From the NCBI GenBank assembly GCA_047967505.1, contig CM106538.1: DNA of 64,000 bases. One strand, given 5' to 3'. Source of the stretch: Dipteris shenzhenensis. Its lineage: Eukaryota. This document shows, in pieces, positions 1 through 64,000 of the stretch (position 1 is its first letter; each line of letters opens with the position of its first letter). The position numbers and the translations under genes are program-made. The notes beneath the pieces were generated by a model that had not been told where the DNA came from, ran no database searches, and saw only the letters and a program-made list of their open reading frames with translations.

Positions 1-795
1 TGTTGCTATGGCTTTCTTACACTACGCAAGCGACATTTTAGCCCTGGCTTTATGGGACATATCAAATCTGATACTTCAGGATGCCCGAATGCTCGTTGTG
101 TTTTTGGATTATTGGTTCTTGATTTGTGGGAACTTTATGGGCCTTCCTATTGTGTTGCTACGGATTTCTTACACTACCCAAGAGACATTTCAGCCATGGC
201 TTTGTGGACATCTCAAATCGCCCCTCCATACTCATCTTTGGAGTGACCGAAGCAATTTCCTCATACTTTCATCCTTGGTACAATAGAAACGGACACTTGA
301 ATATTTGCTGTGTTCATATACACCACATGAAATCGGTCATTTTATGTGGATTAATTGTGCAAAATATGAAGGCATGATTATAAAGGTTTGAGGAGGTTTG
401 ACCAGGTCGAACTTGGAGACAACAAGCTCTACTATACAGATGAAGAGCTCAAACATCAAACTTGAAGATCTCAAGCCCTGATTATGCATCATCACTATGT
501 CAAACAAGTTGAGATTTCCAGGAAGATTTTTCTATTTTTCACACATACTTTGCACTGTATCATGCACCAAACATAGTGCCTATACTTTGCACTATACTAT
601 GGACAAGTGCTTGTCTTATGTCCTTGTACTATCCACATGCAATTTGCACTGTATCCTCCAGCATTACACTGTATCATTCAAATTCGCATATGGCCATCCT
701 TTGTATATATATTCTCACATAGATATATATAGTGGCTCAGGTCTTTCCCTTGTACTCCCCAAGGGTTTTTTTATCTGTAGCTAGAGGGCCTAGTT

Positions 796-870
796 TGAGT
801 GGGGGTGTTAGAGCTATATATAGCTTGCCCTAACTCAACCTAGTCCTCAAAAGTTTATATATGCCTATGA
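796..870 (+). mobile_element. Possible polypurine tract / 3' LTR junction of a decayed Copia-type element
   Basis: TTGAGTGGGGG followed directly by TGTTAG at 806, a typical PPT-LTR junction; no partner LTR in the window. Confidence 0.3.
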
Positions 871-883
871 TCTATGAATAGAA

Positions 884-1250
884 TCACTTTCTTGGGAGCA
901 ACTCTTGTGTCGGTCTCTCTCCTCTTTCTCTTCTTCTCAACACAACTCTTGTGTCTGTCTCTCTCCTCTTTCTCTTCCTCTCAACATGGTGGCATGCAAC
1001 TATTTCATCCACAATCATTTCTGCACTTGCGGCTATCTGACCACCCAAAATGGCTACCACCCTTTCCACTCCCGGACCATTGCACTTCCCAATCTGTCTT
1101 TGAGGGTCGCCTAGGAAATGTTTGCGCATTCGAGTTCCTGAACCTGTGTACTCTTCATGGCAGATCTTACATCTCCACATTTGTGGTAGTTATGAGCGTA
1201 ACTTAGTCGCGGGCTTTTGCACGGTTTCGGCCTCGTTTCTCTAGAGCCAT
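884..1250 (-). pseudogene. hAT transposase relic, N-terminal BED zinc finger
   Basis: WRCKICHEEYTGSGTRMRKHFLG...GKC fits the BED W-x-C-xx-C...H...C pattern; a stop and frameshift lie upstream; the putative ATG (1250) abuts the CACAA element. Confidence 0.6.
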
Positions 1251-1944
1251 CACAACAAGACAAAGCACCTACAGACGTGCACACAGACGCGTTTATTGAA
1301 CTAAAAAAAAACTTATGGGCGCATCTATTTGCACATCTAGAGACCCGCATCTAACGATGCATCTATATAGCAGACAGACACGCATATAGACACGTAAATA
1401 GATACTCTGCTATAAATTTTAAAAAATAGACAGATGCATCGTGAAACGCGTGTATAGACGCATTTATAAACGGTCTTATAGACGTGCAAATAGACGCTCC
1501 TCGAACAAACAGACGCGTATATAGACGCATTTATAGATGGTTTGATAGACGCACTACATAATATTTTTTAAATTTACAGAATGCTGTGTATGTTGTGTAT
1601 GCTATGTAGTTACAGGAATCCCATTTCCACATTGTGTAATTCAATTCTTACAGCCAACCACATTTTAATTAGCACTCTTGCAAGCATGTCTATAGCCGAC
1701 AATTACAATTGCATATAAAACATTACAACTCCAAAACGTTTAGTTCACAAGGCATTAATTGATAGAACATTGCACAAGAAAATTGAAAGCTCAAAAAGTG
1801 CTTGTATGTACATATAGCACGAAGCTAAGCCACGTCCTATGGCTTCAAGTACCAAAAATAAGAGGAGTGTATATACAAGAGGCACGAATCCAAGCCTGTG
1901 GCTTTAAGTACAAAAAAGAGTAGCTAGCACTACTTCTACGACTA

Positions 1945-3580
1945 ATCTAAGTTCTCCACATCCTCGCTCCCTTCTATGCTCCCTTCTGCGCTCCCTTCTC
2001 TGCCTCCTTCCTCGTCTTCTTCCTCGTCTTCTTGTGCAGGGGCCTGTAAACAAGGGACAACATATATCAATGTATGAAAAATCAAATCTTTACTTATAAT
2101 ATTGACATTATTTAATTACTTTCAAATACCTCTCAGGGGGATCACTATGTATAAACCCTCTATACCACGTGCGTTCAAGGCCTATTTCTAAAATCCCTTA
2201 TCTGTAATTTTTTCATTAATAAAATGTACCCCTTTTCTATACAAATCTGTAAATTTTTTCCAAAACTATTTTAAATAGTCCCTTATGTATATTTATTTTT
2301 GTAAATTTTAGAAATAAAAAATATCCTTCTGTTGAACTCACGTGATAGAGTTACATATGATGAGTGACCCCCCCGAGAAATACCTCGGGGGACGCTCCAG
2401 TAGCCCGGATATACTGCTCCTTAGTAATCAACCCGTCATTATAAAAGTGCTTCCATGTATCTCCTCTGCAATGGTGGCAGTGGTAGGCTGTCTCGACAAG
2501 AGTAGGGTATCTGCCCACGATAGCAAGCTACAAGATGACACAATTTACGGAGGGGTTAGTACAAAGAAACAACCTCCTAATAAACTACATAAACAATATA
2601 ATTTGAGATCGATACTTACAAATTGGGCCTCCCATGATTCAACACCCCCTGCTCCACAATGCACGCTTCCATATTGCTCCATTTGGATCCTTCGTGCCTC
2701 CACGTGCTGCATACTGGGTTCCTCCCTTGCTAACTTCATTGCTTTCTTCCACTCATGCTTGTGAGTGGTGTGGGGCGGGCCCCTTGGTGGTTGACCTCCC
2801 TGGAGCCTAGCAAGCTTCGCTAGTGCCTGCCTCTTAAAAGCGAAGATCTTTTATTGCCAAGTATCGTAACAATCTTTGACTTGGCCCATTTATCTATGAA
2901 CTAAAGATTGGGGGGGTTAGGATACCTAGAGTGAACAGCAGCGAGGGTCTCATCAGCCAATCTCTTTGGCTAGTCTTTGTAGTGGATAAAGCAATCTCTG
3001 TAATTGTTAGCAATTACAGAGTGCATGAAGGCCATGATGTCCTTCCCCCATGCATCCATCAAGATGCCTCCTGTTTGAGTGATGTCATAGAAGATCGTAC
3101 CATCACCCCGAGGCACGTCTAAATCATATGAATCATCCTGGTCCCCACCATACCCCTCCCAAAGCACTGTGCCATGCATCCCCCACTACTCTCCCTGCTA
3201 CTACGCCTGCTACTGTATCGTGTCGAGCTAGTACGCTCGCCACTCGTAGCTAGAGACTGCACGGGACTACATGGACCACTCATAGCTAGAGAACCGAGTC
3301 TTGACTACACAGGAGTACGCCGATGGCTCTGTGAGACAAAAGGACCTCTTGACGGCATGGGGGAAGGGGCATAAGATGGCATGGGGGAAGGGGCTCGGCT
3401 GTGTAGCCGGCTGGGCTGTGCTGACTCCTCTGGGTTAATCTCAGCTGATGTGGGTTTGGGGTGGTTTGGAGTCTATAGTGCCGACTCCTGGGGGGTGTTT
3501 AGAGTACCCGTCATGTAGCCGTATAACTCCCCAGGACTGGGAGGGTGCCCTAAAAGGTTATATAACTCCCGAAAGATGGT
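1945..3580 (-). pseudogene. Family B ORF2 (TnpA-position gene), degenerate
   Basis: DGTIFYDITQTGGILMDAWGKDIMAFM and HCGAGGVESWEAQF match 44621-46045 and family A ORF2; frameshifts, stops and a MITE insertion; ends approximate. Confidence 0.7.
2132..2377 (+). mobile_element. 246-bp MITE, CTC...GAG termini, 8-bp TSD (copy 1)
   Basis: Ends CTCAGGGGGATCACT / AGTGACCCCCCCGAG; TSD AAATACCT at 2124-2131 and 2378-2385; empty site visible in the paralog near 45855-45872. Confidence 0.92.
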
Positions 3581-4308
3581 CTCTCGAAGATCAAGTGAGC
3601 TTGAAGAGCTTTCTGGAAATGAACTGGAAAAAAGAAAAAAAGAAAATTACTGATGAGTTGAGAAGAGAAAAAGAAGAGAAAAAGAGAGAGAAAAATTACC
3701 ACAAAAAGAGAGGGAAAGAGAGGATAAAAGAGAGAAGGAATGAGAGGCAAATATAGGAAAAGAGAGAAGAAAAGAGAGGCAAATCCTTTTCTTGGAAGTG
3801 AAAGTGGAAAGGGAAAGGGAAAGGGAAGAGGAAAGAGAAAGGAAAGGAAAGGGAAGGGAAGAGAAGAGAAGGGAAGGGAAGGGAAGAGAAGGAAAGGGAA
3901 GGGAAGGGTCTAAAAGTGTCGGAGCATGTCTATAGACGCATCTGAGAAGTGCGTCTATTTTTACGTATAATAGCACATCTATAGACGTGGCTATCTATTT
4001 TTGAAAATAGAGTAGATGCGTCTATAGACACACCTGTAGACGTGATTTTAGACGCGCTTCGATAGACGAACTATTCTAAAAAGTTGAAAAGGACATGTGC
4101 CCGACACAAAAGCGTAACACTGATACCAAAATCATTCGTTTCTTGGATATGACAAAGGACGAATCCAAAGAGAGCAACTTTCAAAGAAGATCAACCGTAA
4201 AGAGACTTACCTTGGATAGAGGTATGGAAGCTTCTTGTCCTTCTTCAAAGTTGCTTCTCTTCCTTGTTCACCCTCTTCTCCTATGTGCTTGGAGATGATT
4301 GTGTAAGC

Positions 4309-4554
4309 CTCGGGTAGGTCACTATGTATAAACCCTCTATATCACGTGCGTTCAAGGCCTATTTTTAAAATCCCTTATTTGTAAATTTTTCATCAATAAA
4401 ATGTACCCCTTTTCTATACAAATCTATAATTTTTTTCCAAAACTATTTTAAATAGTCCCTTATGTATATATATTTCTGTAAATTTTAGAAATAAAAAATA
4501 TCCTTCTGTTGAACTCACGTGATAGGGTTACATATGATGAGTGACCCCCCCGAG
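4309..4554 (+). mobile_element. 246-bp MITE (copy 2)
   Basis: Near-identical to copy 1; TSD GTGTAAGC at 4301-4308 and 4555-4562. Confidence 0.92.
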
Positions 4555-4702
4555 GTGTAAGCCTGGAAGTAAGTGTGGGTGCCTGGAGATAAGTGTCAGA
4601 CTGTCGATCTGTTAATAGCAAAGCAAGCAAGCCACGTGAAGCTTATGTGAAGAAAAGCAAAGCAAGCATGCTAAAAGAAGATTCCGTATCCACCATCGCG
4701 AA

Positions 4703-6512
4703 ATGTGGTTGGAGAAAAAAATCAAATGTATGTGTGATCGATGTCGAGGAAACATGTATCGTGCACGCAGGATTACACTCAATCACATCTCAAAGTATGG
4801 AGAATGGGATGCGACCACGAACATGGTAAGTGTTAAAGAGTTAAGGTTGATTGAGATACCTATGTGTGTTCATATGTTTGAGTTATGATCCCATTTTAAT
4901 TTGATACAGGATGCAGTGCCACACCCGCATATGTTGTCCTATGCTCGTCGTGAGGAGGTGAAGCATCGGCGATATGAGGTGGGATCTTCAAGAGGGACTG
5001 TTACGGATGCATGGAGTGATGGTGATAGTAGCCCTCCGCCATTACCTCATGAAGCCATGGAGGAGGAGGTGTTTGATGATATGGTGCGGGATTTATATGT
5101 CCATCAATCTGAAGGGAGGGATGATAGCATGGAGCAGGACGATCTTTTTACCGCAGCATCGACTCCACTGTTTGAGGGGTGCACATTCTCTGTCCTACGT
5201 GCCTCCCTTCAGTTACTAAACTTGCAAACCATCTATGGATGGAGCAATGCAAGTTTGAATGCATTACTCAAGTAAGCTTTAAAGTCTATTTTGCAAACAT
5301 GGTGAATTATGCTAGTGGGTCAATTACTCGAATGCTTTTCCTCATTTATGGTCTTCACGTGCAAGCTATTATGTAAAATGCTTCCAAGGGAGAATAAATT
5401 ACCGACCTCAAGAGATATGGCAAGGCGACATGTGACCTCTCTTGGAGGATTAGATTACAAGTGCATCCATGCATGCATCAACGATTGCGTTTTGTTTCAT
5501 GGACTACATAAGGATGCAAAAGAGTGTCCTACTTGTGGAGAGGCAAGATATAGAGCAGATCTCAAAACTTTGGACGTGCCTCGTAAGGTTCTGCGACATT
5601 TTCCCATAATCCCTCGCATCCAACATATGTTCAAGTGCAAATCCATTGCAGAGCTCATGTCATGGCATTCCTCCCATCGATCAACCGATGGCAAGTGGAG
5701 AACTCCTGCAGACACTCCTGTGTGGAAGCATATTGAAGACACATGGCCAAGCTTCAAGGAAGAACCTAGGATCTTGGGACTTGGATTGGGTATGGACAGT
5801 GTGAACCCATTTGGTCTCAAAAGCACCTCTTACAGTGTATGGCCAGTGATATTGGTGAATTATAATCTTCCACCCTCTATGGCTATTAAGAAAGGACATG
5901 TTATGTTGTTCCTTCTAATTCCAGGGAAACATAAAGTCAAAAATCCTGATGTTTATTTGGAGCCTTTGATTGATGAGCTAGAGATACTTTGGAGAGGTAT
6001 CGAGGTGCATGATGTGAGCAGGCCTCCCTCATCACGAGACTTCAACTGCAAAGTAGTCTTGATGTGGATGATGCATGACTTCCTAGGCTATGGCGAGTGT
6101 TCAGGTAAGCATTGCACTTTTAATTATGAGTAGGCAACCGATGTGGCACCTTGAACCCACCTTCAACTCTTAATTGCATCTATTGTTCAAGTCTCACTAC
6201 ATCGGGTTACCATGCATGTCCTATTTGTGGTCCTTCACTAGTTGCCTCACGGGCAGACGCATTGAATAAGGTCATCTATGAGAATCACCATCGATTTCTC
6301 CCACCTGATCATCCTAGATATGTTGCCCCTTGGAATGAAGTCCTCCCACAATCACTCACTACGGGAGATTGGATGAGAATTTGGGATGGTTCCACGACTC
6401 CTCCACCACTTGGCATGAGCCGGTAAGGGTTTGTAACTATTGTGTGCTATATTGGCTGGAAATAAAGATTGCCCGCTAACACCAGCTTTTGTTTATATAC
6501 TCCATCTTTTAT
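4703..6512 (+). pseudogene. Family B TnpD transposase, 5' part
   Basis: KCMCDRC...H N-terminal motif; IHACINDCVLF, LGMDSVNPF and WMMHDFLGY of the Transposase_21 region; GT-AG introns; cut at ...SIFY by the CACTA insertion. Confidence 0.88.
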
Positions 6513-7124
6513 CACTACAAGGCATAGGCCCTTTTCCGACGAAAATACCGATGCTTTTTACATTTTTTTTTTTTCACCGGCGCAAACGTCGTTATAAAAG
6601 TCGCTAAAAGCATCGGAAAAGAACCGTCGCTATATAGCAACACTACAAATCGTTGCTATATAGCGACACTGGTAAACGTCGCTATATAGCAATGATTAAT
6701 AGAAGTAAAAAAAAAAGTGTTAGTGGGGCCTAACAAGGCCATAGCAAGCCCTGTTTTGCCCTTTTTTTTAATTACAAAATTTCCCTTGCGAAAAGGGTGA
6801 TACAAAATTGCTCAAATGAAATGATCGAGCAACAAAAGGATATACATGTCGAACATATACAACATTGTTTGTTACAAAATTACCCTTTCGAAAAGGGTGA
6901 TACAAAATTGCTCAAACGAGTGGATATACAAAATGACATACATGGCGAAGTATATGCAAACTGCTACTACTACTACTACTACTACTACATATTCGAATCG
7001 TCCTCGTCGTCCTCGTCTTGTTGCCCTGATCCTTGGTCCTCTTGAGCTATGCCTTCTCCCTGATCCTCGTCTTGTTGGCCTGTGATCCTTGGCCCTACTG
7101 ATCGCTCGCCTCTGGTGATGGGAT

Positions 7125-9265
7125 GCGCTTATGCTTATACATGAGCATAAGAACATGAGCATGAAAGAGGGGAAAGAGGGTGGAAAAGAGGAGAAGAGAG
7201 AAGAAGAGGGAACGGAAAGAGAGATTGGAAAGGGGGAAAGAGGGAAAGAAAGAGAGAAGAAGAGGGAAAGTAAAGAGGGAAAAAGAGACATATGCTCATG
7301 CATGAGCATATGTCTCCTTCTCTTATGCTCATGCATACGCATAAGCATGAGCATATGTCTCCTTCTCTTATGCTTATGCTTATGCATAAGCATAAGCATA
7401 AGAGAAGGAGACATATGCTCATGCTTATGCGTATGCATGAGCCTCGCATGAGCATAAGAGAATGAGCATGAAAGAGGGAAAAGAGGGGGAAAAAGAGAGG
7501 AAGAGAGACGAAGAGGGAAAGTAAAGAGGGAAAAAGAGACATATGCTCATGCTTATGCATGAGCATATGTCTCCTTCTCTTATGCTCATGCGTAAGAATA
7601 AGCATGAGCATATGTCTCCTTCTCTTATGCTTATGCATAACAGGAGAGAAGAAGAGGGAACAGAAAGAGAGATTGGAAAGGGGGAAAGAGGGAAAGAAAG
7701 GGAGAAGAAGAGGGAAAGTAAAGAGGGAAAAAGAGACATATGCTCATGCTTATCCATGAGCATATGTCTACTTCTCTTATGCTCATGCATAAGCATAAGC
7801 ATGAGCATATGTCTCCTTCTTTTATGCTTATGCTTATGCATATGCATAAGAGGAGTCTTATGCATAAGCATAAGCATAAGCATAAGAGAATGAGACATAT
7901 GCTCATGCTTATGCTCATGCTTATGCTTATGCTTATGCATGAGCATAAGAACATGAGCATGAAAGAGGGAAAAGAGGGTGAAAAAGAGGAGAAGAGAGAA
8001 GAAGAGGGAACGGAAAGAGAGATTGGAAAGGGGGAAAGAGGGAAAGAAAGAGAGAAGAAGAGGGAAAGTAAAGAGGGAAAAAGAGACATATGCTCATGCA
8101 TGAGCATATGTCTCCTTCTCTTATGCTCATGCATAAGCATAAGCATGAGCATATGTCTCCTTCTCTTATGCTTATGCATAAGCATAAGCATAAGCATTAT
8201 GTTCATGCTTATGCATATACATGAGCATAAGAGAATGAGCATGAAAGAGGGAAAAGAGGGGGAAAAAGAGAGGAAGAGAGAAGAAGAGGGAAAGTAAAGA
8301 GGGAAAAAGAGACATATGCTCATGCATGAGCATATGTCTCCTTCTCTTATGCTCATGCATAAGCATAAGCATGAGCATATGTCTCCTTCTCTTATGCTTA
8401 TGCTTATGCTTATGCATAAGCATAAGCATAAGCATTATGCTCATGCTTATGCGTATGCATGAGCATAAGAGAATGAGCATGAAAGAGGGAAAAGAGGGGG
8501 AAAAAGAGAGGAAGAGAGAAGAAGAGGGAAAGTAAAGAGGTAAAAAGAGACATATGCTCATGCTTATGCATGAGCATATGTCTCCTTCTCTTATGCTCAT
8601 GCATAAGCACAAGCATGAGCATATGTCTCCTTTTCTTATGCTTATGCTTATGCTTATGCATAAGACTCTTCTTATGCATATGCATAAGCATATGCTCATG
8701 CTTATGCTTATGCATGAGCATAAGAGCATGAGCATGAAAGAGGGAAAAGAGGGGGGGAAAGAGGAGAAGAGAGAAGAAGAGGGAAAGGAAAGAGAGATTG
8801 GAAAAGGGGAAAGAGGGAAAGAAAGAGAGAAGAAGAGGGAAAGGAAAGAGGGAAAAAGAGACATATGCTCATGCTTATGCATGAGCATATGTCTCCTTCT
8901 CTTATGCTCATGCATAAGCATAAGCATGAGCATATATCGCCTTCTCTTATGCTTATGCTTATGCTTATGCATAAGAGGAGTCTTATGCATAAGCATAAGC
9001 ATATGCTCATGCTTATGCATGAGCATAAGAGCATGAGCATGAAAGAGAAAAAAGAGCAAGGGAAAGAGAAGAAGAAGAAGAGAGAAGAAGAGGGAAAGGA
9101 AAGAGAGATTGGAAAAGGGGAAAAAGGGAAAGAAAGAGAGAAGAAGAGGAAAAGGAAAGAGGGAAAAAGAGACATATGCTCATGCTTATGCATGAGCATA
9201 TGTCTCCTTCTTTTATGCTCATGCTTATGCTTATGCTTATGCATGAGCATAAGAGCATGAGCATG
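7125..9265. repeat. GCTTAT/ATAAGC palindromic hexamer satellite with purine-rich spacers
   Basis: Recurrent GCTTATGCTTATGCATAAGCATAAGC blocks alternating with GA-rich blocks in higher-order units. Confidence 0.95.
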
Positions 9266-9795
9266 AAAGAGGGAAAAGAGGGGGGGAAAGAGGAGAAGAA
9301 GAGGGAAACGAAAGAGGAAAAAAGAGGGGGAAAGAGATTGAAAGATTGAACGAGAAGGAGAAGGAGAAGGAGAGGAGGGAATGAAGAGGAGAGAAGAGGG
9401 AAAGAAGAGGGAAGAGAGGGAAAGAGAGGGTTCCTATGCCCATCACTGCAGCTAGTGCTTAAGGCGCTAGCTGCAGGCCAATACAAATAAAAAAAATAAC
9501 AAATGGAAAAAAGAGGAAGCACTTACCTGGAATAGTACGTCCCGCTCGATGTTTTGTGGACTGGCCCTACAAAAGAGAGGAGTCTTCTTTCTTTCTTGAA
9601 ATCTCGTTTTTTGTTTCAATCCTTTGAAATCAAGCATGAAAACTAGTACGCAGCTTTAGCAATATAAGGAGAAGCACTCACAAAATGAAATCTCACAAAC
9701 ACTACTACACACGCATCCTATTGCGACGTTTACGTATCGACGATTAGCGCCCGCTTAGCGTTAATCGTCGGTATAAAAATCGGGTGTCGTAAATC

Positions 9796-9940
9796 GTCGC
9801 TATATAGCGACTTTTAATAAGCGTCGCTATATAGCGACGTTAGTACAAGTCGCTATATAGCGACTTTTAAAGGTCGCTATATAGCGACCTTAGTAAAAGT
9901 CGCTATATAACGACTTTTACTAAGGTCGCTATATAGCGAC
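9796..9940. repeat. Left subterminal array of the 16-bp palindrome GTCGCTATATAGCGAC
   Basis: Five perfect copies and one imperfect copy. Confidence 0.95.
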
Positions 9941-10140
9941 ACTGAGACTATATTATAGCGACGTTTTACAGAGAGGTTTTTTTTTTTTTTTTAGCCTTAA
10001 AATTTATTTTCTTCCAATGACAAAATTTTTTAAATTTTCATACATGTTTCAGCTCATAGAGAAATAAAAAATGAGAGCATGTACATCAAGCCTTTGAAGC
10101 TCATATATTCATGTCCAAGTTGGAGATGAGAAAAATCAAA

Positions 10141-13100
10141 TTAAATAAGAGCATTTACATCAACTGTTTCATCTTGAGCCAAGTCTAAGGCGCCAAGCAA
10201 GTCTATCTCCAACTCTATACCGAGTTGATCTCCTATATCATCATCGTACTCTAGCATCGTACGTTCACCTAAAAGTATTTGATCATCTTCTTCAATTAAG
10301 CTTAAGTGTGGTGATTGATCTTGACGATTGTTGTCTTCCTCGTCAATATCGTGATCTCCATCCTCCTCCCGTGCGATGTCATTATGTGCATCTTCCTCTT
10401 GCCTCATATGGTGATCTATATCTTCTTCGCTAGATTCATCAATTGGATCCGGATTTGGTAGTGGCATCTCCATATCCACATCTCGATCTTCAAAAATCTG
10501 CTTACTTCGTGGTGCAACTTGGATCACGTACCACCATCTTGGATCAGAACGATCCGGATGAAAAACCACCTATATTGAAGATGAAAAATCACGTGCCAAA
10601 TGTTGTCAATTATATATATATCAATGGACTTAAAAAACGAAAGCTTCGACTAATTAAATCATTAGTATGCACCTGCTCACAGTGCTCGGGAAGAACAAAA
10701 GTATCACTTTCATCGGTCCAATGTTTGGTGGAGTCTATTGCAAAGAGACCGCTACCATCTTTTCTCACAGTTGCATGGGGACCGTTGTAAGTAGTTCTAA
10801 ACCATTTTACATCAAGAATGAAAATAGTAAATCGTCTGAAATCAATTTCATAGATGTCGCGTATGGTTCCACAATAATCCAACTGTGAGGAGAGAAGATT
10901 GGTATCCGAAGCACTTGCTCGGCTATCTTGTGTGAAGTTAGCCATGACTCCACAATCATACGTGACTCTCTTTGAATCGATGCGTTCTATGCGAAAATGT
11001 CGTCCATATGACCATAATGCACTGTACTTTTTGTACTGTAAAAGAGCATCATTAAAACAATGAAGATGCACCTATTTTATAGCATATATTGCCACAAATA
11101 ATTACTTAATTACATCAAGAGATAAGAAACTTACATGCACCATACATCCAGATGATAACTCCCGCTCGCGCTCGTTTATTGTCTCTCCATCACGTTCGGC
11201 TTTACGTATAGCTAGTTGTAGCCAATCAAGTGACATGTGAGTAGGGAGAAGAGCCAGATCTCGTGGATATGGTTGTGATCGCCTGTACATTACTCTGAAT
11301 CTCGTCCTTGCATTTATTCTTTCTGCTTTGGCCACTTCATATCTCTCAATCCACTTCTGCATCTCAGGGCTATTGAGGATACAAAACTTATTGAATTTCT
11401 CCATTTGCTCTTCGCTCATCTTTCTTTCAATCCCTTTTCCTTGGGGGACCTCGCCAATGATGCGATCATCATCCTTGTTGTGCCAAGCTTGCGGCATATT
11501 AGGATCCGTGGATGCAAGAAACTCTGTGATATATACTAATGACTCTTGCACAAGCCATCCCTCTGCCATGCTTGCTTCTGGTCTTGCTCTTTGTCTTACA
11601 AACCCCTTTAAAGTTTTCATAAACCGCTCGAGAAAAAACATCCATCGATTATGAACGGTACCTGCTATAGCCACCTCATCAACTATGTGCACAAGCAAGT
11701 GGACTTGAGTTGTCATAATGCTTGAGGGAAAGTGCTTCTCAAGCAAGCATACGGCTTCGATGGATTCCACCCTAGCCTTCTCGATGCTCGATATAGAGAT
11801 CTCTTTTTGAGATATCCACCTATTTCACATGTCCATGCATATGTAAGATATTTGAGATATCCACCTATTTCACATGTCCATGAAGAAAATAGATAATGCG
11901 AATTGATAGTAAGCATACCTCACAATACCACAGATCTTGAATATAGCATTTCTAACATCTTCTTGTAAGCACCCTTTTATTGTAATTGGAAGGATGAACT
12001 ATCAAAGCAACAATGAAATCATGTCAACAATATAACATAATAATAATTACGCTAATGCATCACTATTATCGGTACACTAATTCTACTTAGAATACCTGTA
12101 AGACCTTGTGCCAATCATGGGACTTGAGGCCACTAAGCTTATTGTCCTTTGAAAATGCTCCTTTCAAGCAACGCATGTACCCTGTCGGTGTTTGAAAAGA
12201 GGCAATGTCTGCCTTGATCGCTGCCTCCTCCCTCGTAGAGAGGATCCACGTTGCTTTCGGGAGGACAACTTTTCCTGAAGCATGCACTTGGGGCCACAAA
12301 CGAGACATCCTATTCATAGCACGCAAGTCTTCTCGCACTCCTCTCGAGTCCTTGGAACCAACCAAGTGTGCCCAAATGGTAGCCCCCACATTCTTAAAGA
12401 TATGCATGGGATCCAAGAGATGATTCATTTGTAACTGACCCCAATAAGGAAGCTCGTGAAAGATCGATAGCCTCTTCATACCAGGAGGAGGTTCCTCTCC
12501 ATTCTCCCTCCAAGCTTGAATCCAATCACTTGCTTTTAAATATGATGGTGGTGGATCAAGCTGACCTCCACGTGCGAGATGGTCGAGCGGAAGGTATCGA
12601 GCATGACCTTCATAAACATTTTTCCTCATGTGTTTGGAGTAGCGTGCAAGCGATTTCAGAGCGGGTCCACAAACAGGACAAGCATGGTACCCACTTGTAG
12701 CAAGCCCTGCACGTGTGCATGAATATGTTAGTACAAGACATGCGTGCAAAAGAGAGTAAAAAAAGCATAATCCCTCATTGTACATGTAAAGACATAACCA
12801 CGTACCTGCGCACTCTCCATATCCTGGGTAGTCATGCATGGTCCACATCAAGATACCCCTGACGGAAATATCATTGGTATGCCTAGGAGCTCTGGAAATA
12901 TCAAAGACCTGCACTCCTCTCCATAATATCTGTAAGTCCTCTATCAAAGGTGCCATGTACACGTCCATGTTTCTTGCCTTGTACTTTCCTGGCACAAGTA
13001 GTGCAAGCATGAGGTGTCCCTTTTTTATTGTTAGCCATGGTGGGATATTGTAATTCACCACGACTATGGGCCATGTCGACCAAGATGTCGAGCATAACCG

Positions 13101-14204
13101 GAAAGGATTCACGCCGTCCATGGCTAGCCCAAGATGTAAGTTGCGTGGCTCTCTCGCAAAGTCCGGCCACTGATTATCTATGTGCTTCCAAGCCACACAA
13201 TCTGCGGGAATCCTCAATGTGTGATCAGTGGACCGATGAGATGCATGCCATGTCATCAACTCCGCTATGGATTTGCATCGAAACATGTGTTGTATTCTTG
13301 CAATGATGGGAAAGTGTCTTAAGACCTTTACCGGTATCCTCTCACCCTGCAAGTCATCTCTATATCGTTGTTCCCCACACTTTGGACAACTAGCCAAATC
13401 TCCATGCTCACGATGAAAGAGAATACAATCATTACGGCAAGCATGGATGGTATCATAATCCATACCCACCATTGTTAGCATCTTTTTCGCTTCATCTCTT
13501 GATGCGGGCATGGTATTTGGTGCATGCAACATCTTTTGGAGCAACCTATGACAAAGACACTATCCAAATGATGATTCTCAAAACAAACAATATCCAAATA
13601 ATGAGTCAATCAAATTAATGCAAGGGCTAACCTCATTAAGGCCGAGACACTTGTATCCGACCACCCATACTGTACTTGTAGATTCAAGATTGAGAGACAA
13701 GCACGTAGTTTAGACATCCTGGCACCCTCGTACAATTGTGTTGATTGCAACTCTCGCATTTTCACCTCAGACTCTGACATCACGTGTACGTGGGATGTAG
13801 TGCCCCTAAAAATGGAATCCATCATGTCGACCATACCCTCGTCGTCATCTGGGAGACTATAGTCTTGTTGAAAGTGAGAAGGTATATGTGTACCCTCGTC
13901 ACCCTCGTCATCCTGTCATAAGCTCATTCGTGTAAATAGAAGATCTTCTAATTCCGGGTATACAATAAGATTGCGAACTTAAATAGCTTTGACTTACCGA
14001 TGATCCATCAACATGTGCAACACCAACGGGGGGTACTGGTTCCGGCTCCTCCCCATACATCCGCAAGTGGCGCATGATAATACGACGTTGATGTCGTACT
14101 TCTCGCTTGCAATGAGTGCAATGACAATATAACCTCTCCGTAAGCCACTTCGTGCTCCCGGGCGTTGGCGCATCATCGGATGAGCTTCCACTCGTCCCTT
14201 CCAT
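10141..14204 (-). CDS. tnpD: CACTA TnpD-type transposase, about 1131 aa, 8 exons (14204-13998, 13912-13632, 13545-12806, 12706-12096, 11998-11919, 11819-11135, 11035-10673, 10569-10141)
   Basis: GT-AG introns give one open frame of 3396 nt; CHCTHC...H, LAMDGVNPF, WTMHDYPGY, LDPMHIFKN, GLKSHDWH, HNRWMFFLERFM, FVLPEHCEQV; acidic C-terminal tail. Confidence 0.9.
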
Positions 14205-14439
14205 CTACACTTATAAAACCAAAACATAAGCATGAAGAGGAGATGTACACAATTATGAGCATAGCATGTTTAATTTGAGCTTCTCTTGAGGCTATATAAA
14301 AAGAATGACATCGCTATATAGTAAGGATTGAAACAAAAAATCCTATATAGTAAGGCTGTGTAGTAAGAGGAGATATTGACAATTATAGGCATAGCATGTT
14401 TGAGTCACAAGAGGCCTCATTAAAAAACAAACAGTAAGC

Positions 14440-14575
14440 GTCGCTATATAGCGACATTTTCAATTAAAAACGTCGCTATATAGCGACGATTTTAATTGAA
14501 AGCGTCGCTATATAGCGACGTTTTCAATTAAAAACGTCGCTATATAGCGACGAATAAGCGTCGCTATATAGCGAC
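14440..14575. promoter_or_regulatory. Internal palindrome array between the two divergent genes (putative bidirectional promoter region)
   Basis: Five perfect GTCGCTATATAGCGAC copies about 240 bp upstream of the tnpD ATG and upstream of the putative ORF2 leader exons; regulatory role is inferred. Confidence 0.6.
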
Positions 14576-15439
14576 GCTGTGGGTTAAAACCCGAAACGCC
14601 GAAACCCGCGGCGTTTTGCTCAAAGCTTTCCTAATCTCTAAACTAAGCTCTCCAAAATCTCCTCCCACCTATTTTCACTGACCTCCCATCTATTCCAAGC
14701 AACCTCCTACCCTATTTCCCACTCCTCACCCTCCTCCTACCTCTTGTGCACCCTCTCTCTCCTTTTTCCCTCTTTGGTTTCCAGAAAGAAAGTTCTTCAA
14801 AAGGTGAGTTTTTTTCAACAATGTAGGTTGTTTGTTTGTTAGCTTTGGTTTTGTGAGTGTTTCTACTTGTATTGCTAAAGTTTTAAACTAGTTTTCATGC
14901 TTGATTAGAAAGGATTCAAACAAAAAACGAAATTTCAAGAAAGAAAGAAAGAAACTCACCTCTTCTTTATGTATTTCTCTTCCTTCTCTTCTCCTCAATC
15001 TCCTCCTTTCCTTGTCTCCTCAATCTTCTCTTTCCTTGTCTCCTTTCAAGAAGTTGCTTTTGTGATCTCCTCTTTCCACTAACATCTTATTTGAAAAAAT
15101 GGGTTGTTTTCTCTCTTTTGTAGGGCCAGTCCACTACACCGAGCGGGACATAGTCTCTCTTTTGTGGGCCCAGTCCACTACACCGAGCGGGACATACTTT
15201 TACAGGTAAGTGCTTCCTCTTCTTTCCATTTAAGCTTTTTGTTATTTGCATTTGCCTGCAGCTAGCGCCTTAAGCGCTAGCTGCAGTGATGGGCGTAGGA
15301 ACCCTCTCTTCCCCCTTCTCTTTTTCTCATTTTCCCCCTTCTCTTTTTTCCCTCTTCTCTTATTCTCTCTTTCCCCCTCTCTCTTTTCCCTTCTCTCTTT
15401 CCTTTCCCCCTTATTCTCTATTTCCGCATCCCTCTTATT

Positions 15440-18320
15440 CTCTTATGCTTATGCTTCTCTCATTCCGCATAAGCTCCTCCTCTATTTCCGCATGAGCATA
15501 AGCATGAGCTTATGCTTATGCTTATGCATAAGCATAAGCATAAGCTCATGCTTATGCTCATTCATGAGCATGAGCTTATGCGTAAGTTTCCGCAAGAGCT
15601 TATGCGGAAATAGAGAATGAGAGAAGCATATGCTTCTCTCATTCTCTTTTTCCGCATAAGCTCCTTCTCTCATTCCGCATAAGCTCCTTCTCTTTTTCCG
15701 CATGAGCATAAGCATGAGCTTATGCTTATGCTTATGCTTATGCTTACGCTTATGCATAAGCATAAGCATAAGCTCATGCTTATGCTCATTCATCCGCAAG
15801 AGCTTATGCGTAAGTTTCCGCAAGAGCTTATGCGTAAGTTTCCGCAAGAGCTTATCCGCAAGTTTCCGCAAGTGCTCCTTCTCTTTTTCCGCATGAGCAT
15901 AAGCATGAGCTTATGCTTATGCTTATGCATAAGCATAAGCATAAGCTCATGCTTATGCTCATTCATCCGCAAGAGCTTATGCGTAAGTTTCCGCAAGAGC
16001 TTATGCGTAAGTTTCCGCAAGAGCTTATCCGCAAGTTTCCGCAAGAGCTTATCCGCAAGTTTCCGCAAGTGCTCCTTCTCTTTTTCCGCATAAGCTCCTT
16101 CTCTTTTCCCGCATGAGCATAAGCATGAGCTTATGCTTATGCTTATGCATAAGCATAAGCATAAGCTCATGCTTATGCTCATTCTTCCGCATGAGCTTAT
16201 GCGTAAGTTTCCGCAAGAGCTTATGCGGAAATAGAGAATGAGAGAAGCATACGCTTCTCTCATTCTCTTTTTCCGCATAAGCTCCTTCTCTCATTCCGCA
16301 TAAGCTCCTTCTCTATTTCCGCATGAGCATAAGCATGAGCTTATGCTTATGCTCATTCATCCGCAAGAGCTTATGCGTAAGTTTCCGCAAGAGCTTATCC
16401 GCAAGTTTCCGCAAGTGCTCCTTCTCTTTTTCCGCATAAGCTCCCTCTCTTTTTCCGCATGAGCATAAGCATGAGCTTATGCTTATGCTTATGCATAAGC
16501 TCATGCTTATGCTCATTCTTCCGCATGAGCTTATGCGTAAGTTTCCGCAAGAGCTTATGCGGAAATAGAGAATGAGAGAAGCATATGCTTCTCTCATTCT
16601 CTTTTTCCGCATAAGCTCCTTCTCTCATTCCGCATAAGCTCCTTCTCTATTTCCGCATGAGCATAAGCATGAGCTTATGCTTATGCTTATGCTTATGCAT
16701 AAGCATAAGCATAAGCTCATGCTTATGCTCATGCTTCCGCAAGAGCTTATGCATAAGTTTCCGCAAGAGCTTATCCGCAAGTTTCCGCAAGTGCTCCTTC
16801 TCTTTTTCCGCATAAGCTCCCTCTCTTTTTCCGCATGAGCATAAGCATGAGCTTATGCTTATGCTTATGCATAAGCATAAGCATAAGCTCATGCTTATGC
16901 TCATTCTTCCGCATGAGCTTATGCGTAAGTTTCCGCAAGAGCTTATGCGGAAATAGAGAATGAGAGAAGCATATGCTTCTCTCATTCTCTTTTTCCGCAT
17001 AAGCTCCTTCTCTCATTCCGCATAAGCTCCTTCTCTATTTCCGCATGAGCATAAGCTCATGCTTATGCTCATGCGGAAATAGAGAAGGAGCTTATGCGGA
17101 ATGAGAGAAGGAGCTTGTCATGAGCTTATGCGCAAGTTTCCGCAAGAGCTTATGCGCAAGTTTCCTCAAGTGCTCTTTCTCTTTTTCCGCATAAGCTCCT
17201 TCTCTCATTCCGCATAAGCTCCTTCGCAAGTTTCCGCATGAGCATAAGCATGAGCTTATGCATGAGCTTATGCTTATGCTTATGCATAAGCATAAGCATA
17301 AGCTCATGCTTATGCTCATTCATGCTTATGCTTATGCTTATGCTTATGCTCATGCTTATGCTCCTTCTCTATTTCCGCATGAGCATAAGCATGAGTTTCC
17401 GCAAGTTTCCGCAAGCATAAGCATAAGCTATCCGCAAGTTTCCGCAAGAGCTTATCCGCAAGTTTCCGCAAGTGCTCCTTCTCTCTTTCCGCATAAGCTC
17501 CTTCTCTTTTTCCGCATGAGCATAAGCATGAGCTTATGCTTATGCTTATGCATGAGCATAAGCATAAGCTCATGCTTATGCTCATTCATGTCCATGAGCT
17601 TATGCGTAAGTTTCCGCAAGAGCTTATGCGGAAATAGAGAATGAGAGAAGCATATGCTTCTCTCATTCTCTTTTTCCGCATAAGCTCCTTCTCTTATTCC
17701 GCATGCAAGTTTCCGCAAGTTTCCGCATGAGCTCCTTCTCTTATTCCGCATAAGCTCCTTCTCTTTTTCCGCATAAGCTCCTTCTCTATTTCCGCATGAG
17801 CATAAGCATGAGCTTATGCTTATTCATGAGCATGAGCTTATGCGGAAGTTTCCGCAGGAGCTTATGCGGAAATAGAGAATGAGAGAAGCATATGCGGATC
17901 TCATTCTCTTTTTCCGCATAAGCTCTTTCTCTTTCTCTTTTGCGTGAGCATATGCGGAAATAGAGAATGAGAGAAGCTTATGCTTCTCTCCTCCTCTATT
18001 TTCGCATATGCGGAAACATGAGCATAAGCTCATGCTCACCCATGAGCATAAGCATAAGCTCATGCGGAAAAAGAGAAGGAGCTTATGCGGAAATAGAGAA
18101 TGAGAGATGCTTCTCTCCTTCTCTTTTTCTGCATAAGCTCCTTCTCTTTTTCCGCATGAGCATAAGCATGCGGAAACTCATCGTTCTCATGCTTATGCTC
18201 ATGCATGTGCATGAGCTTATGCATAAGTTTCCGCATAAGCTCATGCACATGCGTGAGCTTATGCGGAAATAGAGAATGAGAGAAGCATAAGCTCATTCTC
18301 TATTTCTGCATAAGCTCATT
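15440..18320. repeat. GCTTAT/ATAAGC/TTCCGCA satellite in the putative ORF2 5'UTR intron
   Basis: About 2.9 kb of inverted hexamer tracts between donor CAG|GTAAG (15205) and acceptor TTAG (18597). Confidence 0.93.
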
Positions 18321-18599
18321 CTCTATTTCCCACTCTATTTCCCCCTTCTCTCATTTCCCCCTTCTCTCATTCTCTATTTTCCCTCATCTCTTTCCCTTTC
18401 TCTCATTCTCTATTTCCTCGTTCTCATTCTTTTCTTTCCTTTACATCTTCTTTCCCTCTTATCTTTCCCTCTTCTTTCCCTCTTTCCTTTCCCTCTTCTT
18501 TCCTTTCCCTCTTCTTTCTTCTTGCCTATGCCTATGCCTATGAGAATGCTCATGTTTGTTTATTTGTTTTCTGTTTTCGTGTTTGTGTCTATGTTAGAC

Positions 18600-20175
18600 A
18601 TGGGATCACGTCGCTCATCGGACGAGTACGGACAGCCTCGCAGGAGGAGAGCTCACGATCTATATGCTCCAGAGGACTTTGATTCCTCTCAGGCGACTAC
18701 CCCGAGGACTACCCCTGGTCCGACTCCTCTCGGTCCTAGCACTGTGACTACCCCTGGTCCGACCCCTCTTCCACGTAGCACTGCGACTACCCCTCAGGGG
18801 ACTCCTTTGCTAGCCGCGCATGGCTTTGTTGGGACTCCCGACGAGTTTGTAGCGCAGATGAGCGATGAGGAGGCAGCGAGATTCTTCTCTCTGCTCTCTC
18901 AGAGGACCTCCGCAATTCCTTCCCCTACACCGACGGGTGGACGTACAGCCCAGCCATCCCCTCGCGCCCCTTCGACCGCGGGATCATCACCTGCGCATGC
19001 CTCCCGCAAGGGAAGGAAGAGTAGGATGGGCGGCTCATGTTGTGCTGACTCAGGAGATGTAGACGAGTCAGCACACTCACGCTCCTTTAGGTCTCCACTT
19101 GGTCCGGAGACACAGTATCAGTCAGGTCCCTTTCCCTCTCCTACTCCCACAGCTACTCCTCGATCCGGAAGCGGTCGCGCAGCTTCCACTCCTTCAGACT
19201 CTGCTACCGTCAGTCCCCCTTACTCATCAGGGGATCTCTCCTATCAAATCACATCTGCCGGAGAGATAATAGAAGACAAAAAGGGCAAAGCAGTGATGGC
19301 CGCCATGAGGCAGTTGATGAGTCATCACTTCAAGAGCGGCATAAATATCGATTGGCGGTATCAAGATGGCCAAAAGAAGCAGGCGGTGATCGATGAGTTA
19401 AAACTCAGATTTCCTAATCCGCCAAATGTGGAGTTTAATAACAGTTATATGCTCGAGCGCATGGGTTTGGTCCTAAAGCATCGCAGATCAACCATGCGTA
19501 CTTCCATTACAAAGGGGTTGTCTAAACCCAGCTGGGCAGACAAAGCTGATTGGAAGTACTTCAAGAAGCAACATAGGGACCATCCTGAAATGTTCGAGGG
19601 TCAGAGGAGGGCTGCGAAGAGACGGCTGGATGTCGTAGGTACTTCGCACTTTGGTGCAGGTGGACGGTATGCATTCGAGGCAACCGTGGTAAGTTTACTT
19701 CTTTCCATTTAATGTATTGTTCTATTTGTTTTACTTACATATTACATGCACTTTAGCTAACTCTAACTCTCGTAAATTGGATCCACAGCAAGCTGCGATG
19801 GGTCGTCTTCCTACGGATGCAGAGACGCGGCGCGCATTTCGGATAGGAACCAAGCCGTGGTTCATTGAGCAAGAGGCAATGGGAGCGACAGTCGATTGGG
19901 CTGAGGTGGCTACTCACACGGTATAAGTTTACTCCTGCTTGTAATCTCACTTTTTAATTTAAGTTCCAATCTAATTTTCGATTTATATGGTTCACTCTCA
20001 GGGTCAAAGCTCAAGCGTCCCATCATCAGAGACGAGCGATCAACAGGGGCAAGGATTGGACGCAGGTGCCGATGACGAAGGAGAAGACGGAGGTGTCGGG
20101 GACGAGGGAGAAGATGCAGGTGCCGAGGACCAGGGAACAGCCCAACAAGACGATTCGGATTCGGATTCGGATTAG
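18600..20175 (+). CDS. Family A ORF2 (TnpA-position accessory protein), about 464 aa; exons 18600-19688, 19789-19920, 20002-20175
   Basis: Open frame across GT-AG introns; S/P/T-rich N-terminus, core with RFPNPPN and HFGAGG shared with family B ORF2, acidic tail. Confidence 0.78.
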
Positions 20176-20452
20176 TAGTGGTAGTAGCATTTTTCATATC
20201 CGCTCGTTAGAGCCATTTTGTATCGCCCTTTCACAGGGTAATTTTGTTTCAAACACAGTTGTATATGTATATGCATTTCTTCCTCATCGTTCACAAGAAC
20301 AATTTTGTATCACCCTGCAAGCAAGGGAAATTTTGTTATAAAAAACTTTCTTTTGTAATTACAAAAAAAAAAAAATGGTTAGTGGGGCTAAACAGGGCTT
20401 CCTTTTGGCCCTGTTTAGCCCCACTAACCATTTTTTTTACCTTCTGTTAATC

Positions 20453-20621
20453 GTCGCTATATAGCGACGTTTACCAGTGTCGCTATATAGCGACGATTAA
20501 CAGAGTCGCTATATAGCGACGTTTACATCGTCGCTATATAGCGACGTTTATATCGTCGCTATATAGCGACGTTTACATCGTCGCTATATAGCGACGATTA
20601 ACAGCGTCGCTATATAGCGAC
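20453..20621. repeat. Right subterminal array of GTCGCTATATAGCGAC
   Basis: Seven perfect copies. Confidence 0.95.
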
Positions 20622-21526
20622 GGTTTATAGCGACGCTCCTTTTCCGACGATTTTAACGACTTTTATAGCGACCTTTGCGCCCGTGAAAAAAAAAATTTTA
20701 ATGTAAAAAGCGTCGGTATTTCCGTCGGAAAATGGCCTATGCCTTGTAGTGAAAAAACCTACCTACATTGTTCAAAGAGACTCACCTCTTCTAAAACTTC
20801 CTTTCAAGAAACCAAAGAGGGAGAAGGGTGGAGGGGAAGCACAAGAGCTAGGAGAGGGGTGAGTAGTGGTGAGGAGTGAAGAATAGAGTGGGAGGTCGTC
20901 GAAAATAGGTGGGAGAAGAGATTGCTTTGCTTACAATAGAGATTAGAGAGTGCTAAAGAAAGTGTCGCACGTCGCGACGGGTTTAGGTTTTAACCCACAA
21001 TGTCACTATATAGCGACGCTTTTACGTCACTATATAACGACACTAAAGAGTCGCTATATAGCGACCTTTAACACTAAACCCTAAACCCTAAACCCAAACC
21101 CTAAAAGTCGCTATATAGCAACCTTTAACCCTAAAAGTCGCTATATGGCGACACTTAACCCTAAAAGTAGCTATATAGCGACCTTTTACCCTAAGTGTCG
21201 CTATATAGTGACACTTATACCTTAAAAGTGTCAATTCAAGGCACTTGATCGAAGAAAAGAGGGAAGGAGCTCATGGGTAGCTATTTTTTGGATCTTAATG
21301 GATTTCCTTGCATTTTGTGTTGTGACTTTAGAGGTGTGCAGATGGAAGGGATGAGTGAAAGCTTGTCAGATGATGCACCAATGCTCGGGAGTGCAGAGTG
21401 GCTTACAAAGAGGTTGTATTGTCATTGCACTCATTGCAAGCGAGAAGTATGACATCAACGCCGTATTGTCATGCGCCACTTGCGGATGTATGGGGAGGAG
21501 CCCAAACCAATACCCACCGTTGGTGG

Positions 21527-21570
21527 CTCGGGGGGGTCACTCATCATATGTAAGCCTATCATGTGAGTTC
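21527..21570 (-). mobile_element. Truncated CTC...GAG MITE at a duplication junction
   Basis: CTCGGGGGGGTCACTCATCATATG..., then the sequence switches to a copy of 9281 onward. Confidence 0.8.
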
Positions 21571-23030
21571 GGGGGGAAAGAGGAGAAGAAGAGGGAAACG
21601 AAAGAGGAAAAAAGAGGGGGAAAGAGATTGAAAGATTGAAGGAGAAGGAGAAGGAGAGGAGGGAAAGAAGAGGAGAGAAGAGAGAAAGAAGAGGGAAGAG
21701 AGGGGAAGAGAGGGTTCCTACGCCCATCACTGCAGCTAGCGCTTAAGGCGCTAGCTGCACGCCAATACAAATTAAAAAAATAACAAATGGAAAAAAGAGG
21801 AAGCACTTACCTGGAATAGTACGTCCCGCTCGGTGTTTTGTGGACTGGCCCTACAAAAGAGAGGAGTCTTCTTTCTTTCTTGAAATCTCGTTTTTTGTTT
21901 CAATCCTTTGAAATCAAGCATGAAAACTAGTAATCAAGCATGAAAACTAGTAAGCAGCTTTAGCAATACAAGGAGAAGCACTCACAAAATGAAATCTCAC
22001 AAAAAACCTACCTACATTGTTCAAAGAGACTCACCTCTTCAAAAACTTCCTTTCAAGAAACCAAAGAGGGAGAAGGGTGGAGGGGGAGCACAAGAGTAGG
22101 AGAGGGGTGAGTAGTGGTGAGGAGTGGAGAATAGAGTGGGAGGTCATCGAAAATAGGTAGGAGAAGAGATTGCTTTGCTTACAATAGAGATTAAAGAGTG
22201 CTAAAGAAAGTGTCGCACGTCGCGACGGGTTTCGGTTTTAACCCACAACGTCGCTATATAGCGACGCTTTTACCTCGCTATATAACGACACTAAAGAGTC
22301 GCTATATAGCGACTCTTTAACACTAAACCCTAAACCCTAAACCCAAACCCTAAAAGTCGCTATATAGCAACCTTTAACCCTAAAAGTCGCTATATAGCGA
22401 CACTTAATCCTAAAAGTGGCTATATAGCGACCTTTTACCCTAAGTGTCACTATATAGTAACACTTATACCTTAAAAGTGTCAATTCAAGGCACTTGATCT
22501 AAGAAGAGAGGGAAGGAGCTCATGGGTGGCTCTCGGGGGGGTCACTCATCATATGTAACTCTATCACGTGAGTTCAACAAAAGGATATTGTTTATTTCTA
22601 AAATTTACAGAAATAAATATACATAAGGGACTATTTTAAATAGTTTTGGAAAAAAATTACAGATTTGTATAGAAAAGGAGTACATTTTATTAATGAAAAA
22701 TTTTACAGATAAGGGATTTTAAATATAGGCCTTGAATGCACGTGATATAGAGGGTTTGTACATAGTGAACCCCCTGAGGGGTGGCTATTTTTTGGATCTT
22801 AATGGATTTCCTTGCATTTTGTGTTGTGACTTTAGAGGTGTGCAGATGGAAGGGACGAGTGAAAGCTTGTCAGATGATGCACCAATGCTCGGGAGTGCAG
22901 AGTGGCTTACAAAGAGGTTGTATTGTCATTGCACTCATTGCAAGCGAGAAGTATGACATCAACGCTGTATTGTCATGCGCCACTTGAGGATGTATGGAGA
23001 GGAGCCCAAACCAATACCCACCGTTGGTGG
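21571..23030 (+). repeat. Second copy of a ~1.2 kb tandem duplication inside the outer family A element
   Basis: Matches 9281-9699 plus 20752-21526; lacks the inner CACTA and carries MITE copy 3. Confidence 0.9.
22532..22778 (-). mobile_element. 247-bp MITE (copy 3, inverted)
   Basis: TSD GGGTGGCT at 22524-22531 and 22779-22786; empty site near 21275. Confidence 0.92.
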
Positions 23031-23490
23031 CTCTTTGGTGGTGCACATGGTGATGGATCATCGAATAGTCATTGCTATTTGAGTTTGTGATTAATATTGC
23101 ATGCATACATGACACAAAATCTTGAGACAGGATGAGGAGGGTGGTGTGTGTATACCTTCACACTACCAATGTGGATATGAAGATAGAATCATGTGGATAT
23201 GGAGATGCCACTACCAATGCCGGATCCAATTGATCCAGATGGATTTAGAGAAGAAGATGAAGATCACAATATGAGCGAAGAGGAAGATGTGCATAATGAC
23301 ATCATATGGGAGGAAGATGGAGATCACGATATTGAGGAAGAAGGTGACGATCATCAAGAATCACCCGACTTTATTGAAGAAGATAATCAAGTCTATGGTG
23401 AACGTACGATGATGATATAGGAGATCAACTTAGTATAGAGTTGGAGATAGACTTGTTTGGCACACTAGACTTGGCTCAGGATGAAGCCAA
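22846..23490 (+). pseudogene. Internally deleted family A tnpD (first exons fused to last exon)
   Basis: MEGTS...CHCTHCKREV then a stop; joins to DMEMPLP...DPID, the C-terminal exon of the intact tnpD. Confidence 0.85.
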
Positions 23491-24061
23491 GTCTCAAACG
23501 TAGACATGAATATATGAGCTTCAAACTTGATGTACATGCTCTTCTACTTTTATTCTTTCAAAGGATCAAACATGTACATGCTCTCATATTTTTATTCTCT
23601 ATGAGATCAAACATGTATGAAAATTTAAAAAAATTTGTCATTGGAAAAGGCCTATATGAGTAAAAAACATCTCTGGAAAATGTCACTATAAAATAGTATC
23701 TCATTGTCGCTATATAGCAAAGTGCCTAATACAATGAGGCACGAGTTGCCTCATCAGCAAGAGCACCAAGGGATGGCGGACACCCAGACAGTACGACACA
23801 GGGCATGGACATGAGTGGGGTGAGGGGGTATAAAGAGAGAGAGTGTTAGAGAGTGGTGAGGGGTGGAGTTAGAGAATATAGTGACACTTAAAAGTCGCTA
23901 TATAGCAACTTTTATAATCGTTGCTATATAGCGACGTTTGCTTAACGTCGCTATATAGCGACGCGTTACGAGACATGCTTTTCATACCGACGATTAGCGC
24001 CCCGTGCGTGCTAAACATCGGTACATAAACGTCGCAATAGGATCTGTGTGTAGTAGTGTAT

Positions 24062-25805
24062 TGTTTACCATATTGGTCCCACCTCAAGATCAATCACTTG
24101 CTTGATCCCATGCATATCTTCAAGAATGTGGCATCTACCATTTGGGAGCATTTGAATGGGACACGAGATTCCGTAGGCATAAGGGAGGATCTACGTACCA
24201 CAGGGAGGATGCGTGAAGCTTGGCCACAAGAGAGACCAAATGGGCGTGTTTTTTTACCTTGTGCACCGTGGAGGTTATCAAAGCTAGAGATGGCGGCAGT
24301 GAAGCGCCCTATTACTACAATTTGTACTCCCACTGGATTGCATGAGGTGTCTGAAGGGGGCCTTTACAAAGAGCAAGAAAAGAGGTGTAGAGCAATTATA
24401 TGGCTTGAAATCTCATGATTGGCACAAGATGCTCCAAGTAAGTATTTTATGTGCATAATATCTTTTTCCTTTCAAATTTGTGAGTGAATAATTATAAGCA
24501 ACTAATCAACCACCTCCTCGTGGGTTCAGCTCATACTACCTACTAGCATTTCTCGTAGTGCATCGAAGGACGTGAAGGATTGTATTTACAAGATGGGCGA
24601 GCTTGTGAGGTACTTTACATGATACAAAAATGATGCGTATCAATGCTCCATGCAAGGTGTTCATATTGCTAATATGGTGTACTTTTTCATTTCTAGGTAT
24701 GTGAGCTCAAAGGAAATAGATCCCACCATGCTTGAGAATGCTCGAGTTATGTCAGTGGAGGTGGTTTGTTTAGTGGAGGAGACATTTCCACGTTCTATTC
24801 TCACAAGCCAACTACATCTTATAGTGCATTCGATAGATGAGATTGCTATATGCGGTACTATACATGCACGATGGTTGTTCTTCCTCGAGCGCTTCATGAA
24901 GACCTTGAAGGGCTTCGTGAGACAAAATGCAAGACCCGAAGGTAGCATGGCCGAGGGTTGGTTGGTACAAGAGTCACTTGTATATATTTCTGAGTTTCTT
25001 GTTGATGTGGATAGCTCTCTCCCACAACTATGGAGAGATGATGAAGACCTAAGGATGACCTCTATTGTGCCTGAAGGAAAAGGACGCAACAAAGAATAGA
25101 CACGGAGTTGCTTAATAATATCAACCTCTATTGCGTGCTTAATAGTGATGTGATGAAAAGATGGGTGACAAGATACAAGGATGCAAAGGCAAGAAGACAA
25201 GAAGAAAGGGCCCTCTTTCGTACACACCACGGATCTCGTGTGCCATACCCTCAGTATCTAAGAGCACTTCCAAAGGATATTCATGTGGATTGGCTACTTG
25301 ACGAAATGGAGAAAGCAGAGAAAGATGAGGGGATGCATATTACAATGGAAGAATGGGAGTATGCTAGGGGATGCATGAGCAAGGTCGGTATATAGAATGT
25401 TATGCATAAGTTAGGAGCTTTCAATAATTTAGATTGCTTATTTAATTGATTTTTTCTTGGTGTAGTGCACTATGTTCAATGCTATATGGTGTGAGGGCAA
25501 GCATTTTCGAACATAACGGATTGATGATAAGAGAAACACACAAGATTGCGGCGTCATTGCTGGCTTTGAGCGAGCCAATGGAGCCATGGATGATTATTAT
25601 GGCATAATCCAAGATATTATTAAGCTTGACTTTCGATGCTTCTTTGTGTATGTTTTGGATGTAAAGTGGTTTAAGGACGTGGTGGAAAGAGGCCCTAATG
25701 CAACAATCAAACGCCATGCAAGTGGCTTTGTAACTATTGACTCCACAAAGTTTTGGCAAAGTAGGAAGGACACACTAGTACTACTGCAACAATGTGAACA
25801 GGTAC
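24062..25805 (+). pseudogene. Family B TnpD transposase, 3' part
   Basis: LDPMHIFKN, GLKSHDWH, HARWLFFLERFM, LVLLQQCEQV; frameshift and stops; last exon missing. Confidence 0.88.
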
Positions 25806-26029
25806 AAGAGGTCTAAAGCATCTCAACTCAAATAAATACATTTGTTCATGCTACAAGAGGTCTAAAGCATCTCAACTCAAATAAATATGTAAGGAACCAG
25901 TAATTGATTGATTAAGAACATCCATGGTCCAAATCAACGTCAAATTCCACTGAGAATAGTTCCACATAGTAAATGTTCACTCATTTACATCTTTAGCTTG
26001 TACACAGGTGACTCTACTTTCTGCATGGT

Positions 26030-27790
26030 TAATGCCTTGTAGGATGCCAGCAACGGATTTGACATTTGGTCCCTCACATCTCTTTATTATTTTTTCTAAA
26101 TCGCCAATCAAATGTTTTCTTATTCTCATGGCTAATCCTGTAAAGACTTGGTTGCAAAAGTTTCACTTCCACTTTTGACGCCCTAACATTGTAACAAAAT
26201 CCTACGGTTTTGCAACACTTTGGCCTCTTCCTTGAGTCTTGTTTGGCGGTTCATGTTGGCCTACCCTATCTTCTCTGTCTGCCATGGTTGCTGTACATGT
26301 AAAAGAGAAAAACTATCTCAATTCATTAATATGTTTTCAGCAACTTAAGACAATGTGACTAACATGTCATCAAAAACTAATGTAAGTTTGCTAGACCTCA
26401 AGAGAGAGCAACCATCCAATCATCTTGCCCCCTCATAAATGGATGGTTATAGTCGTCATAATCTACGTGCAGAAATAGGCGTGGGATGGTAGGTTTCCTT
26501 TTTCCATGTCCCACTCTTTCTCGAGTAAGCATCTATCTGCACTATGATCATTCGCAACATCATGCTTTGTATGCGAATGTTGGTATTTCACACACACTAG
26601 TGCAGTAACCAACAATACCTACATGTGTACTTATCAAGACCCTTTGTTTGAATCTACGAAGTGAAGGATGCTAGCTAGGTTAGACATATCTAACATAAGT
26701 TTAGACATACATTTTATACCTATATATGATCAACTAATTGTTCTGAGATAAGATACTATTAATATACGCACATAAATGCATAGTATAGAATGCCACAAAT
26801 TTCTTCTTACAAGCAAACTAGTATAGTCTGTAACGATCTCTAGCATGTAATTTGCGGGTTGATAGAAGATGGCAATTGCAAGCTACACAGCCGGCTAGAC
26901 TTTCAACGAGTTGCTATCAGCTCACGAATGCAAGCCACAACCGGCGAAAGCCAAGTATTTTCATCTTCCTATTACCTAATAAGTACATATAAACTATAAT
27001 ATATCATTTCCAATTTCTTATCCATGTGCGAGTAGTTACTAATCGGCATATGAGGACCACCCACTGGCACATGGTTCGAAGGTATTTTGTATCCATATGC
27101 GAGTAGTTACAAGCTGTCGGCATACACGGACTCTCCACTGGTACATAGATACTTACATTCAATCTCATATATATATTTTTACTAGTTTTTTGTAACCTAT
27201 AGGCTATATAGCTAGTAACATACCAAAAAATGTGAGATTTCACTAAATTTTAAAAGCTAATGTCTACGAAAAAAACTTTCTTTTCTTATATTTTTGTGAA
27301 AATAACTTCAAATATATTTTAAAGAAAACATTCTTTAAAAAATAATCCTTTCAAATTACAAACGATAAACCATCAACTGAGAGCTACGCATTTATCCATT
27401 TTGCATCCTAGTGTGGGTAGATATCAATTGGTTTAAGCGAGCCCACCATTGACATTGGACACTTTTTGAAAGGATATAAAAACTCACAAATTAGCTTGGA
27501 AGCTTTCTTTATCCCTTTTTTCTTGTCCTTCTTTGTTTTTTTCGACACTCCAAGCAGAGCTAGATTCTTGGGAATGTAAACAGTACGAAAACGCTGCAAA
27601 GTATATATAAGAAATTGCATTGCGCAATATGTACCAAAAACCCGTGCGGTACATGAAGCAGACCGTGTAGTATATACATCACCGCATGGTATAGGTAAAC
27701 ATCGGGCAGTATACCTACCCTTGTACCGCACGGTAAGTGGTTTTATCACGTGATAACTGGCTGCAACCGGTCCTGGTAAAAAAACGTGAC
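26030..27790 (-). mobile_element. Decayed hAT element 5' part (BED finger at 26030-26285, candidate terminus near 27788)
   Basis: Manual translation KWK*NFCNQVFTGLAMRIRKHLIGD...KRCEGP resembles 884-1180; the reverse strand at 27788 reads CACGTTTTTTTACCAGGACCGG, which looks like a hAT end; no TSD found. Confidence 0.45.
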
Positions 27791-29404
27791 AAGGCCGGTT
27801 TAAATTGCTCCAAGGGGGGTCAAAAAGCATTTAAAATGTTTTAATTTACAGATCTAAAACACCCGTTTTAATCCCAATGGATTCACAAGGGGAAACTTAT
27901 GATATCACATGAGTGTACAATAGGGTTTTTTTTAAAGATGAGGCATAAGCTTATACATTAGGGGTGGGGGGCCTTGACCTCTGTGGGGGAGAAGAGGGAG
28001 GGGTGTAGGGAAATACAGGTTTTTACCTCCTAAACATAAAAAATACACACATACACATTTGACTAGTCATGTACCAAGTGTGCATGAACTAAGCCCAACC
28101 TATGGCTAGTGTTAGGCCATGGTAAGGAAACGAATGAATATTACCCATTGTTGAATATTTGAAGATGGTCTAATCAATATCATTTAAATTTTCTTATGGT
28201 CTAATCTAAATAATTGAGAAAGAACATAGATTTAAGGAAAGCGGGGACATAGTACGCTTTTGGTGGTACCCTTTCAAGCTTATAGGGGTGTTTTATTATG
28301 CTACATGGACCGTATATAGGGGGTTTTCTTGAAGTTCATGCACGCAGGTGACGTCCCCCTTGTACTAAGAGTGAATCCCTGGAGTTTTAATTCCCTCGCA
28401 AATTCATGAGCTTAATTAATGTGATTGTGGAAGTTGTAGATTAAATTCAGTTTTTAGCATGTGATCTTTGTTTGCATTTTTAAAAAATGTGGGATCATTC
28501 TAGTAGGAGCATTAGATTGAAAGCTATATATTTTTTAAAGAAGATGAAAAATGATGAGGAATCTTCTTGGAATCTTAGAATCCTATAGCGTGTGAGGCAC
28601 AAAGTCGAGAGAATAAAACTCCTAAGACTTTCTTCTCCGAGTGGCCAAACTTTTAAAAAATTCAAGTGCAAAGTAGCTCTTTCTCATTTGTACTAACAAT
28701 GCTCAAAGTCAAGAGAGTATAATTATAATTGTGCTATATTCGAGAATCGAGAGCTTTGGTTTCTTGTGGTTTTGATATGCGCTACGGTTCAAAAAGATTG
28801 ATGCTCTGCCGATTATCGATGCTTGTAGCCAGAAGACGGAGGAAGCTGACCATGGTTCTTTCAACGACAACGACATAAGAGCGACCTGGAAAAATTATGA
28901 GAGAAATTCACAAAGAAACGTGAGGTGGCTGATAATTGGCTTGCTACAGGTGAGAAGTTAGAGTATGAAGGGGTAGAGACAGGGGGCTGTTTTGATGTGC
29001 TTGAACATGGAAGAGATCGACTTGGGCGGAAGCGTGAACGCAGGCGGTCTACATATGAAAGGGATTATTTCCTCTTCAAGGTAGCGAGTTGAGAGTAAAA
29101 CAAACCGTACAGTCCTACAGTGAAGCAAGCTTCAACCGAGTTTCATTAGCTTCATCCAAGCGAGTTGAATCAAACGTTGCGCCGAAACTCGTACTCACGC
29201 GTACGTAGTGTTTTGAACAGCATCTTCATAAGGAATTGTCTGTATGCCTTCCTCCAAGGAGTCCACGCCTCCAAGCCTGCCTTTCCGCTGCCGAATATTC
29301 ATTGTTTTTCTTGTATATGTATCATGGAGCTTCTTCTTTTCTTGACAAGCGCAGAGCTCCGCACCCAAACTTTCCTTTCCCCTTCCTCCCTCACATCCCC
29401 CACC

Positions 29405-32400
29405 ATGATTTCCGAAGTCGCTGCTTGGGGTGTGGCTTTCGCAGCTGTCGCCTTTTACTCCGTCATCCAGCTGCTCAAGAACATTAACAGCTGGATCTAT
29501 GAACCCAAATTGAAAGATGGGCAACCCCCGCTTCCTCCCGGCAACATGGGTTGGCCCGTCTTCGGTAACATAGTTGCCTTCCTCAGAGCTTTCAAGTCTG
29601 GAAACCCTCAAGCCTTCATCGGGAGATACGTCGCCAAGTGAGTGTGCTCCTGTCCAACAGACTCGCTCATATGTGGAATCATTAGCAAGGAAAGATGGAT
29701 TAATCTTATCGATAGATGGAGCGCATTGCCCGCCTTTCGACGTTCGGTAACCAGGAGGATTTTCCTTTTATGTGTTCGATAGCCGCTGTGACAGAGGTTT
29801 CTTTTTCGGTTGACGTCATTACTGTGGGAATACACAGAGTTGTGCGCATACGAGTAGAAACCGTTCTATATTCATTGATGATAGCTCGATTACATAGATG
29901 TGCCCATGACGGTTGACAACGGTTGTGCCGATTGGCATCACACCGTAAGTGTGTATAAATGTAGGACTTTACGGCTTAATTCCTACACTCCCCCTTAAGA
30001 CGAAAAGTCTTATGAGTAATAGAGCTAGGATTATTGTGCAGAAAGAGATGCACCCCCACTTTGGTGTGGTGCTTCGCATGGTTTTTTCTATATGCTATAA
30101 TAATTACAAGTATGCAATGCAATCTATCCAGGATCCAGTTCAGCATGGATTATTAGCAACATAATCAATTTTGTGTTTAGTTTTCTTCTGATAACTCCGG
30201 TATCATCCACTATCTTCATTTCTAGAGCTTGTCTTTTGATCTTCATTTCTCGATCTTGACTGCAAATACTCCCCTTCAAGTGAGAGAAAATGAATAATTG
30301 TAGAATAAATAACATACTGCTCTTCACTGTGTCAATATCATTGCTGAATTTTTGGATTCTAGTCGTATAGTTGCTTATGAGCATAATAACCAGTTTCATA
30401 TATTCTTCTTTTTCAGCTTTTCTTGGTGGTTCTGATTGATCATTATTACTTTCTTCACAAACATGTGCATGCATTTCTTGATCCGTCATTGCAAAACTAA
30501 GAAATTGGCCATCTTGGGCTCTAATAGAGAAAGCATCTGCAGCAACTTCAGTGACTAGTACACGATCTCCCCCCACTTCAGCAAAATTATAGGCTAGACC
30601 ATTTCTGATTGCGCCGTGGAATTTAGGATCTTTGTCTGCAGGTACTAGATAATTGTGTTTGCGTGATTACACAGGCACAAGATCATCTAGATCATCAATC
30701 TAGCTATGGGCTTCTCCGATTTCAGTACATCCATCAACATCTTTATATGGTTCAGCTAAAAGATCGTATTCATGAACTTCATATTCATCTCCATGATCAG
30801 CCTTGGAGCCCTCCTTAGAATCTCCCTCTCATTCTCTGCCAAGATGTTCTTCATGTGAATCATGTCCTTGGGCTTGGTGTCCTTTGTTGCATGCGATGTT
30901 CACTGGCTCTTTTGCTTGTTGGAATTGCTCCAAATCAAGGCTTTTCTCAAATTTCTCCCCAGGATGAAACTGAGTGCCGATGGTAAGACACAAATGTAGG
31001 GAAGTCTTTCTTTTCACCCTCCAATAGGGCCTTTTCATCTTCTGCAACAGGATTATGAGGGGGAAGGCGTGCACTCCTTTGACATCATTAGTATATTCAA
31101 AATGCATGGATGAAAATTGAAATTGTTTACCAGGATCGCCATGTTGTGGCTTGGATTCGTTTTGTAGTTTCCCTTCTATGAGTTTTTGCAAGTCTCCTTT
31201 GCACGTATCTCCTTTTGTGGGTTTGTGGTGGTCTCGAAGCCCGTCTTTGCCATTTTTGGGCAGGGGTTCTTCTCCTACTTTTGGCCGGAGGGTGCCTTCT
31301 TCTCCATCCTTATGGACGATCAGGGACTGCATGCCCTGCTTTTCTCGTATTTGAGGCTGGAGTGAGCCTATTTCTGGGTCTTCTCGCCCATTTCCTCGAC
31401 TATTTGAGGGCTGGTGTCCTGCACCTATTAATGCTCCTCTGGCCGGGATCTCGCCTTGCTCTTCGACTCCTCTTTCTATGGGCGGGAGGTTGCCTCTGTG
31501 CAGGACTGCATTATCTGCATTTGCTTCTTCATTGAGGAGAATCAACAGGACATGCCTGTGGCAAAAGCGTGGCTAGTTTGGGCCCCAGCTGGCCTCTGAT
31601 ACCATGTGGGAATACACAGAGTTGTGCGCATACGAGTGGAAACTGTTGTATATTCATTGATGATAGCTCGATTACATAGATGTGCCCATGACGGTTGACA
31701 ACGGTTGTGCTGATTGGCATCACACCGTAAGTGTGTGTAAATGTAAGACTTTACGGCTTAATTCCTACAATTACGACGATGCCAAGATTTCTTCGAGAGC
31801 AGTAAATGGACGGAAAGAGCAAGGGGGTGATTGAAATTTGAATGTTTTTGGCATGGTCGTGATGTGGCCCTTTATTTGCGGGCCTGAGTGAAATAGACGC
31901 GATGCTGGACTTTACAAGCGATTTTCCAACCTTGCAGGTACAACAGGATTGGCGTCTATAAAGCCTTTATGTTTGGCCAAGCCACTGTGCTTGCAACAAC
32001 ACCAGAGGCTTGCAAACTCGTCCTCACGAATGACGACCTTTTCGTCACTGGTTGGCCAAAAGCCACCATAAAGCTAGTAGGAAAGAAAGGATTCACTTCT
32101 CTTGGGCCAGAGGAGCACAGACGCCTTCGCAGGCTCACTGCTGCATCGATTAACGGACTTGATGCTTTTCAGAGGTATCTACCACGGATAGAGAAAATAT
32201 CCAGAGCAGCGCTTGAGTCTTGGGCGGATAGGGATCGAATCGCCTTCCTCCCCGAAGTTAAGAAGGTTATATTTCTAGAATCAAGATCTATCGCGATCTG
32301 TCTGTAAAAAGGGCCTATATCCTACTCATCTTGGCAATGCTTTTCTTGCAGGTAACGTTCGGTGTCATTGCAGACAGTTTCTTAAGTCTTAAAGCTGGCA

Positions 32401-35400
32401 AAACTAGCGATGCTATTGAAAAAGAGTATCACGACCTGAACTTGGGTCTCCGTGCTTTGGCGATCAACTTGCCAGGAACAGCATACAACAGGGCGCTCAA
32501 GGCAAGTACACGATCAATAGAATACGGACGCTAGGATGAATATATTGTTAGGAATTGAATTGAAAGAAAGAGAAGAGAAGAAGGCAGTGCATGCATGCGA
32601 GATAGAGAGAGTCATGAGCAAGGAAGGAACACGAGAGACAGAAAAGAGATGATTTATTATGAACGTCGGGATGAACTATATTGACGACTGAGTCGTGCGT
32701 TATTCTGTTAGGAAGTTACGTAATGGAGGCATGCATGCGCGCTCCATATTACGTGTTTATTGCTTTACACAACTTAGGATTAATATTCCAATAGCCCCCC
32801 TTAACTCCTAAGTTGTGTGACTCGAAGGATTCAGCTACTGCCAGCTCATTCAGATCCACCGACAACACTCCGAGTGTTGAGGGCTGGGAAGTGCTTTGGT
32901 CAGAACGTCAGTGATCATCGATTTGGTTGGAACGTACCTAGTGAGACCACGCCTTGATCAACATAATCTTTCACGAAATGAAACTTTAAGTCAACATGTT
33001 TTGTGTGGTCACTCTGAGTAGTAGTGTTGTAGATCGCAATGCAGGACTAGTTATCACTATGTAGAGTAAAGGGAAGCTTTAGCGGAAATCCAAGCTCTTG
33101 AAGGATACCTTTAAGCCAAGGCCCATCAGATAATGTTGCTGCGACCGCTAAGTACTCAGCCTCTGCCGTAGAGATGGCCATAGTAGGCTGCTTCTTGGAA
33201 TACCAGGTTACGGGACCAACAACCATCTGATAGACGTACCCCGTGGTGGATTTATGTGTGTCAATGTCACCTCCCCAATCGGCGTCGCACCAGCCCGTGA
33301 GTTTGAGCTCGTTGGTAGATTGGTACATGATGCCAACCTTTTGAGTGTGGATGAGATATCGTTTGCGTGTTTGATAGGCATGGTGGTTCGGCCAAAAGGG
33401 TACAGTCCACGATGACTCTGAATGGTGTACTCAAGAGGTGAGTCCTCAGAGGAATTTGTGATGACGTATTTGTTACCTCTGAAGTCAAGCATGTAGCCCT
33501 CAGCTGTGAGTGCTGACACATAGATAAGGCTTTTGCAAAGCTTTGGAACCAGCAAGATGCCATAAACTCCAAGGACGGGGCCTGTTGTGAGTTGCACTTG
33601 CACCGAGCCAGCACCGGTGGCCTCAATCGGATGATCATCACCCAGATAGACCAAGATAGGGGATGGGTATGATTTTGAAATCATCAAGCCATTGCGCCTG
33701 TGCAGTCATATGTCGTGTAGCTCCGGTGTCGTTGTACCATTCTGTGTGATTAGCCTCAGTTTGAGTACTTGGTTCAGTTGTGGCATAGAACAGTCGCATT
33801 GGTGGTGTTTTTTTTGTGGCGACATTCGATTGATGGTCCTATGACTTTGGCTGCCAAGTTGTAGGACGACCGTTGTCGCTAGGAAACTTACGAAAACCTT
33901 TTCGAGCGTTTGTCTAAAAGTTGCCCTGAGAGGGTGTTGGGAGTAATGGAGGCAGGTTCCTCTGTGATGAATTGTTGTGCATTCGTGTGTTACCCCTGCA
34001 AGGCTTTCGATTGAAGCGGTTGTTCTTGGCCTAAACAAACAAAGCGGTGCGTTGGGAAGGGGATGACATGAGATTGTCCTTGTGTCTTCGCATCGTGTCT
34101 TCCTGGAGGATCTTCCCAAGTAGCAGGGATCTTGAGGCCTGCCTCAACCGTTTTATCAAGGAGTCCTTGCCAACGATCCAGGAAGTCAGGGACAGATTCA
34201 TTTTCTTCAAGCTGTTGAAACAAGAGCTTTCTATGAGCATGGACCTGTGTGGAGATGTCCACATGATCATATGAAGTCTTCAACCGGTCCCAGTTGGAGT
34301 TGTGAATCACCGCAATGCAAGATGATATCAGAATGGGCTTTAGCATTGGCTAGGATCCAAGCTTTCTCAGCTATCACATCGGTCGATCCAGGGTTGACGT
34401 ATGTGCCGGTGACTATGGTCCAGAGATTCGAGCGTTGAAGGAGGGCTTTCATTTTGATCGACCACAGTCTGTAATTGGCGTTTGTCAATTTGTCGATATT
34501 GTAGACTCGTTTGGTCAATTTAGAGGTCGAGGCCATGTTTCTGACAAGAAGTGGAGATCATGATCGGTTGAGTCGCTTAAGCAGAAGGGCGAAAGCGTAT
34601 TGGTGCAGGAGGGAGATGATTTCTTCCCAGACGGTCTCCCAATAAGGAAGGAAGCAATAGAGATCGACTTGGGCGTTGGTCGTACGAGGATCGAAGTTGT
34701 CTATAGACATGAAGTTGGAGGGAGCAAGCAGAAGGAAAGAGGGGCCAACCGAAGGCGTCACGAACGGTGACCTCTTGATACCATGTTAGGAATTGAATTG
34801 AAAGAAAGAGCAGAGTGTTCGATTATGAACTTCAAACGTTGAACATACAATTGCAATCAAACAAGGACGAAGACAAACCTAGAGAGGGAGAGAATGCAAC
34901 GTTGATCGCATGTTTCTATTGATTGAGATCGTTGCATATATAAGCTTGACGTAACTACCAGCCGGTGGATTTTACAACTGATTGCATGCCATGCTCCCCC
35001 AACGATTCACATCTCTCAACGTAGCTTTTCAAAATCCTAATCTAACATTGTGTTTATTGCTAATAGTGATTGACTTAGCTTATTCTAACATCCTCCCATA
35101 AGTCAATATCAAACTGACAACCTATCTGACAATCTAACAATCTTCTGAAAGTTTCACTCGAGAATAATTTCAGAGTGGAGTCTTTCTCCATCGAGGCTGC
35201 ATTTGCTTCGCTCCTCCCGGTCTTCAAGTCCTCCATCTTCTTCCGACAATTGCGAGCAAAATGTCCGTATTTCCCGCAATAGAAGCACTCCCTCTTGCTC
35301 ATGTCCACTTGGGAAGAGCTGCTTGCATTCCAAGCGCTTGGTACCTCCTTTTTCTGGCCTTTCTTCTTGAACCGGCTTCCTGCTGCATAGAGGGCCATTG

Positions 35401-38400
35401 GTGTAGTCAGGCCTTATGCTTTCTGGCGTTGTTTTTGCCTGATCTCGTCTTGAAGGAGAATTGTTGTGAGATCTTTGAACTTCATCTCTTCGGTGACAGC
35501 GCTGAGCATAACATTCAAATGATCGTAAGATTCTGGCAAAGTATTCAAGAACATCATGCAAACCTCATCTTCGGGAATGGTGGTTCCGATTGATGCTAGT
35601 TGATCAATGAAGGCTTTCAGCTTCAAAAGATTATCTTCAATGCCCATTTCCATGTTGATCACCTGACGCATTTTGAAGCCATGTCTGCCGGTGTGGCAGT
35701 TCACACTACCTGGTGGACAAACTTTATACAAACTAAGAAACAATAATGGCATGCAAAATTGATTGCCTTGATGAGAAGGAATTCAAAGTACCCGTTCCCT
35801 CATCGTGAGTTCAATGCCCAATCAGTCTGTCTCGCGGCTTTTTTTTCAGCCCGCCATCTTATGGGAGGCTTTCAACCCACGGACAAATATTTTTGGCTAA
35901 CATGTCCTTGCCCCATATGCTATTGGTCCATCTTGACTAACATGTCCGGGCGCGCATATGCTATTGGTCCAAGGCTGCTCGCACCCCTTCAAATTGCATT
36001 GCGGAACATGGCCGCTGGGTAGTCTGAACCTTGCCTTACATAGGTTTCGTAGAGAGCTGCAAGCGTGTCCTGCTATTGGGCCCCCTTCAAATTGCATTTC
36101 GGAACATGGCCGCCGGGGTAGTCTGAACCTTGCCTTAGATAGGTTTCGTAGAGAGCTACAAGCGTGTCCTGCTATTGGTTCAAGGGTGCTCGCGCCCCTT
36201 CAAATTGCATTTCGGAACATGGCCGCCGGGGTAGTCTGAACCTTGCCTTAGATAGGTTTCGTAGAGAGCTGCAAGCGTGTCCCAGACTTCTTTTGAAGTC
36301 TGTGCGTTGCTCACATGTAGCAATTGATCGTTGACTAGATTACGATAAATCTCTTGCCTTGCCTTTTTTATCTTGTCGCTCCCACACAGCCAACTCGACT
36401 GCCTCCTCTTTCGGAGGCTTTGGATCGTCTCCAGTAACGATCTTCCATACTTCCTTTCCTTGTAGAATGCGTATCTTCCATGTGTGGAAGTTCTGGCCAT
36501 CGAATCGGTCTATCAGGCGAAGAATTGAGGGCTCCATATCTTTCGTTGAGAGATCTCTACGCTGGAGCATTCACTTCATTCGCCTGTGTCAACGTTCAGC
36601 GCTGGCATCACCCTCCATTGTCAAAGTAGAGCATTTGGCAGCCGTCAGGCTCAGGAGGGAACTACAAGCTCTGATACCATGTTCGATTATGAACTTCAAA
36701 CGTTGAACATACAATTGCAATCAAACAAGGACGCAGACAAACCGAGAGAGGGAGAGAATGCAAAGTTGATCGCATGTTTCTATTGATTGAGATCGTTGCA
36801 TAACCAGCCGGTCGATTTAACAACTGATTGCATGCCATGTTCCCCCAACGATTCACATCTCTCAACGTATCTTTTCAAAATCCTAATCTAACATTGTGTT
36901 TATTGCTAATAGTGATTGACTTAGCTTATTCTCACACAGAGAAGAGGGGAGTGCATGCATGCGAGATAGAGAGTCATGAGCAAGGAAGGACGGAACACGA
37001 GGGAGTGCATGCATGCGAGATAGAGAGTCATGAGCAAGGAAGGAAGGAACACGAGAGACAGAAAAGAGATGATTTATTATGAACGTCGGGATGAACTATA
37101 TTGATGACGGAGTCGTGAGTTATTCTGTTAGGAAGTTACGTAATGGAGGCATACATGCGCGCTCCATATTACGTGTTTATTGCTTTACACAAACTTAGGA
37201 TTAATATTCCAATATATACTATCTGAAATTTTAACGACCTTTGAACAGGCACGCGAAAAGCTAATTGGCTATCTTCAAAAGCTCATAGATGAGCGGAAAG
37301 TGAGCAAGGAAACCAAGCACGACGTGCTGCAAGACCTACTTGACGCAGAAGATGAACAGGGTAGCCGTCTCACAGACGAAGAGGCTATTGATATCATCAT
37401 CATGTACCTTAATGCTGGCCACGAATCTTCAGCGCACACTTGCATGTGGGCTATGCTACTTCTGTACAAGAACCCAGATGTGTATCAGAGAGCCTTGGTG
37501 AGTATATATCTATCCAATGAGCTTCTGTATTGTTTCTCACTCGGATGTTTGAGAGAACCAATCACAGTTTCGATCTGTAAATCTTCTTTCTGAAGTTTGA
37601 ATTTGAGAATACCTAGATTTCGATGATAGCTGAAAACAGAGTGAATAGAATGACAGATAGGTTGCGTTCCTTTAACTTTACAGGATGAACAGTTGAAAAT
37701 ACGAGAAGATAAGAAGCCCGGCGAGCCCCTTACTTACGCAGAATACCGGCGGATGTCATATCTTTCCAAAGTGAGTGAAAATGCACATTGTACATGGATT
37801 GCTTATCATCGTCCGCTACTCCGTTGCAAGCGTTTTTATTGGCGTAAGATGGTGCAGGTCATCGACGAGACCCTTCGAATTATCAATCTTGCTCCTATGG
37901 TTTTCAGAAAGACACTTAAGGATGTGACATTCAACGGTAAGAAACAGTATGCCTTTTTCCAATGCAGCCCGCCTGAACTGTATTCACTGCCAATCACGAA
38001 ATGCAGTTTGCTAACAGATAGCAACGATGGCTTCAGGATATACTATACCCAAAGGATGGCACGTGCAATGCTGGATGAGGCAAGTTCATCTAGATCCTGA
38101 AGTTTACCCAGATCCGTTCAAATTCGACCCCGATCGATGGGAGGTAGGGCAACCTCGACCGAAACCACCTCAGCTAGGATTATGTTGCCAATTGACGATT
38201 TTGTGTTCTTGACAAACAATTTGTGTTGTTGTTCCTATAGAACTTCACACCCAAGGCTGGGATGTATTTACCATTTGGAGCAGGCAGCCGGCTCTGCCCA
38301 GGGAAAGATCTTGCAAAGATGGAGATTTCAGTCTTTTTGCACCTCATGATTTCGTGTTTCACGTAAAGATGAAGCTCTAACTCCTTGGAGTTTAACATTG

Positions 38401-38562
38401 TGAAAGTTTTTATCCATTACATGCATCATCTCATATCATCTTATATTTGTTGGCAGATTTGAACCTTTGAATCCAAAGGCTCGGGTGATATACTTACCCC
38501 ACCCCAGGCCTGCTGACGGTTGCCCAAGTCAAGTTAGGAGAAGAAACCCCATAGTAGGTTGA
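29405..38562 (+). CDS. KAO: Cytochrome P450 CYP88A-type ent-kaurenoic acid oxidase, about 486 aa; exons 29405-29637, 31938-32265, 32352-32501, 37249-37497, 37684-37770, 37858-37936, 38037-38143, 38241-38362, 38457-38562
   Basis: 1461-nt open spliced frame; membrane anchor, LPPGNMGWP, GVYKAFMFG, I-helix MYLNAGHESS, ETLR, FDPDRW, heme motif FGAGSRLCPG, C-terminal YLPHPRP; an alternative in-frame ATG lies at 29324. Confidence 0.9.
29823..31769 (-). mobile_element. Small non-autonomous LTR element (TRIM/LARD-like) in KAO intron 1
   Basis: 165-bp TG...CA LTRs at 29823-29987 and 31605-31769 (6 differences); TSD ATTAC; PBS TGGTATCAGAG and PPT on the - strand. Confidence 0.95.
34816..36936 (-). mobile_element. 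Gag-only LTR element (TR-GAG-like) nested in the LTR of the previous element
   Basis: LTRs 34816-35090 and 36680-36936; TSD CAGAG; PBS TGGTATCAGAGC; IDRFDGQNFHTWK and zinc knuckle CFYCGKYGHFARNC; no pol sequence. Confidence 0.92.
35960..36282. repeat. Three tandem ~100-115 bp units inside the gag
   Basis: GCTATTGG...CCCCTTCAAATTGCATT...GAGAGCTGCAAGCGTGTCC occurs three times. Confidence 0.9.
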
Positions 38563-40736
38563 CCAATGAAACCCAAAAATGCTAAGCATTGTTGATTAGT
38601 AGTAATATTGCAGAGATGTATCACCTTTCCACCCTTAATCTATCCATGGTCAAGCACCCGCAAGAGGGTTTATGAAGCTTGAACAAAACTCAGCACAAGC
38701 TCCCTCATTGCATAGCACATATATTGAACTAGCCCTCGAGTGCCTTCTCTTGAGAAGTCCATGCATATTTATGGATTTGACACTATGGCAATACATATAT
38801 ATTCATTCCCTTGGACATGAACCCATGTCTAACTCTCATTTTCTTCTTCCCCTAGATTAGGGGAGATTTAAGGGTCTCAAAAGGGCCTCCAATTAGTGTT
38901 TCCTAATTTCAAGGGATTAGAGAGGGATTTGAAGTGTACCAATGAGAGTGCTAGACACAACAAGACAACGCACTCACAGACGTACACACAGACATGTTTC
39001 TTTAACTTTAAAAAAAACTTACGGGCACGTCTATTTATGCGTCTACAGACCCGCATCATTGGTGCATCTATATAACAGATAGACACGCCTATAGACGCGC
39101 AAATAGATGCTCAGCTAAAAATTAAAAAAAAACAGAGAGATGCATACATAGACACGCTTATAGGCACTCTACAAAATATTTTTTGTTAATAAAAGTATAA
39201 TTTTATGTGGTTGAATAGAATGTTGTGTATGTTGTGTATGCTATGTAATTACAAGAATCCCATTTCCACATTGTGTAATTCAATTCTTACAGCTAACCGC
39301 ATTTTAACTAGCACGATTGGAAGCACGTCTATAGCCAACGATTACAATTCCGAATAAAACATTACAACTCCAAAATGTTTAGTTCATAAGGAATTCATTG
39401 ATAGAACATTGCATTAAAAAATTGAAAGCCAAAACAATAAAAGGAGTGTATATTAATTCATAGCTCAAAAAGTGCTTGTATGTACATATAGCACGAAGCC
39501 AAGCCACATCCTATGGCTTTAAGTACAAAAAATAAGAGGAATATATATACAAGAAAGGTACAAAGCCAAGCCAGTGGCTTCAAGTACAAAAAAGAGTAGC
39601 TGGCACTACTTCTATGACTAATCTAAGTTCTTTGTGTCCTCGCTCCCTTCTTTGCTTCCTTCTTTGCTCCCTTCTTCGCTCCCTTCTTTCTCATCTTCTT
39701 TCTCTTGATCAACCACAGGACCCTGTAAACGAGGGACAACATGTATCAATGTGTGAAAAATCAAATCTTAATATTAACATTATTTAACTACTTTTAAATA
39801 CCTAGGGAGCACTCTAGTAGTCCAGATATACTACTCCTCAGTAATCAACCCGTCATCATAGAAGTGCATGCCTCCATGTATCTCCTCTATGATGGTGGCA
39901 GTGGTAGGTTGTCTCGATAGGAGTAGGGTACATGCCCATGATATCAAGCTACAAGATAACACAATTTGCAGAGGGGTTAGTACAAAGAAACAACCTCCTA
40001 ATAAACTATATAAATAATATAATCTGAGATCGATACTTATGAATTGGGCCTCCCATGATTCAACAATCCCTGCTTCAAAATGCATGCTTTCATATTGCTC
40101 CATTTGGATCCTTCATGCCTCCACGTGCTGCAGACTGGGGTCCGCCTTCGCTGCCTTCATTGCTTTCTTCCACTCATGCTTGTGAGTAGTGTGGGGATGG
40201 CCCCTTGGTGGTTGAGCTCCCTCGAGCCTGGCAATCTCCTCGCAATCTCGGCTAGTGCATGCCTCTTAAGCGAAGATCTTTCACAACAACACAAAGCAAC
40301 TATAGATGCACTTGGTAGACGCGCAAAATAACGGGCGCGTCTATAGGCGCTGCTTTAGTAGAGGAATTATGGGCGCGTTTAAAAGCGCGTCTAACAACTC
40401 GTCTATTTACGCGTGTATTGACACGTCTATTTGCACGTGTAAACTGTGAAAATACGAGCCCGTCTAACATCGCATTTACTAGCGCATCTATTTGCGTGTG
40501 TATTAACGCGTTTATTTACGTGTTTACATTGAGACTTAGACGCGCATTTAGACGTGTAGATAGACGCAAACTAGAGAATACAGAAAGTGAGATTTTTGTG
40601 TACATCATTTCTTTTCGAACATTGTCCATGATTACCAAAGCACATAATTTTTTGCAAGCCCACATATACAAGAATTAAGTGAGATGAGGAGAATGAGACA
40701 ATCTGTAAAATAGTTTTGCCAATATCAATTATGGGG

Positions 40737-43673
40737 CTATGGTTCAATCTCATCCTCAATGAGATCAACCCTTGCCAAACTATCTACTTCAAAATCCAAA
40801 CAAGTGTTTAGATCTACAAACACATTCAACCCACTACTACTTGTACCACTCATGTGCTCATCGAAATCAGCATCTCGAATGGTAGGCTCGTCCTCACGGG
40901 TAATGGCCTCAATATCTGTATCTCCTATCTCATGATCATCCTCCTCTCTCGTATCACGGTCATCATCACGTCCATGGCCATGATCATCCTCCATATGCTC
41001 CATATTAGTAAATGTATTATACATCACTTTGGAACGTGGCATAATAGGTATGACATGCCACCATCTATTATTATCCACCATTGGTTGATAGACAACCTAA
41101 TTCAAACACAAATACAATCATTCTATTTTTCTTGCATCAAATATTTAAAAGCGAGTATTTTTATATGTGTGCACAGTACCTGTTCACATTGTTGCAGTAG
41201 TACTAGTGTGTCCTTCCTACTTTGCCAAAACTTTGTGGAGTCAATAGTTACAAAGCCACTTGCATGGTGTTTGATTGTTGCATTAGGGCCTCTTTCCACC
41301 ACGTCCTTAAACCACTTTACATCCAAAACATACACAAAGAAGCGTCGAAAGTTAAGCTTAATAATATCTTGGATTATGCCACAATAATCATCCATGGCTC
41401 CATCGGCTCCCTCAAAGCTAGCAATGACGCCGCAATCTTGTGTGTTTCTCTTATCATCAATCCGTTGTATTCGAAAATGCTTGCCCTCACACCATATAGC
41501 ATTGAACATAGTGCACTACACCAAGAAAACATCAATTAAATAAGCAATCGAAATTATTGAAAGCTCCTAACTTATGCATAACATTCTATATACCGACCTT
41601 GCTCATGCATCCCCTAGCATACTCCCATTCTTCCATTGTGATATGCATCCCCTCGTCTTTCTCTGCTTTCTCCATTTCATCAAGTAGCCAATCCACTTGA
41701 ATATCCTTTGGAAGTGCTCTTAGATACTGAGGGTATGGCACACGAGATCCGTGGTGTGTACGAAAGAGGGCCCTTTCTTCTTGTCTTCTTGCCTTTGCAG
41801 CCTCGTATCTTGTCACCCATCTTTTCATCACATCACTACTAAGCATGCAAAAGAGGTTGATACTATTATGCAACTCCATGTCTATTACTTTGTTGCATCC
41901 TTTCCCTTGAGGCACAATAGAGGTCATCCTTAGGTCTTCATCATCTCTACATAGTCGTGGGAGAGAGCTATCCACATCAACAAGAAACTCAGAAATATAT
42001 ACAAGTGACTCTTGTACCAACCAACCCTCGGCCATGCTACCTTCGGGTCTTGCATTTTGTCTCACGAAGCCCTTCAAGGTCTTTATGAAGCACTCGAGGA
42101 AGAACAATCATCGTGCATGTATAGTACCGCATATAGCAATCTCATCCACCAAATGCACTATAAGATGTAGTTGGCTTGTGAGAATAGAACGTGGAAATGT
42201 CTCCTCCACTAAACAAACCACCTCCACTGACATAACTCCAGCATTCTCAAGCGTGGTGGGATCTATTTCCTTTGAGCTCACATAGCTAGAAATAAAAAAG
42301 TACACCATATTGGCAATATGCATTCAAACTTGCATGGAGCATTGATACGCATCATATTTTGTATCATGTAAAGTACCTCACAAGCTCGCCCATCTTGTAA
42401 ATACAATCTTTCACATCCTTCGATGCACTACGTGAAATGCTAGTAGGTAGTATGAACTGAACCCACGAGAAGGTGGTTGATTAGTTGCTTATAATTATTC
42501 ACTCACACATTTGGAAGGAAAAAGATATTATGCATCAGGGTTTTTGACTTTATGTTTCCCTGGAATTAGAAGGGATAGCATAACATGTCCTTTCTTAATA
42601 GCCATAGAGGGTGGAAGATTATAATTCACCAATATCACTGGCCATACACTGTAAGAGGTGCTTTTGAGACCAAATGGGTTCACACCGTCCATACCCAATC
42701 CAAGTCTCAAGCTCCTAGGTTCTTCCTTGAAGCTTGGCCATGTGTCTTCAATATGCTTCCACGCAGGAGAGTCCGCGGGAGTTCTCCACTTGCCATCGGT
42801 TGATCGATGGGAGGAATGCCATGACATGAGCTCTGCAATAGATTTGCACTTGAACATATGTTGGATGCGAGGGATTATGGGAAAATGTCGCAGAACCTTA
42901 TGAGGCATGTCCAAAGTTTTGAGATCTGCTCTATATCTTGCCTCTCCACAAGTAGGACACTCTCTTGCATCCTTATGTAGTCCACGAAACAAAACGCAAT
43001 CGTTGACACATGCATGGATGTGCTTGTAATCTAATCCTCCAAGAGAGGTCACATGTTGCCTTGCCATATCTCTTGAGGTCGGTATTCTCTCTTGGAAGCA
43101 TTTTACACAATAGCCTACACATGAAGACCATAAATGAGGAAAAGCATTCGAGTAATTGACCCACTAGCATAATTCACCATGTTTGCAAAAGCTTACTTGA
43201 GTAATGCATTCAAACTTGCATTGCTCCATCCATAGATGGTTTGCAAGTTTAGTGACTCAAGGGAGGCATGTAGAATAGAGAATGTGCACCCCTCAAACCG
43301 TGGAGTCAATGCTGTAGATCATCCTGCTCCATGCTATCATCCCTCCCTTGATGGACATATAAATCCCGCACCATATCATCAAACACCTCCTCCTCCACGG
43401 CTTCATGAGGTAATGGCGGAGGGCTACTATCACCATCACTCCATGCATCCATAACGGTCCCTCCTGAAGATCCCACCTCATATCGCCGACACTGTGCCTC
43501 CTCACGGCGAGCATAGGGCAACATATGCGGGTGTGGCACTGCATCTTGTATCAAATTAAAACGAGATCATAACTCAAACATATGAACACCCATAGGTATC
43601 TCAATCAACCTTAACTCTTTAACACTTACCATGTTTATAGCACACATAGATTTGATTTTTTACTCCAACCACA
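40737..43673 (-). pseudogene. Family B tnpD with a central deletion
   Basis: LGMDGVNPF present; jumps from KVKNPD (about 42535) to the intron after the SHDWH exon; stop at HAR*. Confidence 0.85.
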
Positions 43674-44620
43674 TTCCGCGATGGTGGATATGGAGGGATT
43701 CATCCTCACTGGAGCTACTTGTTGAAGATGAAGACATCCTACAAACAAACAACCCAAAAAAATTTGCTCTTCTTCAAATATTTAATTTTAAACTCTGTGG
43801 CACGTCTAAAGGCGCGTCTAAAAGCGCGTCTGTTTGTTTTGTGGTGCATGTCTAAATGCACGTTTAAAACCGCATCTAAAACCATGTCTAAAACCGCGTC
43901 TAGTCTGTGTATAGAGACGCGCCTATAGACACGCTATTAAATATGCTTTTAGCACGCTCGCTTTGCTTTTCTTCACACTTCTTATACTTTGCGCGGCTTG
44001 CTTGTTTCGTTATTAGTTGATCCACAATTTCGACGCTTAAGAGGAGGGCACCTACACTTGCTTCCAAGCTTACACTCAAGAGGAAGGCACCCACACTTAC
44101 TTCCAAGCTTAAAGGAGAGGAGGGCGAATAAGGAGGAGAAACTGCAACTTTGAAAAAGGAGAAGAACCTTCCATACCTCTATTCAAGGTAAGTCTTTTTG
44201 CAGTTGATCTTTTTTGGAAGTTTGCTCTCTTTGGATTTGTACTTTCTCGTATCCAACTCTCTTTGGATTTATACTTTCTCCTATCCAAAAAATGCATGAT
44301 ATGGGTATCAGTGTCACGTTTGAGTGTCGAGCGCAATGTCCTTTTCTACTTTTTAGAAAAGTCTATCTGTTGGAGCGCGTCTAAAGGCGCATCTCAGAGC
44401 GCATCTAAAACCATGTTTACAGGCGCATCTAAATGCGCATCTAGGCTATTTGCAGACACAGACAGTCGCGTCTATAGATGTGCTGTTATACGCAAAAATA
44501 GGCGCGCTAATCAGACGCGTCTATAGACGCGCTTCGACAGTAACCCGATTCTCTCTTCCCTTCCCCTTTCTTCACAGCTCATCAGTAAATATAGATTTTT
44601 TTTCTTTTTTTCAGTTCAAC

Positions 44621-46045
44621 ATGTGGCCAGGAAGCACTTCTAGCTCACCTGATCCCCAGGATTCTATTTGGAAGAACTTATATAACCTTTTAGGGCACCC
44701 TCATAGTCCTGCGGAGTTATATGGGTATATGATGGGTACTCTAAATACTCCCCAGGAGTCGACACTACAGACTCCAAACCACCCCACACCTGCTGAGATC
44801 ACCCCAGTGGAGTCAGCACAGCTGTCTTATGCCCCTTCTTATGCCCCTTCCCCCATGCCATCTTATGCCCCTTCTGCCATTCCGTCTTATGCCCCTTCCC
44901 CCATGCTGTCAGGAGGTCCTTCTGTCTCGCAGAGCCATCAATGTACTCCTGTGCAATCGAGACTCGGTTCTCTAGCTACGAGTGGTCAGCATAGTCCCAT
45001 GCAGTCTCCAGCTATGAGTGGCCAGCGTACGAGCTCGACATGACACAGTAGCAGGCATAGTAGCAGGGAGAACGGCATAGTGCTTTGGGAGGGGTGGCAG
45101 TGGGGACGATGATGATTCAGATGATTTAGATGTGCTTTCGGGTGATGGTACGATATTCTATGACATCACTTAGACAGGAGGCATCTTGATAGATGCACAG
45201 GGGAAGGACATCATGGCCTTCATGCGCTCTGTAATTGCTAACAATTACAGAGATTGCTTTATCCACTTCAAAGACCAGCCAAAGAGATTGGCTGATGAGA
45301 CCCTCGCTGGTGTTCGCTCTAGGTATCCTAACCCCCCCAATCGCCAGTTCATAGATAAATGTGCCAAGTCAAAGATTGTTATGATACTTGGCAATAAAAT
45401 ATCTTCGCTTAAGAGGTAGACACTAGCGGAGCTTGCCAGGCTTGAGGGAGGTCAACCACCAAGGGGCCCACCCCACACCACTCACAAGCATGAGTGGAAG
45501 AAAGCAATGAAGTCAGCGAGGGAGGACCCCAGTCTACAACACGTGGAGGCACGAAGGATCCAGATGGAGGAATATGGAAGGGCGCATTTTGGAGCAGGGG
45601 GTGTTGAATCATGGGAGGCCCAATTTGTAAGTATCGATCTCAAATTATATTGCTTATGTAGTTTATTAGGAGGTTGTTTCTTTGTACTAATCCCTCCGCA
45701 AAGTGTGTCGTCTTGCAGCTTGAGATCGTGGGTAGATACCCTACTCCTGTGGAGACAGCCTACCACTCCCACTATCATAGAGAAGATACATGGAGGCACT
45801 TCTATGATGACGGGTTGATTACTAAGGAGCAGTATACCCGAGCTACTGGAGCGGCCCCCGAGGTATTTGAAAGTAATTAAAGAATGCCAAAATTATAAGT
45901 AAAGATTTGATTTTTCATACATTGATATATGTTGTCCCTTGTTTACAGGCCTGTGCACAAGACGACGAGGAAGACGAGGAAGGAGGCGCAGAAGGGAGCG
46001 CAGAAGGGAGCGTAGAAGGGAGTGTGGAAGGTAGCGAGGATTAGT
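44621..46045 (+). pseudogene. Family B ORF2, degenerate
   Basis: MWPGSTSS..., GKDIMAFMRS...RYPNPPN...HFGAGGVESWEAQF, acidic tail; internal stops. Confidence 0.75.
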
Positions 46046-47199
46046 CGTAGAAGTAGCGCTAGCTACTCTTTTTTGTACTTAAAGCCATTGGCTTGGCTTC
46101 ATGCCTCTTGTATATACACTCCTCTTATTTTTTGTACTTGAAGCCACATGACGTGGCTTAGCTTCCTTATTTTTTGTACTTGAAGCCACATGACGTGGCT
46201 TAACTTTGTGCTATATGTACATACAAGCACTTTTTGAGCTTTCAATTTTATTGCGTTTTGAGTTGTAATGTTTTATTTGGAATTGTAATTAAAATGTGGT
46301 TGGCTGTAAGAATTGAATTACACAATGTGGATATGGGATTCTTGTAACTATATAGCATACACAACATACACAACATTCTGTAAATTTTAAAAAAAATATT
46401 ATAAAGCGCGTCTATCAGTGCGTCTATAAACGCGTCTATATACGCGTCTGTCTGTTCAACAAGTGTTTATTTTTGCGTCTATAAACGCATTTATAAGCGC
46501 ATCTATTTAGGCATCTACATGTGCATCTATAAGCGCGTGTGTCTGCTATATAGATGTGCTGGTAGATGTGGGTCTCCAGATGCAAAAATAGACACGCCCA
46601 TAAGTTTTTTATTTAGTTCAATAAATGCATCTGTGTGCGCGTCTATGGGTGCTTTGTCTTGTTGTGTTTTATTGCCAAGTATTGTAATAATCTTTGACTT
46701 GGCCCATTTATTTGTGAACTAAACATTGGGGTGATTGGGATACCTAGAGCGAACAGCAGTGAGGGTCTCATCAGCCAACTTTTTTGGATGGTCTTTGTAA
46801 TGAATAAAGCAATCTCTATAATTGTTAGCAATTATAGAGCGCATGAAGGCCATGATGTCCTTCCCCCGTGCATCCATCAAGATGCCTCCTGTCTGAGTGA
46901 TGTCATAGAAGATTGTACCATCACCCTTTGGCATCATTTGCATCATCCCCATCCCCACCACTACCCCCCACAAAGCACTATGCCATGCATCCCCCACCGC
47001 TCTCCCTGCTACTATGCTTGCTATCGCAGTGAAATGATTACAAGTTGCATCTGGGAGACCTTCCTTGAAACTGAGCATGCAGCCCCAATTCATTGAGCCT
47101 TCGTAAGGCTTTCAAGCATAGAACACCATCACATAACTGCACTTAACCCATAGGCTCAATCCAAAGGCATTCTCTTTTCTGAGTGCAATTCCATTGGCT

Positions 47200-47412
47200 G
47201 TCCAGAGTGCCTTCTTCAGTTTACAAACTTTACCTTCTGAACCGGGGATCACAAAACCTAGTGGTTGTTCCACGTATACCTCCTCCTTGAGATCTCCATT
47301 CAGAAAGGTAGATTTTACATCCATCTGAAACATGGGCCAACTTCCCTAGGCAGCTAAAGCCAAAACATTGTGAATTGTGGTTAGTTGAGCTGTGGGAGCA
47401 AAAGTATCCTGA
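47200..47412 (-). pseudogene. Copia reverse transcriptase fragment
   Basis: [23 protein letters not shown]...VCKLKKAL. Confidence 0.85.
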
Positions 47413-47839
47413 AAAGCCATTAAGAACCTCTTTAAAGTTATGACACATCTTCAAAGGTATTGAAAACTACTTCAAAACTATTGGGCATCACTTCAAAGCT
47501 ATTGATGGTGGCCACTTTAAAGCTATAGTCACCGTTTTAAATCTATGGGATTGCTTTAAAGTTATAGCTCACCGCTTCAAAGCTTCTTCCACACATGCAA
47601 ATGATTTTCTTGAAGCATTTAATGAACCATGTGTGGCATCCACAATCTGAGCTTCATGGCCATACATGTTAATGCAAGTGGTGTCACCAAGGAGGGGCAA
47701 GCACTTGCTCATCATTGCAGCAACTATACAAGAAGGTGACAAAAATATGGGAGTCTATACGTGCAAAGGTGGATGGATGTATATTTTACAAGTTTGCGTG
47801 CATGTTTTGAACCTGTCCAAAATACGGTGTGTCGAGCTC

Positions 47840-48415
47840 CTCCACCACCTCCCCACCCAGGTACTCCCTCCCTCCCTCCCTTCCCCTCTCCTCCCTCCCC
47901 TCCCTCCCCCTCTCCTCCTGCTTTCCATCCCCTCTCCTCCCTCCCTTCCCTTTCCCTCTCCTCCCGCTTCCCATCCCCTCTCCTCCCACTTCCTTTCTCC
48001 TCTCCCTTCCCCTCTCCTCCTGCTTTCCCCTCCCCTCCCTTCCCTTCTCCTCCCTTCCTCCCTCCCCTCCCTTCCCCTCCCCTCCCCCCTCCCTTCCCCT
48101 TGCCTCGCTTCCCCCCTCCACTCCCTTCCCCTCTCCTCCCTTCCTCCCTCCCCTCCCTTCCCCTCTCCTCCCGCTTCCCCCCTGTGATGATGAATCCTCT
48201 CCCTCCCTCCCCTTCCCCTTCGATACGACTTTCTTTTTGGGGGGGAGCAGGGAGGCGGTGAGGCGGGGAGTAGGTAGGCGGAGGAGAGGTAGAGGGGAAG
48301 GCGGGAGGTGGGGAGGCGGAGGAGGTGGAGGCGAGGAAGGAGGTGGAGGAGAGGGGGGAGGCGGGAGGCGAGAGGCAAAGGAGAGGAGGCAAGGAGGCGG
48401 AGGAGAGGAGGGATG
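47840..48415. repeat. C/T-rich tract followed by a G/A-rich tract
   Basis: CCCTCCCCTT-type low complexity to about 48220, then GGAGG-type from about 48240. Confidence 0.9.
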
Positions 48416-48479
48416 CAAAGGAGAGCCATGACAAATTTTTGGTAGCAAGGCCTGATGGATCTTGTGGGTTGTGACCACA

Positions 48480-49750
48480 AAAAACATAAAGAATTTGAAT
48501 TGGGAACAGCTTCATAGTTCCACTTAATTTCCATGTTCACATCTCCTACCTTTATCTCCCAAAATACACGAGCACGCTCCCTTTGTTTGGATGCGTAAGA
48601 GGCTACAGCTCCCTCAGTTAAGTTGGCCTGCAGAAAGCAACATTGCTTGCACACCTTACAATAGCACCGTCTTTCTTTAGATGTTCATGCGTTAAAGTTC
48701 TTTTAATAATAGCCCTTGCTCCATCGTGCTCTCCTTTGCCATTCCCACTTGCAAAGATGTTCCAAGTCATTTCCATGCCTGTCATTTCGCCATACCTAGC
48801 TACAAAATAGAAGGGCCTGCAAGCCTTGAATTGGGAAGCAGACCCATTAGAACAAACCCAATGCTGTTTCAATGCAACTCCTTGTTCTTCAACCACATCT
48901 CATGTAACACAAAACAATGTTGTACAAATAATGTGTCATGCTGCCTATCACCTGAAATGAAGAAGTGCACTTTTAATAATTTTTCCTGCCTTACAGTAGT
49001 AAGTTATTTGAACAAAAATTCAGACTTGTACTGAATGCCAGTGCATTGACTGAATCTCATTCTATTCTTTGAAAGCATAATTTTCTGTACGAAGTCTACA
49101 ACTGAGACAACCACATCATTAGGGAATTTGAGAATATATTCCTTGAATTGAAGCACTTAACATTGAGCTATGTAGTTGTGTTTGATAAAGTGCTTCATTT
49201 TACTTTTCAAGAAGTGCAAAAACTCCCAACATTGCACGTCTTTGTTCACAAGATCTTTCCTCTTCTTCTTGTTTCCATGCTTGGCTACAATACCCACATA
49301 CTCAAATACTTTCATAGTGATATTTTTCCCTTGCTTCATTGTATCTAAGGGACAAGATGCCAACTTCTTCATGCCACAATCCTTGCATTCATCCATTAAG
49401 CACTTCCTACAATGGAAGGTTGCATCAGTCTGTGTTGGACAAATCAATGACTCCCATAAATGAGTGATGCCTTTGTAAGTGTGCAGAGTAGATGAACATA
49501 TGTTGCTTGTGTCATCACTAGTACAGACAATGCATTTGCATTGACATTTCAAATGAATGCCAAACTTTTTATTGCGCGTCGCATTCACCGCATCTTTCAA
49601 AAAGGACATCTGCACATGGTATACACAGCAACAATAGGTGTTGCAGTCCTTTAACTTGCACACAAATAGAGACTTCAAATATTTAAATGATTGCAATTGA
49701 ATCCTGAACTCTAGGTTTTTTTTGTTTAAATCGATGAAAGAGCTCAACCT
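48480..49750 (-). pseudogene. Sola2-like DDD transposase, degenerate
   Basis: Cys-rich region, then VVDF/ENYAFKE*NEIQSMHW (frameshifted), SNGSASQFK and WNIFASGNGKGEHDG; superfamily assigned from recalled motifs. Confidence 0.65.
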
Positions 49751-51002
49751 TCCATCAAAAGAAAGTTGCGTGTTAGCAATCGTAGGTGTTGATGACCAAT
49801 CGTAAGTGCTGACAGGTAGTGGAGGTGCTAACAGGCAATGCAGGTTGTAACAAGTAGTGTAGGTGCTAATTAAAATAGGTAGTAGGTGCGACAACAAGCA
49901 TTGTAGATGCTAATAGGAATTCCAGGTGCTAAGAGGCATAGCAAGTGCTAATTAGCATAATTATTAGGTGGAATAATATGCATTGCATGTGCTAACTAAC
50001 ATCTGGTAGTGGTATATGAAAGTGTTAATATTCATTGCAAACTAGAAGCATCTATTGCCAGCACATGCTATTGAGCACATGCAATTATTATTAGCACATG
50101 CATGTTGTTTCATGCTATCAAGCACATGCAATTGTTATTATCACATGCATGTTATTGCGTGTGCTAACAAGTACATGCAATTACAAGCATTGCATGTGCT
50201 AACTAGGATCTGGCAGTGGTAGATGAAAGTGCTAATAATCATTGCACTTGTGCTAACAAGGATGTAAGGTGCTAATAAGCATTGCAGGTGCTAGCAACCA
50301 CAAGTGGTGCTAATAGGAAGTATAGGTGCTATAAGCAGCATATGGAAGTATCAATCACACCAACATAGGTGACACCTAACTGATGAGTCACCTGACACAC
50401 CTACCATGGTGCTCTCACTAGCACTCACACCATGTCCTACACAAGCACTGTCACAAGTCTAGCACACACATACCACATGACCATGTCCATAAGTGTGTCC
50501 CGTAAACATTAATTTATCCAACACTTTTTGCATTAGCTTACAGAGATTTCGGATGCAAACATCAAGGTTGCAGAATATAAGAGAGCCCAAGATATTTATG
50601 GAAAAGCTGGATTCAAGTTATGATCAGGTGACTACATATCGTGAGCATACTTACCAAAGCTTCAAGAAAGCTTGATTGCAAGGAGATACTGACATGTGGT
50701 CTGAAAATGATTCATGTCGTTGGAGAGAGAGCGAGTCCACATGAGAGAATACTCCGACTCAACAAGGATTCTTGGTAATGGAGTAGGCATGAGGAAGCTT
50801 GTGGCTATTTGTGAGTTTATATGAGAGAGAGGCAGTCCAGGCACACTGCAATGTCACCTGCAATAGCAGTAGAGTGAGTGAGAGGGAGGACAATAGTTTC
50901 TAGAAATGGAACAAGCAAGAGGAAGATTGCACCTCTATTAGAGAGAGAGCTAGTGATGGAGTAGGCAGGATGAAGACTGCACGTCTGTACATGAGAGAGT
51001 GA

Positions 51003-51008
<6 letters not shown>

Positions 51009-51056
<48 letters not shown>
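51009..51056. repeat. (GA)n microsatellite
   Basis: Uninterrupted GA run. Confidence 0.98.
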
Positions 51057-51063
<7 letters not shown>

Positions 51064-51299
51064 CATGTAACTGAAATTCTAATTCAAAAGATAGATACAC
51101 TCCATGTATGGGCTAAGTGTAATTGCCAGTTAACATTATGCTCACTTACAAACAAAGCCAAAACATGCTATTCAATTGTGCTTCTTAGCATTGTACATGG
51201 ACATGCTTTTTTGAGCGGGTTAACGTGCTTCCACCCAGGGGAGTAGGCTAGTGGGTTTGTGATCTGAAAGGGACTCCTAACTGCATGGGAGAAGGTTGG

Positions 51300-51740
51300 T
51301 GGCTCTTCCTTCTACCAGGCTATCTTGACTCCATAAGGGTAATCTCAGGTGGTGTAGATGTGGGGTGGTTTGGAGTCTGTACTCTTGCCTCATGTGAGGT
51401 GTTTTGAGTGCTTGTCATGTATGTATATAACTCCCATGGAGTGGGACGGTGCCCCAAAATGTTATATAATTGCTGCAAGAAGGCATCTCGAGGATCAAGC
51501 AACCCTTCTAAAGAGCTTCTTGGCCACATGATGAACTGCACCGAAGAAGAGAAGAAGAGAAGAAGAGAAGAGTAGAGAAGAAAACAGAAGAAAGAAAGAA
51601 GATAAGAAGATAAGAAGAGCAGAGAAGAAAAGAGAAAAAAGAGAAGAGAAGAGAATAAGAGTAATAAGAGAAAGAAGAAGAATAGGATAGAATAGAAGAG
51701 CAAAAAACAAAGAAGAAAACAAAGGAAGAGAAGAGGAGAT
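51300..51740 (-). mobile_element. Fragment of a family B-related ORF2 5' end
   Basis: MWPRSS...LYNILGH...ELYTYM...QTPNHPT resembles 44621 onward; same pyrimidine-rich upstream tract. Confidence 0.7.
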
Positions 51741-51859
51741 TATCCATATATGGGATCCAAATGGCTCATGTTATCCTTGACAATTTGGATGATCCGAGTG
51801 AATACCTCGGTTCTAAGCCATTTGAGGCTCAAAACCTATAGGACTACCTCGATCTTGAG

Positions 51860-52560
51860 TCCATCAACGAGTAGAGCCGCATACTCTTCGACATCCTAAT
51901 TGCCTTACTCCAAGATCCACAATCCCTGAAGAGTTTGTGGAATCATATTCTTGTTGTGAAATCACCTCAGGAATGTGACTTTGATAGCATCGTAGGTGGT
52001 GTTCAATGATATGTAAGGTATTCTGCCAACCACCTTGATGCCTTCCCCTCCAAAGTAGACTCAAACGCCGCTTCCTTCTGCACCGCATCTACAACACCTA
52101 ATATGGTGAATGTGTATATCTTGTCGAGCTACCAGACATGTGCATCCAGATCATCTCTAGCTTTCCCCAAAATTTTAGTGTACTTGATATTAGTACAGTT
52201 GCCATGGGTACCGCAATGACCGGAACAACATGAACAACTGAAACAACTGGAACAACTGGCACAACCAAAACAACGGGAACCTATCCACCTTTTGCAATCG
52301 AGGACTGTTGAGTTGTGAGCAAACCTTGCACCACCGACATTGCTTGCCTCACAGTCGGTGAGGATGGTGCACTCAACACTCTCTGGTCTTCGAGAATAGA
52401 ACGTAAAGCAAGCACCAAATGCAAACATCGCCTTACGCTTGGTAGAGTAACCTCACCTCTTCTTGTGGGATTCTCTAGCTCCCCTTGGGTATCATCATGC
52501 TCCAGAGTGCCTCCATCTTTGTTCTCCCGGTTCTATTGAACCTCTCCTTGCTCTAGAGAA
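51860..52560 (-). pseudogene. Possible Gypsy gag relic
   Basis: GKARDDLDAHV and a downstream LEGKASRWL-like frame; heavily decayed. Confidence 0.4.
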
Positions 52561-53447
52561 TCCCTACTAGCAAAAATGGGCCACCTAGGCTGTCAGTGCA
52601 TCCTTATTGTTGGAACTAGGGGATCTAGAGGTCTTGCAACCATGTTTGCATGCATGTTGTTGGTTAGTTCTACTATTCCGCTGGACATACATTGAACTTT
52701 GGCCTGCAAGTGCCAAATCTACCACACTAGTGCATCGATGAGGCGCAAATCACAAAATCGGGTGTCTTGCAGTTTTGTCTTCATAGAAAACAACTCCATT
52801 ACCACCTCACAAATCTATTGTTGCTTGCTCACAATGCTCACTTGAAGTTTGGCTATAAAAACCATAGGTCACGATTGAATCAGATGTCACCCCACTCAAC
52901 AATGCGGGCACGAGCAGTTCTACATGGAGATATGCACCCACTCAACATAAGTAGAAAGGTGAAATTGTGGTCTGTTAATGTGTAACACCATAAGTGGAGG
53001 GCGCTATGGGATACACTGAACACATACTCATGCAGATAGGAATATGCAGAGACTCAGAATGTGGAAAGACTTACAACTTTGCGAATTTACAAGTGCATGA
53101 ATAGACACCATAGAATAATGTCCCAAGAGATACCGGTCACATGAATATACGTGCAGTTGCAAATGCCATCCATTTGCAGTTGCAGATACTTGCACCTCTA
53201 GGGATCCACGCTAACTCTGTAGTAACCCTGCGCACTGTTAATTCCTTAACAACTCGAATGAAGCCAAGGAAGGTGGCTACAAGTTATTGTGTCAAGAGGG
53301 AAGAGCCTCTGAGAAAGAAGCTATTTGGGTCGTCGAACATGTACTGGGCCCATGCTTCTGGTGGATTGACGTTCAAATACACTAGGGCTAACAAAGTTCT
53401 CTACACCTTCTATATGGGTAGTGTAGTAATAGAATTAGTTGGGCTTA

Positions 53448-53894
53448 GGCTGTTTACACACCAAAGGGCGCCCAGGGTTGGGTGGCCGTTTGAACCAATA
53501 GAAATCCATAATTGAAGGTTTGGGTGGGCACCTCTTTACACATACAGTGCCTAAGCTTAGACCTTTTGATCCAACATGGAGTCCATGTCATGCCCTAAGA
53601 AAGGCCTTCCTTGGGTAGCCAAGCTTCGCTGCCCACACCGATGGGCAGGCTGGATTCATCCAATCACCATCACAATTTGGGTCCCCCGGCTCCACGCCTA
53701 TCTAGTCCCTCATTTTAACAAAAGGGCTTTGTACTTGGGCAGTGTGTAAAAGGGGTGCCCATCGGTGGGCATCCATTTTTTTATGATTTCACAATGGGCA
53801 GCCGGTGTGTAAGGAGAGGTGCCCATTCCAACCCGCCCATGAATGTTTTTGGGTGCCCACACTTTAGGCACCCCTTAGCGATTTGTAAACAACC
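53448..53894. mobile_element. Tourist-like (PIF/Harbinger) MITE, 447 bp
   Basis: TIR GGCTGTTTACA / TGTAAACAACC (10 of 11 match); TTA TSD on both sides; GGGCAC/GTGCCC internal repeats. Confidence 0.8.
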
Positions 53895-55604
53895 TTAGTT
53901 AGCTAGTCATAATTATGACTCCCAATATCTTATTGGAACATATAAGTGGCTACTGTGCTCCAATTTCTACTGGAGTGGTCTCAAACAAACTGGGGCATCA
54001 CATTGACATACCATTAGAACTTCTACCAATCTTTGGAGTTCCTCTCACACTATAATAGAGAAACAAGCATCAAGCCTTAAATCTTTGATGATTCCTGCCA
54101 GTGTAGCAGGAGTGCCCAAGAGCTGGTACCATAGAAAGTCTAGGGATTAGTAACCTAGAATGTACATTACTAGTGAGCTTATCTAATTCAAATGATATAG
54201 AGCACGTGTAAATGCATCCTATTATAATCGTGGAGACCAAAAATTGTGGGCGACTTCAAAATAGTCTTATTCCTGAGTATCATGAAGAGTAAATGTATAT
54301 ACATGTCTAGGTCGAGAAATTTTGGCAGCGTCCTTCCTTGGCTATTAACAGCAAAAGTATGCTCTGTGTGCCATGAGAGCTTCCTTTGTTGCATAAGGAA
54401 GAAATGTTGAATAGCCTTCAAACAAAAACAATGAGAAAGGAAACTATGATCAATTTCTACGCTAATGTTTGAGGCCAAGGCCTTAATGCTACTAGGGAGG
54501 TCTTACACCAAGTCATACCCTCCCATTGTTCAAAAGTGGGAGCTAATATTCATCGATCTTGGTTGTTCAATGCAAGAACTCATGGAGAAGTATGAACTCC
54601 ATGCTTTCCATTCATGAGGAGGAGATTGTGCATAAACTATGCACTGAGTCAAGGAAATAGCATCTCATTCCCTAAGGTGACATAAGAGAGGTGTAGGCAA
54701 ACGAGCGAAGTGAAATTGCCATATTGAACAAACAACTCACAATAACCTTCTCCAAAACATAATAAGCCCAATAGTCTGGCAGTCCAACCTATGATGGCTC
54801 CACAACTATCAGCGACCCTTTGTTTTGCAAACTTTGTAAAATTGTGAGTGCCTCCAATAACACTAACAGTCCCTCGAGTAGTGTGCTCCCATCCTCCAAA
54901 CTACCCTTGTCCTATAAGTATGCCCTTGAATCCCGAGTCAAGAAGCTCTACACACCTCCAACCATGTGTACTTTATCTATGTTCTCCCCTCTTTTCGAGA
55001 TAGTAAAGGAAGCACAGATTAATGGCTCGAAGGCACGAAATTCCAATCACGTTAACTTTTACAAATCTTCCACCAAAGGTTCTAAAAGGATATCCCATGG
55101 GGCAACAATGTATTCAAGCCTCTTGATGATGTATCCTCATCAATCATGCTTTAGATTACAAGACAGGCTTCAATAAATCATGGTCAATGCCTATATCATG
55201 TCCCATCAAAATCCCACCATCCAACATGGGTCTATCATACCTATACATGGGTAAGTGCACGTCAATAATTTAACTAAATTGTTGCATTCAACTATTCACT
55301 AAGGTGGAGCATTAACCATCTCCAAGTAGCTATCAATCATAAGGCTTCAATTTGTAATTGATATATACACGAAGTAACTATCAAAACTAGGTGTCTTCAA
55401 TGCATGGTGTAATTATGCCAATGCAAAGTGGTCCCACGTATAAATCATTCGGGTCTACTATTAAAGAGTGCCAAGTATAGAATCTTTCCAATCTTACCAT
55501 TGCCCAAAGACAAGGGGAACTTGCCAAAATAATTGTTGCAAGGGTCATCAAAGTGCTATAAACCCAAGAAACATAAGCATCCCCAAGGGGATGTGTGTGT
55601 GTGT

Positions 55605-55854
55605 TGTTGAGAAACCATGCTCAACATCATGACATTTTAATAATATGTGCATAGCACTAACCCAATAGAGTGCTATAAAGGAAAGGGTTAGATTCCCTAA
55701 CCCTAACCCTAAAAGGGTTTGTATATATTCTACATTTTCAACTAAATCTAGTGTACAGTTAGTCATTTGGGGTGTGCTCTCTAGATGTGCCCTGTGTGAA
55801 AAAGATTAGTTTCATTGTGTTCTAAGAGAAGAGAGAGAGACAGAGAGATAGAGT

Positions 55855-55897
<43 letters not shown>

Positions 55898-58800
55898 GTT
55901 GTTAGAGAAAGCGAGACTTTTAGGTCTTAATAGCACAAGGCAGCCAAATTCCAAGGACACGGGAATGCATCCACCAACGTGTCAAACATTCAGTTTGACA
56001 CGTGCCAAACATTTAGTATAATTACCGTCATAAGTTTGGACGAGGGAATACATCCACCAACATGTCAAACATTCAATGCAATTACTATCATAAGTTTGGA
56101 CACTATGAAAGAGATTGTCGCAAGAAGCAATACAATCGAGGGAATTTTCATAAAAGAGGAAATCATCGTGGTGGCCATTCCAGTCACAATCATTATGCCA
56201 ATGAACTTGAGAACATGTTTCATGCAAGCAAGGAAATCCAGAAGATTGAAATAGTGTACCTTGACACTGATTTCAATTTGAAAGGAAAATTTAGTTATCA
56301 AGTTGACCAAGCAGATCAGGATCTTTGGTGCATTGACAGTGATGCTATTAGATATCAATGCTCCACTCTGGTGTAACTACGCGGGAACCAGCTAACTCTA
56401 CTTGTAAGCCCCCCATATGAGGGGAAGGCATTTGAGTAGCTCGGTTATCCGGTAGGTCCTGTTTTGGACACCAGATGGGAGCCATGTGTGGCCTGATGGT
56501 TGGATGGCTTCAGATAGAGTTGGAACACAGCCAACTAGGCTACATGCAAGTGCGGGAAGGCATCCCTTGATTGACTGCACTGAGGGTAGATGGAGCATTT
56601 CCCGGGGCAGCCCACTCTCGGGTTGCGGGGCCCGTTTGGAGCCTCAGATGATCCCGGATGGCTCTTGGTCGAATGGAGCCCGTAGGTTAGTTGCTCTGTT
56701 TTGCGCACCGGTTCTATCGTATGGTCGATGGCCTATTTCGGGATCGACCCCTAGTCGACCGTTTTGGTGGATTGGGTCGGTCACCCAATTGAGCCTAACT
56801 GACTACGACTAGTGGCTATATAAGAGCAAGCCCGTGAAGCCCATTTCATCACTGGCTACAGCAACCCTGATTCCTTAGCATCCAGCCTCCGTCTTCTACT
56901 GTTTCCAGCACGCCATTGAAGCTTCTTTCACAGGAGCGCATGGTTGGGAGGCAGCACCATCTATTGTATCAGTTCTACAGTAATCAAATTTTTGATTCTC
57001 CATACTATCTTTTTTTCTCTCTTGTGTATGAGATCCTGTTATCTGTTGAGCACAGACGTATTATTTTCTTACAGATGCATCATCTCATATAACAAAGCAT
57101 CAGGAATGGTTCACAAAGATGAAACCATTAGAGGGTCAAAAGAATATTATCTACACTGCAGATAACACACCGAATCCAGTTCAAGGGAAAGACATTGTCC
57201 CTATGAACAATTTCATTGGTACAAAAGGATTGGTAAAAGATGTACTCTATGTTCTGAAACTCAGCAAGAACCTCTTATGAGTAGGTCAAATAACGGAACG
57301 CAACTACTGAGTCATCTTCAATGGAGAGGAATGCACTATCAAAGACAAATCTAGAGCAGCTAGTAGGAAAAGAAGTCAAGGAAGGACGCTTACTCAGTAT
57401 GCTAGCTTCAGTACCAGATTTTCATGCCATGTCAGCTCAATCGCAACAGATGCCACTTTTCGCAAAATGACGAGATATGGACATGTCAATTTCAAAAGCT
57501 TGATAGAGCTCCAAAAACAGAATATGGCAATTGAAATTCCAAAGATTCAGTTTTTTGGAAAAGGTTGCGAAGCATACTACTTCGGTAAACAAAAGCGAAC
57601 CAACTTTGACAGAAGCACCTCTCAAGCAAGAGGTATTCTTGATTTGATATATACAGATGTATGGGGTTATGCCCAGACCTGCAGCATTGATGGTTCACTT
57701 TACTACTTGACTTTCATCGACAACTACGGAAGATATTATTGGGTGAAAGAGAAATTTTAAGTCTTTTTCAAATTTTAAGAATTCAAAGCCATGGTAGAAA
57801 ACCAGACAGGCAGAAAGATCAAAGTCATGAGATCAAACAAAGGAGATGGATACATGTCTTCAGCATTTATGAATTTTTGCAAAAGTCATAGAATTCGAAG
57901 ATAATTCACTTGTGTAGATACCCCTCATCAGAATGCAAGAGCTAAAAGAAAGAATGGTACTTTAGCAGACAGTGCTAGAGCAATGCTCAGTGAGAAGCAT
58001 CTTCCGAATTAGTATTGGGCAGAAGCAATAACCACTACAAACTACTTACTTAATCGGCTTCCAACCGAACTGATTCAGGGTATGACACCTTATAAAGCAT
58101 TCAGTAGACATAAGCCACGCATTGGGCATCTCCGCATATTTGATTGCATAGCATATGTCCACATACATGACAATCATTACAGAAAATTGAATGCCAAGTC
58201 ACACAAATGCATCATGGTTGGCTATAGTGAAGAGAGAAAAGCATACAAGTTGTATGATCCCATCAACTGAAAGGTCGTTATCTCTAGAGATGTAATCTTG
58301 ATGAGGAATCAGAACAGAAAACATCAAAAACACAAGAGATAGACACATTGATTATACATTCATCTACAGAACAAGTTGATGAGGAAGAGCAAGAATTGCC
58401 AGAAGAACCCCAAGAAGAGCCATAACAACTCAGAGCGTCTACTAGGGAAAGCATACCTCCAGTCAGATTGACATATGCTCAGAAAGACAAAGCAATTCAG
58501 GTTGAAAACACCGACTATGCTCTTATGACTACCATCATGGCTACAGAAGAGCCAGTGTACTTCGAAGATGCAATTAACAAGCCAGAATAGCAAACCACTG
58601 TGAATAAAAAAATGGAAGCTTTGTACAAGAATAATACTCGGGAATTGTGCGACCTTCCACTAAGAAAGAAGGCCATAGCAAACAAAATGGGTATACAAAG
58701 TGAAGTACAATCCAGATGGAAGCATTGAAAGATACAAAGCTAGACTAGTTGCAAAAGGATTTGCACAACAATATGGTCAGGACTATAATGAGACATATGC

Positions 58801-60358
58801 TCTAGTAGCAATCCATACAGTTCTTGATATCACTAGCGACACTCAACAGATGGAATGTGTACCAGCTTGATGTCAAGAATACTTTTCTCAATGGTTACCT
58901 AGACGAGAAAGTCTACATGCAACAACCAGCAGGTTATGTTGAACCAGGAAAAGAGAATCACGTTTGCTATCTCAAGAAAAGTCTCTACGGCTTAAAGCAA
59001 GCACCCAGAAGTTGGTACAGCAGAATCGACAAGTATTTTGCTAATCTGGGATACATGAAATCCAATGCTAATCATACTCTCTACTACTCAAGAGGAAGAC
59101 ATTACTATTGTACTTTTGTACGTAGATGATCTGATTCTAACTGGAAGCAATGATAGCTTCATCAAAAAGTTGAAACAAGACTTACCTACAGAGTTCGACA
59201 TAAAAGATCTTGGACTTATGCACTATTGTCTTGGTATGGAATTCTAGCAAGATTCAGACAGCACCTTTATGAGTTAACTGAAATATGTTGACAGCCTCCT
59301 GAAGAAGTTTCATATGGTAGATTGCAAGATTGCAGCCAATCCCATGGAACAGAGTTTGAAACTTACAAAAGATTCAAAAAATCCTACCGTCAATGACATG
59401 TACTATCGACAGCTCATCGGATCTCTTATATATCTGACTGACTATCACACAGCCAAATATTTGTTATGCAGTAAGCTCACTAACACAGTTTATGACAAAT
59501 TAAAATCACTCACTGAAATGCAGCCAAAAGAGTCTTGAGATACATCATAGGTACAAGACATCTTGGGATAGAATTCAGAGAAAGTCATCCAAGGTTGCAT
59601 GGATACTGTGATAGTGACTATACTGGAGATCATGAGACCAGGAGATTGACGCAAGGATATGCATTTTTTCTAAGTCAAGGTGCTATATCATGGTTGTCAA
59701 AATGGCCAACTGTTTCTTTGTCTTCAACTGAAGTAGAATATAGAGCATTCACTACAAGTGCATGTGAGGCTATATGACTCAGAAGACTATTATCAAAAAC
59801 ATATTACTTTGATGAATCAAAGCCAACAATATACTGTGATAATCAATCGGCTCAAGCATTGCCCAAGAATCCAGTATATCACTCCAAGACAAAGCACATT
59901 GATGTCAAAGTGCACTTCATCAAAGAAAGAGTGTTACTTGGTGACATCACATTGTAGCATTGTGATAGCAAAGAAAATATTGTAGACATCTTTATTAAAC
60001 CACTCGGTAAAGATCTTTTCGAGAAGCACCGACAAGCTCTTGGTTACACGCAAGGGAAGGACATTCCCATTCAAGGAATGTGATGGAATATAATGCTCAG
60101 TCCTTCTTCGATTCTCCAAAATTATCATCTTGAGGGAAGACCTACTTCATGATGTTGATCTTAAGGAAAGGTGTTGAGAAACCATGCTCAACATCATGCG
60201 ATCATATGTGCATAGCACTAACCCAATAGAGTGCTATAAAGGAAATGATTAGATGCCCTAGCCCTAACCCTAAAAGGATTTATATATATTCTACATTTTC
60301 AACTAAATCTAGTATACAGTTAGTCATTTGTGGTGTGCTCTCTAGTTGTGCCCTATGT
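55605..60358 (+). mobile_element. Decayed Copia LTR retrotransposon
   Basis: Direct repeats from 55605 and 60172 (TGTTGAGAAACC, about 190 bp shared); PPT; knuckle remnant, WCIDSD, DLIYTDVWG, YVDDL, GYCDSD in Copia order; many stops; LTR 3' ends unresolved. Confidence 0.9.
56346..57073 (+). mobile_element. Solo LTR-like insertion in the Copia protease motif
   Basis: 5-bp TSD GATGC; ends in ACA; internal CTATATAAG; removal restores WCIDSDA|SSH. Confidence 0.8.
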
Positions 60359-60899
60359 CCTCATCTCCACTCTTCTCCTCTTCCTTCTTTATATTTTGTC
60401 ATGTGTGTGCATGTGTGTTTTTATATATATATATATATGCCTGCGCGTGTATGTGTGCGTGCGCATACATACATACATACATATTTATTTATTTATTTAT
60501 TTATTTATATATAGAGAAAGAGAGAGATGCATACAACCTTAGGGTTGAGCCTCCTATTTGTGTCTTATATCTTGTGCCATTCACAATGATTATCTGTCAT
60601 ATGTTTTCTATGTTTTCTTTTATTGGTGTAACCAATAAATTGTGAGTTCTTTCCTTATGAAAGGATAAGGTGCCATTGGATTATGTGACTAATAAGTAGA
60701 ATATATGTCACCTTACGTGATTTGAATTATCAAATCCGATGAATGCCACACGTGTCTTCCTATATATGATGTTACACATAAGAATAATCATGGAAGATTT
60801 TTTTTGAAGTTTGGATCATATTGTTTTATCTTGCATTGTTAATTATAGTTTGCATGCATGTGCGTGTTCTTGAAAGGACAACCTTTGAAATAGGCGACC

Positions 60900-63100
60900 A
60901 CTAAACACATGTAGGAGGAACCGACCATGAGAGACCATGTCCATGTCCATTTGAAAGGAAGAAACCTCTCCATGGCTTGTACATGTGCCAATTGAAAGTT
61001 GTGACTATTTGTCAAGTTGTGTATTAAGCTCTCTATGATTGAGTTCTCAAAGTAGGTGGTGGTGCCCCTAAGAGGCACACATATCAAGGCAATGTAATAT
61101 GAGGGATTGCATCCCCATTGCCCATTAGTGAAGTAACTAATATGGTCATGATGCAATGATGTATCATCCATGTGCATAATCACTTGTATTACTTGGTTAA
61201 GCAAGAGCGCAAGAGCTCATGAAATAAAGTTTTTCTACATAATGACGCATGACCCATCATTTAAGTCTATCTTAAAACAATGCAAATCATGTATTAGCAT
61301 GACTCAAAATGAAGTTGCTAGCTAGGGTTAGGGGTTGTGGGCAATCATAAATATCAACTAAACCCCCCCTTTTCATGGCCCATTGAGGGCCTAGTCGCCA
61401 AGTAAAATCTGTCCAATTTCTCTTGGAGTCCATCATGTCGGCGCAGCCTAAAAAGAGAGATTGAGACTCCTTGGTGCCTTGGAAAACTCATCCTCTCAAT
61501 AGATCACTGCCACTGTTGAACCACAACCACGTCTATCACTAGGGAAGCAATCTAGAATGTGGCCATTTGTGATCCACAACTCTGGACCCACCCATCCCAT
61601 CCACTCCAAAACCTCCATTATTTGGGCCTTCAACATAAGGTCAAAGAGAATCGCAGACCTTTGCTTCTATCGCCACAAAGTTGAAGCCCAGGAGAATGGG
61701 CGGTGGAGGTGTTCCCCTTCAAGGGCTACAGTATCAAGACTGAGATCTCTGGGGCGAGAAAGTACTCTTCAATATGTCAGTGTATTTCCAAGGCCTTAGG
61801 AATGCCATAACTCTTGTGGAGTGGCTGGGCAGGGCTTGTGCCTTGGCAACTAAAATAGGAGTCGAATCTACGGGAAATATTGAGCTAGAACTTGAAGAGG
61901 AGGAGCTCGATGAAGCCTGGGCAAGGCTCTGAGCGGTGAAGCGAGGAAGAGTAAGGGGCTGGCAAAGGAGTGAAGTTAGAGAGCTTCCCCCCATTGGCTG
62001 GTGGCTCTGGGGAAGCGCCACTAGCAGGCTCACAGTGAGGCCCCATTATGAAAGGATGCTGACTCAGCTGTGAGCTCTGGCAGTCAAACACCAGCGACAC
62101 GGGGGGCACAGATTTCATTAGAAGCCTTCCCTGCCCAGTGGGCAGACTCCCCAGCGTTAACCGGGACGTGGGGAGGTCCTCTTAGGAGGGAAGATCGGGC
62201 GAGGATGAGCGAGGGCGCAAGCTAGGAGGCCAGGACGGAGGAGGTTTCCTGGTGCTATTTGAAACTATGCCAATGGAACTTGCTATGTGTATCTTTAGGC
62301 ATCACCTCTAGAGAAAGATCGAATAACTCCTCCCCTTTTGGAAACCGCACGTAAGCACCTCCAAACGCGCTCCCTATGGGGAGGCCTCTAGTTCAGATCC
62401 CATCCTCACCTATGGGCCCCGCCTCCTACTATTCTTTCTTGTGCACTTGCGAATGTTATTGCTCTCCAACGCTAGTTCAAATCCCCTCCAAAGGAACAAC
62501 CCATGGGATTTACAACAGAGTTGGAGGGGGGGATGGAGAGGGAACGGCTTGCCAAACAAGGGTAAGCCCTCACCAAATGGCTATTCTATCTGCAGCATAG
62601 GCACTCCCTAGTAGACCTGAAACTACAAAGCATTGCCTGAAGACACCTCCAACCAAAGTCTCTAGAAGTACCTTCACTCGTAGGGTATATGGGTCATTTA
62701 CGAGCAACCGCACCTCCAACTCTCCTTCGTCTGAGAGTACAGAGATTGCTATGGTTGGTGTCTCAGAGTATAGTGCCAAAATAGGCCCCAATAGAAGACA
62801 AGGTGGATCTAACTTAGAAGCGCAGCGTAATGGGATACCTCGACATGTGATGTGTCGCCTCCATATCATCCCTTGTGAAACTGTGGTAACAAGGGATGAA
62901 GAAAACCAAATGAGGTCCACGGTAAAACTGGGCTCTGCTCCACCAAGGCCTGAGTGATGTCCAAGGAGCTAAACTAGAGTAGAAAAACAAACTTCCCGTA
63001 GATGATGATGTCATGGGATCACCTTCCAAGCCTAAACTCGCCAAGACCCAACATCAAGTGGCGATAAGGGCAACAACTCGCCCCCAACTACTTGATCTTG
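60900..63100 (-). mobile_element. Possible decayed LINE (ORF1 and endonuclease region)
   Basis: KLDRFY near 61410 and a HSTR...VALEGEH-like stretch resemble an APE endonuclease; boundaries approximate. Confidence 0.4.
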
Positions 63101-63464
63101 AAGGGAGAGGATAGCTTTCTGCAACTATTGTTTGTCCTCGAGGGGAAGGAAGATCTAGATGGTTGAGTGTGTGAAGGGCATTGCCATGTGAGCCCATACA
63201 GCCACCAAAAAGGTCACCTTCTAGGTCACCACACCTTTGTCAAACAAAACCACCATCTACTAGCAAGAGAAAGAGGTGGGCAATGGAATTCCATGAAGAC
63301 ATGAATGTGGTTTGCACATCAGACAAGAAAAAGTTTGCTACTCTCTTCAAAGGATACTCGTGGCTGCAGGACAATCATCACAACCTTGAGAATTTTTTAA
63401 ACACGTGTGGTCCCCTTGGTTGCAGCCAGCTCATTGCTGTATCCACTTTCTCTGACTATTGAAC

Positions 63465-63715
63465 GTCTCATGACATGCAATGCAATTTGAGACATACCCT
63501 CCCTCCTGCATTTGGAGAGATATTCAGGCTTTTCCATGTATATCTTTGCTCTTATGTCTCATGATATGCCATGCGACTTTGGGACATACCTCCCCCCTGC
63601 ATTTGGACAGGTATTTTAGAGTTTCCATGCATTATCAAACATGCCTCATGACATGCAAGGAACATTGGGACATGACCCTCCTGCATTTTGAAAGATATTC
63701 TGGCTTTTCAATGTA
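63465..63715. repeat. Three degenerate ~85-bp tandem units downstream of the PPR stop
   Basis: CTCATGA...GACAT...CCTCC...CTGCATTT...TATT repeated three times. Confidence 0.7.
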
Positions 63716-63756
63716 TAGCTTTTGCCAACCACAAAACTATGCACAATCCTGTAAAC

Positions 63757-63999
63757 TTAAGTCTGACCTGCCCTGCCCTCTTCCATGATTGTTCTCATTG
63801 CCTCAACCTTCTTCTCATCCTCCTGCATCTGAGCATCTGCATAGATGTTAGCCATCAAGACATAAGCTGCATCATCCTTCCCATCCAATTGCACTGCATG
63901 TTGAAAGGCCCGTCTTCCAAGCTCAACATTACCCCACTGTCGACAAGCACCCAATACTGTATGCCAAACTGAAAGATTAGGTTGAAAAGGCATCTGCTC
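63757..63999 (-). CDS. C-terminus of a PLS-class pentatricopeptide repeat protein (E domain); gene continues beyond the window
   Basis: MPFQPNLSVWHTVLGACRQWGNVELGRRAF...DAAYVLMANIYA is a typical E1/E2 motif. Confidence 0.88.
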   Translation of the reverse strand, partial: EQMPFQPNLSVWHTVLGACRQWGNVELGRRAFQHAVQLDGKDDAAYVLMANIYADAQMQEDEKKVEAMRTIMEEGRAGQT

Positions 64000-64000
64000 G

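Follow-up and report, generated by a model that had tools for sequence, protein, structure and literature searches.

Organization of the Locus

The window, that is, the whole 64-kb stretch of DNA that was analysed, contains at positions 9700-20751 a CACTA-type element of 11,052 bp, here called E1. Two genes stand head to head in it: a tnpD-type transposase gene on the minus strand (10141-14204; 1131 codons open, eight exons) and, on the plus strand, a gene called ORF2, the coding region of which occupies 18600-20175 (464 codons open). Both diverge from a central region of ~1 kb, inside which an array of a 16-bp palindrome is found.

E1 is bounded by CACTAC...GTAGTG termini. The left ("L-type") terminus, CACTACTACACACG, lies at 9700-9713 (+), and the same L-type end is present in a second element, E2, at 24058. 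The right ("R-type") terminus, ...TATGCCTTGTAGTG, lies at 20738-20751 (+), with the E1 end CCTTGTAGTG at 20751. The target-site duplication AAA is present on the left (9697-9699) and on the right (20752-20754), the occupied site consisting of 3+6 A. An unfilled paralogous site at 21973-22032 has 6 A, three fewer than the occupied site of E1, so the duplication is 3 bp long. The termini and the AAA duplication, read against this empty site, bear out the initial annotation, in which 9700-20751 had been described as an intact CACTA element. With these termini, the 3-bp duplication, subterminal arrays and a TnpD/Tnp2-type transposase, E1 has the features of the CACTA/En-Spm superfamily, and it is probably a structurally intact and autonomous DNA transposon of that superfamily.

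Gene Structure and Splicing

The tnpD gene is divided into the minus-strand exons 14204-13998, 13912-13632, 13545-12806, 12706-12096, 11998-11919, 11819-11135, 11035-10673 and 10569-10141. In Pfam, its product matches Transposase_21 (PF02992; 2.2e-53) and DUF4218 (3e-26), and weakly Transpos_assoc (0.011).

The evidence for splicing comes from the contigs of two public runs, X1 and X2 (shares 0.14 and 0.05; weak; presumed to be RNA), which are 88-99% alike and may derive from other copies or from another species. Six of the seven tnpD introns are visible in the X2 contigs as CT..AC joints exactly between the exons, which were refined to GT..AG introns on the minus strand; the seventh (13546-13631) is predicted only. 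The coding region of ORF2 is composed of 18600-19688, 19789-19920 and 20002-20175, and its last intron (19921-20001) is joined in the contigs of both runs. The intron 19689-19788 is a prediction only, as the contigs of X1 and X2 read through it and the junction 19688/19789 was seen in neither.

Upstream of the coding region, a non-coding first exon of ORF2 is predicted within 14576-14803 (+), with the donor AAAG/GTGAGT at its 3' end; its sequence and donor are kept between E1 and both copies of the E2 centre. It is followed by a second 5'UTR exon (15124-15205, +; donor GTAAGT at 15206), the acceptor and donor of which are conserved in E2. This exon is joined at 15205 to position 18598, 2 nt before the ORF2 ATG, across an intron of 3,392 nt (15206-18597): an X1 contig that matches from 18596 onwards has in front of it a 10-mer that is unique in the window (15194-15203; 0.09 expected). 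A block of tandem and inverted repeats of ~2.9 kb (15430-18330) is located within the same intron and has a homologous block in E2 at ~7100-9400. At one of the contig joints the shorter side measures 27 nt, and the contigs of the two runs cover nothing of 14492-14875 and almost nothing of 15644-18331.

An open tnpD (-) diverging from ORF2 (+), as first proposed for this locus, is thus confirmed by the reading frames and by the strand of the splice sites in the contigs. Of the splice junctions, those of six tnpD introns, the last ORF2 intron and the 15205/18598 junction are seen in the contigs, whereas the ORF2 intron 19689-19788 is read through.

The ORF2 Protein

The protein encoded by ORF2 combines a conserved basic helical domain, encoded by 19200-19688, with an acidic tail. 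An exhaustive search with the domain (163 aa) yielded 60 relatives, and those that are named come from ferns without exception. A word-indexed search with a 352-aa ORF2 query gave no match, and a metagenome scan with the single domain gave no relative. Compared with Pfam at E-values up to 10, ORF2 hits no family, neither PF03004 nor PF03017 (TnpA/TNP1), and 24 of the 26 relatives that were scanned are likewise without a Pfam family. A cluster listed by the Atlas at a score of 0.91, 32% of the members of which carry PF03004, is taken as a lead only.

The AF2 model of the domain has a pLDDT of 88.5. Searched against the PDB, this fold reached a best Foldseek E-value of 0.52 (none at or below 0.001) and a best VIA Z-score of 5.8. 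The VIA matches include five BEN-domain entries (Z 4.4-5.2) and the DNA-binding domain of Zeste (Z 5.0), all within the noise of the tool at Z ~8. With no Pfam family and no significant fold match, the ORF2 product is, as far as its sequence and predicted fold indicate, an accessory protein that is TnpA-like by position only. It adds an accessory-protein family that lies beyond every Pfam model.

Arrays of the Palindrome

The exact 16-bp palindrome GTCGCTATATAGCGAC has 22 matches in the window, compared with 0.00 expected. Five copies at the left end of E1, five in the centre and seven at the right end had been counted in the initial annotation, and exactly these were found at 9796-9940, 14440-14575 and 20453-20621. 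The left subterminal array (9796-9940) has a period of 24-27 bp and includes one further copy with a single mismatch. In the central array (14440-14575), a period of 32 bp is followed by one of 24 bp, and the right subterminal array (20453-20634) has a period of 25-26 bp and one degenerate copy. The distance from the tnpD ATG to the start of the central array is 236 bp, and that from its end to the donor of ORF2 exon 1 is 228 bp.

When up to three mismatches are allowed, 40 matches are found in comparison with 0.10 expected, every one of them within E1 or E2, and the palindrome is then present six times at the left end of E1 and eight times at the right end. The five perfect copies that remain (21050, 22250, 22298, 22386 and 23947) are outside E1. 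They lie in its host element E2, and palindromes continue to the right of 20751 because E1 is nested in E2, as part of a triple nesting.

Within E1, 17 of the 19 palindromes found with up to three mismatches are perfect. The CpG observed/expected ratio is 0.86 in E1, 0.38-0.69 in E2 and 0.58 in the 64-kb window. Judged by the perfection of its arrays and by this ratio, E1 is young; because it is young, its perfect arrays are uninformative on selection.

The Host Element E2

E2 (6513-24058) is an inverted relative of E1, gene-less and non-autonomous, with CACTAC...GTAGTG termini and a TAT/TAT duplication. As read from the sequence, E1 is inserted into the first intron of this older, inverted deletion derivative, and E2 itself sits inside the tnpD gene of a third element, E0. 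The first part of E2 (6513-9699, -) comprises an R-type end, three degenerate palindromes (6626-6693) and a repeat block. The second part (20752-24058, -) comprises a tandemly duplicated centre, tnpD remnants and an L-type end. Each copy of the centre carries an array of seven palindromes (21002-21212 and 22250-22461), with 7 mismatches in 112 positions, and a further array is located at the L-type end (23706-23962). The order of the arrays is thus end, centre, end, as in E1.

Around the centre, E2 and E1 have diverged by 25-28%, and the central spacers of E2 have nothing in common with those of E1. The last three copies of the central array and the block downstream of it (array, exon 1, donor) are conserved between the two elements. 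Both genes have been lost in E2, while the central module and both ends have been kept and the central module has been duplicated.

A Second Family with the Same Layout

The head-to-head arrangement of the genes is also found in family B, which is represented by E0 and E3 and has CACAA...TTGTG termini. The left part of E0 (1251-6512, +) carries end motifs, and the element is split by E2. It contains an ORF2-like gene with a broken frame (2378-3666, -), a central motif cluster (3926-4047) and a tnpD gene (+) that runs from ~4668, is interrupted by E2 and resumes at 24059-25805. E3 (40282-46666, -) has CACAACAA.. inverted termini and a TTT duplication, confirmed against an unfilled paralogous site; its host is a further element, E4 (38956-40281 and 46667-47023). 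In E3, the minus-strand tnpD has lost ~950 bp to a deletion, the ORF2-like coding sequence is on the plus strand, and central motif clusters are located at 43802-43924 and 44377-44522. Compared with E1, tnpD of family B is 54% and 43% identical in the two longest matches, and ORF2 is 27-32% identical in the three family-B matches.

The motif of family B, GCGTCTAWA, is unrelated to the palindrome of E1, and it too is clustered at the ends and in the centre. It has 16 matches in the window (0.49 expected), none of them inside E1 or E2. In E3, its density per kb is 7.5 at the left end, 14.7 in the centre and 12.5 at the right end, as opposed to 0-0.6 in the coding parts. The cluster that E0 and E3 have in common lies downstream of the exon-1 donor, in an intron, and the upstream central cluster of E3 has no counterpart in E0; both points count against the account of the central array that is favoured below. 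The comparison covers two families from one nested 64-kb neighbourhood.

Related repeats are densely nested in this region, and the layout could in principle be an assembly artefact, with repeats collapsed or mis-joined in transposon-rich DNA. This has next to no probability: three insertions are clean and have 3-bp duplications, two of them checked against unfilled paralogous sites, the gene order is repeated in E0 and E3, which are independent copies, and the exon structure agrees with the contigs of the public runs.

Possible Role of the Central Array

The motifs in the centre and at the ends co-vary, which points to a single element-encoded binder for all three sites, and such a binder probably serves ends and centre alike. 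The ORF2 product would be the most likely candidate, binding the palindrome as a dimer and occupying all three clusters. It is unlikely that the palindrome is instead a host-factor site, with its core CTATATAG as a two-way TATA-like box and the arrays as promoter elements read by the host. The 16-mer core does read TATATA on either strand, and the central spacers of E2 contain the telobox-like AACCCTAAA, which we take to be a host promoter motif. However, the motif of family B has a different core with the same three-site distribution, and a promoter has no evident use in terminal arrays that face the 3' ends of genes. In addition, CACTA subterminal repeats are described as TnpA sites in the available text of PMC2613891.

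The clusters at the ends of E1 may serve transposition, and the central cluster may allow autoregulation or de-silencing of a divergent promoter region. A promoter in the 5' subterminal region, as in En/Spm, would be unworkable in E1, as each end of the element faces the 3' end of a gene; the central array would replace that promoter and its TnpA-site region. The three-site layout accords with an internal divergent promoter that is autoregulated or de-silenced, an idea already raised in the initial annotation, and its recurrence in E2 and, with another motif, in family B gives comparative support to this idea. Taken as a whole, the locus is best explained as a young divergent-gene CACTA element with the central array as a self-regulated promoter region, an account that we consider moderately probable.

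The central array could also act chiefly in transposition, as an internal enhancer that helps to pair the ends, rather than mainly in the control of transcription; phage Mu has an internal activation sequence of this type in its operator region. Gene-less E2 retains both ends and the central module, which is even duplicated, and one motif is clustered at three places in each of two families. Yet retention in a lone derivative may be due to chance, and the array lies immediately upstream of a first exon and a donor that are both conserved, a position that fits a promoter role. The centre is moreover without a terminus-like CACTA sequence, apart from one weak 9-mer, and overall such a role has only a small chance of being the principal one.

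That 9-mer, TGTGTAGTA, is found at L-type termini and has three matches in the window (0.26 expected). E1 and E2 each have one at the L-type end. The remaining match (14357-14365) is 75 bp to the left of the central array, follows two degenerate palindromes and has the orientation that a right end would have in a unit 9700-14368; only CACTAC is common to the two real ends of E1. This would suit a functionless relic, formed when a tnpD-carrying and an ORF2-carrying element fused head to head and their inner subterminal regions survived. A relic, however, would be expected to drift away from the ends, while the centre matches the ends in E1, in E2, where the spacers have been replaced, and in family B, where the motif is another one. 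In the alignment of E1 with E2, the counterpart of TGTGTAGTA is ordinary spacer. A purely vestigial array is hence unlikely, and a composite origin would be compatible with a present function.

Returning to the self-regulated promoter region, a wider reading is conceivable, although doubtful. E1 and its relatives might represent a CACTA clade, possibly fern-specific, in which the logic of En/Spm has been re-wired into a three-site code: one accessory protein without a Pfam model would recognize the same co-evolving motif cluster at both termini and at a bidirectional promoter inside the element, license transposition, activate or de-silence both genes and perhaps pair the ends, and gene-less derivatives would carry the promoter. 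If so, derivatives like E2 would spread through the genome a bidirectional promoter that is portable and under transposon control.

Comparison with Known Systems

Two-gene TIR transposons are known from superfamilies other than CACTA: maize MuDR and PIF/Harbinger have a transposase and a second gene in non-tandem orientations, and the MuDR genes converge from promoters in long TIRs. E1 resembles them in its two non-tandem genes and differs in superfamily and in its central array; we know of no central copy of the end-binding sites in MuDR or PIF/Harbinger. In phage Mu, the internal activation sequence/operator is a site cluster between divergent promoters; the protein that binds the ends also recognizes this cluster, which links regulation to transposition. 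With E1, this is an analogy of logic only, since the transposase of Mu, a bacteriophage, is unrelated.

No account of head-to-head CACTA genes or of an internal motif array came up in our literature search; Repbase, Dfam and TREP were outside this search and may catalogue the layout. A head-to-head CACTA element with a central array of its end motif is a variant within the known CACTA/En-Spm superfamily. The present description provides a first anatomy of autonomous CACTA elements in a genome that, judged by the named relatives of ORF2, is probably that of a fern.

As far as the available descriptions go, E1 shares with maize En/Spm, Antirrhinum Tam1 and soybean Tgmt* the CACTA termini, the 3-bp duplication, subterminal motif arrays at both ends, and a TnpD/Tnp2-type transposase accompanied by a second, poorly conserved protein. 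In those elements a single unit starts in the 5' subterminal region, whereas E1 has two separate divergent genes, both of its ends face gene 3' ends and a third array lies mid-element. In maize En/Spm, one co-directional unit gives rise to both products by alternative splicing (PMC2613891, PMC13547354). No promoter, strand or exons shared in this way were found in E1, where the tnpD introns are on the minus strand and the ORF2 introns on the plus strand. An architecture unlike that of maize En/Spm, as the initial annotation had held, is thereby upheld, with its head-to-head genes and third, central array. According to the accessible part of PMC2613891, TnpA binds to the subterminal repeats and acts on its own element as a positive as well as a negative regulator.

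The Arabidopsis families SPM2, 5, 6 and 9 have one gene for TnpD and another, which does not overlap with it, for an accessory protein (PMC13547354; 10.1101/2024.04.02.587720). Their genes are arranged head-to-tail, in contrast to E1, and the available text on them does not mention an internal motif cluster comparable to the central array. In the "KAKUSEI" anti-silencing system of Arabidopsis, TnpA(Spm1) is reported to bind clustered family-specific motifs, to demethylate only at the clusters and to activate the element genes, the motifs co-diversifying with the families (bioRxiv 10.64898/2026.08.24.746577). The maize and Arabidopsis work, in the portions available, thus places the action of TnpA-type proteins where motifs cluster, at the termini, which are also the promoter site. 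An internal promoter region with a third cluster, as proposed here, would make these elements a natural experiment that could tell two tasks apart: end binding in transposition and promoter binding in self-activation or anti-silencing. In the TnpA(Spm1) system, as available, clusters, binding and hypomethylation are described at the termini only, whereas E1 has an extra cluster between its two genes.

Termini, Nesting and Palindrome Arrays of E1

The termini proposed for the CACTA element E1 in the initial annotation are genuine: CACTACTACACACG opens at 9700 and CCTTGTAGTG closes at 20751. In a self-comparison, the DNA flanking E1 on both sides is the reverse complement of its own central region (9585-9701 vs. 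14949-14833, 86% match; 20752-21069 vs. 14837-14499, 72% match). E1 therefore lies within an inverted relative, E2, which runs from 6513 (CACTACAAGGCATAGG) to 24058 (..TGTGTGTAGTAGTG) between TAT flanks. The centre of E2 is tandemly duplicated, and the second copy (21571-22531) represents an unfilled version of the E1 insertion site. This site, ..ATCTCACAAAAAACCTACC.., has six A, as opposed to three plus six once filled, proving a 3-bp AAA duplication at the insertion. This tandem duplication of ~1.4 kb (21275-23033 vs. 9281-9699 plus 20752-21529; 92-98% identity) spans tnpD exon 1, the central array and the 5'UTR exons, with E1 in one copy only. All that remains of tnpD in E2 is exon 1 and the 3' end; self-comparison and tblastn with the E1 proteins revealed no coding sequence of ORF2 there. 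E2 itself splits the plus-strand tnpD of another element, E0 (5159-6423, resuming at 24053-25804), so that the nest order is E0 > E2 > E1. A MITE-like insert of ~250 bp is present in three copies, 93-94% alike, two within E0 (2128-2378, 4308-4554) and one within E2 (22531-22782). The copy at 4308 lies between 9-bp direct repeats (GTGTAAGCC), which suggests a putative Mutator-type origin.

Exact matches to the palindrome GTCGCTATATAGCGAC number 22 across the window, compared to 0.00 expected from shuffles. The 5, 5 and 7 copies first counted at the left end (9796-9940), centre (14440-14575) and right end (20453-20621) of E1 were all recovered, and five more lie to its right, at 21050, 22250, 22298, 22386 and 23947. 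With up to three mismatches, the window scan gave 40 matches (0.10 expected), all within 6626-23962. The left-end array of E1 then has six copies (five perfect, period 24-27 bp), the central array five (all perfect, period 32 bp, then 24 bp) and the right-end array eight (seven perfect, period 25-26 bp). In E2, whose two kinds of terminus are those of E1, the R-type end carries three copies (none perfect, 10-bp spacers) and the L-type end four (one perfect, 10-11-bp spacers), while each of the two centre copies carries seven, one and three of them perfect.

Each E2 centre copy has 7 mismatches over 112 motif positions; the alignable DNA around them differs by 25-28% from E1, and the central spacers of E2 are unrelated to those of E1 (ATTTTCAATTAAAAAC). 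In the E2 central arrays (21070-21229 and 22319-22478), the spacers consist of telomere-like CCCTAAA repeats and the telobox-like AACCCTAAAA. CpG transitions account for 14 of the 26 motif mismatches, as expected of an older methylated copy. The CpG observed/expected ratio is 0.86 in E1, 0.38-0.69 in E2 and 0.58 in the whole window, which agrees with a young E1. Apart from the L-type ends of E1 and E2, the only place in the window with the terminus 9-mer TGTGTAGTA is 14357-14365, adjoining two degenerate palindromes, where it could be left over from an inner terminus or have arisen by chance.

Divergent Genes of E1

The minus-strand ORF pieces of tnpD match the Pfam families Transposase_21 (2.2e-53) and DUF4218 (3e-26). 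Contigs of two public sequencing runs, X1 and X2 (presumed RNA, both with weak representation of the element), were compared with 9500-21000. The X2 contigs omit six stretches of 85-103 nt, which fall exactly between the tnpD ORF pieces and have CT..AC ends (GT..AG when read on the minus strand); on their shorter sides, the joints extend over 30, 27, 42, 51, 32 and 154 nt. With the joints adjusted to canonical splice sites and one predicted 86-nt intron added (13546-13631), the spliced model is open over 1131 codons, from the ATG at 14204 to the stop at 10141.

ORF2 is predicted on the plus strand, with coding exons 18600-19688, 19789-19920 and 20002-20175 (464 codons), for a protein whose C-terminal domain is basic and whose tail is acidic. 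In both runs, contigs span the joint of the last intron. For the first coding intron, no joined contig was found in X1 or X2, and contigs of both read through it; its retention would stop the protein at 370 residues. Many database relatives stop at the same ..FVS position, followed by unrelated residues, which fits a conserved intron there. Upstream, the ten letters ahead of an X1 contig that starts at 18596 match the window at a single place (15194-15203; 0.09 expected), with AG|GTAAGT immediately after it. A 5'UTR exon whose last base is 15205 is thus spliced to 18598, 2 nt ahead of the ATG, across a 3,392-nt intron that contains a 2.9-kb repeat block. The exon is kept in E2 together with its acceptor and donor. 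A 44-bp tandem duplication (15110-15196) doubles this 5'UTR exon 2 in E1 to 82 nt; its E2 counterpart (21811-21850, minus strand) has 40 nt. A further upstream exon, predicted to end with AAAG|GTGAGT at 14803 and conserved in E2, lies outside contig coverage. An X1 contig (depth 19.6) connects 15454 to 18483 through 21 letters of different sequence; the 3-kb repeat block may be missing from some related copies, or CT-rich low-complexity DNA may be misaligned.

Splice-site strand and ORFs thus bear out the head-to-head arrangement first described. Both genes must start between ~14150, where contig coverage of tnpD ends, and 15124, an interval that includes the central array (14440-14575).

The ORF2 Protein

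ORF2 has no Pfam match at any E value up to 10. When its 163-aa domain was searched exhaustively without a profile, it returned 60 relatives at E ≤ 0.001 (28 at E ≤ 1e-10), the best with 42% identity, and 24 of the 26 relatives scanned contain no Pfam domain. Seven of 20 relative clusters are named: five Adiantum nelumboides, one with a Pteridium aquilinum member and one "hypothetical protein". With ferns as the only organisms named, a fern is also the probable host of E1. The AlphaFold2 model from 30 sequences is confident (pLDDT 88.5, pTM 0.76) and predicts a small hairpin followed by six helices. Structure searches found no significant PDB match to it. BEN and further helical DNA-binding domains resemble it weakly (Z 4.4-5.2), below the search noise bar; these are leads only, as is an Atlas cluster (score 0.91 to ORF2) with PF03004 in 32% of its members. 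The domain has 28 K+R for 17 D+E. By position and conservation, ORF2 is the accessory gene, at most a candidate homologue of TnpA.

A Second, Similarly Arranged Family

Using the E1 proteins, tblastn identified head-to-head tnpD-like and ORF2-like coding sequence in two further elements: E0 (ORF2 2378-3666, minus strand; tnpD from ~4668, plus strand) and E3 (40282-46666; tnpD minus, ORF2 plus). E3 has the inverted termini CACAACAA[C/G]ACAAAGCA and lies within another copy, E4; its TTT duplication was confirmed against an unfilled site in E0. The tnpD of E0 and E3 are 93-96% identical and define one family (B), which is only distantly related to E1: identity is 54% and 43% for the two longest matches of tnpD, and 27-32% for the three of ORF2. 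E3 tnpD is without ~950 bp at 42533-42534 that are present in E0 (5951-6512, 24062-24452); E3 is therefore a defective copy. The E0 ORF2 frame is broken between 2850 and 2970. Long CT-/GA-rich low-complexity tracts flank the ORF2 5' regions of this family (47848-48413, 3660-3910), resembling the CT-rich tracts of E1 at 15300-15450 and 18330-18520.

Family B has its own motif, GCGTCTAWA, with 16 matches in the window compared to 0.49 expected and none inside E1 or E2; conversely, the window scan at up to three mismatches placed no E1-type palindrome within family B. When copies changed by CpG decay are counted too, the density of the motif in E3 is 7.5 per kb at the left end, 14.7 at the centre and 12.5 at the right end (coding parts 0-0.6), and in E0 12.5 at the left end and 7.0 at the centre (coding parts 0-1.0; right end not identified), compared to 0.06-0.23 across the remaining window. 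Each of the two families repeats its own end motif in the interval that separates the divergent genes. The cluster common to E0 and E3 falls within intron 1, downstream of the exon-1 donor; an upstream cluster of E3 is absent from E0. That the layout is an assembly artefact seems extremely improbable.

A head-to-head fusion that left the central array behind as a relic without function is rather unlikely: the terminus-like 9-mer at 14357-14365 lends this some support, but centre and end motifs co-vary.

Possible Role of the Central Array

Since each terminus of E1 faces the 3' end of a gene, any promoter must be internal. The third motif cluster sits internally, directly upstream of the predicted conserved first exon. 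We lean towards a single binding protein encoded by the element, probably ORF2 dimerized on the palindrome, that would occupy both ends and centre and, at the centre, would autoregulate or de-silence the divergent promoter region. The anatomy is well established and is seen again elsewhere in the window; the function is what we infer from it. An internal transposition enhancer, or a host TATA-like element, would each be a quite improbable explanation of the array.

E1 displays all defining CACTA features except a recognizable TnpA/TNP1 domain, and differs from En/Spm in gene organization. En/Spm TnpA is described as a binder of subterminal repeats and a regulator of its own element (PMC2613891). 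The accessible text on Arabidopsis TnpA(Spm1) reports that it targets dense family-specific motif clusters, that it demethylates only there, at the termini, activating the element genes, and that motifs co-diversify with families (bioRxiv 10.64898/2026.08.24.746577). In its accessible text, the most explicit catalogue consulted, that for Arabidopsis, gives only single alternatively spliced genes and head-to-tail pairs, the latter termed unexpected by its authors (PMC13547354; 10.1101/2024.04.02.587720). Our search of the full-text literature found neither a head-to-head CACTA nor an internal copy of the end motif; curators of Repbase, Dfam or TREP may already be familiar with the layout. E1 makes it testable whether TnpA-type self-activation depends on the location of the motif clusters.
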